Shown here piece by piece: positions 1 to 64,000 of a stretch of DNA of 64,000 nt. The stretch lies in the NCBI RefSeq assembly GCF_964204645.1, contig NC_134036.1, positions 10,395,859-10,459,858 of the forward strand, given 5' to 3'. The notes beneath the pieces are model-generated. The model did not search any database and was not told the origin of the DNA. It was given only the letters and a program-made list of their open reading frames with translations. The stretch's first letter is position 1, and the number at the start of each line of letters is the position of its first letter. The translations under genes were made by a program, and so were the position numbers. The DNA comes from Tubulanus polymorphus (lineage: Eukaryota; Animalia; Nemertea).

Positions 1-2120
1 TTTTAACTTATCCAATGATTACAATTCCCACAATGAATGGTATTTAATTTTGTCTAAATAGTAATATACAATGTAAGCCGAAATATCATCTTTCTTATTT
101 ATATTCTTTATCATTATTAGTACATTCAAATTTAAACACACAAACTCTTATTAATCAAAATAATAAAACTCTTTAATATTACTTTTTAATATTACTCTTT
201 AATATTACTCCTTATTATCGATTTATCAGACTAAGGGTCAGCGAGTGTTTCATAAGTTTATTTCATAATTGCTCATTTCCACGAATTCTTCTCATGACTA
301 CAGCGCCGTGATTACCTTCAAAGTGATTTAGAATGCTCGTCTGATACAAGTATAAATGTTTCAGACAAACAACCATTAAGGCGGAAAATGTATTATCGTA
401 CATAAGGAACAATGCGCGTGTTCTCCCAGGACATGCTAAGAAACCTACGTATATAAATCGTTTGATCTTTTGAAAGTACAATTCAGCTGCGGATCATCAC
501 TCCCCACTCAGCTTAAAATTTCGTCCCGAAATTTTGAATTTAGACAACCTCTGAAACACAAGCCGACACCTCATGAAAAACCCTGAAAAACCCTGAAAAA
601 GAAAGCAGCAACAAACGCGTCTTTTTCCCCAAAGATATTAACTAGACCATATTCTAAAACTACTCGTTAAAGTTCATAGTAATAACACGCACTAAAAGTT
701 CAGGATTACAGTTCACCAAAACCACAAATTAAAGTTCAGGATACCCGCTCTGAAAATGAAAGTATCTTGAGACCGCTGCCTCGGCTAATACCGTAAAAAG
801 TCTAGCACTTAACATCACCGCAATTACGAAGTTTGAAAATATTCTGCATGAAAACGCAACAGCAACCACAACAACACAGTACACCATGGACGGACGAATG
901 ACGTTATCCAACGCAGTTCCTCGCAGCCTAATAATACACCATCCAGCGCGAAAACACGCAATATCAATGGCTTCAACGTAGAACCAGATTTACGATACAG
1001 GAGTCTATAACTTCTCCACAGTTTATATCGCAACATACGAGTCGAAAATACCACAACGCTTGTAGTACAACGAAGCTGAATACGGCGCGCTGGAACATCG
1101 AGTTCATACATCCGCCATTTAGATCGGTTTAACGCAAATGTCGTCGGCGAATTTCACGATTTCTTGCATGCAGCCAGGTGTTTTGTCCCCAAGGAGTTAT
1201 CACAAGTCCGTGAGTATAACGATTTTCGCAAGAGGGACAACACCATTAACACTGGCTGACTGCATGACTAACAAAACACTGATACATACATCTCCAGGCC
1301 TACGCCTAAACGCAACTGTATAGGCCGGATTTCTTGTCATCGACGGCCTTGCATCTTTAAAAATGGACGTGGCTCCTAGTGTCCTATGTCCCGACCATAC
1401 CAGATGTTGGCCCATGCTGTTCTATGCGTCCAGCAATAGAGTCTCGGGATACCTCCCAACAAGTCCTCATCTCCATATGGTCACTATCAGGGAAGTACCC
1501 CTCAACGTCTATCGCAGCAGACAGGAAAAAAAACGGTCTTGCATCCAAGTGCTGTCATGTTGGTCGGTCTCAAACCACTCGAAACGGGTACCCTACAAGC
1601 AAAAGACAACGACAATATTACATAACAATTAGAGACAACGACAGTCTATTATACAAATTCCATAATCATATTACAAGTCTGGTCTATTATATCGACATTC
1701 TTAACAATGAAAAATAAAAGAAATAGAGCCTTCTGTTTTAACCATCTACTGCTATCAATTTAGTCAACAAAACTTCCTCGCTATGATGACCCTACTCGTT
1801 TCATTGTTCGTTTAATTAATTGTATAACTTAATGCGTAAACGTATATCCAACATAAATATTACCTAAAGTAACCACTTAGATAGGCATAAAATATCATAT
1901 ATGGTTATTATATATCGTATAATTATCCGTAAACGAAAATGACATGATCAGCCTGATCAAATAACAATTGCAAAATAATCTTATCACGACTATACTTACA
2001 AAGCCGTCTTATAAATTCAGGAAAAAGTGCCCATAGGAAACTCCTGCCAGAATATTAACATCGCGAGGAGAGTATAACACTAACTCCTCCAAATGCGATG
2101 TTACTAAGTGATTCAAAATC

Positions 2121-3780
2121 TCAATAAAGACGTGGATACAGACGACCCTCATTTGCCAACATCGATCGCCTAGGTATGTCGAAGGACGGAGGACCTGATG
2201 GCAAATGATTGGCCAACGACGATTCTAGGACCAGAATGCTCGGTTGTTGAGTGTCGGTCTGAGCTTCAACGTCAACAGCGACAATTTCAGGTTCAACTGA
2301 TGACACTACGAGTTTCGCCGCTTCTCTCAGTTCCACACTCAACGAACGATAACTAGCCACAATGATTGCTTTACTAGATACCGATAACATCTGCCTCATT
2401 TCAAACAGACTTATCTTCAGAGGCACCGAGCATGATTTTGGTAAATTATAAACCGTCCCCTGTGAACAGGTCATTTGTTTTTCGTGCCAAGTTAAATTCA
2501 ATCGAGCAACCCCACAAGTGACCTGTAAGGCGACTCTAGTAAGAGCTGGTGGCTCTAAATAACATTCAGATTTACATCCAGACAGCGTTAGTAAAGGTAA
2601 ATCGAGCCTATGTATTCCATTCTTAATTCGCAGCATCAATCTAACTGGATACATACCAGGCGAGCATGCTGCAGGTAAACAATGCCTGCATCTATAAAAT
2701 AAAGCACGTAACAATGGTCGAAAAACAATTATCAAAATTCCTACGATTAACAAAAACATCCACCCGAATATTTTCAGCCACGACCACTTCCTTGATAACT
2801 GAATTATTCCAACCTCCAGAACGTAAATCGTGAATAGAGGGGTGAATTGTGACCATGGCTTGAGCGGGCGGAAGAAATCCTGCTCCTAACACTGGTATTA
2901 ATCCTTGAGATTTTAACAAAACAAATATCGACAGTAACATGCTACCTGCGGATAGACCTATTGCAAGCCAAGTCATCCAACCAGTGCTACCACCATTTGA
3001 AATAACTGGCTCCTGGTGATCAAATAATGCATCGACTTGGGAACGGTAAAGTTTTGACTTTTGACTGACAGTTTGGGCCAGTTTCTTAAAATCCATACTA
3101 AATTTAGTATCAACTGCCGCCACCTTTGACCAATTGTTGGTTTTAAAATCCAAAACAGGCAGCGGTGCGTATGGTGTACCCTGGAACATCGTGGCTCCAG
3201 TAACATTTGAAACTGCATTTTTCCCGAAGAAACTATGAAGGACGGGAAGGTTCACAGCGTGTGCAATAGTTACAGTGTCCTTTTTTATGCATTTATTAAT
3301 TCGACCAGGGACATAAAACGTTGAACCCCGCAATGCACATGCACAACCAATTTTAATCAAGCAAAAACGACATGCTGGAATCGCTTGTGGTGACTTGCCG
3401 GGGCATGCGAGAGTCCAAAAGTCATCACTGCCTGATACAAGGAAATAGCCGTCGCCCACATCAGCCGCTAGTTCGGCGAGGCCCCCGACCTCGTACCTTA
3501 TGTGACATAGCGCTAACACCCGTGAGGGCCTGTCGAAGAAAAGACTACTTAGGCACGAATCAACGGTAATTTCGCGCATGGAGATGCGCTGCTGGCAAGT
3601 CATCACATCGGTAACATGACAAGTGGAAAAGATATCATGGCCCATTTCTGTATAATAGTTACCATCCCTGGTCGCGCCAAAATACGGGGCGTCCCCACGA
3701 TCATTGAAGTGTTATATGATGTGGCGTTTATTGGGACCGGCATAAGGACCACGGAATACAAATCAAAATAGGTCTGACTA
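2121..3780 (-). pseudogene. env: Envelope glycoprotein (baculovirus-F/errantivirus-like), N-terminally deleted, frameshifted, with two hydrophobic segments and a long C-terminal tail
   Basis: FDLYSVVLMPVPIN near 3770, then ORF 2692-3645 with Cys pattern CLSSLFF..LCHIRY..WTLAC..CRFCLIKIGCAC and TM WLAIGLSAGSMLLSIFVLL. Frameshift into ORF 2121-2759 (second TM FLLIVGILIIVF). Confidence 0.85.
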
Positions 3781-4575
3781 GACTAGATCGATCTCAGGCA
3801 ATCCTATGTCAGCTGATGTCTGCGGCTCGTTAACCTGAGTAAAATTGACCTCTGGTGGCTTTGGAAGCTGGCCAAAATCCCCCTTAGTTGACAGCGGCTG
3901 ATGGACCGTCCATCCCTCTGTCCATAAATGACCCAAGCACGTACCCTCATACAAGGTCACATGTCGGGATGTAGGGTTCATGACCCTAATGGGAATCCCT
4001 GTTGAAGTGACATCAACTACTGACCTAGCGCCTAACAAATCCTGAGTGCGAAGATGGTTAGATGGCTCAAATACAGCAAACGGCGCTGGAGGTTTGTCCG
4101 ACTAACAGTTCCCGTTCACAATTACTTCACACGAAGGTGGGACAATTGTCATTTCGGTCACTTTAACTGTCGAGGGTTTTCCTAGATTGACTGTATTGCT
4201 ACTAAAATGGATTGTGTCGGCACCTGGCAGCAGGAGAGCTCTCTTGCCGTAATCAATAACAGCATGTTGCTGTTCTAGGAAGTCTGCTCCGAGAATAACA
4301 TCGGAGCTCACGTCATCGACAATATACATAGAATGGATGAGATCTAGATTACCCAGCTGAAAGTTTATATCTACTAATCCTCGCAAGTTAAACTTACTAC
4401 CATCTACCCAACGAGCGGAATTGAATAGTCCTTCTCGCGTTTCACCTGACTGAATCTGCGGATTTCTATGTAAACAACCACTATTTAAAACTGATATTTC
4501 CGCGCCGGTGTCAATAAGAATATTAAGTGGTATACCAGAATGATGACCAACTACCCGATTAGCAACAGTTGCCAT
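3781..4575 (-). pseudogene. pol: Retropepsin aspartic protease plus Gypsy post-protease spacer (pol N-terminus), in-frame stop, truncated before RT
   Basis: LIDTGAEISVL catalytic motif and DVILGADFL; downstream IPIRVMNPTSRHVTLYEGTCLGHL typical of Gypsy pol. Stop at 4102; joined directly to env near 3780. Confidence 0.9.
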
Positions 4576-4994
4576 TGCCGTCCTGTTTGGCAGAAGGCAG
4601 CTTCCGCTGACCTTGGTGACTTCAATTCGGACTGATTTGTATCTTCGACCACACCCTGATTTAGTATTTTACCACTCTCTGAGTATTTTACCTTGTGATC
4701 AATTTTATTTGATGGCATAATTTCGCATTGTACCGCTGATTCAACTGTCGCAGGGCAACTCTGTTGCGCGACTTCATGCCCCTTAATTATCGGAGAACCC
4801 TGTTCCCGCATACCGTCGCCAGTCGTCGAATTCCCCGGATCGACATTCAGACTGCAGCGCGGCCTACTATCATAACACACATTAAGGCATCATTTTTTTC
4901 GTTTGAATCTCATCTATAACCACCGGATCACAAAAATTGACTTTTTTATGCCCTTCTCCATAGAATTTATCCCCAAATCGAACTTCATCTTCTT

Positions 4995-5665
4995 TTAAGT
5001 CATTTTCAAATTCAACGTTCCAGAATAATCTTTAAGTTCAGTTTCATCAAAATAATAAGAATAAGTCCAATCAGTTTTCAAGTCTTGAACATATTCTGAT
5101 GGATCAAAAAATTCGCAATCATCTAGACACGATTGCGACGACAAATACATGTCCTCATTATAAGAATCACCATTTCTACAGGAAGAATCATCGTAATACC
5201 AGTGTTGATAGTAGTGACTATCATCCCACCAGAAATCAGATTCCCCTAGCGACGCATTTGTTGCGGGCCGTATTGTCGATTCGTCACTGGGCGGCCATTC
5301 CTCATAGGATGTTCGTTGGCTACACTGGGGCGACCATTTGTGGTTGTTCGACCCCACCCTTGCTGGTCTCCTACAGGATGAGGTCCCATGGCGGTTCCCT
5401 TATTTGGCCAATTCAAACCTGGGCGTTGATTGCTAAATCTTCTATTGTTGTAATAACGTCTTGAGTTTGCCGGGCTGGAATTATTAAGATTCCTGTCATC
5501 TGGGCGCCTCTGATATCCCTGATCCACTTGCCAGGTAAGTAGGGCAGTTACGGGCGTAATGTCCCGGGGCGTGGCAGCGGTAACAAATCACGCTCCCTCC
5601 GCTTCATCTCTGTAGAGATCGCCTTTCATCTGGAGATACTCCCCTCTCATGCTGGTCATGGCGTC
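4995..5665 (-). pseudogene. gag: Gag C-terminal region with CCHC zinc knuckle, 5'-truncated
   Basis: Reverse translation of ~5530-5592 gives VICYRCHAPGHYARNCP (CX2CX4HX4C), followed by an N/R/Q-rich low-complexity tail. Confidence 0.85.
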
Positions 5666-6256
5666 TAGGGTTCGAATAAGTATAGAACTCCTATGAATAA
5701 ATACAGCATATAATAGCACATATTATTCGTATGCAGGCCTACTTGTCTGTGAAGGTTCTTCGGTTTGTTACTGTTGCCTATTTTGTGGCTGAAAATAATG
5801 AATAATGAAAAACCCTCATCAACTTTGAGGTGACTGTTAAGTGATACCACACGTTCTGCAGGCCATAAAAAATTACTTGATTCTCATCAGTTGTGATCAA
5901 CATATCGGAGAGGGAGGTTTATATTTTGTATGAAATAATATTGATTTATGATGATTTTATATCCGTCATATTCATCTAAAAACGACTCTGTCACAATAGC
6001 AAGGCCCATTGAGGTTGCGATTTTTTTTAAACCAAAACCGCTTGTCACTGAACAGAAGTGGGTCAATGTTTGCTGAACTGAACTAGCTTTCAATAATCAT
6101 TAAATGTGAACTAATTTGAGTGCTATGTGTCACTATTATCTTAAGTGTTTACAATTCGGAGTGGGCGCTGATAAGAATCAAATAATTTATTTCATAAGAT
6201 CTAAATGTCATCAAGATGCTGAAGTACTGGTACAAACAAATTGTTGTATTTTTCAG

Positions 6257-6778
6257 GTTTTCTTTCTTGTCAAGTGGGAAACTTATAGTATAACTCATTG
6301 TTCCTGGGAGCCGTCTTCACATCTGCCACGTCATTTTATTGATAATTACGAGGAACCAAATATTGAACCCACACGAATTTCATTTTGGTCCGATCGTTTT
6401 TCGGAAGCTGTTAGAAGATTAGTCCTAACTGAATGAGTAGTAAGGGCAAACATCGAATTTCCGCTGGATATTTATCGTTATGTTTTTTACGGAAAGGGAA
6501 CTCTTCTTAAAAATGGATACTTGTCTCTTCAAAAACGCGACTTTGATAAGTTACAACTCGACGCTGCTTAGAATTATCGTATCAATAAACATGGGCAGGG
6601 ACTCAGAATACTATTCCCTGTAGAATTAAAAGCAAAACTATGGTTTAGTCGAAGAATTTATTACGTAAATGAGAACAAAAATCTTGATTTTGGGAACAAT
6701 CACCCACTCGAGAAAATAATCGTCCGATGTGTAACTATTGCGTGCGATACGGCGACATTGAATGATGAAAATTCGTAG
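6257..6778 (+). pseudogene. Chromodomain-containing accessory protein (spliced; two in-frame stops)
   Basis: After acceptor tttttcag: FLVKWETYSITHCSWEPSSHL (chromo consensus LVKW.GY....WEP..NL). The frame continues through stops at 6434 and ~6568 to TAG 6776-6778. Confidence 0.65.
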
Positions 6779-7071
6779 TTTGTATTGAACTTAGTTGACT
6801 TTAATGTCAAGCTGTAGTGAGTGGTCATTTATTCAAGAATTTCATTTTAAGACTGCAGATTGGAACTGTATTTGTGTTTTTTTTTCATGAATATTTGACA
6901 TCAGAACTTGTAGTTGTCTTTTTTTGCGATTGTTCGACTGCAGTTTGTGGTTTTGTAATTTTTCCTATCCTTCATTTGGACTTCACTTACCTCGGACCAA
7001 TTTTGCCAGTCCCAGTTTGTCCGAGTTAGGCAAGGTTTAACTGCAGAACTGGTTTTGTATTTTTTGTACTT

Positions 7072-9607
7072 ATGACACTACAGAACTGGAGTGTTAGTTA
7101 TTTACTTCTGTTTACAATCATATTTAGAACTTGCAATATGTCTCTTGGAGATATCGAATATAAGTACAAATTGAATTTAGTTACACGTAGTTTCAGTACA
7201 TCTGCTGATGTTGTACTTAGCTTACAAATGGACTATGGTCTAATCAAAGAATTTCTAAACTTCAAGCAAAAATACAAAGATGCTAGCTATGTTTTATTAT
7301 TGAATGTAGCCCTTCCAAACTTTGTTCAGTTGCACCATACTGAACGTCTGAATCAAAGAATCAAAGAAATCTGTTCCTCTGTAAAAAACAAGTACCAGAA
7401 CTTGTCCGGTAGAAGGTACATGGAACTGAATGCTAAAGTGTGGTCAATGGGCATATATGCCCATGAACTAGTTGATGTTGGGGGGCAAGTTCAGAATTGT
7501 AAAATTTTGACCTCTGAAAACTGTGACCTACACAGAAGGATTGATCTACTTTTGAAATCAATCATTGAATATCAAAACAGTACCCACTCCTTGTCTACCA
7601 AATGTCAGGAACAGCAAATAGAAATTGAAAGATTGAGCTCATCATTAAGTAATTATCTAGACAAGGTTTATAACAATCCTATCAAGACAAATAGTGGGAA
7701 ATTATTTCATGATCTTAGTGATTGGCAACAAAAGCGTAGACTTCATTCGCTACATGGGGAAATTGAAAGGGCTCTATGGTTTATGGAAACATATGGCTTG
7801 GAAATTGACTCCTTGACTGTAACTAGTGGAACTAACGAGCATAATATCAATTTTAAATCTGACAACAGCAGGAACATAGGTAGTTATGAGAAATTGTCAG
7901 ACTCCGTGAAGGACAAATTGAAAAATATTTTGTATGTGCTAGACTCATTTTGTATCAGCGATGCTGCCTACCATGAATTGACCGTTCTTGATTCAGAATT
8001 ACCAAAGAAGTCACTTATAGTTCAATGTAGGGAATCTCTGTCAGATATATATTCCATACATAGGGCTGTTGGGGGAATACCAGGAGCTTACATAAGTTTC
8101 CATGAGCAAGTAGCTCTTCTGGTTAAGAATGACCCTTCTCTTCAGTCTGCTGAGAAAATTGTCATAAAATTGCGTGGTGATGGAGCAAACATGAGTCGTG
8201 TTAGTAGTTTCCTAACTATGTCACTTGCCATTCTGAAAGAAGGGGCAAACACAGGTGTACCTATTCCTATTGCAATTCTTAACCAGTCTGAATCGTATGA
8301 TTCTATCAAGAATGGTCTCAAGCCACTCATTGAAGAAATCAATGAAATATTGATTCAAAAGAAAATGGCTATTAATGGTCTATCATATGAGGTTGAAATT
8401 GTATTAGGTGGCGATATGAAATTTTTACAACTGTTGTGTGGTTTAAAAGGCAGTACAGCCAATCAAAGTTGTCCATGGTGCAAAGTGCACAAAGACAACA
8501 GACATGAGTGTAATCATAATTGGGATCATTTTCATCAAGATCCTCTTGTCAGAACCTATGATAATTTAGTGAATGATGCCCTTGAATCCAAAAACGGGGT
8601 AGACCATCTACATATATTAAAGATAGATCCAGGAAACATTGTTATTGATGAGCTTCATCTATTACTAAGAATATTTGATGTATTATTGCGTAATATCATC
8701 ACTGATGTTAAGGATCTTGATGACTTTGCCAGACTTGGCCAGCTAGATACTGCTAATCAACCACTAATAGGAGATAAACTACAAAATCTTTGTAAACTGA
8801 TAAACTCATGTGGTGTGACTTTCAGGATATGGGAAGTCAGAGATCCATTAACACATAAAGGTACTGGCAAACTTGATTGGACATCTGTTCAAGGACCCGA
8901 TGTAAAAACCATTATGACACTTCTACCTCAGATGTTACAGGGGTCAGATGTCATGCATGCACAGACAAAACATGATGTATTACAACTGTGGATTAATTTC
9001 TTTGATTTGTACAAATATTTGTCTGATGATACACATGTACCAGAACTATTGGTTTTCTTTAAAAATGTGAAAAATTGGATCACTGATTTTCTCAGTCTTG
9101 GTTCTCAAAGGAAGGGATACAAGAAGGCCAATATCACACCCTATATGCATGCGCTTCTTTTCGATGTACCTTTCTTTTTGGACAAATTTGGTCCGCTCAA
9201 AAGGTATACAGGACAAGGGATAGAAAAGTTGAATGCGATTATCAAAAGGTACACATGGCTAAGACCTGTAAGGCTGATTCAACTAAGGAGGTATAAACGG
9301 TCCTGAAAAGAATAGAACATTTAAAGGACTCTGGCCATGAAAGAAAGAAAAGGGCATATAAGAAAACTGATCAAATTACTGGTTGTGGGAAAAGCACTCC
9401 CGGGCTCAAAGAAAAAAGCGTAGAATACTGCAGGAGATACAGGAAAATTGTGTTCCATGTGATCCTGTACCTGAAAGTGTTGAGGGATTAAGGTCTGATC
9501 TTTTGAAAATGGGTCTTAAAAGTATGCGTAGAACCTATGAACCCTTGAATAAATTATTCTTGATGAAAAGAGAGATTAAATTGATTATTAATGTTATTAA
9601 AGCCTAG
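7072..9607 (+). CDS. RAG1/Transib-like DDE transposase (744 aa ORF; C-terminus frameshifted)
   Basis: Ordered motifs KLRGDG, GGDMKFL..CG, CPWC, DELHLLLRIFD, ITPYMH, TGQGIEKLN parallel the RAG1/Transib core. Frameshift near 9250 with tail in ORF 9383-9607. Confidence 0.75.
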
Positions 9608-11874
9608 CAATTCAAAATGAGGTACGAAAGCCCTGCGAATCAGTGGTTGGGCTAAGAAAATAGCCATCATGAATGAGTGGTGCCCTTTTCTTTCTTTCAT
9701 GAGTGTTGCCAATTTTTCCTGATTTCGGGATTTTGACATGCATAATTCCAAAATTATTTTGATTATAGTGTAAAAATGCGATGATTTTGAAGGTGCAGAC
9801 ACCCATTTTCAGAATTTTTGTACATGTAGTAAGAAATTAATTTGAACATGTATGAACTTAAATTATTTTTCCAAAAATTATCTGGAATTTGACCAATTGT
9901 TGTAAAAATGTGATGATTTTGTGGAACCATCGATTTAGTATGTATATACGCATGGCTCGGAGAGGGTGGGTCCTGAGATCTCTAAATACATAAGACATAC
10001 TAAATGCATGACCCCTTTCATGAGAGAAGAGTATATTGATGTTGATTGATGAAGTTGTCTTTCATTTTGTGTTATGTATTCTGTCCATTCTGTGTTATGT
10101 ATTTTGTCTCAAAATAATTACTAATGTTTGTATTTATATGTTTATTTTTCTGTTTTTAAAAATAAAATGTTTGCTTATATTACATGTATTCTCAATTACA
10201 TTTATCTGGATCAGATGGTGGATTCAATATTAACAATTTTGGAAAGGATTTATTTTTCGAAAACTGCTTTTGGACAAAATTTGATGGAATAGCCTAATAC
10301 CAGGGTCCGTAGCGGTCTTTAAATTCCATGAAGGTTTTTGAATTATGTTGCTGGGGAAATACTAGAATCTTTAAATTTGAAAGCCTGTCTTTGGAAGTCT
10401 TTAATGTTATCGATTATCGCCGAGTTGTATGGTGTACGGACATTTATTTACTGAAGACAATTCAATGCGTAGCAACAGTCAGCGCCTCGTGATGTCAGTG
10501 TAAGTCAGTGTACACGGGGCTAAGCGCTCGATATGCAGATTACTGATGTATAGAGGCCTACAAACACCATCACATACACGCTCTAGTCACCATGCTGGCA
10601 GCACATCCAGTGCTCATATATTGGGGCGCGCGCGCGCGCTCGCGCTATACGTTTTGTTTTAATACAGTGTTTGAATGAAAACAGTTTTTTTGAATGCAAT
10701 ATACTACATGAATTATCATTTTTAGAGTAATTATCGGTCTAATAATTATCAGTAAGTATTTGAAATGATTTATATTGGGTCATGAGGGGGAAGGTGCGGT
10801 ATCGGCATTGACGAGGTGGACGGAAACCGAGAAAATTAGGGCCTACGGTTGAAAAAATCATTTGAGAATATTATATTCTGAGGGACGAGCCTATTTCAGA
10901 GGAGATTTTTATTAAATGGGAAGGGTGATGATGTCATAGGATTTACTAAGGCAAAAATTGCGTGGCGTGTCCACGGTGTCGTCAAATTTGTGATTTTAAG
11001 CGTCCATTTAAAACCTTAAAATTTTTCTGATTTTTACAGAAAGGCCGGTTTTTGGCTCTAAAATGGAAAAATCAAATCTGCGACTATCCGAATTTGTCTT
11101 ACGCCGTTGTGACCGTAGAGACCCGTATATGGCGACTGTATAGTCAACTCATGCATAAAATGCATTTTTGCTCCATCTATTGACAGCGAAACACACTAAG
11201 ACACCACTCAACGCGTGCCCGTAATGGGAAAAACACTTGACTTTACCGATCAATTTTTACGGTTAATTTGGAATAACTTTTCTCTGCAGTCGGTAAATGA
11301 TTTTTACATCACGAGAATCACATTATTCTAAAGTAAATTTATCAATACTCAACTTTTTACAATAAAACATCATGGAAGATTAACTGCCGTTTAAATCAAA
11401 TCACTAACACAAAACTCAATAGCGCGCGAGCTTCAACAATGCGTCGATGGCTGTCATGCGCAACAATGGATTTACGAGAAAGTTCGGCATGGGGATTCGA
11501 ACCTGACAGGTACAGGCTATCGCGTTCGGTTTCGTAGCGAACGAGATCCGTCCACCATTTTCAACGTTGCCGAACCCCGTCGAACCTCACGCCGTTTTTC
11601 AGTTTGTCACTCATTATCTACATTATTTTGATATAAAGGTAAGTAATTTCATATATTTTAGTTGCTAGATCGCATAAATTTGGGCCTTAGATCGAGTTGA
11701 ATAACGCGTTGGACAAAAAGCCTGTTGTAATGAGCAATTATAGAGGCTACGACCATTCCTTCTGGACCCGGGGCCCTGCCTGCTTCCCTTTTCTGGCTTG
11801 CCCCTTTATTTTTCGTTGAAATTTTTTTACCTAGTTCCTTTAAACAATGATAATATGCCTTCTCTACTTCGTAG

Positions 11875-12762
11875 CTAGTGAGACATACTACGTAGAAGAG
11901 ACTTATATCCTTCCATTGAAAAAATGTTAGATTCTGATTCATTTGATAAATCGTTCCAACTACTACCTAGCAATCGTTCCTTATTGAACCAATTAGTCAT
12001 TGAAGAACTCGCTCCATTAAATCTGACATAGGCAACGGTTTTTCCAGCCTGGTAGAGCTCTACTTGTACCTAGATAGACATGTAAATTAAACTGTCATTT
12101 CAATGAACCAATATTATAATGGTTGGTTTTCACGATAGTTTTATATCTTTTAATAACAAATGTTCCTATAAATGACAATAATTGTGAAAACGACGCCAAG
12201 TCGAACTATCAACACCACGTGATTAAAACACTGACCTCTTTCATTCATTTACATTCATGTTGCCCCATGCATCCACATGAGGACTCTTCCAAACAAAGTT
12301 ACATTCTATCGTCGGTTCGGGTCTACTGGGCGGGCATTGGTCATTGTATGGTTTTGTCCACGCTTCATAAACACCTTTATTAGTCCCTTCACTGGCAACA
12401 AACACCAGTCTCCAAGGGCTATCGCCGTACGCAGTCTCGCGAATTTTTACAAGTGGTTTCACTTTAAACATTAGCATGTATACAATATATTCTGAATACG
12501 GAATTTCAATAAATAAACACTTAAAACAGTAATCGTAGTCTTACTTACCGCACGATGACCCTAAAATATGAAAAAGGAGTTATCGAAATCGGACAAAAGA
12601 AATTATAATGCAACATGTCGGTGACGTATTAAAACAATATTTGATGTCAAACACTCGGGCGTATTACACAGTTTCAGTACATTGAAACTTACTACGGTTA
12701 TCCTGCGATATGCATGACGTCACAAACAACGACATGGCTACCAGCGTTATGAAATATTTCAT
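11875..12762 (-). CDS. Spliced secreted protein of an uncharacterised invertebrate family (partial or pseudogene)
   Basis: Exons 12762-12693 (signal MKYFITLVAMSLFVTSCISQ), 12-nt microexon 12560-12549, 12461-~12240 (WRLVFVASEGTNKGVYEAW) and 12069-~11890 (VQVELYQAGKTVAYVRFNGASSSMTNWFNKERLLGSSWNDL). Canonical GT/AG sites. TGA at 12241 unless the donor gtaaat just before it is used; 3' exons not found. Confidence 0.7.
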
Positions 12763-13239
12763 CTGACATTATAGATACATGTCAGGTTTATGTCACCCTG
12801 ATTTAAGTTGCATATTTTATAATCATATATATCTACAATTTCATATCGAATGGTTCATAATATTTCATATCTCTTACAACATGAAATGCTTAATGATAAT
12901 AATAATAATAATGTATATAACTTGTCTGACACAGTTTTCACATTATACTCGTGATTCTGTATATAAACCAATGGTGCCACTGCTCATTCATTCTTTATCT
13001 AAGTCAAAATGTTGTGAAAAACAAAACTTTTAGTTAGCGGGAACTCGAACATGGATTGGTAATTCATGTCTTAAATATGTTTTTAGATTGACCCTGCTAC
13101 GTTAATCTAGTCCACTTGATACTCAAGAGGACAAGATAAGCATAGTGGTGAAGTGTTTCTCCGGCCCTGAGTGCGGGGTGCCACATCTTTCGCGATTGGC
13201 GTCACAGCAAAACGGATACATGTTTCCGTCTCCTGTTTC

Positions 13240-14360
13240 CGCGAGTGCACGACTTTATATATGTAATATAGATAATCATTAATAAGTCATTTTGTTTATA
13301 GAACACGGGAGTGATTGGATTGAAATTAGTTGCTCCCTTCGTTAAGAAGAGAAAAATTGTCATGAATTTTAGGCAGCTTAAATTGAAATCACCATCGGTA
13401 AAAAATAGACATTTTTAGAATATACTAATATACTAGACGGTATGATCATTGTACAAACATCACCCACTTTCTATCACACTACGTATGTTATCTACTTACA
13501 GTTTTGCCGTCGTGTTAAACGTTTGGTTGTTGCAGTCAATATAGAAACCTTTATGTTGAAAATTCGCACACGAATTTTACACTTCAGATATGTAATACAC
13601 TATTTACTTTTCTATTCAATTCTCTCAACTTGTCGGTTGTTTTTTTCAGTACTTGAATCCCGAGTAGAACCGAGTGAAATATGAAACTATTTCGTCTGAT
13701 ATATTTTACTGAAAATTCAGGAGCCACAATTATCAAGCTATCTAATAAACTTACTCGACTATTTCTACATACTGTGGAGCTGATCCGAAGTCAAATTAAT
13801 TCCCATAACTGTGGATTCGGAGTCAAATTCAACCCATACAGCAGTGGAACTAGATCCAGAACCAACAAACCAACATGACTATGGAATTCAGAGAATTGGA
13901 TCCAGAGTAAAATAAAACGAACAAAACTGAGTCAAATTAAATAGTAGGATCCGGGGAAAATATTATGTTACGTAAGCCTTGATTTATTTATTGAAACCCC
14001 AGTCACATTGGTTTTTCATGAAAATCCTCATTCATCCAGCCGGGTGCCTTTGGTCACAAGACTACGACTTATCATAAAATCATACTTCTCATCATAATTT
14101 CTAATTATCTAATTATAGTTTATCCTTCAACTAATTGACCTCATCTGTCAGTTACCATTGTAATATATATATGCCTGACGTTTAGCAATAACTCTCAATG
14201 TAAAATCAATGATTTCAATTCATCTGTTCAATATATGTAAGTACATTAGTACGATTATGCCAACTGATGTGATATAGATTTATCGATTACAGTTTCGCAG
14301 TCGAAGATGTTCACACTTTGGAAAACGTTCGACTCGGGTCTAATTCGACCTTCACAATTA
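13240..14360 (+). repeat. Diverged ~1 kb upstream repeat, copy 1 (inverted partner at 16900-18110)
   Basis: cacccactttctatcacac..tatctacttacagttttgcc here is reverse-complementary to 17761-17830; gactcgggtctaa here vs ttagacccgagtc at ~16935. Confidence 0.8.
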
Positions 14361-14399
14361 AATCTGGATATTTTATGATAGAGTGCTGTTAGTAAGATA

Positions 14400-16230
14400 A
14401 TTGAAATCTTTAGATGGTGAATATTACAATCATTTGAAAGATGATTATTATATTAATATCTCTCATGAAAAAAATAAAAACAAAATATTAGCAGAATCAA
14501 CTTTTATTAATTTAGAACAATCTATAATTAAGAAAATAAATAATTGTAATGAAATAGAAAAAGTTACTGAAACAGAAATGAATAAAAATAAAAAAGTATA
14601 AATTCAAAGAATTGATGAATTATTTGAAATATTTGATACTAATTTAGAAACAGAAACAATTCATAAACAGAATATACCTTCAAAAACTTATAAACCTAAA
14701 TCAAAACAAATTCAAATTGAAAAAATTTTACCGAATGGATTAATGGATGCAACAGATCAAGATTTAAATATTTTCTGATAGAGCAATAAGAGAAATAATA
14801 AGTAAACGACAATTAGAGAAGTTAATGGTATAGGAAATGCGCACGATAAACTGATTAGATTTCATAAAATTAACACTTTAGAAGATGAATTATTTAAATC
14901 AAATGAAGAATCAGAACTATTAAAATAAGATAGAAATCTTAAAGTAATTGAAGAAATTGAATTTAAAAAATGCATATGTTTTAAAATATAATATAAAATA
15001 ACAGAAAGAGGAATAAGATTTATTTTTAAAATCATGCGATTATATTATGATTAGATTAAAAGTTATTTTTAAAGGTCGAAGGGTCGAGCTCATAAAAAGT
15101 AGAATTTTATTTTATTTTTCATCCACTTAACCCTTCACCTTTTGAAATGAATCAACTATTATCTAATTACTCTAGTAATTCCATGTATATGAAAATTATA
15201 TAAATGAATATTATATTAATGAAATCAATATTGATGAAAAATGTGTTATTAAAATGGAGAGTAAACAAGTATACAGTGAGAACAACAAATCATCCTTAGC
15301 TAGAATAAAAGTTACTACAAATGCTAAATCAGTAGATAATAAATTCAAAAAAATTAGCGGAGTTAACAATTCATAAGAAATATTTAATTACTTATATCTA
15401 AACAACTACTAATAAATATGGTAATACAATAACAATTCATCTAGAATATGAAGGATTAAAAGGTAACAAATATTAATTCATAACATATCTACCAGATAGA
15501 TTTCACAGATTACCTAGTAAAGATATTGAAGAATTATCTTCTGGTGACTTCTACTTCATATGAAAAGGTAAGAATGAAAAAGGCACCATGACATAGATTT
15601 CGAATAAAAAAATATGTAAAATCAATTTTAATAAAAATTTTGTTAAATAAATGGAAGTAAATAAGAAGTACTACTGTCCAACTTGTAAAATATGATATAG
15701 ATAAATCTAAAAAACCAAGACATAATATAACTAAAACACACTTAGAGAACAAATTAAAATTAGAATTTAAAAATGATATAAAACTGGACGTTTGAAGTGA
15801 AAATCTAGAATCTATTACTGGTACCGGTACAAAACTAGACCAAGGTAATCAATTGTTCAATCACTCTAGTCTGAGTAAATGGTACTTGAGGTAGATGAGG
15901 TTATGGCATATAATCATATGAGTAGTATGTGTTGAGGTACCCGTAGTTGGGTGAACACAGTAGTGGTGGTGTGGTGGTGGTGTAATTACCCTAATAAAGT
16001 CGTTAATCCCTCTGATAACAATGAACGTCACAGTGGGTGGTGGTGGTCCGTTAATCCTCAGTGGCGGTAATTAAGTAAATGCTTTGTGGTGGCAATTAAG
16101 TTTATCCTTAGTTGTGGTAATTAGGAGGGGTGGGTAATTAACTAAATCCTTTAAGGTGGTAATTAGTAGTGGTGGGAGTAAATAAGAGAAATTTTAATCC
16201 GGTGCGGTGTCGACAACACGACAGCGAAGA
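14400..16230 (+). other. Extremely AT-rich degenerate coding island, possibly viral (Polinton-like virus/virophage-type) relic
   Basis: K/N/I/E-rich frames broken by stops; hairpin aaaggtcgaagggt...acccttcaccttt (15071-15143); GGT-rich block at the right end. Confidence 0.4.
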
Positions 16231-16235
16231 CAACT

Positions 16236-16300
16236 CATCACCATCACCACCACCACCACCACCACCACCACCACCACCACCACCACCACCACCACCATCA
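16236..16300 (+). repeat. (CCA)n microsatellite
   Basis: Direct reading; explains the spurious poly-Gly ORF 16138-16323. Confidence 0.95.
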
Positions 16301-16899
16301 TGACCATATCGCCGTGATTCCAATAGAGTCTGATTTACTTTAGGAACACGTTTGTTTTTGGGATCGCTAAATGATGTTTGAGATTATTTCGAATATTTCA
16401 CTCCCAAACAAACGAGACTGACAACGGACAACTCAGGAACTCATGCATGAACTTCGGAACTCAGAAAGTTATGAACTCATGAACTCAAGCTGTCGTCTCG
16501 GGGCTTCAATAACTAAGAGAAAACACAAAATGACTCATACAATAGAATAGTATTATTAAGATTTCTCACAGCGGTGGAAAAAAGCGGTAGGCCTACTCGA
16601 AAAGCGTTTTCCGATTCGGTGTTTTTCATTTGGCGTTTTTCGAATACCGGGAAAAAATTTCGATTATATTTCTAGCCAGCTGAGCTGTTGCAGGAAAGTC
16701 CAAATCTCGTTCGGTTAGATTTGATTTGATTTTCAGGACTTCGATATTTTTGGGAAAATATTCTACCCGTTTCTGTAGTTCTGTAGTTAATTAATAATGA
16801 ACGTAGTTCACTCGATCAAATTAAAGCCACATTGCTGTGCAAGCGGTCTCGAGTGTACAACCCACAACACTTTTGAATTAAATCCAGTGACAATTATTA

Positions 16900-18110
16900 G
16901 ACCCTAAAACCCGTATACTATTGTCTAGGTCAATTTAGACCCGAGTCAAACGTTGTACAAAATTTTGGAACCTCATCTGCGAAACTGGACTCGATAAATC
17001 AATTTTAGGCTGGGTGTGATTGCGAATGTCAGACCTATATATTTCTCTAGCAAGTGATGGATGAGGTCAATTAGTTGAAGGCAAAACTATAACCAGATAA
17101 TAAGACGTTAAAATGTGTATGATTTAGAATTCGTAGACTTATGATCACAGATATCCTGCTGGTTCGACAATTAGCCAAATTCAAATTCAACTCTATATCC
17201 AGTTTCACAATTTTGTTGGTTTTTGTGTCTGAATCTAGTTCCACAGTTCTTTTGGTTTGATTTTTCTCTGAATCCAGTTCCTCGGTGTCGTTGGTTTAAT
17301 TTGACTCTTTGACTTAATTTGACTCTCAGATCAAACGGATAAAACCGTGGAACTGGATTTGGAGTAGAGAAAAAATTCCCCCTTTCTGTGGAAGTGATTA
17401 AAAAGTGAAATTAAACCTGCATAATATTTGAACTGGATTCAAAGATTAAACCGCCATTCTGAGGGATAAATATTGACTGAAGATCCTGTCCCACAAATAT
17501 GTGAGTTTAATTCGTTATGGTTGAATACGTTCATTAGTTAACTAGAGAATATCGGATTCTGAAAAATCCACAAATATATCAGACGAAATAGTTTTATATT
17601 TCACCCGTTTCCACTCCGGATTTAAGTACTGAAATATGCACCCGATAAGTTGAGAGAATTGAATAGAAAAGTAAATAGTGTATGAATATTTGAAGTGTAA
17701 AATTAACGAGGGAATTTTCTACATAAAGGAACCTATGTTAAATGCAGCAACCGATCTTTAACACGAAGGCAAAACCGTAAGTAGATAACAAACGTGGTGT
17801 GATAGAAAGTGGGTGATGATTATACAATGACGTGGTACTGATCATGCCGTCTAGAATAGTAGTACATGTATATTCTAAGTATTTATAGGTTTTAACTGAT
17901 GGAGATTTTAAGATCTATGCTGCATAAAATTCATACTTAATTTTTCTTATATCTGAGCTGAGGACCGAATTCCAATCAAATCATTGAGGTGTTATAAAGA
18001 GGACGTGTGAGGGCTTAGGAACTAATTTGAAACGATTGATCAAACGAATCACGTGTACTTAAGATTATAATGAATTATTAATGATTAACTATGTTACGTA
18101 ATAATGTTAC
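16900..18110 (-). repeat. Diverged ~1 kb upstream repeat, copy 2 (upstream of knottin A)
   Basis: Reverse-complement similarity to 13240-14360 and 54180-55140. Confidence 0.8.
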
Positions 18111-19635
18111 ATAATACACTCCGTGTTTCCGTCTCAAAAAACACGTGATCTTGGTACTTTCAACGTATTGGCGGAAGCGCTTGCCCACCAATCATCTGGT
18201 TTAATTGCCAATTCGGCTAGCGCTTGTTCACGTTTGAAATATCTTATGAACTTCGAGAAATTTGGATGATAGGCTCCAATGTTTGACTGGAAGCGACGGT
18301 GCCACCCTTCCACATAGTTATTCGTTCAAAAAATGTCATCGAGTAGTTATAATTCACTTACCAAATCAACGGAAATTCATAGTAAGTCCATTAATTATTG
18401 CATTAGTTAACGTTGACTAATTTATTGGAATTAGTATTACTGTTAAGCCGATCACAAACTTTAAATCAGTACTAGAGTAATTAGCTGTACTATTAAGCTA
18501 CTACAGGAACAAAGGTCCTGTGCTTTCGAGGCACAGTTTTTTTTAAAATATCAATGAAAACATATACACATTGTTCATTCTACTACCCTTTTAATTATGC
18601 AGATCTGTACGCTCTAACAACTGCCTTCAACATTTGTGATCGTGAAGTTAATATCAGTTCATTTTCAACTTTTCATCTTAACTCGGAACTGTGGAACTGG
18701 GTCTACGGGCACTACGGTGACTGGGCGCATCAGACAGTGGTATGCTAGGAACAAATACGTCAGATCGATTATGGCCTGTTACAAAAAGTTCGACTGACCA
18801 ATGCGTATCACTTTCAAGGACTTTTTCATAATAATTGGACGGATAATCACTTAAATGAAAATCTATGATAAAGTTTATTTGGTTCAAAAAAATTTATTGT
18901 ATGCAGTGTGAGACACTGTGTTCTGCCAGCGCGCGCTTGCCTCGCGTATTATGGCTAAGACGCTCCGACCATCTTTTGCATAATATTAGGCGTTGCTTAA
19001 CCCACCACTCGCATGTGTTTATTGGCGCCCCAGTATGAGCATCAATTGTCTGCTAGTGGATAGACACACTTCAACATCCAATCAATATGATTTTTATACA
19101 CAAACCGCCACTGAGAGCTGAATACACGTTGCCTGTCATAGGAACTCAGCACAATACTATAGTCGGGGTAACCAACACTACTGATATATTACATTAGTCT
19201 CGCAATGTTTTTCCACATTATCCTTAATTCGTTTGTACCCGAGGTATCTTACCATTGACAGATCATAATGCTAGTATAACTGTATTTTAAAACAAAGACA
19301 CTTGTATTTATTACAAAAGTATGAGAAAGAACGCGCGGCGTACGTCTATAAGAGTACAGATCCATCCTTGTGAGAATGTAATCACTGTAATCCCGCTATG
19401 GTTTGCCAGCAGCCAATAGGCGACCTTTATAATGGCACGGGTATGATGAAATAAGGAAAACAAATAACTAAAGAATATTGATACACGAATCAATTATATA
19501 CTGATTAATGTATCAATAAATTAGCTGAAATCAGGTTAATTTTCTGAGAGCCTCTTGAAAACTGTTGATCAGAATTAGAGATTCCTCAACTTGCCAAAAT
19601 GCTGACATATCTAATTCAAATTCTAGGAAACGAAA

Positions 19636-20071
19636 ATGCTTGCTTATTTAATGACTCGTGCATCTGCAGTTGTTGTGATAGTGATCAGTGCCGCGGCATT
19701 GGCAGAAGGTGAGTAACAACCTGGAACACAATATAATATTATTTCATATTATTCCATGGATTACAGTAACATTTATCAGTAAACATCTAGCAGCTGTTCA
19801 TAGAATCAACGAAGTAATTTGATGAATTGCATTTCAAAGATAACATTACTTAATAAGTATTAGTAATATTAGTTATAATCATATTCTTACTAAAAATGTA
19901 TTTAATTGACGTACAGTGTTTTGTCATATATCCGGGAGTGGGGGTTCAAAATTCAATTCTTATTGCATACCTTTTTTCGGAAATATAGGTTGCAAGATAC
20001 GAGGCGTAGCTTGTTCTAGCCGTACTAATTACTGTTGCTCTGGCAAATGTACCATCGGAACTTGTTCATAA
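19636..20071 (+). CDS. Secreted knottin (ICK) toxin-like peptide A, 51 aa, 2 exons (19636-19708, 19989-20071)
   Basis: MLAYLMTRASAVVVIVISAAALAE-GCKIRGVACSSRTNYCCSGKCTIGTCS*; phase-1 intron gtgagt...tatag; AATAAA at ~20195. Confidence 0.9.
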
Positions 20072-20578
20072 TCGTCGGTGGTCAGGGTTTATAATCGGGT
20101 ATACTTGTGATGGTTTGGGAAATCCGATTATGAAGCTGAACCACAGTCAGGTTACTGACTGACTACTTCGTGTACGTTAAAGAAGCTCGAATTGAATAAA
20201 ACTGTAAGCAAATAAACATATGATTACTTATCTTTAGCCTAGAGGTTGAATAGATTGTAAAGTGATCAAAAGGACGCTCCGTCCCATTAGCGACGGGGAA
20301 CATCAATTGTCAAACTATTCTCGAATCAATTTGTCATCCATGGTTTACATCAGTTCTCTATTTCTCGTCTTTAAGTTTTATTCACAAATTTTAGTCATGT
20401 TCTTAAAAAACCGATTAATTCGTGTTCTGAGATATGCGACTATTTCTATTAGTGGAGAGATCGACGTTGCACCTGCAGGGCGTCCGCAATTTTAAGAGAC
20501 GAACAACAATTACCGCCATTTGAAGAGACAAACAAAGATTACACATTACGACACAGACACACGGTCTCAGAGGACATA

Positions 20579-20850
20579 CCCAGCTAACACATCAACCTAA
20601 TTTCAATGTTTAAAAAACGTTGAAATGAAACGTTGCACCGACATTTATTTCCAGTTTAAAATGAAAGTTGAGATGACGTAAGTCATCAACGTTGAATCAA
20701 GGTCCTAAAAAAACGTTGCATCCGAGTCCTTTTTCAACGTTGAGTTGACGTTTAAAAGAAACGTTGAGTTGACGTTTATTTTCAGGTTGAAATGAAAGGT
20801 TGGGTGACGTTTATCTCAAACGTAAAAACGTTAATCCAACGTTGATGCTA
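20579..20850. mobile_element. AACGTT-rich MITE fragment
   Basis: Starts cccagctaacac, followed by many aacgtt/gacgtt subrepeats; second end not seen. Confidence 0.45.
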
Positions 20851-21839
20851 AGAATGCACCAAAATCACCAATCAAAAACCTAAACTTCTGTAAAATAAAG
20901 ATTATTATTACAAATCTCATAATAATTGTATAAAAATAAAACAGAATTACATAACAGCAGTATCCTTGTGCTTGAGATCTGATAAAATTGACTTTCGTTT
21001 ACAAAATACAATTAAATTGAGTTTGACGGACAATGACAGCGCATTTACCCAATCGACCGGTCTGCTAACCCAATTGCATTCACCAATAAGGCCAGAAATC
21101 AAATGTAGTATTCAGATCATACATCACTCATCTCGAAATTCTGTCCCCAAGGACAAAAACAATGAATTACCGGTGTACACAAATATGCATTGAGCAAAAG
21201 TGATTTGGTAATACCAGCGAAGTTACGAACCAAAACCGAACGAATCAACTTCGAACATTAATAGACATGCATATATCCCTCCTTGAACTTGATATGACTT
21301 TTACGTAAAGTAATCAGAATAACGTACAGGCAGTCTTCTAGTGCTTGAGATCGAACTATTCTTGTAAATAGTCGAGAAAAAACCTTTATTTCTACAAATA
21401 ACCAAATTGTTTTTTTCTGTAAGGGAGCCTCAATATTGCTTGTTAAAGGTAGCATTCAGATTACACAACAATCTCTTAAGTTCGAGGACACCATGCCCAC
21501 AGGTGACATGATTGACAATCTGACAATTTTATTATTAAACGCCTCCTTGAAAACACAATATATACAGAAACCATTGACTTTTAAGAACTTGCCACAATCA
21601 TAGAACATCTCATAAGCTACTTGATCGTGGTGTCAATATGTACATGTACATACCATTATAAATGGGAGATTGTATTTGAGTCAATAAATTACTTCCCCTG
21701 GTGGAGAGAAGGGGTCAATCATTTATTACCCTACTTCATGACAATAAAATAATCAAAACAAAAATGCAATTTAAGATGTGTTGATACAAATAGAAATAAC
21801 AGGTAGTGCCCCAATTGGGACGAAAACAATCAACTATAA

Positions 21840-21915
21840 AGCTAAGCTCAGGTCGACTTATGAACCAATCATCTCATCGGAATGGTCTCCGATTTAAGTC
21901 GACCTGAGCTTAGCT
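21840..21915. mobile_element. Tiny PIF/Harbinger-like MITE
   Basis: TIRs agctaagctcaggtcgactta / taagtcgacctgagcttagct flanked by TAA on both sides. Confidence 0.7.
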
Positions 21916-22349
21916 TAAGAATATACATGATGCCCTATATAATATACATGACTGCTGCAGAGCTTTGAACTCCACTGCTTATTCCCTCCCTTTCTGTATG
22001 GAGCATATTTTAGTCTTTTTCAGTAATGCGGTACTTCCTGGTGGCTACATCTGAAAGTAGAGAAAAGTAATGCCTAAATACACAAATAAACATGTTGTAT
22101 CGATGTTTGACATCATCACATGCAAAATGAATGCACTAAGGTATATATGGGTCAACAATTATGATCAGAATCATAAACGATCACCATCTTGCATGACATC
22201 ATGACCATATTTCGCAAGCTAGTAGATAATATCATTTGACACGTGAATTCTCTACCCCATTTTCTGCATGACCTCAATCCAGCCGATTTGTGGTTCTAAA
22301 ACCTTACAACAATCCGAGGATCCCACTGAGAAAGCTACTTTTCTTTCTC

Positions 22350-22810
22350 TCTTTTTGATGGGTTTCGTCGTCAGACGAACCCATCTATGGCATCGTCGTC
22401 ATGTCTGTCTGTCTGTCTGTGGATGTTTCTATATGACACGATTTAAGCTGTTTGTGTGGACCGACAATTCTGTAATTTCACACAGGTATTCTCTACTTGA
22501 TGTAGATGGTGCAGCTTGGTTTATATTTGATTCCGATGGTTATAAGTGCTCTAATTTGGTTAAAAGATAATTAACGTTACTCGCTAGTTCAAGCCGCTGT
22601 ATAGCGCGTTGCTACGACGACGCTCGATCAACATACTGGTACTCGCTGTGTAATACTGAACACGTATATACCTGTAGATATTGATCGTACTAGCACCGGT
22701 TTTAGATAGCGCGCGCGCTGATCGGTCTTAACACTTCTCGGAACTGCTGTGCTAAATGCTGAGAAGCCGAATCTATGCGCAATCATTTATTGGGCTCGTC
22801 ACATTTGATA
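22350..22810 (+). mobile_element. Possible Helentron-associated (HINE/DINE-1-like) element
   Basis: T-run, stem-loop gatgggtttcgtc...gacgaacccatc, then (tgtc)n microsatellite; 3' end uncertain. Confidence 0.4.
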
Positions 22811-23990
22811 GTGAATGGATAAATAACCGGTGTCAATGACGGTCGCTACTCCCCATCAGTATAACTCATCAGTATAAGAAATAATTCTTTCGAGTTTTTT
22901 TTTTCAATCCCCGAAGTTGTTGTTACTATGTTGACCTCGCCGTTTTATAAGCTTACCGATGATTCTTCTAGTATTTTCAGGGTCACAAGACATGACGAAG
23001 TCGCAAAGTTTTGTACAAATTTCACGAAACAAACAATTATTTAGGCGGCACCTGATCTATTGATTAATTATGATAAATAATGTTTATTTCATTAAAAATT
23101 TGTTTTATTCAAACACTACTTTCATCGCACATAGCGTGATCGGTAGGCCCTACTATTCTACGGTAGGCCATGGACTCTTTCATGTGGTAGGCCTATTACA
23201 AATGATACAATCCGCGTGTCCGTGAATAAGTGACACGTGGTGGGGCGGGTTGTGAGGAGCATCGAAACTAATCCGTCACAAATAATAGATAGAAAACAAT
23301 ACCTTAAGAGGTTAACTTTTATTAACATTATTACCAAATCAAAACCTGCACATCCTATCATGAATAGAAATTCTAAGAATTTATTTCAAAGAATAATAAA
23401 TTACGTCTAAATATTGGGATTCGAACTCGTAGCATCGATTCAGGTGCCTTTCCCAAAGCGGGTATCCCGTGGGAAAAAACCCATTACTATTTATATCGAG
23501 AATCGCCTTTTTGACAGCGAGTTCGGTGAATGAAACAGAAACAATTACACAGAAACCCATCATGGAAAGTTTCTTTCTGGTTATAGATTGTGCTTGTTTA
23601 AAAATGGTAAATTCTATTGTTTGTTTTTGTTTTTTCTATTAATATCTGTACAAAGCCTGTCATATGCTTTCCGTGAAATAAATCTGAAATTGAACTTGGA
23701 TACAATTTAGCTTTAAGCAGTACCCATGTGTACTTTTGTCATAGATCAATGTCGGGTGGAATTTTTCACATGATTTTCAAACGGGTGTTGACATGTTTGA
23801 GTCAGGGTAGCCGCAAGCAACACCTGTATTTGAGAATGGCAAATTCCAGCAAAACTAGCATATAAAGTAAGGGTGTAAAAAATTTCCAAGCATTGAAAAA
23901 GAATTAAGTAGCATGATTTGTGAAGAAACCTGCTTACCCATAAGAATCTTGTAGAGGCGGAACTGCTCAAAAGGGAATTTCCCCCTTTTT

Positions 23991-26900
23991 CCTCTAACGC
24001 AGTCTCAAATGTTTTGTGACTTTCTCAAAATGTATCAAAAATTGAAGTAATTTTTAGTTCATAAGTCTTCAAATATTCAAAAATGAACAGTTAAGAATTG
24101 TTGAAACATGTCGACTCAGCCGTAAAATCAACCCATTCACAGTCCCGAATGTGGGGTAATGTCGGGCTTTAGATAAAATAATGCCCCCAAGGTCTTCACA
24201 TTTACAGATAAGATTATGTAAGCGTGTCGCGCGTTACACCGGATAGGCACACAATAGAAATATGAGCCGCACGTTCTTTGATCATCACCAATTAAGAGGA
24301 CCGCTATTGTGAAAATTGACTGCGGGAGGAATATTCCTCCCAAAGTCAATCGATGGAAACTTGACCAAGGGGTCTGATATTCAAACAATTGACTTTGGGA
24401 GGAATATTCCTCCCAAGGTCAAACGAAGAGAATTTGACCTTTAGTTCTGATATTCAAAGTATCGACTTCGGGAGGAATATTCCTCCGACTGTCAAACGAA
24501 GGAAAATGGACCTAGGTCTGATAATTCGAAATATTGACTTTGGGATGAATATTCGTCCAAACCTCTAACGCTAAAAACCTGAGCTTTTAGAATGATAGGT
24601 CTACATAAATGATATTGATGTAATTGTTTTTAATAAATAGTATACTATAGCGACGAAACCAGACATATTTAGGCAATTTGATTGTTAATATACACTGTAT
24701 TTGAGGGTCTGCGACAAATAATTTTAGAAAGTTAAATAGCTGTAGTACAGGTTCTAATAATGAGCCTAATATAGTCTTCACATCGCAATCAGTTGTTAGA
24801 ATGCATCTTCCTTTTTCTTGTTTTGTTCTGAGACGACTAGTTAAATTTTTTTCTTGATTGATTCACGCTGGGAAGTCTACATCAAATTATATTGTTGATC
24901 AAATCAATTATGTTTCAACTGCGAATTCACATTTGATATTGATATTAATAATCAATATTACTCATCATTATATAGCCCACTGCTGCAAATTGTAACCAGT
25001 GTGCTTTTCATGGGTATAAAATTAACACAAGTTGAAGAAATCGAATTTGAAATACGTGGATAATAAAAAATAAGTTGAAGGTAGGGCGGAGAGATCTGAC
25101 GAAAAGAAACAACAAACGATATGGGCGCCAAATCGACCCAATGCCTAATTGCCCGACCAAATAGTCCGACCAGACCTGAGTCAAATTAAGCCGAGTCAAA
25201 TTAGAGCGTGTTAATTTAAACTGGTTCTGGAAGTCAGTCACTTCGCTTTGCTTAAGTATGGACTCGTTTTAGAGTCTCTTCAAGCATTGTTTAGTATCGA
25301 ATGAATGGGTTTGCATTTGAATGTGAAATAAATTTGAACATGAAAATCAGCGCGCTCTTTGGTAAGCCATGAAAACAATTAAAGTCGGACCCTGATTCAA
25401 GCAAATTTGTTTGCAAATTAGCCATTGTCCTAGTTTTAACTTCTGATTTCTACCCTGTATAGCCCGGTTTATATTTCTGTTTGTACTCTTTCATAGAAAT
25501 TCGACAGATATCAAATGGCATCTTTGATTACAGACACTGTTGACCGGTACACACCAATATGTCCATCCATCCGACATACGAGCAATTATCTCATTAATGA
25601 GATAATTGCTCGTAGATCCGACAGCTACGTTTTACAACTAGAAGTGCATAAAATCAGATTCCTAATGATATTACATGTATTACTATTAAGAAATAGCTAT
25701 TAATTATGAATAAATTCAAAAAGAATTGAGAAAATATCTTGCTTCGAATGGCTTTTAATTAAATATTGGAAAGGGCGATTTTGAAGGGGGAATTTTATCT
25801 GCGGTGTCACTGCTAATCGAGTAATCAAGAAGCACAAACTCCCTAAGGTGTTCAAGTGTTTTAAGCAGATCTTTTCCGATTGTGATCCCAATATATGAAT
25901 TGCACATGGAACTATTATGTATAAACACCTCTCACAATTTACGTAATGACTGAGTGGCGTCCTGTTGGACAAGCTATATTACACCATGATGAAAAGCCTT
26001 TTATAGTTTAGAGTTGGATTTCTCGATGTATAAATGCAAGGAGGGTCAGAGGCTTTATGCTCAATAACATTAGGTTCCTATAAATGTTTGCTATGGATTT
26101 CAAAATAAAAGAAAAATCTACGTTTAAATGAGATATCTGTTTCATTACTCGTGATATATCAGGGAATCTCTGCAATAAAATTTGACGATTTCAAAATTAT
26201 TACAAAATGAGCAAACTTTGTGATATCTGCTAACAGTATAAATTCAAGCGTATATGCGGATTTGCGTGATATGTAATAAATATCGTAGCGAATAATCAAT
26301 GAGAAAAGTATCTACCGTAGCTAGAGATGATAATGAGTCCCATATCCAGAATATCCGAACCAAAATATCTCCCTCAAAAAACCTTCAACCATTCAAAAAA
26401 ACATAAGAATATGGTTGTAGGTAAAAATCTCCCTGGTAAAATTCCCCTAGGTAAATATCCCCTGTGTAAAACCGAAAATATTCAAAGTAGGTAAAAATCC
26501 CCACTCGGTGATTTTCAAAGACATTTCAAAGCAAAATGTTTCTCCAATTTTATTAATTTGCTATGAGACTGAAATATGTTAGAACTGTGCAATGAAATCT
26601 TTCGTTGCGATAAATTCTTAAGTAAAACTCTTAGCATAAAATAAATTGTTAGAATTGATAAGAATGATAAATTTTTATTTTGTAATATCTAAAGATTCGA
26701 ACAGGAGTATTTTTGAACTGCGGACTTTTAACTGTGGTATATTTCAGCTGTGCGATGCCAAAAATTATTAGAAATAATGTTCTTTTGATTTGAAATATTT
26801 TAGATTCAAGATAGTGTAATATATTTGAAATGTGCGATGAACCCTTTCATTAAGCTGTGCGATCACTTGATTTACCCATTTAGTAGTAATGAACAATGTT

Positions 26901-29900
26901 AATTTTGTAGTATGGTTTAATTCAAATAGTATATACTATAGTTTGTATACTCATGATATCATTATGGTGTTTCACAGTAAAATATGAATAAATTGGATAT
27001 ATGAATGCATAATATGAACAGGGAGGTGCCACCTCCCTGATATGAATTAATTAACCTTAAGATTGTATCTACAATCCATTCAAAAGGAGGGGGATTTCCA
27101 TCTACACTAAAGAATCGGGGAATTTTACCCAGATGATTTTTGCCGCTAACCATAGATGTAGTTAGTAATTTTGAATAATGGTCTTGGCAATGCACTAATT
27201 ATGAACAATTTACTTTGTTTTGTTGAATTAACTACTTGTAATCAATTCACTATAGAACTATGGTGGATCCTAACAATGAGTCTGGCCTGCTATTCTAAAC
27301 TCTTTCCGAAAATTATATTGCTAAGATATTCCTAGTCTTCATCATTTAGCATGAACTCTAGATGTTGGGCCTGGATATATTTCGGATTCATTAAATGGTA
27401 TCATGGGCGTGGAATGTTTGGGCGGAGGTATTATGCTCCAGTTTCACGCGTAAAACAAAAAACAAAAATATATCCATACATAGGTCATTACATTATAGAA
27501 ATTAAACTGTTGACAAGTTGTAATAAATCTCTATAGATGAAACAATTTTAAAGAAAATGCATTATGTTTGTAGTTTCTATTCAACTACTATTGACTGTGC
27601 GCCTCGGGCTCAATCAACTCGTCATCTCCATGATTTCTATCACACATCATCAGCTGCCATTGCAATATTTGATTAGGCAGTATAATCAGAAGAAGCGTAA
27701 ATTGATACATGCGAATAATTGATGTTTCCAAAGGGTTTTTGTTACTGGCTCGTTTACATGGGAATGGTCGACATTCCCCGTTAAGAATCCCCCGAGAAAT
27801 CCCATTGAAGAGGTTATGATTTGCTGCTGTTGGCCTGTTTTTTCGTTTGTATTGCAAAATTTAGTCCAAACTAACTGGAATCGTTTTAAATTGATTTCTG
27901 TGAAAATTTTCAATTTTTCCCCACATGTCAACAAGTGCCTTTCAAATCAGGATAAATTCCGATTGCGAAATAATGATTGTTGCAATTTTTTTAGTATTAT
28001 TTATCTATGGTTTGATACGTCAAGATTTCAGTAAAAAGGGCAACTTTATCGTTTATGTTAGCGAAGCTTGCAAGCACGCTTACAAGCAGGCTGACAATAA
28101 CAAGCCACTGAATTTTATGGGGTTAGTCTTTGTATAGCTCTTTATCTATAGAAAGTCAGTGATTAAGCCCTAAGTAAATATTGCTCAATTAAAGAGAATT
28201 CATTATGATGAACAATGTAGCGATGACAGGCCTATGAGGCACCCGTAAAGCAAAAATATATTTCGCTGTGCGATGCGAAAATTATTGAAAATAAAAAAAA
28301 CTTTTAATTTGAAATCGCTTAAATCAAAGCTAGTGTAATATATTTGAACTTCCTAGCGATATATTTGTCCTGTGCGATAACTTTTAGTATTAATTTAGTA
28401 TTAATGAAGTATTTCAATCTTTGGGTGAACGGAAAAAATGGCCTAGGGAAAAATTGCCGCTAAATGAATATTAGAATTTGCTCCTTTTGTAATAACTTTG
28501 AATTTTCATATTCAACTGGAAATTGGTGTATGCTGAATATCACGAACAACGAAACCTTTATCCTTAAAAACGATGATTTTCTTTTTCATCTTTCTTTATT
28601 TCAATAATAATCAATCGATTTTTAAGTCGAATTAATTACTAGGATAGCGACTTAATGTGTATGTGCTTTTAAGTCAACTAGTTTCCGAACCCATGGTATG
28701 TCAATCAAGACAGATCTTCGTCTAGAAAAAGTAAGATGCATTCTATCATGGACTCTAAAAGGATTGATTCGTTTAGAGTCGATGATTCTATCTACTAATT
28801 TCAATGTAAGGACTATATAAGGCTACATGAATCAATACGAAAGCATGTATACCGCAGGTCACTTAATCCTAAGCTTGATTGTGAGAGTTGTTTAAACACA
28901 ATGGTCACATGAGTAATTATTGGATGTGCGACAATGGGAGAAATCTGCCTCAGACATCTCATCCCGATATCCGGAGTCCTGGGCTTAGTAACTTATGTTT
29001 AGAATAAATTTTATCCGATATTTTTATAACAATTTTTTTCTCTCTTCTCTCTCTCCGTAAATTCCGGACGTTTTCTGGGTGATAACGTTCAGTGGCTAGT
29101 AGGCTGGATTGTATTTTCTCTTATTTCATAAATCACAATGCATATAAACTAAAACTGAACTGAATTGAAACTGAGTTCGGTTAGCAGTATAAACCTCCTA
29201 ATTAACTTTCGGAATTATATATAAAAGAGTGTAGAGTGAAACATCGAATACACTTGTATAAATGAGAAAATGCACACTAGGACAATGGCTAATTTGCGAC
29301 CTTAAAATGAAAGAAAGACTCGAATTTCTTTTATCACACGCGACACGCGAATCTCCTAATCACTCTAATAATGAGAGAAAATTTCAGACGAATTAAATGT
29401 ATCAGCTTTATAATTGAATGACGATTATGTACGTGTAACTTCAATGATTTGTATCGATCGGTAAATGAAATTTCCATTTAAAGAATGCATTTATCAAATT
29501 ACGTCCATTGAAAATGAAATTAGCTAAACTCGAGCCATATTACTATTTAGATTTATCGCAGTTGTCTTGTGAAAATTTATAACCAATCTTTATATAGTCC
29601 CCTGTAAAATCTAAACTCAATTTCTATATTATACACGTGATTTAATAACGATTTCTCAACTTCGTGTTTATTCTATAATGAGAAGCGCACTGATTAGATC
29701 TGATTTCAAGAGATTGTCGAAAAAGTTACAGCAATTTACTGTTAGAGAAAGAAAATACTAAATCTATCCGTTAGTTTTCTAAGATTATATGTAAGCGTCA
29801 TACCATCTCATGCTCTAGGATATTGTGTATCGTAACATTTGAAATTCCTAAATCTACCTGGCTTCATTGGGTACTGTTTTTTAAAAAGAAAAACAAATAA

Positions 29901-30572
29901 CACCCAACGCATCAATACCTATAATTCTAAAAGTTCATGTTATAACGTTTAGAATATTCCTCCCTAAGTCAAAACTTTAAATAAAAGACCAGAAGGTAAA
30001 ATTCTCTTCGTTGGACTTTTGGAGGAATCGTTTGAATATCGGACCCCTTGGTCGAGTTTCCATCGATTGACATTGGGAGGAATGTTCCTCCCGAAGTCGA
30101 TACTTTGAATATCAGAACTGAAGGTCAAATTCTCTTCGTTTGACCTTGGGAGGAATATTCCTCCCAAAGTCAATTGTTTGAATACCAGACCCCTTGGTCA
30201 AGTTTCCATCGATTGACTTTGGGAGGAATATTCCTCCCGCAGTCAATTTTCACAATAGCGGTCCTCTTAATTGGTGATGATCAAATGAACGTGCGGCTCA
30301 TATTTCTATTGTGTGCCTATCCGGTGTAACGCGCGACACGCTTACATAATCTTATCTGTAAATGTGAAGACCTCGGGGGCATTATGTTCTCTAAAGCCCG
30401 ACATTATCCCACATTCGGGACTGTGAATGGGTTGATTTTACGGCTGAGTCGACATGTTTCAACAATTTTTAACTGTTCATTTATGAATATTTGAAGACTT
30501 ATGAACTAAAAATTACTTAAATTTTTGATACATTTTGAGAAAGTCACAAAACATTTGAGAGTGCGTTAGAGG
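23991..30572. mobile_element. Large non-coding foldback element with long inverted arms and palindromic subrepeats
   Basis: 23991-24560 is a near-perfect reverse complement of ~30030-30572. Weaker inverted matches continue inward (25030/29650, 25415/29285, 26150/28500). Arrays of the palindrome gactttgggaggaatattcctcccaaagtc. Confidence 0.75.
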
Positions 30573-30957
30573 CAGATGGTCCGCGACAACTAGTGATCCC
30601 CAAAAATATGCGCACCGAAATTCTAGAAGCAGGTCATGATTCAATGACCGGTGGTCACTTGGGACATAAGAGGACCTATGAGACATTAAGAGCTAGGTAT
30701 TATTGGTCGGGTATGTACAAATACGTGGAAAAGTGGATCAAATCTTGTAGAGACTGTGCAACCAAAAATAAGCCGGGAAAGCCCATACGAGCCCCAGTTA
30801 ATCCGATCGCTGTCACTGGACCATGGGACAGGGTCTCAATGGATGTATGTGGTCCATTTCCAACAACTGTTTCAGGGAATAAGTATATTCTAGTTTTTGA
30901 TGATTATCTTACAAAATGGGTCGAAGCATTTGCAAATCAAGAATTAATACCGACAAT
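30573..30957 (+). pseudogene. pol: Gypsy integrase N-terminal half (HHCC zinc domain and first catalytic Asp)
   Basis: GHDSMTGGHLGHKRTY..YYWSGM..CRDC..PWDRVSMDVCGPFPTT.SGNKYILVFDDYLTKWVEAF. Confidence 0.92.
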
Positions 30958-33069
30958 CTCCTCGCGATGTTAATATTCTGGCAGGAGTGTCCTATGGGCA
31001 CTTTTTCCTGAATTTATAAGACGGCTTTGTAAGTATAGTCGTGATAAGATTATTTTGCAATTGTTATTTGATCAGGCTGATCATGTCATTTTCGTTTACG
31101 GATAGTTATACGATATATAATAACCATATATGATATTTTATGCGTATCTAAGTGGTTACTTTAGGTAATATTTATGTTGGATATACGTTTATGCATTAAT
31201 TTATACAATTAATTAAACGAACAATGAAACGAGTAGGGTCATTATAGCGACGAAGTTTTGTTGACTAAATTGATAGATAGATGGTTAAAACAGAAGGCTC
31301 TATTTCTTTTATTTTTCATTGTTAAGAATGTCGATATAATAGACTAGACTGGTAATATGATTATGGAATTTGTATAATATACTGTCGTTGTCTCTAATTG
31401 TTATGTAATAATGTCGTTGTCTTTTGCTTGTAGGGTACCCGTTTCGAGTGGTTTGAGACCGACCAACACGACAGCACTTGGATGCAAGACCGTTTTTTTT
31501 TCCTGTCTGCTGCGATAGACGTTGAGGGGTACTTCCCTGATAGTGACCATATGGAGATTGGGACTTGTTTGGAGGTATCCCGAGACTCTATTGCTGGACG
31601 CATAGAACAGCATGAGCCAACAACTGGTATGGTCGGGACATAAGACACTCGGAGCCACGTCCATTTTTAAAGATGCAAGGCCGTCGATGACAAGAAATCC
31701 GGCCTATACAGTTGCGTTTAGGCGTAGGCCTGGAGATGTATGTATCAGTGTTTTGTTAGTCATGCAGTCAGCCAGTGTTAATGGTGTTGTCCCTCTTGCG
31801 AAAATCGTTATTCTCACGGACTTGTGATAACTCCTTGGGGGCAAAACACCTGGCTGCATGCAAGAAATCGTGAAATTTGCCGACGACATTTGCGTCAAAC
31901 CGATCTAAATGGCGGATGTATGAACTCGATGTTCCAGCGCGCCGTATTCAGCTTCGTTGTACTACAAGCGTTGTGGTATTTTCGACTCGTATGTTGCGAT
32001 ATAAACTGTGGAGAAGTTATAGACTGCTGTATCGTAAATCTGGTTCTACGTTGAAGCCATTGATATTGCGTGTTTTCGCGCTGGATGGTGTATTATTAGG
32101 CTGCGAGGAACTGCGTTGGATAACGTCATTCGTCCGTCCATGGCGTACTGTGTTGTTGTGGTTGCTGTTGCGTCTTCATGCGGTATATTTTCAAACTTCG
32201 TAATTGCGGTGGTGTTAAGTGCTAGACTTTTTACGGTATTAGCGGAGGCAGCGGTCTCAAGATACTTTCATTTTCCGAGCGGGTATCCTGAACTTTAATT
32301 TGTGGTTTTGTTGAACTGTAATCCTGAACTTTTAGTGCGTGTTATTACTATGAACTTTAACGAGTAGTTTTAGAATATGGTCTAGTTAATATCTTTGGGG
32401 AAAAAGACGCGATTTGGAGTTTTTCATCCGTTTGTTGCTGTTTTCTTTTTCAGGGTTTTTCATGAGGTGTCGGCTTGTGTTTCAGAGGTTGTCTAAATTC
32501 AAAATTTCGGGACGAAATTTTAAGCTGAGTGGGGAGTGATGATCCGCAGCTGAATTTTACTTTCAAAAAGATCAAACGATTTATATACGTAGGTTTCTTG
32601 GCATGTCCTGGGAGAACACACGCATTGTTCCTTATGTACAATAATACATTATCCGCCTTAATGGTTGTTTGTCTGAAACATTTATACTTGTATCAGACGA
32701 GCATTCTAAATCACTTTGAAGGTAATCGCGCGCTGTAGTCATGAGAATAATTCGTGGAAATGAGCAATGATGAAATCAACTTATGAAACACTCGCTGACC
32801 CTTAGTCTGATAATTCGATAATAAGGAGTAATATCAAAGAGTAATATTAAAAATTAATATTAAAGAGTTTTATTATTTTAATTAATAAGAGTTTGTGTGT
32901 TTAAATTTGAATGTACTAACAATGATAAAGAATATAAATAAGAAAGATGATATTTCGGCTTACATTGTATATTACTATTTAGACGAAATTAAATACCATT
33001 CATTGTGGGAATTGTAATCATTGGATAAGTTAAAATAAATGAGTTCGAGGGTTGGAAAAATAGTATATA

Positions 33070-33480
33070 TGTAATCTCTTCGGTGCGGTTGAGAAGGAGA
33101 GCAGACCGGCAGGTATCATGACGTCGAGGGTCGGGTTAAAGTTAGCAGCGAATGAAAAGTCTAGGAATCAGGACCCCAGCTCTGCGTCGTGGTGCTGCGT
33201 TGGTTGCTCGTTCCCTTTTACGGCTGGCCGCAAGCAGGGTTCTGGATTTTTCTTGGGTGTGGACGCAGCCGTATAAAAGGGGCCGCACCTCGAGAGAGAG
33301 CGGACTCTTTTAGAAAGCATTTTCAGTCGAAGCATTAGAAGACTATAGAACAGATAACTTTCGGCTATCCGGTTGAATTGCATCTTTTTGTGTGCGGGAT
33401 TTGTAACAAAATTCTAAATTAAAAGGTAGGGAATTTTATAAATTGTTGAGACTATAGTTCATTTAAATTGTAGAATTACA
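33070..33480 (+). repeat. Putative 3' LTR
   Basis: Begins TGTAAT after a purine-rich tract, internal TATAAAA (~33273), ends ATTACA. Only one copy is visible, so the 3' end is uncertain (could extend to ~33665). Confidence 0.5.
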
Positions 33481-33837
33481 GTTGAGTATTATCATATTTA
33501 AATCCGGAGTTCCTTTTATTCCTTGGTTTTCGGGTTTCTGTGTTCGTGGTCGACTTTCTCGCCAGGGACCGGAGTTTGTAATAGAGGAAAAAGACAATAG
33601 AGAAAGGGACCGCGGAACAGTATAAATGCATATAGGTCGTTCATATGTATTCTGACTGTATCACATAATGGGCTGAAACAAACAACCAATGCGACAACCA
33701 TAAGTAAGCCTTTTGTCCTAATAACAAACCGGAAGTAGCTCTTACTTGGTCAATTTTCATTTGTTCCTGGAAAATGATGTACACTGACACGAATCTAATA
33801 TGTCAGAGGTAAATAATACAAAACCGGAAATATCTGA

Positions 33838-34000
33838 TATAAATATAGCTGCAAAGCAGCGATAACGGGTTTTCTGCACAGTCTTAGAATCCTGTTCAAC
33901 GGTGGATTTCGACAAAGCATTTGATAAGGCACAACATCAGGCATTACTAACCAGGCTATTAGGAAACATCATTAATGATAGGTCACTCAAATGGCTCAGC
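33838..34000 (+). repeat. Short repeat containing a LINE (CR1/L2-type) RT fragment, copy 1
   Basis: DFDKAFDKAQHQALLTRL resembles RT motif DFxKAFDxVxHxxLLxKL; near-identical to 37731-37890; its 5' 35 bp recur at ~60400. Confidence 0.7.
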
Positions 34001-34002
34001 TA

Positions 34003-34414
34003 CGGAAGCGATAAGGGGCCTCGAGTTGTCGCGTTCCAACTCGTCAAGTCGCCATATTTATGTCGACATATCGCGATATATCGCGTCAAGTCGACATGAA
34101 TATGTCGTCATATCGTGACGTTTTCACGACAAATTTCGCTTTCTCGACCACTTTCCTCGCGACAAGTCGACATATTCACGACAACTTGAAACTCAGTCGT
34201 CATATTACTGGCGTCCTCATCTTACATTTAGACATGTCTTCAAATGACGGCTTGTCCCGTGGAAAATGAGCAAATAAGCGAAATTTGTCGTGAAAACGTC
34301 ACGATATGTAGACATATTCATGTGGACTTGACACGATATATCGCGATATATCGACATAAATATGGCGACTTGTCGAGTTTGAACATGACAACTCGAGGCC
34401 CTTTATCGCTTCCA
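34003..34414. mobile_element. Tc1/mariner-type MITE with ~140 bp TIRs
   Basis: TA-cggaagcgataaggggcctcgagttgtc... / ...gacaactcgaggccctttatcgcttcca-TA. Confidence 0.8.
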
Positions 34415-34504
34415 TACTATATCAGATTAATCGACTTCAAAATAGGCGAAAGCATAAGTCTTTATTACGTTATTAATTGGCCTAATTATTCAAAAGCTAA
34501 TAAT

Positions 34505-36405
34505 GTGGGCGACAAAACCAAAAAAATTAATTGTCGCGGGCGATAAAACCAAAATAATCAATTGACGCGGGCGATAAAACCAAAATAATCAATTGTCGCT
34601 GGCGATAAAACCAAAATATTGAATTGTCGCGGGCGACAAAACCAAAAGAATGAATTGTCGCGGGCGATAACCAAATAATGAATTTTCGCGGGCGACAAAA
34701 CCAAAATATTCAATTGTCGCGGGCTACAAAACCAAACTAATGAATTGTCGCGGGCGATGAAACCAAAATATTGAAGTGTCGCGGGCGATAAAACCAAAAT
34801 AATCAATTGTCGCTGGCGATAAAACCAAAATATTGAATTGTCGCGGGCGACAAAACCAAAAGAATGAATTGTCGCGGGCGATAAAACCAAATAATGAATT
34901 GTCGCGGGTGACAAAACCGAAATATTCAATTGTCGTGGGCAACAAAACCAAACTAATGAATTGTCGCAGGCGATAAAACGAAAATAATAAATTGTCGCAG
35001 GCGATAAAACCAAAAAAATGAATTGTCGCGGATGAAAAAACCAAAATCATGAATTGTCACGGGCGACAAAACCAAAATATTCAATTGTCGCGGGCGACAA
35101 AACCAAACTAATGAATTGTCGCGGGCAATAAAACCAAAATATTGAATTGTCGTAGGCGCCAAATCCAAAAAATGAATTGTCGCGGGCGATAAAACCAAAA
35201 TATTGAAGTGTCGCAGGCGTTAAAACCGCGACAAAAAGAGAAAAAAATTGTCGCGGGTGATAAAACCAAAATAATGAATTGTCGCGGGCGATAAAACCAA
35301 AATATTGAAGTGTCGCAGGCGTTAAAACCGCGACAAAAAGAGAAAAAAATTGTCGCGGGTGATAAAACCAAAATAATGAATTGTCGTGGGCGATAAAACC
35401 AAAATATTGAATTGTCGTGGGCGACAAATCCAAAAAATGAATTGTCGCGGGCGATAAAACCAAAATCTTGAATTGTCGCCATTGTCGCGTGCGACAAAAA
35501 TCCAAATAATGAATTGTCGCGGGCGATAAAACCAAAATAATGAATTGTCGCGGGCGATAAAACCAAAATCTTGAATTGTCGCCATTGTCGCGTGCGACAA
35601 AACCAAAATCTTGAATTGTCGCCATTGTCGTGTGCGACAAAACAAAAATAATGAATATTCGCGGGCGATAAAACCAAAATACTGAATTGTCGCGGGCGAT
35701 AAAACCAAAATAATGAATTGTCGCGGGCGACAAAACCAAAATATTCAATTGTCACGGGCGACAAAACCAAACTAATGAATTGTCGCGGGCGATAAAACCA
35801 AAATCTTGAATTGTCGCCATTGTCGCGTGCGACAAAAATCAAAATAATGAATTGTCGCGGGCGATAAAACCAAAATAATGAATTGTCGCGGGCGATAAAA
35901 CCAAAATATTGAAGTGTCGCAGGCGATAAAACCGCGACAAAAAGAGAAAAAAATTGTCGCGGGCGATAAAACCAAATTAATGAATTGTCGTGGGCGATAA
36001 AACCAAAATATTGAATTGTCGTGGGTGACAAATCCAAAAAATGAATTGTCGCGGGCGATAAAACCAAAATCTTGAATTGTCGCCATTGTCGTGTGCGACA
36101 AAACCAAAATAATGAATTGTTGCGGGCGATAAAACCAAAATAATGAATTGTCGCGGGCGATAAAACCAAAATATTGAATTGTCGTGGGCGACAAATCCAA
36201 AAAATGAATTGTCGCGGGCGATAAAACCAAAATAATGAATTGTCGCGGGCGATAAAACCAAAATATTGTTTTGTCGCGGGTGACAAAACCAAATTAATGA
36301 ATTGTCGCGGGCGATCAAACCAAAATAATGAATTGTCGCGGGCGATAAAACCAAAATAATGAATTGCCGCGGGCAACAAAACCAAAATTATTGTTTTGTC
36401 GCGTT
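34505..36405. repeat. ~31-bp tandem satellite/minisatellite (~1.9 kb)
   Basis: Unit attgtcgcgggcgataaaaccaaaataatga with recurrent variants; no unique spacers. Confidence 0.95.
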
Positions 36406-36622
36406 TTTTTTAGTTTTGTCGTTTTGTCATAATGTTGCCCTCATTTGCCTATACGTGTTTTTTTACGCATGGCCCTTATCAGCCACCATACTAAAGCCTT
36501 AAGGTCGCGTAAAACTCGATAAACACTTCAAGCGACACAGCGAACGATCTCCTTTCCCCCACAGCGAACGCTTAACCTAGTAGAGGCTACTAGCCTATGT
36601 AGGCCTATGTATATGCGTAGGC

Positions 36623-37300
36623 CTAACATCCGGACAGATTGGTCGTAGGCCCATTGAATTCAACAACCCACCTAAATATCGTAAATTTTGTTTTGAAGTT
36701 CAATCCAATGAGTCCGTTAATAAACGCAACAATTGTACTGTGTTTGTTTGAGACAGTTAAGCTCAGTACCGGTAGGCCTAAAGCCGCGTCAAACTCGATA
36801 AACACTTCAAGCAACACAGCGAACGATCCCTTTCCCCCACAGAGAACGCTTACTCCGAATGTCAAGTGTGAGTCCAGCATACGGAAAGGATTATGTGTTA
36901 TATACTTGTATTTAGTGAATACCTTGTGCATTTGACAATGATCGGTATGTACGGTAGGAAATATAGAGTATTGATGGTATTGATATAGAGGTTGAAGCCC
37001 GCGGCCGAATAAAGTAATATATTCTTTTATTTTGATACCTCGTCGACATAAAAGCTTTTCTCCGCTATATCTCTTCGGCGTGTTTAGTTTAGGCCAACGA
37101 TTCCTCGGTACACTAAAGATTTATCTTAGTAAATACTCGGTTAATTCGGTAAAGAAAAATAGGTATTGTTATACTAACTCCTTGAAACCCGCAGCCAAAT
37201 TACTGGTAGTAATAAATTAATTTGTACTCGATTTGATTCTCATGATGAGGAGAAACTCGCAGCTGATCCCCGGAACGACGATGTAGTAACACACGTCGAT
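36623..37300 (-). pseudogene. Degenerate ORF of unknown function (possibly displaced Polinton accessory gene)
   Basis: The frame of ORF 36623-36931 extends upstream to ~37300 through two stops; part is duplicated at ~36490-36575. Confidence 0.3.
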
Positions 37301-37730
37301 TCGTCGATGTTTACGGCTCGACAGTGCTTTTAAAATCTAAAGTAGTAAATTTCCAGTGTATCGGTAATATGATTTGATGAGGAAAATGGGCTATTGTTAA
37401 AATCACTGTTTGAAGACCGCGACTGAATTTGAAGTCTGCGGCAATAAATTAGTTCATTTATACTTGAATTGATAATCGAAGTGACAGTCGGCCTGCGGGT
37501 TGATTTCGGGATGACGACTCGAAAAACATGTCGCCCCATTGAATGGGGCTAAATTTTCGATGTTTACGGCCCGACAGCGCTTTTGTAACGATGATTCGTG
37601 AAAAAACACGCGGGCTATTTGTAGATCTCAGTGAGCTGAACGATATTATATGGATTGTATATGAAACAGCGGTAAGGTAACAAAGCCTATGTTCTTTTGG
37701 TAAAAATAGTGTGGAAGAAAATAATAATAA

Positions 37731-37930
37731 TAAATATAGCTGCAAAGCAGCGATAACGGGTTTTCTGCACAGTCTTAGAATCCAGTTCAACGGTGGATTT
37801 CGACAAAGCATTTGATAAGGCACAACATCAGGCATTACTAACCAGGCTATTAGGAAACATCATTAATGATAGGTCACTCAAATGGCTCAGCAGTTATCTC
37901 TGAACGAAAACTTGTAGCCGAAATCAACGT
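37731..37930 (+). repeat. Short repeat with LINE RT fragment, copy 2; abuts the truncated pPolB
   Basis: Direct repeat of 33838-34000, continuing as SSYLSERK (RT-like). Confidence 0.7.
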
Positions 37931-40548
37931 GTTGAGTTTCATCGGTAGAAAATTGAATGTGTCCAAAAACTATATATCCAAATGTGTGACGGTCATAGTC
38001 ATTATTTTCCCGCCGTTTGGTACAATATCTGGTAATATACCTTGTGACACCAAATATTGAAGAATAAAGTAACCGTCAAAGGATTGAAAAAGGCGCGAAA
38101 ACAATGGCGCCCCTATTCTCTTCCGTAAACAACCACTCGCAGAATTCAGAGTCCGTTTTAAACATGTGTTCATGTTTACCGCAATAATCGCAAACCGAGT
38201 CAGGGGTCCGTTTCGACCATTTACACATTTGACATATTCTATGCGCTATACCCAATACTACAACGTGGTTCGATTCCACAGTCGTTGTTTCGAAATCGAA
38301 TGCGATGAACTTTCTATATTTTAGCTCATCGCCAGCCTTGTGGGCATCCAAATACGGGTTAATTAGTGTATGAGGGTTACCCTGTTCCTCAGAAACCACG
38401 TGATCCTGACTTTTGGCGACCCCGATGTAGCAAAGATGGCCGCTAGGCTTTCGCTCTTTACAAGAACTGCAATATTTCTGCCCGCAGTCGTGAGATTTAG
38501 GATCAAGTTTCTTTCTAGATACAATAGACCCGCATTGAAAACATCTCGTTCTCGAATCGCATACGCTTACCCCGTCTGCTCTTGGTCTGCAGTGTCTGGC
38601 TAAACACGCTTCCGATTTAAAATAGATATTGCATTTTATACACAAATAATTTCCCCGTTGTTCTACGCAATCCCCAAAGCAAAGTCTACATTTATCGGTA
38701 CAGCGATGTCGTTCTGTATTCGTATCCCCCTTTTTACAAATGTAGCAATAGTATGAACGACAGGTAGATGAAGCCATCGATGTAATTACATCGAAATGTC
38801 CATCCGTATATAATAATATAAGCTTTTTGGTATTCACACCGTGGTCGTCCAGCACATTGCGATTGTTTTCGTATAAAATGTGATAAGCGATATCATCACC
38901 AGTTACAACAAGTAAGCAGTAATCGGATAATTGTTTCGCAAACGCATCCAATTCGCGCAATCCACACTTGCCTAGGGGCACACCGGCATTCATGTGTAAG
39001 GTAATTGCCGCACCCTTTTGTAATGACCGGTTGCATTTACGAATAACGTCATAACGAGGGTCATTATCCGCACGCGCTTTCGCCACCACTAACGACCTAG
39101 CGAGACACAAATCATCGTCATTATCGATCGAAACAATACATGGTTTGTTTTGTCTAAACGACTCGAAATTTACCTCAACGCGTTTACGATGCGTACCACC
39201 TAGCGGCATTCGAATGAATGTACAATGGAAAATCCAAAGACAAATCCTCATTCGACTGTAGAACACAGATTATTCTATCGAGTATATATTCTACCGTTAG
39301 TTCGTCCAACGGTACGAATGGAAATTCAATGTTTCCATTGAGTTCTGCGTGCTCGATAGATATCCGGATCATGTCATTCGAACGAGCGTCCAACATTTCA
39401 CTTATAGCCGCTAAAACGTCGGTTAGATAGTTCCAGACGGTGGCTTGTGCATCCCGCGCGTCGAGTTGGTCGTTAATCGGGTCCTCATGTGGTATCACGG
39501 TAACCTTGTACAACTCATTTTTCATGTTGAATTTCTTACTGTGTTGTACGCCGTTCTGTAAAATAATGGAAATATTCTTTTTTATTCATTTTGTTCGTCA
39601 TTATGTTAAACGATTTTGATGTATTCGATTACTTACCCTGACCAATTTAATATTGCCCCGTATTATCTCGTCGGGGTTTTCACAGTGAGGGCGCTTCGAA
39701 CACGATACTTCTTCCTCATCATCAATATCGTCAATAGGACGCTTCGATGTTGGGGGCCGTGGCGCGCATACCTCGCTGTGGTTTCTTAACTCGGCGATTG
39801 ATGGGAACGATTCCGAACATCGCGAGCATGTAAACTCCCGTACGGCTGGTGGCGGTGGCGGTGGTGGCTGTGGTAAGACCGATGTCTTTTTAGGCTTACA
39901 TGTTCTCATATGCCTCACCAAGCTATCTTCACGGGATAGCGTTTTTCCGCATTTGTCGCAAGAATGCTATAAAATAGAAAAAAATACCCGGATTATATTT
40001 AAGATGACTAACGGGTTTTAGTAACGCATAATATCACTACTTACAGGTTTAGCATCCGATATGCCAGGTTGCGCGTGTAGTGATACGTGTTTGGCAACGT
40101 ATCCCTTGCACGTTTTGGCGTGTCGCCTCACGTGGTCTTTGCGTGCAAACACCTTGCCACTTGTGACGCATTGACAATCAGAAGTCCCAAAATGGGAACC
40201 CATGTGTCGCGTCAGCGTTTGCTGGTTATCAAAGTTAAGACCGCATATTTTGCAGTCCCATATTTGCTGAAAATAAAAAATAGGTATTTAATAATACGTT
40301 CAACCACATAGTAATTAAATGAACGGTTTTAATCTACTAACCGGATTGACCGAAGCTACAGACGCCTGTTGCTGCATCGGATGGGGTGCCATACAAATGA
40401 CCGTGTGCTGCGTCAAATCGCGCGCACAAGCAAATGCTTTGCAACAGCTTAAGCATTTAAACCCCTTCTTCCCAGCGTGAAGTTGCTGGTGTTGACCCAA
40501 TGCGATTTCATTGGCAAAAGTCAACGGGCAGTATTGGCATGAATACAT
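37925..40548 (-). pseudogene. polB: Protein-primed DNA polymerase B, 5' half, with three spliced upstream exons encoding six C2H2 fingers
   Basis: Exons 40548-40342, 40266-40045, 39966-39637 and 39555 onward joined by phase-0 GT-AG introns. OTU-like DDDLCLARS...GHFDVI, Cys-rich fingers, ExoI FIAFDFETT, ExoII-like FQSFDGYFIL, FLDTFNFLPMKL. Frameshifts; polymerase domain missing. Confidence 0.9.
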
Positions 40549-40624
40549 TTTCTGTAAGAAAAAAAAGATTGAATACGTGTTATTTTTTTAAAAGAGACTA
40601 ATCTTCAGTGTCTACAAGTCAATT

Positions 40625-40921
40625 ATGGGTCGACTATCAAGTACAATGGACGGACTATTACGAAGGTTATTGTTCACGATTTTGGATTACACGCGATTAC
40701 ACCAAGTGTTACTAAGTCAAAGGCATTTAACAGATATTCAACGTTTAGCCAGAGATTTTGTAGATTGCGACGAACCAGATGGATTATGCATAGTTTTGAA
40801 AGAATTAAACATGACGGAGCGATTCCTTTATACAATTGTTGGCGCTATATTTTGTTTAGACGTGATTGATCTTCAACCGGAATGTAAATATTTCATTCAA
40901 AGAACGTATATCAACGTGTGA
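40625..40921 (+). CDS. Polinton hypothetical protein (98 aa)
   Basis: ATG-initiated ORF inside the element; no recognisable motif. Confidence 0.4.
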   Translation: MGRLSSTMDGLLRRLLFTILDYTRLHQVLLSQRHLTDIQRLARDFVDCDEPDGLCIVLKELNMTERFLYTIVGAIFCLDVIDLQPECKYFIQRTYINV

Positions 40922-41253
40922 AAAAAGTCAAATAGCGTTTATGAAAACATATTCAAACCTCGAATAACTAAAATCGAAAAATATTCAAACCTCAAATAGG
41001 TAAAATCGAAAAAATAGTCAAACCGTAATTTTAACTAATCTTATTTTGTCAAAACCGTAGTATTTTCCTATTAAAAAAGTGCAAACCATATTTTAGAAAA
41101 CTGAAAATTGTAAGAACCTCGTTTAGTGAAAATAAAGAATTTAGTAAACAATAAAATGCTTGTACTGTATTTTTTAAATATTGACACCCCCTTGTTTCTA
41201 TTAAAAGTGTTTTTCATTCGCAACTAAAACACTGAAAACACTAAAACATTAAG

Positions 41254-41880
41254 ATGGCAGAGTATTATGGCCCGAGATACTTATCCCACCCATTAACAAT
41301 GATAGTCGCGGGACCGACGGGTTCCGGTAAAAGTGTGTTTGTCAAAAAAAGTTATAACGGAGAATCTTGTCGAAAAAAATCCCGATAAGATATATTGGTG
41401 TTACGCGGAGGCACAACCCGAAATGTTCAATGAATTGGAAAAGTTTGGAGTGCAGTTTGTAGAGGGTTTTTCTGGAGAACTCTACGACAAAATAGATGGC
41501 AGTAAACGTACATTAATTATAGTCGACGATCTGATGAATGAAGTAGGGAGTAATAACGCGTTAGCTTCTTTGTACACACGAGGATCCCATCATCGCAACA
41601 TCAGCGTTATTACGATTGTACAAAATATTTTCCCGAAAGGCAAAGAGTTTAGAACGATTAGTTTAAACTCACATTATATTGCCGTTTTTAAAAACGCGCG
41701 AGATAGAAATCAAGTTCGCGTTCTCGCTCAACAAGCCGGTTTGAAAAACGAAATAAAAGCGGCCTTTAGAGACGCGACCATGGAACCCCACGGTTATCTT
41801 TTACTGGATTTTAAACCGAAAACTGATGATAGATGGGCTTGAGAACTAGAATTTTTCCTAGCGATAAATACCATATAATA
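41254..41880 (+). pseudogene. Polinton A32-like packaging ATPase (frameshift after Walker A)
   Basis: MIVAGPTGSGK (41254 frame), Walker B LIIVDDLM, GSHHRNISV, RTISLNSHYI, KNARD. Confidence 0.93.
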
Positions 41881-41940
41881 TAAAAAACAAAGAAAATCCA
41901 TTAAAAGTATAATTCATCGGTTAACTATTAATAGAAGAAA

Positions 41941-42324
41941 ATGGCTCCGCGTAAAAACAACTCGTTGCAAAGAGTGAAGAAATATATACATCATCTACAC
42001 GTGTTGGGTAAATGTAATAAAAAACAACGTCAAGCGTTGATAGAATCGGCTCCGTCAGACTTAATCAAGTGTGTATGCGAGATATCCACAAACAGTTTAG
42101 CCGGGAATATAAAACATAGCGACAAAGATAAACGTGTGTTAAAACAACATAAGCGTTACATACGCATGTTGGCCAACAATTCGATAGCCATTAAACATAA
42201 ACGAGGAATAATTTCGCAAAAAGGTGGATTTCTGCCATTCATTTTATTGCCTATTTTGAAACCTATACTGACGAGTGTTTTAACGAACGCAGCAAACCGA
42301 ATAGTAGATAAGGCAACAGCATGA
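41941..42324 (+). CDS. Conserved Polinton basic protein with QKGGFL motif and hydrophobic tail (probable adenain-processed virion protein)
   Basis: LIKCVCEISTNSLAGNI...ISQKGGFLPFILLPIL; position directly after the ATPase is typical. Confidence 0.75.
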   Translation: MAPRKNNSLQRVKKYIHHLHVLGKCNKKQRQALIESAPSDLIKCVCEISTNSLAGNIKHSDKDKRVLKQHKRYIRMLANNSIAIKHKRGIISQKGGFLPFILLPILKPILTSVLTNAANRIVDKATA

Positions 42325-42995
42325 AGGACGTTGAAAAGTTAATCATTTTACCCGATTCTATGTTACCCTCGATACAAGCTTTTATCGCGAGTCAGGAGCG
42401 TCGACAAGAAAAAGAAACACCCGCTACCTACAACCCTCTAACGGATAACAAAATACCCGACGATCTCAAATACTTAAAGTATAATCAGTTATTGCAGCAA
42501 GAAATACATAAATCGTCTACAGAAAAGGACATTAACCAAACGACACAAGATATTAAAGAAATCTCGGGCAAATATACTACGCAGAAAATTATTGATCGGT
42601 TACCGTTAAGATTTAGGAAAAAATGTAAATCCCTATTAGCATTTTTTGAAAATAATCCAGGAATTTTGAAATGGAATGATAAAGGCGAACTGATTTACAA
42701 GGACAATCTAATTCGTGGAAGCAACAACGACGATATTTTACACATGTCGTTAGTACAAACTAAAATGGATCAAGAATATATCGGCCTAGATAAATATATA
42801 TCTGCATTTAACGAGTTGAACGTACCATTGAGTCTTATTTCGAATAAAACGTTAAAGAGAAGTATTGAACTTACCGTAGATTTAGATACGTCGTTGTCTC
42901 CAAAGAGAAAGAAACCAAAGTATGATCAGAGCGGATCCGGACTGTGTGGAGTGCGGGATGGCAATGTGAATTTCGCAAACTGGTTATCCTTTTAA
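42321..42995 (+). CDS. Conserved Polinton protein of unknown function
   Basis: WNDKGELIYKDNLIRGSN motif, ATGA overlap with the previous ORF, NLS-like PKRKKPK. Confidence 0.7.
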   Translation: MKDVEKLIILPDSMLPSIQAFIASQERRQEKETPATYNPLTDNKIPDDLKYLKYNQLLQQEIHKSSTEKDINQTTQDIKEISGKYTTQKIIDRLPLRFRKKCKSLLAFFENNPGILKWNDKGELIYKDNLIRGSNNDDILHMSLVQTKMDQEYIGLDKYISAFNELNVPLSLISNKTLKRSIELTVDLDTSLSPKRKKPKYDQSGSGLCGVRDGNVNFANWLSF

Positions 42996-43185
42996 CGACT
43001 AGATAACCTAATCACGACTGTCAAAAATCTTTGACCAATGACCGGGCTTCATTCGTGGCGTATTGATATGATATATGCGGGCTTCATTATTCGTGTTTGG
43101 GCATGTCAACGGTCAGCGGGTTTTGCAATTATATCATTAGTGGAATGGATATAGCAGTTTCATTTGTGGTCGAGCAGGCACGTTA

Positions 43186-43658
43186 ATGATGATCGCGATT
43201 GTAAACGTTGTATCTACGGCGCATTTGAATTGCCGTTTAAACCTAACCGATATTGCGAGAAAATTATGTAATGTCGTTTATGACCCCCGAAAGTTTAGCG
43301 GATTGATGTGGAAACATAGAAGTATACAAGGTAGCTAGCTGTCTATTGTTCGTAAATGGAAATTCGCCAGTTGATACAAAGGATGGGATACACGGGGAAC
43401 TTGAATAACTTCAAAATACAAACTATGACTGGAGTCGCAAAAATCGGTCGACGCGTAGACCTAGTGGAACTTTCCAAAACAGTTGACGGCGATTATAATC
43501 CTGAAATATTTCCCGGTTTTGTGTACAAATGTGAAAACGGAATAAAATTTATAGTACATAACGGTGGTACTTTAATATTGTCGGGTGCCAAAAAACTCAA
43601 CGATTTACAGGACGCCTACGAAGAAATTCTATTTTATGCCATTCTTTGTTCCAAATAA
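43186..43658 (+). pseudogene. TATA-binding-protein (TBP)-like protein carried by the Polinton
   Basis: Repeat 1 IVNVVSTAHLNCRLNLTDIARKLCNVVYDPRKFSGL; repeat 2 FKIQTMTG..VDLVEL..YNPEIFPGFVYK..FIVHNGGTLILSGAK. A 4-bp duplication (agct, ~43333) and a small deletion disrupt repeat 1. Confidence 0.85.
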
Positions 43659-43707
43659 AAAAGTCATTAAAAGCATATTGATTTAAGTGTAAATAAAATA
43701 TATAAAA

Positions 43708-43923
43708 ATGAATTGGCGAAAGTCGTTTTGTTGTTGTTTGAAGCAGGAGGAGCCGAATTTCGAGTGCCGTTTCGATCGAGTTAATTGCGTATTAAGCACG
43801 TGTTGTGGTAGCACAACTGTGATCGATGAAAGCCGAACAGAAAAGATTCCTGGCGAATCAATATTATGGCGTCGACAAAGAAGGAAGTTTTTCAAACGCA
43901 AATACATTACTACGGATTTGTAA
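43708..43923 (+). CDS. Small Cys-clustered Polinton ORF overlapping the integrase start
   Basis: MNWRKSFCCCLK...STCCGS; good ATG context. Confidence 0.35.
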   Translation: MNWRKSFCCCLKQEEPNFECRFDRVNCVLSTCCGSTTVIDESRTEKIPGESILWRRQRRKFFKRKYITTDL

Positions 43924-44904
43924 AAAAGAAAAAAGAAATATCTCTTTACGGGATATACGAGACTGGTTGACCGACCAAGAAGTTTACACTTTACACGCCA
44001 AAGTACGAAAAGATTTCCAAGAAACAAAACTATAGCCTATCGAGTAAACGAACAATTTCAGGTCGACTTGTGCGACGTTTCGAATATTTCGAAACACAAT
44101 GACGGTTACAAATTTCTATTGACGGCTATTGATGTATTGTCTAGATACGCGTTCGCTATACCGTTAGAGAATAAATTTAATTCTACCGTTGTGGATGGAT
44201 TTAAAAAGGTTTTCAAAATTAGAAAACCTAACGTAATCCAATCGGAATCTGGCACAGAGTTTATCGGATCAAAAACGCAGACGTATCTGAGAAATGAAGG
44301 CGTACGTTTTTTCCAAAGTAAAAACGAAGTAAAATGCGCTTTAATCGAAAGATGGATACGTACTTTAAAATCGAAAATGTATAAGATATTTTCGCATAGA
44401 AATTCATACAGGTACATCGATCTACTTAAAGATATAGTAGCGTCGTACAACAAATCGTTTCATCGTAGTATAAAAATGACTCCAAATGATGTTAACGAGT
44501 TAAACGCGTACGAAGTTTTCAAGAATCTATACGGCACAAGTAGTAAAAAACGCGTACAATTTAAGTTTCGCGTTGGCGACACTGTTCGAGTAAGCGAACT
44601 CAAAGGTCAATTCCAAAAAGGCTATTTACCCGGTTGGAGTACTGAGTTGTTTGTCGTTACGAAAATAATTATGCGTGAGCCACCTATATACAAGATTAAA
44701 GATTTACAAGACGTAACAATAGATGGCGTGTTTTATGGTTACGAGTTGATAAAATTCAATAAAAAGGATGAAACGTATAAGATCGAGTCGATAATTAAAA
44801 CTCGAGGTAAAGGCGCTCGAAAACAATACTCGGTAAAGTGGTATAACTATCCCGATAAATTCAATTCTTGGGTGAACGCTCGAGATATCAAGACATTACC
44901 ATGA
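43826..44904 (+). pseudogene. Polinton rve (c-)integrase with C-terminal chromodomain, frameshift near 44030
   Basis: WLTDQEVYTLH, QVDLCD, IDVLSRYA, SESGTEF, ERWIRTLK, YNKSFHRSIKMTP, FRVGDTVR, KGYLPGWSTELF; chromo YKIESII..YSVKWYNYPDKFNSWV. Confidence 0.95.
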
Positions 44905-45706
44905 GTCAGGATTTTTACGTGTATCTCAAAAGCGATGCTAGCGTAGACATTTATCCCGATAATACGCAACATAGTTTTAAAGTTCGATTACGAACACCGA
45001 TTTCACTTCAAGGCAAATGAACTTTATGGCAGATTTCAATAACGTGAACAATGGTAGATTTCAATGTACGTCGTCTGAGCAAGGAACTCATTATCTCAAT
45101 ATACCCGAAGGTCGTTATTTGACAATTACCCAATTAATTGTTGCTATACAAACAGAGTTAAACAAATGGTAGGATAATAAGATAGTTCTTGCATTCAATG
45201 AACTAAGTCATAAAGTTTGTATCCGATTTTATGACAACTGCACAATAACTTTTACGAGTGATATTGCGTGGATTTTGGGTTTTAAAGAAAATATACCGAT
45301 TAACGAAGATATAACAGATCATCGTCAAGGCTCTAAAATACATGGTCCTATACTGTCAGATTCATCCGATAGTAAAACAGTTTACAAACACATCGAGGTT
45401 ACTGCAACCCGCAGTTCGGATATAAACGTCGATTATCATAATTTAATGATATATACAGATGTTATCGAACCTCAGCTGGTCGGACATGAAATCGCAAAAC
45501 TCTTGCGCATGATTGATTTGAATCCGAGAAATTTTGGTAAAATTGTTGGTCGAGAATTTACCAAGTTACAATACTTCCCACTACAGAGACGGAATTTCCA
45601 AACTATAGAAGTCTTTATAAGAACTGAATCCGGGAGAATCCCCGTGTTCAGAAAAGGAAAAGTTAACTTAGCTTTACATTTTAAAAAGAAGAATTTATTG
45701 CTATGA
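44901..45706 (+). pseudogene. Minor capsid (penton, PX) protein, disrupted
   Basis: MSQDFYVYLKSDASVDIYPDNTQHSFKVRL at the start; IYTDVIEPQLVG..LLRMI..YFPLQRRNFQTIEV..LHF at the end; internal stops and frameshifts. Confidence 0.88.
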
Positions 45707-46113
45707 GGGCTCTCTGCGAAATCGATCGGGATGCTTGTAAATATTACATGAACCAATGCGGTTCGGGTATTGATGTATATACGGCGTCTCCCGTACAAGG
45801 CGGTGCAGGCTTTGCATCAGTCTTGGGAGGGCTGGCTCGACCAGCTATTCCACTACTAAAAAATATGGCTAAGCAAGCGGTTCATCATTTACTGAGAACG
45901 GGTCTACACGTAGCTAGCGATGTGGTAGGCGGAAAGAATATCGCGACAGCCCTCAAAGATCGTGGCATCGAAACAATGGGTCGCATTATCAGACGAAGCT
46001 TAAAAAGACCATCTACCTCAACCCCAAAATCAATAAAAGGTCGTAAACGACGTAGGCGTATAACAACCGGAAAACGTGTACGAAAAACCAAAGCAACCGC
46101 TGAAGCGTACTAA
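45703..46113 (+). CDS. Polinton core/virion protein (QxGxG motifs, amphipathic helix, Arg-rich tail)
   Basis: YYMNQCGSG..VQGGAGFASVLGGLARPAIPLLK..RKRRRR; lies between penton and MCP. Confidence 0.8.
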   Translation: MRALCEIDRDACKYYMNQCGSGIDVYTASPVQGGAGFASVLGGLARPAIPLLKNMAKQAVHHLLRTGLHVASDVVGGKNIATALKDRGIETMGRIIRRSLKRPSTSTPKSIKGRKRRRRITTGKRVRKTKATAEAY

Positions 46114-46115
46114 TT

Positions 46116-47416
46116 ATGTCGTTATTAGTACATAAGGATTCGCCATTTTGCGTCAAGTCTGAACTCGATCTGTTTACAGTTCCCGGAACACAGATAAATT
46201 TCAAGCGTATGAGCGTATGAGCCTACTACATCGATTAACGATATGGGACCGATTGTATTCAGAGTACCGAAAACTGAACAATATTTAGATTTAAACGTCA
46301 CGTATTTAAAACTACAGTTTAAAATAGTTAACGCCGATGGAACTAATGTGGGTCCTGAAAAGTCTGTCTCAATGATCAATGGCGCCTATAGTCTATTTAG
46401 CGATGTACAAATTATGCTTAATGACCGAGTAGTTACCCACGACGGTGGATTATACCCGTTCAAGTGTGAACCTGAAAATATGGTTAATTACAACTCGGAA
46501 ACTAAAAACAACAGCTGGCTACAATGCGATCTTTATGCCGAAGACGAAGCCGGAAAAAAGTCAAATATCGATCCTACTTTACCAAACGCGAATTCTGGTT
46601 TGGTCAGAAGGAATAACTACACTAAAGGCAGTAAAATGGTTTGCGCTTATTCTCGCTTGTAAAGCGATGTAATGAGAATGAATAAGATTTTCTTCAACAA
46701 TACAGATTTACAAATAAAACTAACTCGATCAAAGGAAAGTTTTGCTCTAGTTTCCCCCGCCGAAAACCGATTTTCGTATAAAGATTGAAAGCGCTCAACT
46801 ATACATTCGTAAACTAGAACTGGATAGTTCTGTTTTAGTAGCGCATGCTAAAGCAATGGAAAAGAATACAGCAAAATATTATTTTTCGAGAACTGAATTA
46901 TTATCGTTGTATATTCCAAGAGGTCATAGAACAATTATCAAGGACTCCGTTTTCGTCGGCGAGATACCAAAGGCTATTGTTTTAGCTTTAGTGGACGACG
47001 ACGCGTTGAGCGGTAATTACAAAAAGAATCCGTTCAATTTCAAGGATTATTCATTGAATTATATAGGGGTGACCATTGATAATGTCCATGCACAAAACTC
47101 GCCGTTAATTATAGACTCTCGTGGCGACGGTTGCGAAGTGTATCACGGTTTATATTTAGCCCGGGGCTTATTGTATAAAAACGAAGGAATTGGGATAAAA
47201 CGTGAGGATTTCAAAAATGGTAATTTTATTTGTGGATTCAATATATCGCCAGAGTATGGGGATCAAACGCATCTGTCACTAATTAAAAAGGGGTCAATAA
47301 AAATCGAAATGCGATTTGATGAAGCTTTACCGCATAACGTGAATTTGATTGTTTACGCCGTTTTCGACGAATTACTACAAGTCACTAAAGAACGTCATAT
47401 AGAGATCGATTATTAA
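46116..47416 (+). pseudogene. Major capsid protein (double jelly roll, PY), frameshifted
   Basis: MSLLVHKDSPFCVKSELDLFTVPGTQ, GPIVF, YLDL, SLFSDVQI, GEIPKAIV, GNYKKNPFNFKDY; split over several ORFs. Confidence 0.93.
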
Positions 47417-47421
47417 CGACC

Positions 47422-47886
47422 ATGTTGTACACAAACCAAATTTTAGAGTTTATGAAAAAAGACGAATGTCTGAAAGCGTTTTTCGTTGGTGTGTTCCCAT
47501 GTGACGGACTACCGAATATAACGCGTTATCCAGCTGGTTTTATAGTAAACACTGATAATCACGATGAGCCCGGCGAACACTGGTTAGCTGTATATATAAA
47601 CGAATACGGATTTGGTTATTTTTTTGATTCCTTCGGACAATTACCCCGAACTTATGATATAATGTTAGAAAAATACTTGGATGAAAATTGTATAGACTGG
47701 AAATATAATAGTAAGATGTATCAAAATGTATTATCCGATGTATGTGGTTATTACGCTATATTTGTACTATTACACCTATGTCACGGTAACGATGTACGCG
47801 ATATTACGAAACTATTGTCAAACAAAACTACTGATAATGATTATTTTGTAAAAAAATTCATCGTGAAATATTTTAAGCTTCTATAA
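47422..47886 (+). CDS. Adenain-like cysteine maturation protease (intact)
   Basis: NTDNHDEPGEHW, YFFDSFG, YQNVLSDVCGYY (His-Asp-Gln-Cys set). Confidence 0.93.
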   Translation: MLYTNQILEFMKKDECLKAFFVGVFPCDGLPNITRYPAGFIVNTDNHDEPGEHWLAVYINEYGFGYFFDSFGQLPRTYDIMLEKYLDENCIDWKYNSKMYQNVLSDVCGYYAIFVLLHLCHGNDVRDITKLLSNKTTDNDYFVKKFIVKYFKLL

Positions 47887-48062
47887 TAAAACCACAATGT
47901 AAATGAATTTAGTCGTTTTTTAGATTCTACAAAATCACCGAGGAAAAAAGTTTTGTTAAAACTTGGAGAAAAAACTGAAGCAAAAAGCGCGGCAAGGCAA
48001 ATTAACACTGGCTCTTTCTTGAAAATTGAAGTGGTCCTGAAAAGGACCTTTTGAGGAAGGGG

Positions 48063-48456
48063 TCAGTGTCCGAGTTCGTCGTCGTCGTATTCTTCGGCAG
48101 TGTTGTCATCAACATCATCGACGTTGCTGCTGCTGTTGTTGCCGTCTCTGGTGACGGCGGCGCCGGTTTCGTCGCATTCTCTGTTCTTCTTTGCGTATAT
48201 GCCCCGCAAACATACGTGCCCAGCGCACAACATTTCTGCAGAGTGGGCACAAAAATACATCATTAGCGTCTTCACGCCCCAGTTCAAGGTTTCTTCGTAT
48301 TATGGTGGAGACGCAGCTTCCACACGTCAAGTTTCTGTATTGACACTGGCTACATAGTAGCCAGCACCGCTGACCGGACGTGAAGCATATGCCGCACTCG
48401 AGCACTGCATCGGCATCATCCGGTATCTCAAACCAACGTGCTCCAATCACAGACAT
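48063..48456 (-). CDS. RING-finger-like protein (possible E3 ligase), acidic tail probably via frameshift
   Basis: CGIC-x10-CSQC-x6-CGSC-x21-CPLCR; overlapping frame ends in DVDDNTAEEYDDDE. Confidence 0.6.
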
Positions 48457-49306
48457 GTTGGAAATGATTTGTCCTAAAACTACCCCCTTATTTATGGGTC
48501 TAAGTCAGACGACTAATTAGTTGATTAATTCTTATAGTCTAACAGTTTACTCAAAGTATTTGAGGATTCTATCACATATTATTAACGGTGTTTTTGATAC
48601 TCTGGTCTATTATCACCCAGCATATAAGACCATCTGTTCGGTTTTATCTAAACAACTTAATTACCTCAGCGCTATGAGCACTAAAATGTTCGAATTATTG
48701 CTAGTGTAATTGGTTTGAAACCTCACACCTATTTTCCCATCGCGGACGTGTCTCCGATCTAAATCACTTAATTGCCTTCGTCTTCCACATATAATTAACG
48801 GTGTTTGGATACTATCGACCCATATGCTTCTGGTAATTGGTTTTGCTCACACCTATTTTCCCCAATCGTGGTCGTGTATTGATCTAAATCAATTAATTGC
48901 CTTCTTTGTCGGTATATCGTATCATGGGTCTGGATAGCAACGAAATGCTAGATTAACGTATTGTTAAATCAGAATGATTCAAAAATGAAATCTTTTATTC
49001 AATTAATGTTTTATTTAGTCCTAAAAACATAAATATTTTTATAAATATTGTAGATAAACATAGGTCATATACCTATACACGAAAAAACCATAAATTTCAT
49101 AAAAGATAGAAACTCACTACTTTAGTTAATCCTCTTTGGTTAGAGCGGATCTTAATGAAGTCCTGGATTAGTCATTTCGGATACTTATTTCTATCTAAGA
49201 GTTTAACGCAAACTAACGTATATAAATTGATGTATTTTTTTTACACATTTTGTTGTTCGGTTATGATATAAATATTATCTAATTAATATCTTTTAAACTA
49301 CTTTAA

Positions 49307-50130
49307 TTATACTTGGGTGATCATTACACCGTATTCAGGTGTTTTTCGTACTCCAGAAGTGTCTTTTGCGCAGTACGGACACCTGTATTCCTGATTCGAG
49401 TGACTGGAATCATACCAACAGGGCGTCATGTTGGCTAGTTCGGGTATATCGTCATTGAAATTAATGTCTTTCAATTTTTTCCATTGTTCCAATGTTAGTT
49501 TCCGCATCTAGTCGGAGAAACAGTGAGAGGTTCATCGAATAGATCGTATTTTCGGATATCTACGTAAATACGATGATCGTGACTAGACCTATATATTTTG
49601 ATAAAGTTCGTACGACCAACAGTCATTACACCCACGTATTCGATATCTTCTTTAACGCGCGCAATTTCGTGTTCGATATCGGCTTTACAATAATCTATAT
49701 GCACCCACTCTTGGAGATCGAGCGAAATACCGTTTTTAGTGGGATACAGTTGTTTTCTTCGTTCACAACACTCGTACGACCGTAAATCTACACGTTTTAC
49801 CCCCTGCCACGTTTTCGCACTCGCGTAAACAAGAGATCCTAGATAATGGGGTTCGGGGTCATTGTTCCAGGTGTTACGCAAGTTCGCACTTTTCGACGGG
49901 CCGGCGACAGCGTTGTCATTAACGATCGAACCTAAAAGAACAATAAAATATCATATATCAGTATACGTATGTCTTAATATTTGACGGTTTCGAATACGGG
50001 AAATAAGTAGAAACTTACTAAAGTCGAGTTTCAGCGAGGGGTGTTTTCTTTTTCTAGATTGAAGCGATGACTTTGCTTTAACTGGTGTATTAGATATTTC
50101 TAAAATACTTTGTCCGCTGGCCGAATCCAT
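49307..50130 (-). pseudogene. Tandem PC4/Sub1 (transcriptional coactivator, ssDNA-binding) domain protein, 2 exons, one frameshift
   Basis: Exon 50130-50019, phase-1 intron, exon from 49931. LGSLVYASAKTWQGVKRVDLRSY..YPTKNGISLDLQEW and second repeat IYVDIRKY..SPTRCG/KLTLEQWKKL match PC4 (IDIREY..PGRKGISL..EQW). Confidence 0.85.
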
Positions 50131-50533
50131 TATTACGATGATGTTGTATGATGTTGACGGTTCAAAGTCTCTGAGCAGAATGACTAAATTATGGATTTGC
50201 AACGCGTTTTTATTGTCAGAAATGACTTGCCCGAACTCGTTTTATGGTTTTACGTGTTGTTACGAAATATGTTCGCCTAAACTTGTCTATGATTTCACAA
50301 TAGCCGTCAAAAGAAGCCATCTTGGATTTTACCCCGCTCCCCTCTCTATACACGCTCTCGCATAGGATTATGTAATCATGGCGTCATCTAGGATGACGTC
50401 ACTCGCTTACACACGTACACACAAACGCACGCATGCGCACGCATCTGTATAGGATTACGGACTAGCGCCATCTAGGATTCAACTGCGCACTCGCTTTGTT
50501 TACACTCGCATAAACGAGACGTGATTTACGAAA

Positions 50534-51073
50534 ATGTCTGGCGATTTTTTTACCGTGGAAAACATTTTCCTAACAAAATCAACTACCACGGAACATGAAA
50601 TAAATCATGTCGACTTTGAAGATATCGACTGGTCTACCGGATTTGCGATTTGCAAATATTGTAATACGACAATTACATACGGTAGTTTTCGAGTAACGAC
50701 GTGTTGCAGGAAACCGATTTGTGAAGATTGCTGGCTAGTGAACGCTCGATGGTTAGGCGTTCAACATGATTTCGAATGTCCTATCGAGAATTGCATGGTA
50801 CATTTTAGGATTATCAAACATATCGCGAAAAAAGACTGTTATCGTTGTCACGCGCAAGAGGATTTGCTTCATTGTTGTGATAAAACTATATGCCGGCCCT
50901 GTTTAAGCGAACTTAAAACGTATGAAGGGTATGAAGAAAACTTTTGTTATTACTGCATAACTTTATTTTGTGGCATCAACACGTGTTTAGTGTGTTTGGA
51001 AATAACTAAACAAAAGACAGACTGCTGCGACGCTTATATTCACGTCTCGTGCGCCAAGGAATTCGGATTTTAA
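50534..51073 (+). CDS. Cys-rich protein with three RING-like repeats
   Basis: CKYC..CCRKPICEDC..CPIENC; CYRC..CCDKTICRPC..CYYC; CLVC..CCDAYIHVSC. Confidence 0.6.
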   Translation: MSGDFFTVENIFLTKSTTTEHEINHVDFEDIDWSTGFAICKYCNTTITYGSFRVTTCCRKPICEDCWLVNARWLGVQHDFECPIENCMVHFRIIKHIAKKDCYRCHAQEDLLHCCDKTICRPCLSELKTYEGYEENFCYYCITLFCGINTCLVCLEITKQKTDCCDAYIHVSCAKEFGF

Positions 51074-51439
51074 CCGTGTTTAAACTGTAAATTTTAACGG
51101 TGAATAAAATGTTTTTTTATTGTTTTACATTGTTTTTTTAATTTTTGGTTTTCTTTGTCTCGAATTTGCCCGTACTCAGGGAAAAGCGCCATCTAGGATT
51201 TAACTTCACTTCCCCCTCACCTCCACGTACACATAGGATCTCGTAATAGGATTCAACTTTTCCCATAAACACGCATAGGAATGCGTAAGCGCCATCTAGG
51301 ATTCAATCATACCAATAAATAAATTTGGATTTAAAACCGCCAATAAATTGATTTGGATTTGTTGTCAATAATTTGATTTGGATTTAACGGAAAATTTAGA
51401 ATTTTCCCGCCAAAAATTTGAAATTTGAATTTTAACCGC

Positions 51440-51522
51440 CACTTCCGGCCGCCATCTTGGATGACGTCACTACCGGCCGCCATCTTGGATGACGTCACTT
51501 CCGGCCGCCATCTTGGATGACG
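51440..51522. promoter_or_regulatory. Subterminal 28-bp triplicated motif (ETS + YY1 + CRE sites)
   Basis: acttccggccgccatcttggatgacgtc x3: CCGGAAGT and AAGATGGCGG on the minus strand, plus TGACGTCA. Confidence 0.7.
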
Positions 51523-52228
51523 ATTTGACAATTTGTTGCCACCCTCGTTATTTTATTATACAGTTGCAGGGATACTGGTACCCCCATCATTGGTCTCATC
51601 CATTATCAATCGTGAAAAGCCCCTGTGCATAAACCGTGATAAACAAGTTTGGAATAACATTCACATAGTTTAGTTATGATATTGTCAAACGTTTCTTACC
51701 GGCAAATTAGAATCTCATTTAGAATCTATCACATAGATAGATCAAGTAATCGGTTTTTTGAAAACCACGTTTATCGTGTGATTCTTTCGTCATCTTTGAT
51801 AGGAATAGTCGCACATATCTGACCATGAATCGATCGGTTTTTTTCAAGAAAATGACTATAATATGTGAATAACAGTTAAAAACGAGAGATGATGTAAATC
51901 AGGGAAGACAAATTGATTTGAGAAAATTTGTAAGGCGATTGATGTTTCTTGTCGCTAATGGAACGGCGCATCCTATTGATCACTTAACAATCCTCATTTA
52001 CCCTCGAAAGATAAACAATCATTTGTTTATTTGCTCACAGATGTATTGAATGTTAATATAACACACGATTTTACGTCTAAATATTTACATTCTAAAAATT
52101 TACATTCAATTCGAGCTTTTTAGCGAACGCGATCTAGTCAGTCAGTTACCTGACTGTGGTTCAGTTTCATAATCGGATTTCCCAAACCATCACAAGTATA
52201 TCCCATTAGAATCTCTTATCGCCAACGA

Positions 52229-52726
52229 TTACGAACAAGTTCCGATGGTACAATTGCCAGTGCAACAATCAGTATCACCCGTACAAACTACGCCTCGTAT
52301 CTTGCAACCTATATTTCGTAAAAAAGAGTATGCAATCAAACACGGAATTTCGAGGTAAGGCAATTTTTCATTTACATTGTAGGTATAATTGAACCCCCAC
52401 TCCCGGATGTATGACAAACAAATCAATACATGAGTTTAGGAAATACATTTACGTATGAAACATATTACACGTCAATGAAGTAGATTTTTGTCAGAATATA
52501 ATTATTGATATGTAATATTATCTTCGAAATGTAATTCGTCAAATTACTTCGTTAAATCTATAAACAGCTGCTGAATGTTTACTGAAAAGTGTAATTTCAA
52601 TTCATTGAATCATATGAAATTATGTATTATGTTCCAGGTCGTTCGTTACTCACTTTCTGCAAATGACGCGTCGCTGATCACTATCACAACGATAGCAGAT
52701 ACACGAGTCATTAAATAAGCAAGCAT
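52229..52726 (-). CDS. Secreted knottin (ICK) toxin-like peptide B, 50 aa, 2 exons (52726-52654, 52308-52229)
   Basis: MLAYLMTRVSAIVVIVISDASFAE-SCKIRGVVCTGDTDCCTGNCTIGTCS*; same phase-1 intron as A. Confidence 0.9.
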
Positions 52727-54179
52727 TTTCGATGCCTAGAATTTCAATTAAATATATTAGCATTGTGGGCAATCCCAAATTCTGATTATTCAACAGTTTT
52801 CAAAAGGCTATCATCAAATAAACCTGTTTTCAGAAAATTTACTAGTTTAGAATGATGAGGCTTGAGAAAAAAACAGTGCCTTTAGATCTCGCGCGTGCTG
52901 GGCTTTATATGTGATATACAAAGTCGGTAGCGTACCACAGGTCTACGGGTCCACTTGTCCGATGGACCACTAGTCCGGAGGTTCACTAGAACACATTTGT
53001 TGGTACACTAGGCCGGGGCCTAATAATGTGACAGGGATAATATTTACTATTGGTCTGTCAGTGGTCATGCGTGAACTGTGGTCAGTTAAACCATTACATG
53101 TCCAGTGCTACCGGTATTCGACGTTTGACAACTCATATAGAAACGTTTCTGCTATCAATGGAAGCATGGTTCAACACACAACAGACATACCTTTCAGTCG
53201 CGTTGTGCGCAGCAGTAACAGTAACTGAGTGCAGCCGTAGTGATAAAACTCCTTTAAGAATTGGCACAAACTGGCTATTTAAGATACAGCCACCAAACTT
53301 GTATCATATAAAAGCCACTTGTCTTTTCCGTTAAAAACTGTTTTCATTGGTGTTCTATCCTAATCATCCTTATATAAGCTGTCAAGCTTGTAAAAACCAG
53401 CTGCCCAAATGCACTTTTTCCTCCGATACATAGTAAAATGGCTCTGACTTGAAAAGTTTATAAGCAGAAAGCAGCGCCATTATTTTCATTATCAATTGAA
53501 GTTAAGTATCCAACGAAAGCAGACAACCTGGGGAACATTAATTATATTTTTGCGAGGATTTAACAATGAATAAAGGTAGTGAAGTCGATTTAGGTGCAAA
53601 ACACGGCAAATTTCACAATGGAGAATAGCGCGTTACAACATCGTAGCAGTAACGTTTCCATATGCAGTTGACCGAAAACGGGTTGTGATCGTTGGAGATT
53701 CATTTGGGCACACTGCCTTAGCAATGGTCATTAGTAACTTACCGACCACTGAACAGCTAGTCATGCCGCTAAAAACTTTCCAGGACAGAGGCCACTTCTC
53801 AGCCCTTTCAACACACCAGTGACCAAAAGTTAGCACAGTGACCACCCAGTTTAGAGAGAAATAAAAACGTTTTTTTTTTCTCCTACTCGTCATAATTTCT
53901 TCAATCGATGTACGTAACAATATTCTATAGTTTTTTGTTCTCTTCATTTCACATTACCTGTGCCTAGCTGCAAACCATAGCGAGAAAATGTGATTACGTC
54001 GAGAAGAAACACAGTATCCGTGTATGATGAATTACGAGAGAAATAAAATAAATTCAGCCAAAAATAAACATTTCTATGTAATAAAATCCAGGCATACTGA
54101 TACATATTACTTACTACATATTCCTAAACGATATGCCACGTCGATGAACAATTATATCACCCAGTTGCCATCACGGCGC

Positions 54180-55140
54180 GCATGTTATCTACTTACAGTT
54201 TTGCCTTCGTGTTAGAGTTCGGTTGCTGCATTCAATGAAGAAACGCTTATATAGAAAATTCGCTCACGTATACACTATTTACTTTTCTAATCAATTCTCT
54301 AAAGTAGTCAGGTGGTAATTTCAGTACTTGAATCCCGAGTGGAAACGCGTGAAATATGAAACTATTTCGTCCGTTATATTTTACTGAAAATTCCGGACCC
54401 AAAATTATATAGTTAACTAAGAGAAGTATTCAGCCATATCAAATTATTGGATTCCGAATCCAGTTTTCATGTTTTCACTAAGACAAAAATTATCAAAACT
54501 GTTGAACTCAATCAAATCTTATCACACACAACTGTGGAACTGGATTAATGGACATATTAGACCATCCAAACCGTGGAACTGGTTCTACAGTCAAATCAAA
54601 CCCACACTATGGAAGTGGAATCAGCGACAAATAGCATGAACAAATCAAAACAAAAATGGTTCAACAAATAATAATAAAACCTACATAACTGTGGATACTG
54701 GATTCAGAGAAAAATAACACCCACATAACCCTGGAACTGGAGATTGAATCAAATAAAGGATTTGGTTCATGGTCAATTGTTTAAGTAATTGTAGGAACCT
54801 CATCTGCAAAACCCCTTGATTAATAGACTATGATATGCAGATCGATAAATACGTACTCCATCATACGAGGTAAATGATTTTTTTTCCACTTGCGTATTCT
54901 TCGAACCAATGAGTAATTGCTCAAGTATTAAGTGGAACTTGGTTCATGAGCAGTTTTCTATTTTCGTCGCCTTCATTTATTTATAGAAACCGCAGTCCCA
55001 CTAGTCTTTCCCTGAACTTCATCGCTCATCCAAGAGGTTACCTTTGATTATACGACTACGATTTTAGAAATCATGATTCTCATTATAACGTATAACTATC
55101 TTACTATAGTTTTACCTTCACCTAATTGACCTCATCCGTC
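54180..55140 (+). repeat. Diverged upstream repeat, copy 3 (upstream of knottin B)
   Basis: tgttatctacttacagttttgccttcgtgtta...cagtacttgaatcccgagt...gaaatatgaaactatttcgt shared with 13485-13720. Confidence 0.8.
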
Positions 55141-56608
55141 GCATGGATATGTTTCAGTTTCATTTTGGTTCATTGCTCAAGGAGATCGGTAACGAATTGA
55201 CGTAGAAATTGAAGATTATCGTGTTTAAGAAAAAAAAGATTATTTGCAAATTAGTAAGACAAATGAAAAAATAAAAAATTTGACAGTCCACTAATTTTTG
55301 GCATAATTAAAAGCACTGTTAATGATCACCAGATGGCGGCTAAAACAAGGTGTGACAACTGTGCATGTCGTTCCCAGTGGTCGACAAAAACACGCACTTG
55401 AAATTTACAATCCACACAACCATCGGATTCCATGGTCACTTACAATCGCAGATATAAGGCCGAAAAGAATCATACGTTCTATACACACACAGTACATCAG
55501 CGAAAATATTGAAGTAGCATATGACAAATTAATATTCAGAAATTTTGAAAAACGACAGCTAATCAAATATGATAAATTCCTGTGAGATCGATAAGTTATA
55601 TATACTCAAAAGCTCTAGGATGCGCGCGGATCGATTCAACATCGACACAAATTTCAATCAATATCAAGCTGTGCAATCATTGGTATAATTTCAGTGGTAT
55701 TGTATAAACGCACGCAATATTTATTATTCATTCATCGACAGGTTCTGACTCGAGATAACGAATTTTTTTTTCGAGAGCCGAATACGTTAAAACGAGCGAT
55801 CAAGGTAAGCGCAGTGATGTAATATTCAAATCTATATTTTTCATTATCAAACGTTATTATAAGAAATGCCAGTATACAAAATGTATAAGTAAAATAGATT
55901 AATTGTCATTGTTTTGTTAATTTCGCTAGGGTGGTATTTGGGTTATGGTGAAAACAAGGGCGGGGTATAAGTTGTAAAAGTTTTACCCTTCTAGTCAATC
56001 CTATCCCTCATTTGATAATCTATCGTTTCTTTGTGATATCTATTTTACTTTTAGTTTGAATTTTGTGACTATGATATACGTTGTTTTTAATGTAAAAACG
56101 GTTACGAATATCAGCGCGTTGTTTAACTTTGATTTCACTGTCTGCCCCTTAAGTTTCGGGCCCCAATAAACTAATGTTGAACAAGTTTCTGTGTTCACGT
56201 AATGCCAAACGCAAGCAACGTGTCCACCCCCACTCTCCGGGCCAGAGAATTACTCAACAAAAGAAAGGCAGGTGGCTTTAAAATGTACAGCATATGCCAT
56301 TTCGTCGATTTCATATTAGTCTAAATTTGCCCAAAAAAATTCAAACATTCAACGAGGTTTTATGCTTCATTACTTCCGTCTCCAACTGATAATGGCTGTT
56401 AGTCAACAGCCGAAACTTTGTGGTTTCGTTTTCATACATTCTATCAAATGAAATTCTATTGTTGGACAATCTGACGGAATAATTTCTGTAAGATTTGATG
56501 GACCATTGTTTCTGGGCGAAGTTATAGTCACCGTTATTTGATGACCAGCTGACAGTGAATATGTGGTCACTTATGATCGCAGATGTAAGCCCGGTACGTT
56601 ACTAGCCA

Positions 56609-56721
56609 GGACCCAGCTCCACAGTTCTGCGTTAAGATCTGACTCAGAGTTAACATTGAAAATGAATTGATTTTAACTCGGAGCTAACTTAACTCTAACT
56701 CACAACTGTGGAACTGGATTC
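56609..56721. mobile_element. Short MITE of the 'ctgtggaactggat' family
   Basis: gacccagctccacagtt ... aactgtggaactggattc inverted ends; fragments recur at 13.8, 17.2-17.4 and 54.5-54.7 kb. Confidence 0.6.
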
Positions 56722-56735
56722 AGAATGACGCGTTA

Positions 56736-57203
56736 AGCTTAGCATACATCGACAAAGCAAATGGAGACAACTAGTTGCTAGTGAGCGAGTACCCCGCGCA
56801 CATCGAAAAGCTCATGAAAGCCAGCAACTGCGTGGCTCATGTCGGTCGCTAGGTCCTTAGCGCGTACATCAGCAACTGCAACTGAAATGTGTTTTAGCAA
56901 ATTTATTTGAGGGCATCACAAGTCACGTGACAAATTGCTTTGTTTTTTGTCAGTTACAACCATGTGTTGTTGATTGTGGAGCGCTCACATCGACATATAT
57001 GACAGCAACTGAGTACAACTAGTTGCTAAAAAGTAGATCATGGGCAACTGTGTGGAACTGGAGATAGATGTATGGTAACCAGTCATAAGCTAGCTCACAT
57101 CGAAACGTTCGAGCAACTGATTGTATCAAGCCAGTTGCTCTCATGTGCCGAAAACTGCCTTGAAACTAGATGTCTCCAACGCAGTATCGATGTAGGCTAG
57201 GCT
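56736..57203. mobile_element. Harbinger-like MITE with agcaact/agttgct subrepeats
   Basis: agcttagcatacatcga ... tcgatgtaggctaggct imperfect TIRs. Confidence 0.55.
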
Positions 57204-58541
57204 TTTACGTACCAATACATCAGGGAAAATATTGAAATGGCATTTAAAAGTAAATTTCCAATAATTTATGAAATTTGAATATAATAATTGCCTGTGACAC
57301 TGAACAAGTTTATACTTTGCCTAAGTAAAGTGGCGATGCGCGTAGATCGATTCAAGTGCCAGGTGCGTATTGATAGAAATTGAAAAAGACCTCGATATCA
57401 GTTCCAATCAACATCATGCTGTGCAATCATTGCTATAATTTCAATTTCTATCTCAAACGTATATATTATCGCAAGCAATACGTTTTATTCATTCATCGAC
57501 AAGGTCTGACTCGAGAAAACGAGACATTTTCATTTCGAAAGTTGAATACTTCGGAAGAAGCGACCAAGGTAAGTGATGAGAAATGATGAGAGATGATGAA
57601 ATCTATATTATTCGCAATTAAACGTTTATTTTGGCACCTTTTTGAATACTTGGAACACGCCTTCCAGAATTCTTTTTTCAAACTCGAAATTTGCAAAAAG
57701 TTTTCATCTTCATTTCTCCCATCAAATCGATCATTATTTTCATTATTTTCACCCACTTTATCGTTTTCTGTAGTTTTCTGCCAAATAAAAACATTTCAAT
57801 TGTTTTTCTTATTCCTATCCATTGTGAAACGCCTGTAATAAATTCTTTTTAATTTTATTTCCTTTGACCTGCTATTTTCTTTCTTGAAAAAAACCGTTTT
57901 CCAAGTTATTAGAAAAAGCCTGTGTATGGATAAACAATCGAACATGATTTCATCATGGCTTTCTGGTGAACCGTCGAATAAGCACTTTTATTGAAACTGA
58001 GAAAACATGAGTTTTCAGCGAACGCGCGTCTAAACTTGGAGTAATCATTTGACAATGATTACTGCAAGGTCTAAAGTAGTGGTAGCGCTAACTTTGCCTA
58101 TAACGCCTGTCTTTGTAGCCTAAACGATAAGCGGGATGAAATGGAAATATCGTTACCCGACAATTCAAATCTATACAGCTCAATACGCTTTGCTTTATCG
58201 AAACCTGCATTACACTTTTTCATTTTGATGACTGTGATCAATGATTATTTGTGTGTAAAACTTTGACAAGAAAAATGATGAAGAAAATCTAAATCTTTTG
58301 GGGGAGGGGGAGGGAGTTGCAGTCATCTACGGTTTAATCGATGCTATACGGTCTGGACCTTTCATTTGGATATGCAACGTAGTTTTGGGCTTCATCGAAC
58401 TTCATTCGGGTTGCAAGAACGATTCTGAGAAATGGTTAATCGATGAGAGCCAATTGAAAGCTATTGAATGACCAGACTATGGGATTTCCTAAAATGCCAA
58501 TTTGCTCATATAATCAATTCAAATTCTAGGCAAATTTGAAA

Positions 58542-58846
58542 ATGCTCGCTTATCTAATAAGTCGCGTATGTGCTGCTGTTGTGATAGTGGTCAGTGTCGC
58601 GTCATTTGCAGAAGGTGAGTGACGACTGGGAAAATTAATTACACAATTTGATGAATGGTCCTTTAAAGATAATATTGCGTAGGGGTTAGATTTTTCAACA
58701 ATTTGAATAAGATATCAATTTACTTCAAAACTCCTTTTTTGATTGCATAATGTTTTTGAAATATAGGTTGCCAATTAAAAGCCGGAATGTGTGGCCATGA
58801 TGGTGAGTGTTGCAGTGGCAACTGTAAAGGCTTATCTTGTTGCTAA
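58542..58846 (+). CDS. Secreted knottin (ICK) toxin-like peptide C, 50 aa, 2 exons (58542-58614, 58767-58846)
   Basis: MLAYLISRVCAAVVIVVSVASFAE-GCQLKAGMCGHDGECCSGNCKGLSCC*; same intron phase; AATAAA at ~59007. Confidence 0.9.
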
Positions 58847-60879
58847 TCGTCGGTAATAAGGCTTTATATTCGGATATACTTGTGGTGATTTGGGAAATAT
58901 TCGATTACGAAACTGAACCGCTGTCAGGTAACTGACTATGAAATAGCTCGAATACGATTTCTATTTGTCACTATATCGTGAAATCTCGTGTTAATGATTA
59001 TATTCAATAAAACTGCGAGTAGAAAAATCGACGATCGGGTTGTTTTACTGTTTATGCTTTCAATGAGCACAAAAGGAGTTCGGAAATATATCCCCAATGA
59101 ATCGACCCTTCTCCATAGCCCCACATGATGCGTATAATGCAACGAATTTCGCCCAAGCAAAAAAGCGGATGAAATCCAGTTGAAAAATGTTGGATTGTTT
59201 TAATTTGGCGAAATTCTTCATGGAGTGGACGACAATAACAAAGGTTCTAAAAGAACGACTTGTGACTCTAATGACGTGCTATAATTAATGAACATTTTGC
59301 TAACTGAAACCTACAATAGGCTGTTTGAAGTGTCATTTGCTATTTTCGTTACCCTTTTAACAGTAGGGATAATGAAATGATAATCAGTAATCAATTGGTC
59401 ATATTCCATATTGGTCGTATTCTTAATGGAATATGACCAAAAACCGATATTTGTAGAAACTAATTGCCGCTTCGCAACAATATTCCAATATTCTGACATG
59501 TGAATTGTGTTTGGAGATTTTTTTAGAAAACTTTTTCTAAGATGTGTGCCAAGTATTTTTCTGTAACAGCCCGTTGAATTCCTGTACAATAACACGTCAC
59601 CCGTTTTTATATCTAATGTTAGAGCCACGCGTATGATGGTATTCATTTGCATTTCATTTGCCATGCGTACTCAGCCCGAAAGGTTAACCTTTAGCAATTA
59701 ATAAGCCATATGTGCGAGTGAATGTAAGGCACATCTTGAGTTATGCATCCTCAGCGGAAGGCCCCGTAACCCGCCTCCCGCCAAAAAGAAATACAAAAAA
59801 ATTACATTCATACTAAAGATGTGTGTTCTCAAGGCAACCTACTTGGAAATGTCTGAACCAACTCAGTGATAATATATTTCAATCTTAAGACTATTTTACT
59901 TTTAGCATTACCAATTCAGCCTATAATAGTATATATCAATTCAGCCTATATTTCTTTTTTTTTCATTGAACACACAATCATTCACATTGAATCAATGTAA
60001 GACCCAATATTCTTCAGCCAAAAGAGTTAATGCAGTCGTCAATCGCAACTCTAAAGTAACATAGATTAAAATTGACTCGATTTTATCAGTCAATAAATCC
60101 AATTTCACAATCTTGAGGGTTTGAAGCTGCACCCAGTTCAACAAATATATGATTTCTATAAAGGACCCAGTTTTACAGTAATTTTGTTCCACGTGTCCCT
60201 GAATCAAGTTTTACAGTCTTGTTTGCTTTGACTTGTTATCCAGTTCCACCGTTTAGTCAGTTTCATCCGCCTATAATCACGGTCATTAGGGACTAATTTG
60301 ACTTTGCATCCAGTCTCATACATATTAGGTCTATTTGACATGACAAGTTTGAAAACGTTAATTAGTTTAATAATATCGAATCCTGAATTTTAGGAAAAAA
60401 TATAGCTGCAAAGCAGCGATAACGGGTTTTCTGGATGCATGTGATCGAAAGGAAAAATTAATTACCGGGTATTCGATGGAAAAAATAAAATGAGATGATT
60501 TGGATATTATCGGAGCAATCCTCTTTTTGGTTGAATGGTCTAACCCCAGTATAGTCCCCGTGATTTGGAAATTCTCGGAGCCCTCCTTCATTTACTTACT
60601 AAATGACGTCACAAACTGTTATTTCGCCGGTGCTTGTTGTCTAACAATTCAATTCAATTCTTTATTTACAGTAACCTAATAAGTAATTTTAAGTTTCAAA
60701 TAGGATGGAAAGTACATTCAGACAATCTGTTGGTTCAGAGAGACCGTTATTACAGTATCAATTTATACATTTCGTTTCGAAGCTGTCAGTTGCCGAATCT
60801 GAATGCAGATGAATTTTATTTGACGAGATCGGCGGAAAATATATAATAATAATAATAATCAACAGAATTTCAAGAGTGT

Positions 60880-61200
60880 TTTCGACGTAAGTCAGAAAAC
60901 CCTAAATATTCCAGACGAAAAAGTTTCATATTTCACCCGCTTCCACTCAGGTTTTGAGTACTGAAATTAGCACCTGTTGTGTTAAGAGCATTGAATAGAA
61001 AATCAAATACTATATTTAACGTATGAAGCATAAAATTCATGAGCGAATTTTCAGCCTAAAGGTTCTAATACTAAATGCCGCAACCGAACTTTAACTAGAA
61101 GGCAGAACCGTAAGTAGATAATGTAGTGTGATAACAAAGTGGCCGCGATGACCGTATCGTGTTTTTAGATGATTTCAAAATTCAATTTTTATGAATTTCA
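60880..61200 (-). repeat. Diverged upstream repeat, copy 4 (upstream of decayed knottin copy D)
   Basis: cagacgaaa..tttcatatttcacccg..ttgaatagaaaa..ccgtaagtagataa matches 17580-17800. Confidence 0.75.
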
Positions 61201-61499
61201 TAGCCTTAAATTCATTTTGTAAGTATGGCGCAGACTTTATTTCATTCAAAAGATTCTCGACAAATAACGGAATCTGTCAACTTATATCAATTAAACGACC
61301 TTCGTGTTCACAAAACAATGAACTATTTACCGTTTCTAATAATTCCCAGCAGACACAGGAAAGAGAGACCGACGATTTTTCCTGTTTATCTGATGCCAAT
61401 CACAAGCAATTTGACCGCCTAACACTAACGGCTATTAAGTTACGTGACTACAAAAAGTACTGCCATTAAATTGACTTCAAATTGATAAAATGTTACAAG

Positions 61500-61570
61500 A
61501 AAATATTCACTTATTTTCGTATTTGCTAAAGGTCTGATTGTGGTCGGTATCGCGTCGTTTGCTGAGGGTT
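61500..61570 (+). pseudogene. Decayed knottin-family signal-peptide exon (copy D)
   Basis: LIVVGIASFAEG resembles VIVVSVASFAEG of copy C; ATG lost (aaaatattcacttat vs aaaatgctcgcttat); no Cys-rich exon 2 found. Confidence 0.5.
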
Positions 61571-64000
61571 ATTAATGGTAGCAGATTAATACGCTAGATT
61601 TTATAGCATGTTTTGGATATGAATCAGAAACTCAATTACCAGTAAACAACAATTGTTTTTGATTGGTCTGATTTAATACTAAATCTTTAAAATTTGTGTT
61701 AAGTGGGTGTATGTATTTTTTCAATCATTGATTCAAATCTCGTTTATTCTTGTACAAGCCTCCCAACCACTACGTTTTAAACGAGCATCTTCATTTTTCA
61801 GATCACGAGGACACTAAAAAACAGTTTGTGAAATCTGGGCATTCGCAATTAGAACGCGTGCTTAAGACAAGTTTTCTGAATTGATGATAGATAAAGATTG
61901 ATATGATAGATGCGTTAAAATAATGTCGTTGCTCTCGAATATCTGAAAACATGCATATGGTCAATTAACATACAAAAATGCATTTAAAAATACGAAGTAA
62001 AGAGCATGAAAATGTGTTTACAATTATGAAATAAAGTCAAATTATTACCAAACGACCTGTCCTTAAGTTTGATTTTGTCGCGCAACTGATGATACGGTGC
62101 AATTACAATGTTTATTACAAGTCCATGCAAAACAACGAATTCCTCTTTTAGTATCGCCATCCAAAAGGAACGTCCAGAACAAGATGTATCTTTGTTAGGG
62201 AAATTATGCATCTGTCATAGGTTTTGCCACATCACCAAACGTGAAAACCTAGGATTCCCCGTAGCCTTACCGCGCGATCAACCATTTTCGTAGACTGGAA
62301 ATGGGAAAAGTGAAAATAATAGTAAAATACTTGGGTTAAACGAACCGTTTCTTTTTGATAAAATCAGACGGCATTTTAAACCGTTTGCAGGAATAAACAC
62401 GTCTTTAATGTGAAGAACACGTCTTGATGTGACGTATGTGTCTACGTAGGAAAACCTGTGCAAATAAATACGCGAAAATCCAAGAATTCCAGCCATGTGT
62501 GGTAAGGGTCCGCACACGTTACAACATTCCTCCAGTCTCCTTTTAAAGAATAACATAATTTAAAATGAGACGCCGGGAAACATTAAAAGTAGAAAAAAAC
62601 GAGACTGGAAAGAGAACAGCCAGAGCCAATATACCTCTGTGAATAAAAGCTTATTATACCTACTGGAGAAGATTCTTTCGACCTTCATTATCTATCACTT
62701 ATTTTCGATCTAATTGTTTGTAAAACATCAGTCTTCGTCCATGATTTGAATTCAATCCAATAGTTTTCACTATTTTCCATTTGTTCTGGTCATAAATCTC
62801 TAATCTAGAGTACCAATTCCTAATTTTGATGCTGATTAAACATACACTCACGTAAATTTAGGAAAGTCCATATTAAGAATTTCGTTTCTTGCTTTTGTAT
62901 TGTGTCTACACGCCAGGTAATAACGGAGGTAATAACGGATTCATACATTGGACTACAAAGAAAAAAAAAATTCTTGTGTACAGACAGTTCAACATTTTAG
63001 ATCCCTGAAAAGCTTCCCTTTTAGATATCTCGATAATAATTGACCATTTATTTTCTGATTGACCATTAATTTTCCCAAAAAGTCTCCCCTTCGAAAAACC
63101 TAAGCAACCAATGTATGTTTGCTTTGTGTTTACCAATGCACTTATTATTAGTACATTAGCAAGCACATTGTTACCTTTTCTAGCTATTTCCACTGTTTTC
63201 CGTGAAATATTGCATCCTGCATTACATGAATCATTCAACGATACTCCGGGACTAATAATTCACAAAAAGTTTAGATTAACCATTAAACAATATGATACAT
63301 GACCAAATGCACGTTTAATGTGAAAAAGACCCACTACGCACACATTTAAAATTTCGAACTATTGCTTATCATTGAAAAATTACGACACGACGTTCGATCT
63401 CTCACTAGAGATCATATTTTTAAATTTATACGCAGCGGGTTTAATTGTTTTTTCAATTAACTACATTTGAGTGTGATTATACTACAAATACAAAGTTATT
63501 TTAGCAATGAAGTTTTAATTACAATTAAAAATATTAACAATCCACTGGTAAACTCTGAACAACCTTCGGCAACTAACCTCAGACCGTAGATTGGTCTCAG
63601 GTGGCCTGCTGATCCACTATTCTTATACTACTACATAATTATACAGTATATTTAGAAGTAGTCCATTGAAGTACTATTTATTTTCATATCAGGATAATTT
63701 GCGTACGGAAGATTGTAAAACGATATCCCATCGAGTTTTATGGTACTCTAGAATCAATAACTTACTATCTTCCACGGATACGAATCATCCCAAGTTTACA
63801 CAATAATTTTCTTGAAAGGGTTATTGTTGATTACGATGTTTTCTACTGGTCTGAAGTACCACTAACAGCCGAATGTAGGTGATTCATGTAGAATTTAGAT
63901 TGTTAAATTTAGGGTGTTAGACACATACGACGGCAAACGGCTATTCTTATAGTGAGAACGCTGAACTAAATTTATTGCCTAAACGCAGCGAAGTAATCGC

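What the first reader, a model, noticed from the sequence alone, without database searches (positions are those of the whole stretch)
39184..40548. Six C2H2 zinc fingers spliced through three phase-0 introns onto the pPolB N-terminus
Seen: exons of 207, 222 and 330 nt, each carrying two C2H2/C2HC fingers, join in frame to the exon from 39555 leading into the terminal-protein/OTU-like region of pPolB. Inference: a sequence-specific DNA-binding module, perhaps released by the OTU-like protease or by alternative splicing, that recognises the element's termini or promoters. Modular phase-0 exons suggest exon shuffling inside a virus-like element.
Basis: partly seen in the sequence, partly recalled or inferred. 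Interest (0 to 1): 0.7.

Follow-up and report, generated by a model that had tools for sequence, protein, structure and literature searches.

The report
Zinc-fingered start of Maverick polymerase gene
A decayed virus-like Maverick element in a ribbon-worm-like genome begins its self-priming DNA polymerase gene with three small exons coding six zinc fingers, which likely steer the polymerase to the element's own DNA; the same fusion, without introns, is common in clam and mussel elements but I found no paper that describes it.

Summary
On the minus strand, exons 40548-40342, 40266-40045 and 39966-39637 (207/222/330 nt) have canonical GT..AG borders. They code six C2H2/C2HC fingers, one of which lacks a ligand in this copy, and they join in phase 0 to the exon starting at 39555.

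That exon is the terminal-protein (TP) domain of a Maverick/Polinton protein-primed polymerase, followed by a vOTU protease domain. The fusion is real at family level:
- The conceptually spliced protein aligns in single colinear stretches, across two exon joints, with finger-TP-vOTU-pPolB proteins of bivalves that are uninterrupted ORFs.
- 26 of 81 informative TP-domain representatives carry fingers upstream.
- One contig of run X4 lacks intron 1 exactly.
- Diverged sibling contigs keep the introns.

The window copy itself is dead: two frame breaks, and the polymerase is cut off at about 37907.

The fingers as a DNA-end or origin-recognition module is an inference and untested. Exon shuffling is not supported. 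This is a new variant of a known kind, of moderate interest.

The parts
40342..40548 (-). Exon 1 of the pPolB gene. The ATG is at 40548. Finger 1 (C2H2) is at 40477-40539 and finger 2 (C2HC) at 40393-40455, with 7 residues between them.
   Evidence: Relatives also start with Met followed by the first finger within residues 3-6.
40267..40341 (-). Intron 1: 75 nt, GT..AG, phase 0, G+C 0.24, with in-frame stops.
   Evidence: It is exactly absent from one X4 contig (joint 40266|40342, no letters between). It is retained in X1 and X3 contigs.
40045..40266 (-). Exon 2. Finger 3 (C2H2) is at 40192-40254. Finger 4 (C2HC type, one ligand missing in this copy) is at 40108-40170.
   Evidence: Residues 45-72 of P0001 match this exon at 96% identity.
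39967..40044 (-). Intron 2: 78 nt, GT..AG, phase 0, G+C 0.28.
   Evidence: Sibling contigs of X2 and X3 run from exon 3 into it (records 12 and 19).
39637..39966 (-). Exon 3. Finger 5 (C2HC) is at 39898-39960, followed by a Pro-rich spacer, finger 6 (C2HC) at 39766-39828, and a basic/acidic linker that runs into the TP domain.
   Evidence: Colinear alignments cross both of its borders.
39556..39636 (-). Intron 3: 81 nt, GT..AG, phase 0, G+C 0.23. If it is retained, the frame stops 12 codons in.
   Evidence: It is retained in a diverged X3 contig, and siblings differ by single-base indels inside it (tables 4 and 8).
39232..39555 (-). Exon 4: the N-terminal (TP, D1) domain of pPolB, in frame with exons 1-3. 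In this copy the frame runs on to a stop at 39184-39186.
   Evidence: tblastn of P0012 and P0002; alignment A3; TP profile search; TP model with a mavirus pPolB hit.
39230..39232 (-). First frame break of this copy, between the TP and vOTU parts.
   Evidence: The frame changes between HSPs. Sibling contigs in all four runs differ here by an indel whose length is not a multiple of three (table 4).
38097..39230 (-). vOTU protease domain, an invariant Cys/His-rich block, and the start of the exonuclease domain.
   Evidence: catalytic Cys and His invariant in 30 of 30 sequences; model and OTU fold hits.
37907..38096 (-). Second frame break (about 38089-38097) and the last 61 homologous codons. pPolB homology ends at about 37907, so the whole polymerase (PF03175) half is missing.
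   Evidence: Depth is about 100-fold higher from 37000 to about 38000, which marks a high-copy repeat next to the break (table 2).
40625..40921 (+). Divergent neighbour ORF of 99 codons from its ATG, with no family hit. The two ATGs are only about 76 bp apart, so the promoter region is likely shared.
41245..41842 (+). A32/FtsK-type packaging ATPase with no finger in this element. The arrangement is syntenic with bivalve-type loci, where the ATPase starts with a C2H2 finger.

Best explanation
The stretch is the 5' part of the protein-primed DNA polymerase (pPolB) gene of a decayed Maverick/Polinton copy: three exons coding six C2H2/C2HC zinc fingers that are predicted to be spliced in frame onto the terminal-protein exon.

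The full protein of intact relatives reads fingers, basic/acidic linker, terminal-protein (TP) domain, vOTU protease, Cys/His-rich block, exonuclease, polymerase.

Inferred mechanism: the fingers likely form a built-in DNA-recognition module. It would hold the TP-polymerase on the element's own DNA, most plausibly at the replication origin in the terminal repeats. After protein-primed initiation the vOTU domain would cut the N-terminal part off, a role proposed but not shown in PMC11161782. That would leave finger-TP covalently bound on the 5' end. Retention of intron 3 would give a finger-only protein (untested).

The copy in the window cannot work: it has two frame breaks and has lost the polymerase half.

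Shown: exon-intron anatomy, finger motifs, homology and colinearity with uninterrupted finger-pPolB ORFs, presence in siblings, and the decay of this copy.
Inferred: splicing in vivo (one supporting contig), DNA binding, the target, and the cleavage.
For: Anatomy:
- Canonical splice sites, phase 0, AT-rich introns with stops, and exon G+C twice that of the introns.
- Pfam finger hits in all three exons.

Fusion:
- The spliced translation aligns with P0012 in one stretch from finger 3 to the end of the TP domain, across the exon 3/4 joint (E 9e-12).
- It aligns in single stretches across the exon 2/3 and 3/4 joints with P0027 (E 9e-16), P0089 and others.
- 30 of the 51 hits to P0012 residues 1-235 are 963-1426-aa proteins with PF03175. 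All 30 have at least one N-terminal finger and 25 have three. They include Mya arenaria and Ruditapes philippinarum gene models.
- 5 of 9 examined metagenome loci hold uninterrupted 1385-1413-codon ORFs of this architecture.
- Among the top 150 of 2706 TP-profile hits, 81 have at least 60 residues before the TP stretch, and 26 of those 81 carry 1-4 finger patterns there.

Constraint: in 18 bivalve-type sequences 11 of 12 zinc ligands are invariant. Mean column identity is 0.72 in the fingers, 0.52 in the linker and 0.67 in the TP domain.

Splicing and siblings:
- X4 record 29 joins 40266 to 40342 exactly.
- That joint is absent from X2 and X3, which come from the same sample, and from X1.
- Diverged sibling contigs retain introns 1 and 3 and part of intron 2.
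- Single-base indels lie inside intron 3, while the one indel inside exon 3 is 3 nt.

Domains:
- vOTU Cys and His are invariant in 30 of 30 sequences.
- All listed Foldseek PDB hits of the model are OTU domains (best 4bop, E 1.4e-3, prob 0.99).
- The TP model hits mavirus pPolB (E 5.8e-3) and a 'C2H2-type domain-containing protein' of Drosophila-associated adintovirus 2 (E 1.2e-2).

Context: rve+chromo integrase, adenain/Ulp1-like protease and A32-like ATPase lie beside the gene.

DNA-contact residues: the helices of fingers 3-5 carry Arg, Asp and His at the usual base-contact positions. The sequence comes; the recognition code is recalled knowledge.
Against: - No run is on record as RNA, and the kind of X4 is unknown. 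The exact joint could therefore be an intron-less DNA sibling. One X4 contig also runs on past exon 3 into letters that resemble intron 3 (table 7, compared by eye).
- The only close annotated protein (P0001, Tubulanus polymorphus) joins part of exon 2 directly to the vOTU region and skips exons 3-4.
- No longer protein in the database holds exon 3.
- The exon 1 finger scores are below Pfam's cut-offs, and finger 4 lacks a ligand.
- The tree leaves the window's lineage unresolved on a long branch, so common descent with the bivalve fingers is allowed but not shown.
- 0 of 21 more distant pPolB loci have fingers, so fingers are not needed for pPolB function in general.
- DNA binding, the target site and the cleavage were not tested. 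No terminal repeats could be found for this copy.
Confidence: 0.6

Rival explanations
1. The fingers are part of the polymerase polypeptide but do not read the element's ends. They would bind protein, ubiquitin or RNA, or tether the polymerase to host chromatin or the nucleus. For example, they could work with the vOTU deubiquitinase, or target integration sites or promoters.
For: - Four of the six fingers end in Cys (C2HC).
- Finger 6 gives a sub-threshold hit to the ubiquitin-binding zinc finger family (zf_UBZ, E 3e-4, 20.8 bits against a cut-off of 25.6).
- The fingers come in three pairs separated by long spacers, not one classical array.
- The gene sits on a very short divergent promoter region.
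- 0 of 21 distant pPolB loci need fingers.
Against: - The bivalve-type fingers are classical C2H2 with conserved helix residues of the DNA-contact kind.
- In 5 of 7 bivalve-type loci with enough upstream DNA, the packaging ATPase, another enzyme that acts on the genome's DNA, also starts with a similar finger. A DNA target explains this more easily.
- The UBZ hit is below cut-off.
Confidence: 0.22
2. The finger exons are a separate gene: a regulatory or 'Oncoid'-like accessory gene upstream of PolB, as described for adintoviruses. It would end in what is here called intron 3, and pPolB would start at the Met 11 codons into exon 4.
For: - Retaining intron 3 gives a stop after 12 codons, and the intron holds an AATAAA (output).
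- An ATG lies 11 codons into exon 4.
- Adintovirus accessory genes with paired CXXC motifs typically lie upstream of PolB (PMC8502044, passages read).
- There is no RNA proof of the exon 3/4 joint.
Against: - Exon 3 itself holds the linker that is homologous to the N-terminal part of relatives' polymerases, and alignments run across the joint.
- In relatives the fingers and polymerase are one uninterrupted ORF.
- All relatives extend far upstream of the position of that internal Met.
- No LxCxE motif is present in the translation printed.
- AATAAA is expected by chance in an 81-nt stretch that is 77% A+T.
Confidence: 0.08
3. One reading: the two-finger exons were assembled by exon shuffling or by recent capture of host zinc-finger exons inside the element.
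For: All three exons are symmetric (phase 0-0) and each holds two fingers. The nemertean array has six fingers against three in bivalve-type relatives.
Against: - There is no DNA similarity between the exons (z 0.3, 0.7, -0.6).
- Fingers 3-5 align colinearly with the three fingers of the intron-less relatives.
- The tree with all finger-bearing polymerases held together is 5.1 log-likelihood units better than the free quick tree, and p-AU is 0.71.
- The introns lie in inter-pair spacers, as expected also for later intron gain.
Confidence: 0.1

Closest known systems
Polinton/Maverick pPolB with N-terminal TP (D1) and vOTU (D2) domains (PMC11161782, PNAS 2024; abstract and passages read)
   Same: The order TP domain, vOTU with catalytic Cys and His, exonuclease, polymerase is the same. 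So is the proposed self-cleavage that frees the TP.
   Different: That paper does not mention zinc fingers ('zinc' occurs 0 times in its main text). Here an array of fingers precedes the TP domain, and in the window it is split by three introns.
Bivalve finger-pPolB proteins in public databases, e.g. Mya arenaria 'ZN358-like protein / DNA-directed DNA polymerase' and Ruditapes philippinarum LOC132743952
   Same: Fingers, then a basic/acidic linker, TP, vOTU and pPolB, with the protein starting directly with the first finger. The neighbour cluster with the packaging ATPase is divergent in the same way.
   Different: They have three fingers, all C2H2, in one uninterrupted ORF of about 1370-1400 codons. 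The window has six fingers, mostly C2HC, in three exons. The bivalve-type ATPase also carries a finger, and the window's does not.
Alpha-class adintovirus PolB (OTU + pfam03175) and upstream 'Oncoid' genes (PMC8502044; passages read); Drosophila-associated adintovirus 2 'C2H2-type domain-containing protein' A0A7D4VFN9
   Same: Animal Maverick-like viruses with OTU-PolB. Cysteine-rich accessory coding sequence lies upstream of PolB. One adintovirus protein that is annotated with a C2H2 domain resembles the TP model in fold (E 1.2e-2).
   Different: Oncoids are described as separate ORFs with paired CXXC and LxCxE motifs. Here the fingers are classical C2H2/C2HC, lack LxCxE, and are fused to the polymerase. 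The paper's main text does not contain the word 'finger'.
Adenovirus origin recognition, where host factors NFI and Oct-1 recruit pTP-Pol (recalled knowledge, not from a call)
   Same: It works like this in the proposed mechanism: sequence-specific DNA-binding domains place a TP-polymerase complex at the origin in the terminal repeat.
   Different: In adenovirus the DNA-binding proteins are host factors that act in trans. Here the DNA-binding module would be part of the TP-polymerase polypeptide itself. None of this was tested.

Membership tests
Classical C2H2 zinc finger (Pfam PF00096 and relatives) | Ligand spacing C-x2-4-C-x12-H-x3-5-H | tested here: met
   Fingers 1 and 3 fit as C2H2. Fingers 2, 5 and 6 fit with Cys as the fourth ligand (C2HC variant). 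Finger 4 lacks one ligand in this copy.
Classical C2H2 zinc finger (Pfam PF00096 and relatives) | Profile score at or above Pfam's gathering cut-off | tested here: met
   Exon 2: PF00096 28.8 against 25.2. Exon 3: PF00096 38.8 against 25.2, PF13912 30.8 against 25, PF13894 30.5 against 27. Exon 1 alone is below cut-off (PF13894 26.2 against 27; PF00096 20.3 against 25.2).
Classical C2H2 zinc finger (Pfam PF00096 and relatives) | Zinc-dependent fold and sequence-specific nucleic-acid binding | not testable with these tools
   This needs protein work (EMSA, PBM, bacterial one-hybrid).
Polinton/Maverick protein-primed PolB (TP-vOTU-Exo-Pol) | N-terminal TP (D1) domain | tested here: inconclusive
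   Exon 4 aligns with the TP region of relatives. The profile finds 2706 representatives. The AF2 model of a relative's domain (pLDDT 78) hits mavirus pPolB only weakly (E 5.8e-3, prob 0.94). The priming residue is unknown.
Polinton/Maverick protein-primed PolB (TP-vOTU-Exo-Pol) | vOTU domain with catalytic Cys and His | tested here: met
   Cys55 and His158 of ORF 38079-39269 are invariant in 30 of 30 sequences. The model has pLDDT 75, and all listed Foldseek PDB hits are OTU domains, though with E from 1.4e-3 upward.
Polinton/Maverick protein-primed PolB (TP-vOTU-Exo-Pol) | Family-B polymerase domain PF03175 | tested here: not met
   It is absent from the window copy: homology ends at about 37907, near residue 675 of the 1387 in P0012, and Pfam finds nothing in the remaining ORFs. 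All 23 relatives carry PF03175, so the copy is a truncated member by descent.
Maverick/Polinton element | Hallmark gene set (pPolB, rve integrase, adenain/Ulp1 protease, FtsK/A32 ATPase, capsid genes, terminal inverted repeats) | tested here: inconclusive
   Found: integrase (rve 32.0 against 32.6, chromo 30.4 against 25.1), protease (PF02902 21.1 against 20.7) and ATPase (tblastn E 5e-22). Capsid genes were not identified by Pfam. No flanking inverted repeats were found, and the pPolB-side end is lost.
Spliceosomal introns | GT..AG borders, pyrimidine tract, non-coding content | tested here: met
   Sibling contigs differ by single-base indels inside intron 3.
Spliceosomal introns | Removal from RNA | tested here: inconclusive
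   One contig of run X4 lacks intron 1 exactly, but no run is on record as RNA. No joint was seen for introns 2 and 3.

The most novel reading that the evidence does not exclude
Mavericks of spiralian animals carry their own end-recognition code. Zinc fingers fused to the terminal protein, and in bivalve elements also to the packaging ATPase, read the element's termini. Replication initiation and genome packaging would then not depend on host DNA-binding factors. The finger-TP would stay on the 5' ends after vOTU cleavage. The nemertean lineage doubled the array and holds spliceosomal introns in it, which allows a finger-only regulator through retention of intron 3.
Probability: 0.2. Interest if true: 0.65.

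Novelty: new variant of a known kind. Interest (0 to 1): 0.48.

Why it matters
How protein-primed polymerases of Mavericks/Polintons and adintoviruses find their origins is unknown. The published domain map of their pPolB (TP, vOTU, Exo, Pol) has no DNA-recognition part.

A conserved finger array in front of the TP domain is present in 26 of 81 informative TP representatives. It is under constraint in bivalve elements. It offers a direct, testable candidate for origin or end recognition: the fingers can be expressed alone and their sites mapped on the terminal repeats.

The window adds a six-finger, intron-split version. This shows that the module has been remodelled, and that the host's spliceosome is used, or was once used, inside a virus-like element's replication gene.

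My six literature searches found no paper that describes the fusion. The proteins do sit in public databases under generic names. The supplements of the two key papers were not read and may list such architectures.

Tried and rejected
- Own genome: none is held, so intact siblings could not be fetched.
- RNA evidence: no RNA holder is listed among the 4 runs of one study.
- Exon 3 searched against longer proteins: 38 candidates, none significant.
- P0012 against viral contigs: no match.
- Terminal repeats: the inverted-repeat scan of 30000-64000 gave 11 pairs, none flanking the element. Finger specificity could therefore not be compared with terminal motifs, and no specificity prediction was run.
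- Exon duplication: no DNA similarity between the exons. The intron-intron similarity (z 2.4-4.1) is explained by shared splice signals and composition.
- Tree: the quick tree leaves the window lineage unresolved on a long branch.
- Oncoid idea: no LxCxE motif in the printed translation.
- A finger on the window's ATPase or on other element genes: none in 37000-52000 apart from the pPolB gene.
- VIA-align second look at the OTU fold: the machine was busy three times, and I gave up.
- Earlier findings by place and by sequence: nothing.
- Depth and gaps in the contig runs were not used as evidence of expression.
Full report
**What is there**

On the minus strand, 40548-39184 holds four coding segments. 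Exons 40548-40342 (207 nt), 40266-40045 (222 nt) and 39966-39637 (330 nt) are each a multiple of three. Introns of 75, 78 and 81 nt separate them. The donors read GTTAGT, GTAAGT and GTAAGT, and the acceptors are T-rich tracts ending in AG. Each intron has in-frame stops. Intron G+C is 0.23-0.28 against 0.49-0.51 in the exons.

Pfam finds C2H2-type fingers in all three exons. Exons 2 and 3 score above the curated cut-off, and exon 1 just below it. Five fingers fit C-x2-C-x12-H-x3-[H/C]; fingers 1 and 3 end in His, and fingers 2, 5 and 6 end in Cys. The sixth, finger 4, lacks one ligand in this copy. The fingers form three pairs, with 7 residues between the members of a pair. The spacers between pairs are longer, and introns 1 and 2 fall in them.

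The ATG at 40548 is the first in its ORF. The protein starts with the first finger at residue 4, as in relatives.

**What the fourth exon is**

The segment from 39555 is homologous to the region upstream of the OTU-like domain in protein-primed B polymerases of Maverick/Polinton elements. PMC11161782 (abstract and passages read) identifies this region as the terminal-protein (TP, D1) domain. It is followed by a vOTU cysteine protease (D2), which that paper proposes cuts the TP off.

I tested both domains.
- **vOTU:** in an alignment of 30 sequences the catalytic Cys and His of window ORF 38079-39269 are invariant. An AlphaFold model (pLDDT 75) gives only OTU domains among the listed Foldseek PDB hits. 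The best is OTUD1 at E 1.4e-3, probability 0.99, and none is below 1e-3.
- **TP:** a model of the domain of a relative (pLDDT 78) weakly hits the mavirus polymerase (E 5.8e-3). It also hits a protein of Drosophila-associated adintovirus 2 that UniProt labels 'C2H2-type domain-containing' (E 1.2e-2).

Beside the gene lie an rve+chromo integrase, an adenain/Ulp1-like protease and an A32-type packaging ATPase. The element is of the Maverick/adintovirus kind.

**The copy is dead**

tblastn with P0012, P0002 and P0001 shows the following.
- The frame changes at about 39230-39232, between the TP and vOTU parts.
- It changes again at about 38089-38097.
- Homology stops at about 37907, roughly half-way along the polymerase.

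Next to that point lies a repeat with about 100-fold higher depth in the sequencing runs. The closest protein is a Tubulanus polymorphus gene model (92% identity), so the host is a nemertean or something close to one. At both frame breaks, sibling contigs in public runs differ from the window by indels whose length is not a multiple of three. The breaks are therefore private to this copy or to a subset of copies.

**Are the fingers part of the polymerase?**

Four lines of evidence say yes.
1. Exon 3 holds fingers 5 and 6 and also the basic/acidic linker that relatives have in front of the TP domain. BLASTP of the conceptually spliced exons 1-4 gives one colinear alignment with P0012, from finger 3 to the end of the TP domain across the exon 3/4 joint (E 9e-12). 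It also gives single stretches across the exon 2/3 and 3/4 joints with P0027 (E 9e-16), P0089 and others.
2. P0012 is a single 1387-residue protein with three N-terminal fingers. A search with its first 235 residues found 51 proteins. Thirty of them are pPolBs (PF03175) of 963-1426 residues. All 30 have at least one N-terminal finger and 25 have three. They include gene models of Mya arenaria (one named 'ZN358-like protein') and Ruditapes philippinarum. The other 21 hits are ordinary zinc-finger proteins.
3. Of 9 metagenome loci of this clade that reach the N-terminus, 5 hold uninterrupted ORFs of 1385-1413 codons and 4 are broken.
4. A TP-domain profile found 2706 representatives at E ≤ 1e-3. 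Among the best 150, 81 have at least 60 residues before the TP stretch, and 26 of those 81 carry one to four finger patterns there. The profile held 5 finger-clade rows out of 12, which favours that clade.

The fingers are not universal: 0 of 21 more distant pPolB loci show a finger pattern within 1.5 kb upstream. Only 1 of the 23 relatives had finger domains on record.

**Constraint**

In 18 bivalve-type sequences that are 53-66% identical to P0012, 11 of the 12 zinc ligands are invariant. The finger segment is at least as conserved as the TP domain (mean column identity 0.72 against 0.67) and more conserved than the linker (0.52).

**Splicing**

No run is on record as RNA, and the four holders, all from one study, are of unknown kind.

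Evidence that fits splicing:
- One 299-nt contig of X4, about 87% identical to the window, joins 40266 to 40342 with no letters between. That is intron 1 removed exactly (table 5 and record 29).
- The joint is not seen in X2 or X3, which come from the same sample, nor in X1, which holds a contig identical to the window across intron 1.
- Diverged sibling contigs retain intron 1 (X3 record 22), intron 3 (X3 record 18) and part of intron 2 (X2 record 12, X3 record 19). The introns therefore belong to the element family and are not decay of this copy.
- Among the 12 indels listed for 39100-40700, the two inside intron 3 are single bases, and the one inside exon 3 is 3 nt (table 4).

Evidence against:
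- An X4 contig runs past exon 3 into letters resembling intron 3.
- No joint was seen for introns 2 and 3.
- The NCBI model P0001 joins part of exon 2 straight to the vOTU region.

I rate the gene structure at about 0.85.

**Origin of the module**

The exons show no DNA similarity to each other, which argues against recent exon duplication or shuffling. In a quick tree of the vOTU-Exo region (53 rows, 473 columns), the window and P0001 sit on a long, unresolved branch. The best tree with all 33 finger-bearing rows held together against 19 finger-less rows is 5.1 log-likelihood units better than the free tree, and it is not rejected (p-AU 0.71). P0011 was left out of the test because it lacks its N-terminus. 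One origin of the fusion is thus allowed but not shown. Either intron gain with doubling of the array in the nemertean lineage, or intron loss in the bivalve lineage, fits.

**How it most likely works (inferred)**

The fingers likely form a cis-acting DNA-recognition module for the TP-polymerase. Three observations support this.
- The helices of fingers 3-5 carry Arg, Asp and His at the usual base-contact positions. The sequence comes; the recognition code is recalled knowledge.
- The module sits directly in front of the priming domain.
- In 5 of 7 bivalve-type loci with at least 500 nt of upstream DNA, the divergently transcribed packaging ATPase also begins with a similar single finger. Two enzymes that must find the genome's DNA carry the same kind of reader. 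The window's ATPase has none.

The most economical target is the origin in the terminal repeats, as host factors provide for adenovirus (recalled). After initiation the vOTU would leave finger-TP on the 5' end.

The main rival is a non-DNA or chromatin-tethering role. It is hinted at by the C2HC fingers and by a sub-threshold ubiquitin-binding-finger hit.

None of this was tested, and the termini of this copy are lost.

**Novelty**

Six full-text searches found no paper on a finger-pPolB fusion. PMC11161782 does not contain the word 'zinc', and PMC8502044 does not contain the word 'finger'; the latter describes separate cysteine-rich 'Oncoid' ORFs upstream of PolB. I did not read the supplements of either paper.

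The proteins exist in databases under generic names. I therefore rate this a new variant of a known kind: a six-finger, intron-split form of an under-described but widespread architecture.

Noticed in passing
window 43141-43338 and 43356-43658 (+): Two ORFs inside the Maverick-like element hit the TATA-binding-protein fold family (PF00352, E 6.6e-10 and 1e-11). They lie in different frames, so the gene is broken or oddly built in this copy. A TBP-like gene in a Maverick is unusual.
   Followed up: partly
window 49495-49950 (-): An ORF with a PC4 (transcriptional coactivator p15) domain, PF02229, E 3.5e-8, near the right part of the element. Whether it belongs to the element is open.
   Followed up: no
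L013:1496-3043 (-); also L002, L004, L005, L010 upstream of pPolB: In bivalve-type elements the packaging ATPase (Pox_A32, E 1e-6), transcribed divergently from pPolB, starts with a single C2H2 finger that resembles the polymerase's fingers. This is seen in 5 of 7 loci with at least 500 nt of upstream DNA.
   Followed up: partly
window 38430-38747 (-), residues 175-280 of ORF 38079-39269: A block of about 18 invariant Cys/His residues lies between the vOTU and exonuclease domains, conserved in all 30 aligned pPolBs. It is a second, internal zinc-binding module of unknown role.
   Followed up: no
window 34507-36403: A satellite of 59 copies of a 31-bp unit (79% matches). An inverted repeat of 173 nt lies just before it (34001-34416).
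   Followed up: no
window 37000-37930: A high-copy repeat abutting the truncated polymerase. Its summed contig depth is about 100-fold that of the Maverick part in run X1.
   Followed up: no
window 52140-52762 and 58503-58937; 54185-54381 and 60904-61121: Two sets of long, imperfect inverted repeats about 6-7 kb apart. They may be the ends of other DNA transposons.
   Followed up: no
window 4105-4668 (-) and 30539-30970 (+): Retroelement remnants: a retroviral-type aspartyl protease (PF13650, 25.4 bits) and an integrase H2C2 zinc-binding domain (PF17921, E 1.2e-22).
   Followed up: no
window 38067-39032: Contigs of X1 and X4 join 38066 to 39033, skipping 966 nt with non-intron ends. This looks like a deletion derivative of the polymerase gene among the sibling copies.
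   Followed up: no

Follow-up and report, generated by a model that had tools for sequence, protein, structure and literature searches.

A dead TATA-binding protein gene copy in a Polinton of Tubulanus polymorphus and the likely recognition of TTAAAAG-type boxes by its intact relatives

The window, i.e., the whole analyzed stretch of 64,000 nucleotides from the Tubulanus polymorphus contig NC_134036.1, contained a decayed Polinton with the broken remains of a TATA-binding protein (TBP) gene (Table 1). An initial annotation of this DNA had placed an intronless two-repeat TBP-like core between the conserved Polinton ORFs and the integrase, and had proposed its verification by a Pfam search, by synteny and dN/dS in intact siblings, by phylogeny against host TBP/TRF2 and NCLDV TBPs and by inspection of the DNA-intercalating Phe residues. 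Besides TBP, the integrase, capsid, ATPase and polymerase genes of the element were broken. The retrovirus-type integrase matched Chromo (E 3.7e-7) and rve (E 1.6e-7), the latter with 32.0 bits, just under the cut-off of 32.6 bits, and the protease matched Peptidase_C5 (E 2.7e-4; 21.1 bits vs. the cut-off of 21.3) and Peptidase_C48 (E 3.2e-4; 21.1 vs. 20.7). No Pfam matches were obtained for the conserved 127-aa and 224-aa ORFs, the ORF at 44904–45706 or the capsid protein. The minus-strand ORF at 38076–39269, a candidate polymerase B fragment by its exonuclease-type motifs, had no Pfam match at E ≤ 0.1 and no PDB match at E ≤ 1; the remainder of the candidate polymerase gene was fragmented and interrupted. 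Polintons typically have terminal inverted repeats together with a 6-bp target-site duplication. The candidate terminal repeats of approximately 0.93–1.04 kb, bounding 33 kb, aligned with 776 matches and 126 mismatches (86% identity without gaps), and no target-site duplication was found at their ends.

Table 1. Coordinates of the element features in the window
Feature	Position	Strand	Details
Candidate left terminal inverted repeat	19517..20449	.	Aligns locally with 51799-52841 in reverse complement
Candidate N-terminal fragment of protein-primed DNA polymerase B	38076..39269	-	IAFDFETT exonuclease-type motif, recognized by eye
C2H2 zinc-finger ORFs adjoining the ATPase gene	39601..40587	-	zf-C2H2, E 1.1e-9
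ATTAAAAG box	41200..41207	+	54 nt before the ATG (41254) of the ATPase N-terminus
Packaging-ATPase gene	41254..41842	+	Walker-A N-terminus (GPTGSGKS) in a frame other than that of the main ORF 41306-41842
ATTAAAAG box	41900..41907	+	41 nt before the ATG (41941) of the 127-aa ORF
Conserved Polinton ORF, 127 aa	41941..42324	+	60% identical to L001 1134-1511
Conserved Polinton ORF, 224 aa, directly upstream of TBP	42321..42995	+	32% identical to L001 1527-2300
TBP piece 1, frame 1	43186..43335	+	First half of repeat 1 with the start codon; covers strand S1, helix 1 and the first stirrup
First break	43333..43340	+	AGCT AGCT, 4-letter tandem duplication, frame shifted
TBP piece 2, frame 2	43340..43362	+	CLLFVNG, strand with the second intercalating Phe of repeat 1
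Second break	43363..43370	+	8 letters, 64 in sibling copies; frame shifted again
TBP piece 3, frame 3	43371..43658	+	End of helix 2, all of repeat 2, stop codon
ATTAAAAG box	43666..43673	+	Just past the TBP stop, 42 nt before ATG 43708
Small Cys-rich ORF, followed by the integrase and capsid block	ATG 43708	+	Homologous ATG in L001 at 3142
Integrase (rve core and chromodomain), two frames	43826..44904	+	50-61% identical to L001, frames 2 and 1
Candidate minor capsid/penton ORF, two frames	44904..45706	+	38-84% identical to L001 4366-5109
Conserved small basic ORF	45703..46113	+	44% identical to L001 5106-5507
Putative major capsid gene (double jelly-roll type as a lead), three frames	46116..47416	+	59-64% identical to L001 5515-6837 (frames 3, 1, 2)
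Adenovirus/Ulp1-type cysteine protease	47422..47886	+	54% identical to L001 protease
Candidate right terminal inverted repeat	51799..52841	.	Partner of 19517-20449

An intact relative of this element was found in L001, an independent metagenome contig of 7486 nt consisting of intact ORFs only in the order zinc finger (minus strand), ATPase, orf125, orf257, TBP, integrase, orf247, orf133, capsid and protease. All ten of its proteins matched the window colinearly, with identities of 26–84% per aligned segment (32–67% in the main segments), each piece of the frame-split genes being counted separately: 67% for the ATPase, 50–61% for the integrase, 59–64% for the capsid and 43–44% for TBP. The zinc-finger ORFs of the window were 40% identical to L001 2–253 (minus strand) at the same position. 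The L001 integrase reached 38.1 bits with rve, above the cut-off, its ATPase gave a weak Pox_A32 match (E 0.0012), under the curated cut-off, and the nearest Atlas clusters of its capsid protein were 'F54H12.2-like', with PF21738 DJR-like_dom on 14–30% of their members (a lead only); the contig stops short of the polymerase gene. The 176-aa TBP of L001 is intact, requires no intron and occupies the same position in the colinear block as TBP in the window, in agreement with the placement and the intronless state given in the initial annotation. Because of this shared position, the gene, as judged from the sequences, belongs to the Polinton lineage and is no host retrocopy. At the protein identity of 43–44% the synonymous sites were saturated between the window and L001. 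The metagenome scan further yielded a 2.9 kb contig (L002) carrying a TBP identical to that of L001 and a weak 30-residue match (L003), and no confirmed relative was recovered among the IMG/VR viral contigs with the window piece, two library proteins (P0001, P0004) or the L001 capsid protein as queries. The genomic context of the compact TBPs was checked in two lineages, i.e., the window with its siblings, and L001.

Both repeats of the TBP core were encoded at 43186–43658 (plus strand), as evident from the translation and the Pfam profile PF00352, and the peptides quoted in the initial annotation were found there. Piece 1 matched the profile with 40.3 bits (E 2.8e-10; positions 2–47 of 85) and piece 3 with 44.9 bits (E 1e-11; positions 1–79 of 85), both above the curated cut-off of 22.9 bits, which refutes the absence of a TBP profile hit. 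Comparison of piece 3 with solved structures at E ≤ 0.01 produced 37 distinct sequences, 35 of them TBPs and two spurious protein A entries, with 1tbp_A on top (E 8.6e-14); piece 1 matched 35 PDB chains (best E 9.1e-10), all named TBP or TBP fusion save one unnamed entry. In L001 TBP, which itself gave 121.1 bits with PF00352 in two stretches (E 1.7e-35), pieces 1 and 3 corresponded to residues 32–82 (43% identity) and 111–208 (44%), respectively.

The first piece, in frame 1, translates as MMIAIVNVVSTAHLNCRLNLTDIARKLCNVVYDPRKFSGLMWKHRSIQGS and ends with a stop codon due to the 4-letter duplication. This duplication before CLLFVNG had been recognized initially and is real, the 4 letters being absent at 43332 in 20 of the 34 raw reads of the same species (data set X4) and in contigs of X1, X2 and X3, but a second lesion had been overlooked: just after CLLFVNG the window is short of 56 letters, which removes roughly the final strand of repeat 1 together with most of its helix 2. 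The joint 43362 to 43371 was supported by 11 X4 reads and by contigs in X1–X3, and a second sibling variant with 73 letters where the window holds 17 (joint 43359 to 43377) by contigs in X1 and X2; the family alignment also showed a gap in the window row at this break opposite the family rows. The short piece CLLFVNG aligned with CLLF.NGK of the compact-family members, and the frame of piece 3 was open from 43356, giving 100 aa up to 43658 (FKIQTMTG..YNPEIFPGFVYK..GTLILSGAK). Since arithmetic on the sibling reads gives 170 - 4 + 56 = 222 letters, or 74 codons, the reading frame of the sibling copies continues through both breaks. In the window, by contrast, the copy is without approximately 19 codons of repeat 1 and cannot form the saddle fold, a sheet of ten strands topped by four helices: it is a pseudogene with two lesions, a dead fossil.

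A total of 345 X4 reads mapped at no less than 80% identity, distributed as 68, 102, 115 and 60 reads between the identity classes of 99% and above, 95–99, 90–95 and below 90%, respectively. Their depth over the TBP gene was approximately the same as over both flanks, and copies lacking both lesions, with the gene in frame there, were present among these same-species siblings; the siblings and L001 have the gene at the same place. The differences between the siblings inside the TBP coding pieces were 10 synonymous and 9 non-synonymous (n = 19), corresponding to a pN/pS of approximately 0.24 (binomial p 0.0025) in a count that took the best-supported 40 out of 167 rows of differences and ignored transition bias. 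A joint that removes the whole TBP gene (43028–43818) was supported by a single read plus two short contigs, with only 28–29 letters on one side; the existence of TBP-less siblings was rejected as a claim, because this joint was too weak.

The search of a protein library at E ≤ 1e-3 resulted in 1056 matches, the best of which (P0001) was 39% identical with an E of 8.2e-23. In word-based protein searches with the 100-aa piece, none of the 72 scored candidates passed in the longer-protein search, and the near-relative search gave no candidate. Among the best 120 profile matches, 98 were compact (161–206 aa) and without the canonical QN[IMLV]V motif. These compact TBPs consist of the core only, with a median of 172 aa and no N-terminal extension, and one of their 90% clusters, from Crassostrea, held 34 member sequences. 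The residues were counted in an aligned sample of 46 compact-family rows in yeast numbering, in which N69 and N159 are the symmetric minor-groove Asn pair, F99, F116, F190 and F207 the DNA-intercalating Phe residues, and E186, E188 and L189 the TFIIB contacts of the C-terminal stirrup. The first repeat was canonical (N69 and V71 each kept in 45/46). In the second repeat, N159 was replaced by Thr in all 46 rows, as also in the window (FKIQTMTG), and V161 by Thr or Ser, again in 46 of 46. Three of the intercalating residues were mostly retained (F99 in 40, F116 in 43 and F190 in 44 of the 46 rows), with position 207 being variable (Phe 22, His 16, other 8). The expected Phe residues were present at three of the four positions in the window and L001 (..RKF.., ..LLF.., ..EIF..), but the fourth is His. 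The TFIIB stirrup was kept in most rows (E186 in 39/46, E188 in 45/46, position 189 occupied by Leu in 39/46 and by Ile in 6/46); the window and L001 share N-P-E-I-F, with Asn for E186, E188 kept and Ile for L189.

In the phylogenetic tree, which had 47 compact-family rows with the window among them, this family was split from the canonical TBPs by a branch with 99% SH-aLRT, and the window was sister to L001 at 87%. The AlphaFold2 model of L001 TBP (pLDDT 97.3, pTM 0.87) was superimposed by Foldseek on the human TBP core 1cdw_A with a TM of 0.95, an rmsd of 1.1 Å and 35% identity; the protein of approximately 175 residues encoded by the intact copies is thus predicted to form a complete TBP saddle. 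Given the 99% branch and the approximately 35% identity of the L001 protein to solved cellular TBPs, the comparisons argue that this TBP is no recent host capture.

The search for promoter-like elements was based on eight 70-nt stretches upstream of transcription-unit starts in two elements, the window and L001. The commonest 8-mer was ATTAAAAG, present in five of the eight stretches, and TTAAAAG occurred in six, while none of the others among the 168 permutations of the same composition exceeded two. The box was located 33–54 nt before six of the eight unit starts in the two elements, i.e., at promoter-like distances from start codons and outside the candidate terminal repeats; the two unit starts without it were the TBP genes themselves. 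In addition to the window boxes listed in Table 1, L001 had the same ATTAAAAG 33 nt before the homologous ATPase ATG (435) and at 3096, where the homologous ATG (3142) follows at 46 nt, and TTTAAAAG 48 and 14 nt before the homologue of the 127-aa ORF. The number of boxes was 14 in the whole window vs. 7.3 expected (reached in 0 of 100 shuffles) and 4 in L001 vs. 0.74 expected (reached in 3 of 200 shuffles). In comparison with the adenovirus-type TATAAAAG, ATTAAAAG differs in the first two letters alone. The canonical-looking ATATAAAA was present in three of the eight upstream stretches, abutting the ATG in two of these. Boxes of the TATAAGA/TAAGA type did not precede genes: the three plus-strand matches of TATAAGA in the block were all within coding sequence, and there was none in L001. 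The DNA preceding one TBP gene could not be aligned convincingly with that preceding the other; CCAAT-like strings were seen upstream of both (a lead only).

We hold with moderate confidence that the intact form of this protein is likely to bind TTAAAAG-type boxes and to bring TFIIB and Pol II to the element genes, a role backed by the shared TTAAAAG box and the family-wide change on the DNA-reading face. It would then act as a private promoter-recognition factor for late genes, as the initial annotation had supposed from the sequence. In this scheme, the element TBP would bind the TTAAAAG-type boxes of the element and bring host TFIIB and RNA polymerase II to the genes for packaging, integrase and capsid. 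The altered second repeat would read the altered 5' end of the box, provided that the TBP repeats read the box halves as in the known crystal structures, and TFIIB would still be held by the E-L/I-F residues kept in the stirrup. The TBP gene itself, which lacks the box, might use a host-type promoter and be switched on earlier. Against this scheme, TTAAAAG may well be bound by the TBP of the host too, the variable fourth Phe, which is His in both the window and L001, could make DNA kinking weaker instead of retuning it, and both have Asn in place of E186 in the stirrup. A broader and more tentative version, which we consider possible but fall short of favoring, is that animal Polintons use a one-protein private promoter code, in which the rewired second repeat of the minimal TBP (N to T, V to T/S, variable fourth Phe) evolved jointly with TATA-box variants specific to each lineage (ATTAAAAG in this one), which precede the units for packaging, integrase and capsid and not TBP; host Pol II would thereby be switched from early to late genes, much as with the viral TBP of herpesviruses, although by means of a true TBP homologue.

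A competitor or decoy function seems unlikely. The element TBP would in that case occupy the TATA boxes of the host or sequester TFIIB, TFIIA or NC2-type partners, damping or reshaping host transcription during replication instead of activating its own promoters, for which a core-only protein (median 172 aa, no N-terminal extension) with the saddle fold, the stirrup residues E188, L/I189 and F190 and canonical DNA-contact residues in the first repeat would be suitable. However, the N159 to Thr and V161 to Thr/Ser changes in 46 of 46 sequences point to selection for a different reading of DNA and not to simple mimicry, and the non-canonical box common to both elements precedes the element's own genes. 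Promoter-like distances of this box from start codons, and its location outside the candidate terminal repeats, also make it improbable that the protein is purely architectural, bending DNA (for example, the terminal repeats) for replication, integration or packaging with no role in transcription. Such a function would fit the gene position between the packaging-side ORFs and the integrase, and sharp DNA bending by TBP-fold proteins is described in a review (PMC10886972), but it would leave the kept TFIIB stirrup (E188 in 45/46, Leu or Ile at 189 in 45/46) unexplained.

Some proteins of the compact family carry host-gene annotations in genome records of bivalves ('TATA-box-binding protein-like 1', 'TBP 2-like'), as would be expected if the compact TBPs were a lineage-specific host paralogue family, captured by Polintons occasionally and without a role. 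This appears very improbable in view of the same gene position in two Polinton lineages with no more than 54–67% identity between their core proteins, the multiple copies in the window's species with a read depth equal to that of the flanking element genes, and the 34 sequences in a single Crassostrea 90% cluster, as expected of a repeat. Finally, the possibility that this one copy of the element alone had received a random insert or a recent retrocopy of host TBP, the latter named by the initial annotation as a refutation of its reading, has the absence of introns in its favor and nothing further; it is refuted, with hardly any probability left, by the siblings and L001 carrying the gene at the same place, by the approximately 35% identity of the L001 protein to solved cellular TBPs and by the separate clade at 99% SH-aLRT.

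The preferred reading, a promoter factor of the element, can be compared with several known systems. The Polinton TBP resembles the cellular TBP core (PF00352; human 1cdw) in its two tandem repeats, the full saddle (in the L001 model), the minor-groove Asn/Val and both Phe of the first repeat and the second stirrup E-(L/I)-F. It differs in having only approximately 175 aa without the N-terminal region, approximately 35% identity, the compact-family replacements of Asn by Thr and Val by Thr/Ser in the second repeat (46/46) with the variable fourth Phe (His here), and in being multi-copy and encoded by a mobile virus-like element. TBP-family proteins are also encoded by the large nucleocytoplasmic DNA viruses and mirusviruses, which also encode an RNA polymerase or numerous transcription factors and whose genomes measure hundreds of kilobases, in contrast to a Polinton element with approximately 15–20 kb of core genes and no RNA polymerase of its own. 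The animal TBPL1/TRF2 is a compact, core-only TBP paralogue that is not known to have the intercalating Phe residues or to bind TATA; the Polinton proteins share this compact organization, and two compact-family members were automatically named 'TBP-like 1', but the three of four Phe residues kept here speak against membership.

The initial statement that TBP is not among the canonical Polinton genes was fair, although a gene label 'TBP', glossed as resembling TATA-binding proteins, already stands in the legend of Fig. 5 in Starrett et al., 2021 (PMC8502044), for MELD viruses with adintovirus-like PolB from non-animal datasets. These are likewise mid-size viruses or elements with PolB plus integrase and a TBP-like gene; in the text passages covered, the label comes with no position, sequence features, family or promoter, and this figure label was the sole mention of such a gene found in the literature. 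The closest functional analogues of the proposed role are KSHV ORF24, EBV BcRF1 and HCMV UL87, described in PMC7498053 and PMC4893493 as beta/gamma-herpesvirus TBP mimics with TATT-type late promoters, i.e., viral TBP-like factors that use a non-canonical TATA variant on late genes and recruit host Pol II. Going by these descriptions, the herpesvirus proteins are large, are recognized only as structural mimics and act in a six-protein viral pre-initiation complex, and the Polinton TBP is set apart from them as a true TBP sequence homologue of minimal size.

Polintons, also called Mavericks or adintoviruses, are regarded as the ancestors of a number of eukaryotic DNA virus groups. The value of the dead copy in the window is that of a lineage marker, which together with L001 gives evidence of a conserved gene position. 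For annotation, the findings mean that many invertebrate 'TBP-like' genes may be repeat-borne viral genes and not host transcription factors. If true, a minimal TBP that the element itself encodes, whose DNA-reading face is altered and matched by a box, would offer a simple and testable mechanism for the timing of Polinton expression, and would represent a second, independent case of viruses re-tooling TBP to mark late promoters.

The TBP core of the window was recovered by translation as a single feature split over three frames, and the two-repeat character proposed for it in the initial annotation was borne out far beyond chance by both long pieces: against the Pfam TBP profile PF00352 (curated cut-off 22.9 bits) piece 1 scored 40.3 and piece 3 44.9 bits. 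Among solved structures, piece 3 matched 37 distinct chains at E≤0.01, comprising 35 TBPs and two spurious protein A entries, with 1tbp_A on top (8.6e-14), while piece 1 matched 35 chains, all of them TBPs or TBP fusions by name except for one unnamed chain. The gene copy in the window is a fossil.

Features of the window, with counterparts in the metagenome contig L001
Feature	Window	Strand	L001	Remarks
TBP core	43186-43658	+		
TBP piece 1	43186-43335	+		frame 1; reads MMIAIVNVVSTAHLNCRLNLTDIARKLCNVVYDPRKFSGLMWKHRSIQGS up to stop
TBP piece 2	from 43340	+		frame 2; reads CLLFVNG
TBP piece 3	43356-43658	+		frame 3; open for 100 aa: FKIQTMTG, YNPEIFPGFVYK, GTLILSGAK
4-letter duplication	43333-43340			AGCT twice over
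Second lesion	43362-43371			
CCAAT-type string	43035-43039		~2370-2390	GACCAATGA in window, GATTGGTCAAT in L001; 5' of TBP genes
Joint	43027/43819			skips 791 letters
Small Cys-rich ORF	43708-43923	+	3142-3501	between TBP gene and integrase
C2H2 zinc-finger ORF	39601-40587	-	2-253 (-)	opposite strand, adjoins ATPase gene
ATPase Walker-A N-terminus	41254-41460		468-700	off-frame at same spot in both elements
Tandem array	34507-36403			59 copies of 31-nt unit, 79% matches
Inverted-repeat pair	23984-24516 / 30046-30579			~0.5 kb, 96% complementary, 5.5-6 kb apart; internal 73-nt repeats
Integrase_H2C2 ORF	30539-30973			retroelement-type integrase zinc-binding; E 1.2e-22
PC4 ORF	49495-49950	-		transcriptional coactivator p15, single-stranded-DNA-binding; Pfam E 3.5e-8
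Cys-rich ORF	48115-48504	-		RING-like or zinc-finger-like; faint Pfam matches, E 0.03-0.06
Cys-rich ORF	50525-51073	+		as preceding
28-nt tandem repeat	51440-51522			x3, 96% matches; near inner edge of candidate right terminal repeat

The gene's neighbours are of Polinton type: an rve and chromodomain integrase directly 3' of it, an adenovirus/Ulp1-type protease, a Walker-A ATPase and a capsid-like gene. They are decayed as well: two frames are needed to read the integrase, and likewise the ORF after it, and three for the capsid gene; the ATPase N-terminus is out of frame, and the polymerase region is fragmented and contains a 1.9-kb array of 31-nt repeats, which occupies the place where the polymerase gene should continue and also gives rise to long spurious ORFs. 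The ATPase frame shifts in the window, at a seven-A run, and in the otherwise intact L001 are of opposite sign; they may stem from sequencing error, from recoding or from two lesions of independent origin. The ~0.5-kb inverted repeats and the adjoining Integrase_H2C2 ORF probably represent further mobile elements lying within the Polinton. The PC4 ORF is located within a candidate inverted-repeat-bounded element, in a region that L001 stops short of, and the two RING-like or zinc-finger-like Cys-rich ORFs have the protease gene on one side and the candidate right terminal repeat on the other.

An intact relative was reached from piece 3 (100 aa), for which HMMER produced 1056 matches at E≤1e-3 among 1.84 billion representatives. 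The top one, P0001 (39% identity, E 8.2e-23), led in a metagenome scan to two contigs, L001 (SMVA01025879.1, 7486 nt) and L002 (2913 nt, with an identical TBP). All L001 ORFs are intact, and 10 of its 10 proteins match the window colinearly, in the order (identity in brackets) zinc finger on the minus strand (26–40%), ATPase (67%), 125-aa ORF (60%), 257-aa ORF (32%), TBP (43–44%), integrase (50–61%), 247-aa ORF (38–84%), 133-aa ORF (44%), 440-aa capsid protein (59–64%) and protease (54%). The proposed location of the gene between conserved Polinton ORFs and the integrase therefore recurs in L001, and the colinearity indicates that the position of the TBP gene is fixed in two lineages within this group of Polintons. 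Its rate of evolution exceeds that of the core genes, but it stays open in L001. The small Cys-rich ORF partly overlaps the integrase start in another frame (30% identity over 54 residues between window and L001, E 3e-7 in a single comparison), while the zinc-finger ORFs, whose position is kept in L001 at 40% identity, may represent a second element-borne DNA-binding regulator.

Sibling copies were examined over 42900–44000 at ≥80% likeness, using raw whole-genome reads (run X4, carrying the same species label as the window) and Logan contigs of three more runs. The frame-breaking duplication recognized in the initial annotation is indeed present in the window, while its four letters are absent from 20 of 34 X4 reads and from the contigs of all three further runs. 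A second lesion had been overlooked: siblings have 64 letters where the window has 8 (73 against 17 in a second variant), so that the window is 56 letters short and has lost the end of repeat 1, namely the final strand and the greater part of helix 2. In the window the start codon and the third piece are 170 letters apart; the corresponding distance in siblings is 170-4+56 = 222, or 74 codons, which keeps the reading frame through both lesions. The 345 reads mapped over the region ranged in identity from >99% to <90%, and read depth over the TBP gene was about that of both flanks, which places the gene in the family's copies in T. polymorphus. The 19 listed sibling differences in the coding pieces (10 synonymous, 9 non-synonymous) gave a rough pN/pS of ~0.24 (binomial p 0.0025), a count that drew on 40 of 167 difference rows and ignored transition bias. 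The joint that skips the whole TBP gene occurs in a single X4 read and in short contigs from runs X2 and X3, one side of it being covered by just 28–29 letters; it may represent either a sibling copy that arose by deletion or an artefact. With the gene carried by siblings and, at the same place, by L001, it is not private to one copy and a private host TBP retrocopy is refuted; together with the profile and structure matches, this supports both its identity as a TBP and its ownership by the Polinton.

A profile search with A1, the family alignment of the nearest relatives, retrieved 1618 proteins at E≤1e-10. The best 120 of these included 22 canonical TBPs and 98 compact ones (161–206 aa, median 172) without the canonical second-repeat motif QN[IMLV]V. 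A few compact TBPs bear names from bivalve genome records, for example Mercenaria 'TBP-like 1', Pinctada, and Crassostrea virginica 'TBP 2-like', of which a single 90% cluster contains 34 sequences. Maximum-likelihood analysis of 58 rows set the 47 compact ones, including the window and L001, apart from the canonical TBPs and from a further four divergent rows by a branch with 99% SH-aLRT; the window TBP was sister to that of L001 (87%). The DNA-reading and stirrup columns, numbered as in yeast TBP, were scored across 46 compact rows of a later alignment (A2). Repeat 1 was largely canonical, with N69 and V71 each retained in 45 rows, F99 in 40 and F116 in 43. In repeat 2, N159 was Thr and V161 Thr or Ser in all 46 rows; F190 was retained in 44, and F207 was Phe in 22, His in 16 (including window and L001) and another residue in 8. 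The C-terminal stirrup kept E188 in 45 rows, L189 as Leu in 39 and Ile in 6, and E186 in 39, with Asn in the window and L001. These residues mark the compact protein as a true TBP homologue with one half canonical and the other rewired. The L001 TBP, taken in its natural sequence from an internal Met (176 aa) and modelled with an alignment of 57 rows, folded into the classic two-repeat saddle (pLDDT 97.3, pTM 0.87), superimposing on the human TBP core 1cdw_A with TM 0.95 and rmsd 1.1 Å over 174 columns at 35% identity; the structural matches that came next were all TBPs. The protein belongs to the TBP family by profile and, through the L001 model, by fold, but of the features with which canonical TBPs read DNA it lacks two, namely the fourth Phe and the symmetry of the Asn pair.

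On the plus strand of the block, start codons are preceded by non-coding DNA at four sites only: those of the ATPase, the 125/127-aa ORF and the TBP gene, and that of the small Cys-rich ORF leading into the integrase and capsid genes. Among the eight corresponding 70-nt upstream stretches of the window and L001, ATTAAAAG was the top 8-mer of all (5/8), and no other of 168 permutations of its letters occurred in more than two. TTAAAAG was present in six, 33–54 nt 5' of the ATG; the two lacking it were those of the TBP genes. ATTAAAAG occurred 14 times in the whole window (7.3 expected; 0/100 shuffles as high) and four times in L001 (0.74 expected; 3/200 shuffles as high), with none ahead of the zinc-finger or polymerase ORFs on the minus strand of the window. 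Other boxes, such as YATAAAC and TAAGA, did not stand in front of genes here. The ATTAAAAG box 3' of the TBP gene stands ahead of the small Cys-rich ORF. Compared to the adenovirus major-late TATAAAAG, ATTAAAAG differs in the first two letters only. In TBP-DNA crystal structures the C-terminal repeat with its Phe pair contacts the box at its 5' end, and it is this half of the protein that differs here. Phe intercalation at both ends of the bound box is described in a passage of PMC10886972. A canonical-looking ATATAAAA in three of the eight stretches, abutting the ATG in two of them, counts against exclusive use of the TTAAAAG-type box, which host TBP may also accept. The CCAAT-type strings before the box-less TBP genes, beyond which the two upstream regions did not align, could be a host-type promoter.

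In the full-text literature, with subscription journals outside coverage, no description of a Polinton, Maverick or adintovirus TBP gene was found; a 'TBP' label stands in the legend of Fig. 5 of Starrett et al. 2021 (PMC8502044), a figure on MELD viruses with adintovirus-like PolB from non-animal datasets. Functionally, the nearest analogue is the beta/gamma-herpesvirus TBP mimic with its TATT late promoters (PMC7498053, PMC4893493).

The promoter-recognition role suggested initially was weighed against a decoy acting on the partners of host TBP, an architectural protein bending DNA for replication or integration, and a host TBP paralogue family captured by chance. Promoter recognition is considered most likely, and from the observations on residues, fold and boxes we infer its specificity, partners and timing as follows. 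Expression in active copies would begin with the box-less TBP gene, under a host-type promoter; the protein made from it would bind TTAAAAG boxes via the canonical first and the re-tuned second repeat, bend the DNA and, with the retained stirrup, hold host TFIIB, and the packaging ATPase, two ORFs of unknown function and the integrase-capsid-protease unit would then be switched on. With its QTMT-type second repeat and ATTAAAAG box, the window TBP is a divergent new case among Polinton TBPs, a kind barely described so far.

Follow-up and report, generated by a model that had tools for sequence, protein, structure and literature searches.

Tandem PC4 repeats in a protein family carried by a decayed ribbon-worm Polinton, a candidate single-stranded-DNA-binding protein

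Human PC4 (SUB1) and fungal Sub1 share a C-terminal domain that binds single-stranded (ss) DNA (Pfam PF02229; PDB 1pcf, 2c62, 4usg, 6ycs and 4bhm), and are homodimers of single-domain chains. We take the ssDNA contacts of PC4 to be Phe77, Arg86, Trp89 and Arg100/Lys101, a numbering that agrees with the 4usg W89Y alignment. The coactivator function of cellular PC4 needs an N-terminal region that is Ser/acidic and Lys-rich. According to a review of PC4-like domains (PMC7549692), PC4 binds both ssDNA and melted DNA, and the PUR I-II repeats of Pur-alpha and other 'type I' PC4-like domains (Whirly, MRP1/2) have a beta4-alpha-linker-beta4-alpha arrangement, in which one chain forms one domain. Several PF02229 repeats per chain are also found in DEK_C proteins such as P0003 from protists and algae, which are presumably cellular and have an N-terminal DEK_C domain followed by four PC4 repeats. 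A virus-encoded homologue is the PC4-like protein of bacteriophage T5 (PDB 4bg7), which is implicated in recombination-dependent replication and not in transcription.

Polintons (Mavericks) are thought to replicate in the manner of adenovirus, with a protein-primed polymerase. Protein-primed replicons encode their own ssDNA-binding protein (SSB), and we know of no protein to which this function has been assigned in Polintons or Mavericks. A full-text literature search found no mention of a PC4-type gene in Polintons, Mavericks, adintoviruses, virophages or Polinton-like viruses. Here we describe such a gene in the ribbon worm Tubulanus polymorphus, in a 64,000-nucleotide stretch of contig NC_134036.1 (referred to as the window), and compare its product with these systems.

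Open reading frame and translation analysis of the window identified a single copy of a two-exon gene with a PC4-type product on the minus strand (50130..49307), with its start codon at 50130-50128 and its stop codon at 49309-49307. Exon 1 (50019..50130; 37 codons and one base) encodes a Ser-rich N-terminus with a basic cluster, and is separated by an 87-nt intron (49932..50018, GTAAGT...TTTTAG) from exon 2 (49307..49931, including the stop codon), which occupies two frames owing to a break. The GT-AG intron had been proposed in an earlier note made from the sequence alone, and it is skipped exactly in one 1000-nt contig of run X4, which joins 49929 to 50017 and omits 87 nt (CT..AC ends on the plus strand with the cut shifted by +2). 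None of the four matching runs is listed as RNA and their kind is not stated, so this contig could derive either from RNA or from a DNA copy lacking the intron, and does not by itself prove expression. Intact copies at 98% identity are listed in RefSeq as "uncharacterized" T. polymorphus proteins, and two of these (P0001 and P0065; 246 aa, 98% identical) have the same exon junction as the window gene. The basic cluster, R-K-R-K at residues 26-29 (50044..50055, minus strand), is NLS-like as the same note had suggested, and is predicted to direct nuclear import. It is retained in T. polymorphus paralogues of 88% and 65% identity and, more widely, a basic cluster occurs in 13 of the 25 family members whose N-terminus is at least 30 aa long (13 of all 36).

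The break lies at 49495..49510 (minus strand), within the conserved P-T-x-x-G turn of the second PC4 repeat, where the window copy differs slightly in length by a number of bases that three does not divide. Here the contigs of other copies have a few extra bases and P0001 reads through, whereas in the window copy frame A ends at a stop codon (49497-49495) after the break. Contigs of run X1 show the same shorter form, which indicates a real variant rather than an assembly slip. The full-length protein cannot come from the window copy.

The reading of two PC4 repeats in one chain held up in profile searches. Repeat 1 (49648..49854, minus strand; residues 64-132 of the intact paralogue) is matched by PF02229 in the window's own exon 2 translation (33.5 bits, E 2.9e-08, cut-off 25), and its model fits 1pcf. 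Repeat 2 (49430..49638, minus strand; residues 136-206), which has the frameshift inside it, corresponds to the second of two PF02229 stretches in P0001 (51.8 bits) and has the expected strands and helix in the model. When the two halves of the interrupted repeat 2 were searched separately against Pfam, neither matched PC4. A phmmer search returned 64 matches, of which 62 were inspected, and 36 of these combine two PC4 repeats with a C-H-C-C tail; all 36 match PF02229. They come from nemertean and bivalve genomes and share one architecture, with a variable N-terminus, two PC4 repeats and a C-x5-H-x6-C-x2-C tail. By sequence, these proteins make up a previously undescribed, multicopy family, represented by several RefSeq loci, clusters with as many as 356 members and many variant contigs. 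The ESM Atlas gave leads only, to clusters of Mollusca, Arthropoda and Nematoda and to one labelled Viruses/Preplasmiviricota (score 0.85). Scans of IMG/VR with four queries (window exon 2, the family alignment A3, which is narrower than A1, P0035, and the protein of a second Polinton, L001, described below) found no relative. Longer fused forms of 516-2000 aa were sought and none was found, which is weak evidence.

The positions conserved in the family appear to be largely those that contact DNA in PC4. In the family alignment an Arg is aligned with Arg86 in 36 of 36 members in repeat 1 and in 36 of 36 in repeat 2, and the P-T-[KR]-[KR]-G turn is kept in both repeats. The Phe77 position is aromatic in repeat 1 in 34/36 members, while repeat 2 has R-x-[WYF] in all 36, followed by F or W in 31. 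The equivalent of Trp89 is aromatic in repeat 2 in 31/36 members and is lost in repeat 1 across the family. The Tubulanus protein has an acidic residue opposite Trp89 in each of its repeats, and Asn and Cys occupy two of its basic turn positions, so its affinity for DNA may be below that of the rest of the family.

The family profile matches the PC4 chain with 60 bits, and the predicted structures agree with this homology. In the models, repeat 1 forms a four-stranded curved sheet plus a helix and overlays the C-terminal domain of PC4 with an rmsd of 0.9-1.2 Å. The first AlphaFold model has a TM-score of 0.90 to 1pcf (normalised to target length; rmsd 1.2 Å over 66 aa). A second model, of the L001 protein (pLDDT 92.6), aligns with PC4 (6ycs) with an rmsd of 0.9 Å over 66 aa at 38% identity. 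Both repeats are packed within one chain in the models, in line with the single-chain pseudo-dimer that the earlier note had inferred, and are predicted to form one intramolecular PC4-like domain. The whole domain aligns with PUR I-II of Pur-alpha: residues 59-203 of the first model span both repeats (Z 11.5, rmsd 3.4 Å over 133 aa), the L001 model gives Z 10.6, and the two alignments cover 128-133 aa. The family would thus resemble Pur-alpha and the type I domains in arrangement. However, identity is only 9-11%, with no sequence relationship, and the family proteins match neither PUR nor Whirly Pfam models, so the likeness is architectural only; in this family, two genuine PF02229 repeats would make up the type I arrangement. 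If the models are correct, a true PF02229 domain has been turned from an intermolecular dimer into a single chain, and the family may represent an evolutionary intermediate linking the two classes of PC4-like domain.

Compared with PC4/Sub1, the family is predicted to have the same beta4-alpha unit and keeps the equivalents of Arg86, Phe77 and the Lys/Arg-Gly turn. Unlike PC4/Sub1, it has two repeats per chain, adds the C-H-C-C tail, lacks a conserved Ser/acidic and Lys-rich N-terminus, is multicopy and is carried on a virus-like transposon. Across the family, repeat 1 has also lost the equivalent of Trp89, and in the Tubulanus protein both repeats have lost it. The T5 protein is also related to the family (profile E 1.2e-04; fold Z 6.9-7.5, the upper value from the L001 model, rmsd 1.6-1.9 Å over 48 aa), but it has a single repeat, dimerises, lacks a Cys/His tail and belongs to a phage rather than a eukaryotic element. 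Single-chain arrays of PC4 domains are not unique to the family, given the DEK_C proteins, which differ in having four repeats and the DEK_C domain and in lacking the C-H-C-C tail.

This tail (49370..49420, minus strand) has the pattern C-x5-H-x6-C-x2-C and is predicted to bind zinc. Its residues Cys210, His216, Cys223 and Cys226 are conserved in 34, 36, 36 and 36 of the 36 members, respectively. In the L001 model all four ligand residues fall within residues 141-170, where pLDDT is 90-96, and the tail is likely to be a zinc knuckle.

The window element is a decayed Polinton, a virus-like transposon in the ribbon-worm genome. Its core block (43924..47883, plus strand), which is homologous to the corresponding block of L001, encodes an integrase with rve and chromo domains, a penton-like ORF, capsid-like ORFs and an adenain-like protease. 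The integrase matches rve with 32.0 bits (E 1.6e-07, cut-off 32.6) and Chromo with 30.4 bits, and shares 34% identity with the integrase of L001, in which the rve match reaches 51.7 bits; a retrovirus-like integrase is present in the element. The protease matches Peptidase_C5 with 21.1 bits (cut-off 21.3) and C48 with 21.1 bits (cut-off 20.7), an ATPase-like ORF has a weak match to Pox_A32 (14.8 bits), and the capsid-like ORFs were assigned by position and homology to L001 alone. A putative N-terminal remnant of a protein-primed DNA polymerase (38079..39585, minus strand) has an ExoI-like motif at 38300 and no Pfam match, and polymerase motifs A, B and C are absent from the whole window. No terminal inverted repeats (TIRs) enclosing the PC4 gene were found in 33000-53500 and no inverted pair of at least 20 nt links both ends, which we attribute to truncation of the element on the polymerase side. 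A pair of candidate TIRs at 19517-20197 and 52104-52841 (~75% identity) was rejected as copies of another repeat, which occurs a third time at 58.4 kb and has a core resembling an ATG...GTGAGT exon.

The PC4 gene is located at the opposite end of the element from the polymerase, ~10 kb away, in what is apparently an accessory region. A RING-like ORF lies downstream on the same strand (48118..48504, minus strand) and a Cys-rich, RING-like ORF is divergent from it (50525..51070, plus strand). A broken TBP gene, with two PF00352 repeats spread over three frames (43141..43655, plus strand), is 6 kb away on the opposite strand. A TBP gene in such an element has a precedent: midsize linear dsDNA viruses with adintovirus-like PolB carry TBP genes, their hosts being non-animal eukaryotes (Starrett et al. 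2021, PMC8502044, Fig. 5 legend). The term PC4 is absent from the text of PMC8502044 and from one of its supplements. The earlier note had placed the PC4 gene in a Polinton near TBP, C2H2 and RING-like ORFs, and this placement stands, as the neighbours were identified in the window and a second Polinton has the same gene.

That second element came from a metagenome scan, in which only two loci had the PC4 gene: L001, and L002, which at 1188 bp is too short to inform. In L001, an incomplete contig of 9.2 kb, the PC4 gene is beside integrase, capsid-like and protease genes. Identity between the window and L001 is 29% for PC4, 34% for integrase, 31% for the capsid-like protein and 30% for protease. 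All four are thus about 30% identical, and the PC4 gene has diverged about as far as the core genes, which indicates that Polintons have inherited it as one of their own genes. The two elements carry it at different positions, and in L001 it adjoins an accessory region with BIR, ankyrin and NADAR genes. No TBP homologue was found in the 9.2 kb of L001, which is weak evidence since the contig is incomplete.

These comparisons bear on whether the gene is simply a PC4 paralogue of the host that happens to neighbour Polinton remains, to which we give very little credence. Such an origin would account for the listing of intact copies as host genes in RefSeq, the spliceosomal intron and the lack of enclosing TIRs in the window. 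However, the gene belongs to a multicopy family with near-identical loci, its flanks (49100-50400) are likewise repeated in read contigs, other genes of the element also have short introns, and its homologue in L001 has diverged to a matching degree. In bivalve and nemertean assemblies, dozens of genes annotated as "uncharacterized" or "PC4 family" probably belong to Polintons rather than being host coactivators.

We propose, tentatively, that the tandem-PC4 protein could well be the replication SSB of the Polinton, serving protein-primed, strand-displacement synthesis. Both beta-sheets would form one curved surface and bind unpaired DNA without sequence preference, as PC4 does, and the C-H-C-C tail would hold a structural zinc ion, a feature of many viral SSBs. 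The protein would then coat the displaced strand and aid the polymerase, a role comparable to that of adenovirus DBP, phi29 p5 and the T5 PC4-like protein. Adenovirus DBP, which binds zinc, and phi29 p5 are proposed as functional analogues, as replicon-encoded SSBs for a protein-primed polymerase; their folds are unrelated to that of the family. The gene would be expressed from a promoter of the host-factor type, with CRE-like and YY1-like motifs, and not from a TBP-specific late promoter. The separation of the PC4 gene from the polymerase speaks against a replication SSB.

A transcription cofactor, working with the TBP of the element (possibly also with its C2H2 or RING proteins) to open or stabilise element promoters for host RNA polymerase II, is an unlikely alternative, although PF02229 membership, the TBP gene within the same element and the loose resemblance of the basic, Ser-rich N-terminal exon to the PC4 N-terminus are in its favour. 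The TBP, C2H2 and RING-like ORFs of the element are a point against the SSB, as a regulatory role fits them as well. The family N-terminus, however, is not conserved: it ranges from 2 to 134 aa, has a run of at least five Ser/Asp/Glu residues in only 2/36 members, and shows no conservation among the 36 members of the Ser/acidic and Lys-rich region of cellular PC4. This argument is weaker than the counts suggest, as short N-termini in metagenome gene calls may reflect missed first exons. Conservation is centred on the DNA-contact positions and the tail. The linkage of TBP and PC4 consists of their presence in the same element, on opposite strands, and L001 has the PC4 gene with no TBP in its 9.2 kb. 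The PC4 promoter region has CRE-like and YY1-like motifs, and no upstream box common to the element's genes was found by eye. To our knowledge, direct binding of PC4 to TBP is also no part of the cellular paradigm. The TBP-PC4 transcription module put forward in the earlier note, for which the sole evidence is the occurrence of both genes in one element, was accordingly not upheld, and an SSB for strand-displacement replication appears to fit better.

A CARD is present in family member P0011 (25.6 bits, cut-off 23.9), ahead of its two PC4 repeats and tail, and a partial CARD in P0034. Together with the BIR, ankyrin and NADAR genes that adjoin the PC4 gene in L001, this would suit a host-interaction or signalling protein, a nucleic-acid sensor or decoy that would bind single-stranded nucleic acid of virus or host and so tune innate immunity or apoptosis, with some copies captured by hosts. 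We consider this improbable for the family, since CARD exceeds the Pfam cut-off in only 1/36 members, the Tubulanus and L001 proteins have none, and the strongly conserved core is the DNA-binding domain. P0011 does point to signalling by some family members, and to that extent counts against the SSB. If the SSB assignment is true, CARD-fused relatives would represent an ssDNA-binding module rewired by hosts or viruses into death or inflammation signalling.

The protein is small and partly basic, with nucleic-acid binding expected from its sequence, and cellular PC4 also compacts chromatin; like the core proteins of adenovirus, it might condense or accompany the DNA of the element inside particles. 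Such a genome-packaging role seems highly improbable, as the PC4 gene is outside the morphogenesis block and on the opposite strand, it sits in different places in the two elements, and the protein as a whole is not strongly basic.

For Polintons, this conserved and multicopy PC4-type protein, borne by the element itself, is a concrete SSB candidate that lends itself readily to testing. The broader proposal, that adintovirus-type Polintons of animals, in nemerteans, in bivalves and perhaps in further phyla, encode an unrecognised replication SSB, a counterpart of adenovirus DBP in which a zinc knuckle locks a single-chain PC4 pseudo-dimer, is possible but more doubtful. If it is true, the PC4 protein would be the missing third component of Polinton protein-primed replication, beside the polymerase and the terminal protein.

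The DNA around the PC4 gene contains repeated GCCATCTWGGAT motifs, which have no minus-strand copy in the window and are not found in L001 or L002. Three of them lie on the plus strand at 50316..50478, in the intergenic stretch from which the PC4 gene and the Cys-rich ORF diverge, and one is followed by TGACGTCA; by sequence and location these are candidate promoter or enhancer elements. Five further GCCATCTWGGAT motifs are located at 51188..51518 (plus strand). The last three form a threefold tandem of a 28-nt unit, in which two are followed by TGACGTCA, and this stretch may be a subterminal repeat region of the element.

The tandem-PC4 gene is present as a single copy in the 64-kb window and lies on the minus strand, with exactly the extent given in the earlier note (49307..50130). 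The ATG is at 50130-50128 and the first exon, whose Ser-rich product includes an R-K-R-K cluster, has its 3' end at 50019. Between it and exon 2 lies an intron of 87 nt (50018-49932; ends GTAAGT and TTTTAG). Exon 2 runs from 49931 to a stop codon at 49309-49307. The reading frame changes near 49495-49510 within exon 2: frame A reaches a stop at 49497-49495 and the remaining protein is encoded in another frame. In the Pfam search proposed by the earlier note, PC4 repeat 1 from the window's own translation matched PF02229 with 33.5 bits (cut-off 25), and the separate halves of the window's repeat 2 gave no match.

A phmmer search with the window's exon 2 against 1.84 billion representatives returned 64 matches. 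The top match, P0001, is a 246 aa RefSeq "uncharacterized protein" from the nemertean Tubulanus polymorphus (98% identity), and its sister sequence P0065 represents additional loci. The frame of P0001 is open across the break, its exon junction is exactly the one predicted for the window gene, and it contains two PF02229 stretches (51.8 bits), which agrees with the proposal of two PC4-like repeats per chain. Paralogues at 88% and 65% identity retain both repeats and the tail along with the basic cluster. We mapped Logan contigs from four runs belonging to a single study (at most two samples; kind of run not known) to 49100-50400 and found many variants that are 90-99% alike, indicating that this stretch is multicopy. 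At the break site other copies have a few extra bases, in a number that is not a multiple of three, and contigs from one run (X1) carry the same shorter form as the window, so an assembly slip is not the cause of the break. In one contig precisely these 87 nt of intron are missing; given the unspecified kind of run, this contig may derive from RNA or from a DNA copy lacking the intron, and either would mark the stretch as an intron. The GT-AG intron after the NLS-like exon, first described from the sequence alone, is borne out by the P0001 junction and this contig.

The carrier of the gene is a decayed Polinton. It comprises an N-terminal polymerase remnant with an ExoI-like motif (38079-39585, minus strand), three C2H2-finger ORFs (39604-40587, minus strand), a weak A32-like ATPase (41306-41839), a TBP gene with two PF00352 repeats (43141-43655, plus strand), an rve+chromo integrase (43924-44901), ORFs of penton-like and capsid-like type, an adenain-like protease (47389-47883), a RING-like ORF (48118-48504, minus strand) and, beyond the PC4 gene, a Cys-rich ORF (50525-51070). 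Polymerase motifs A-C were found nowhere in the 64-kb window. Where the polymerase gene should continue there is instead a 416 bp palindrome (34001-34416) and a 31-bp satellite (approximately 59 units, 34507-36403), flanked on both sides by a 162-bp direct repeat (33839-34000 and 37730-37891, 99.4% identical); this block (33839-37891) occupies the position of the missing polymerase part. The TBP gene is spread across three reading frames and its repeat 1 is seemingly short by approximately 10 residues, so that it is broken in this copy, as the PC4 gene is. No TIR pair was found between 33000 and 53500. Repeats near 19.5k and 52.8k were rejected as Polinton TIRs, as they belong to a separate three-copy repeat (19517-20197, 52104-52841 and 58423-58937; approximately 75-80% identity). 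Its conserved core resembles a first exon (ATG, hydrophobic stretch, GTGAGT donor), and it may represent a family of host genes or some other repeat. The C2H2-finger ORFs and the polymerase N-terminus follow one another head to tail on the minus strand, separated by short gaps with GTAAGT...polyT-AG ends, and may be exons of one gene or adjacent spliced genes. Short introns seem to be present in several genes of the Polinton.

A metagenome scan identified a second Polinton with a tandem-PC4 gene, the 9195-bp contig L001. Its gene order is tandem-PC4; ankyrin-repeat, NADAR and BIR (IAP) genes in an accessory region reaching to the integrase (1607-4141); rve+chromo integrase; penton-like and capsid-like ORFs; and a protease-like ORF. 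Its PC4 gene is preceded, at approximately 360-720, by a GC-rich stretch and by a 15-nt repeat present in many copies. The L001 tandem-PC4 protein has 181 aa, two PF02229 stretches (84.4 bits) and a C-x5-H-x6-C-x2-C tail. Between L001 and the window it has diverged (29% identity, E 1e-22) as much as the integrase (34%, 2e-56), the capsid-like protein (31%, 2e-34) and the protease (30%, 2e-23), and this comparison of sequences argues that the PC4 gene was inherited together with the Polinton core genes rather than captured twice. That it is a plain host paralogue seems very improbable. The position and strand of the PC4 gene differ between the two elements, as would be expected for accessory regions, which flank the core modules of Mavericks (PMC8097293).

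To define the family, 62 of the 64 phmmer matches were read (P0026 and P0048 were left out), and 36 members with a variable N-terminus, two PC4 repeats and the C-terminal C-x5-H-x6-C-x2-C motif were chosen by eye for alignment A1. The 26 excluded matches were cellular-looking DEK_C + 4x PC4 proteins, tail-less tandem PC4 proteins and fragments. All 36 members match PF02229. Alignment columns are labelled by what we take to be human PC4 residue numbering (Arg86, Phe77, Trp89), which is consistent with alignments to PC4 and with the title of a W89Y entry. An Arg aligned with Arg86 and the Gly of the P-T-[KR]-[KR]-G turn are present in both repeats of all 36 members. Repeat 1 has an aromatic residue at the Phe77 position in 34/36, and repeat 2 has R-x-[WYF] in 36/36, followed by F or W in 31. 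The tail ligands Cys, His, Cys and Cys are found in 34, 36, 36 and 36 of the 36 members. The Tubulanus protein is a divergent member in which the Trp89 equivalent is acidic in both repeats. The N-terminus ahead of repeat 1 ranges from 2 to 134 residues; a basic cluster occurs in 13 of the 25 members with an N-terminus of at least 30 residues and a Ser/acidic run in only 2/36, and some short N-termini may reflect missed first exons. A search with a profile built from 11 closer members (A3) retrieved 55 proteins at E <= 1e-8, and all those with an organism name are bivalve (Tegillarca granosa, Pecten maximus, Mizuhopecten yessoensis, Ruditapes philippinarum and Mytilus edulis). Four family clusters on megabase contigs of public assemblies (P0088, P0081, P0089 and P0123) hold 356, 24, 28 and 33 member sequences at 90% identity, which suggests that some genomes, likely those of bivalves, carry the family in very many copies.

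AlphaFold2 modelling of P0001 with A1 gave a pLDDT of 78.5 overall and of more than 90 across residues 61-215; the model contains two units, each of four strands plus a helix. Against the PDB, Foldseek matched the model to the human PC4 C-terminal domain (TM 0.90, normalised to target length; rmsd 1.2 A, 66 aa), recovering the PC4 fold in an intact copy, and aligned approximately 150 columns to Pur-alpha repeats I-II. VIA-align matched residues 59-203 to PURA I-II (Z 11.5, rmsd 3.4 A, 133 aa) and the model to PC4 (Z 6.1, rmsd 1.2 A). An independent model of the L001 protein, built with alignment A5, reached a pLDDT of 92.6 (90-96 in the tail region) and a pTM of 0.86. In a wide structure search independent of Foldseek it aligned with Pur-alpha at Z 10.6 across 130 aa and with the PC4-like protein of phage T5 at Z 7.5, and 66 aa superposed on PC4 with an rmsd of 0.9 A (38% identity). 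The two models agree in predicting that the repeats pack into one intramolecular PC4-like domain, in keeping with the single-chain pseudo-dimer put forward previously. The predicted architecture is the "type I" arrangement described in the review by Janowski and Niessing (PMC7549692), in this case made from two true PF02229 repeats.

The positions conserved in this multicopy, element-borne protein correspond largely to the PC4 DNA-contact residues, to which the four Cys/His ligand positions add. Protein-primed replicons use an SSB, such as adenovirus DBP or phi29 p5, and among viral PC4 homologues the T5 PC4-like protein is linked to replication. Our favoured, though tentative, reading is that the tandem-PC4 protein would be the SSB of the Polinton's protein-primed replication. 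It would enter the nucleus through its basic cluster and bind unpaired DNA on the joint sheet of both repeats, while the tail would hold a structural zinc; it would thereby supply the SSB that protein-primed, strand-displacing replicons require. A core or packaging role appears far-fetched. Besides such an SSB, the earlier note had proposed a transcription module in which the protein is a TBP-linked coactivator; its observation of the gene is confirmed and its interpretation is supported in part. A tandem-PC4 gene and TBP do occur in one Polinton, and this co-occurrence together with PC4-family membership is the sole support for a coactivator; however, the N-terminus is not conserved across the family and L001, a partial element, has the PC4 gene but no TBP homologue, leaving this role unlikely. 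TBP is listed among the genes of related viruses of non-animal eukaryotes in PMC8502044. One public-assembly relative (P0011) has an N-terminal CARD (25.6 bits, cut-off 23.9) ahead of the tandem PC4 and Cys/His tail, which would suit a signalling or sensor protein, a role we consider quite improbable. P0034 has a partial CARD, and the search for longer, fused family forms found none, which is weak evidence.

As the proteins belong to PF02229, this is neither a new fold nor a new domain family. The predicted architecture, in which a single-chain tandem is joined to a Cys/His knuckle, is new, and so are its carrier, an animal Polinton, and the likely role. In the full-text literature, which excludes bioRxiv supplements and subscription journals, we found no paper linking PC4 with Polintons, Mavericks, adintoviruses, virophages or polinton-like viruses; in the lone text match to Polinton and PC4, "PC4" is a cluster label. 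The text and one supplement of the adintovirus paper (PMC8502044) contain no PC4 term. The tandem-PC4 protein offers a concrete candidate, open to testing, for the SSB that is missing from the picture of Polinton replication.

Upstream of the PC4 gene, around the Cys-rich ORF, region 50316-51518 contains eight GCCATCTWGGAT motifs, all on the plus strand, compared with 0.26 expected by chance. Three of the eight are followed by the CRE-like palindrome TGACGTCA, and three of the window's five TGACGTCA palindromes lie in this upstream region. The motifs resemble YY1 and ATF/CREB sites, and the region may be an early promoter, an enhancer or a subterminal repeat. No upstream box common to the PC4 and capsid genes was seen by eye. 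Together with the motif cluster, this would fit, weakly, with early, host-factor-driven expression of the PC4 gene.

Elsewhere in the window, 1-5400 and 30046-33035 are inverted LTR-retrotransposon-like copies (96-99% identical) that are unrelated to the Polinton and encode an aspartic protease and an integrase zinc-binding domain. A 758-aa open frame with a Cys/His-rich centre and no Pfam match (7030-9306, plus strand) is possibly the transposase of another element.
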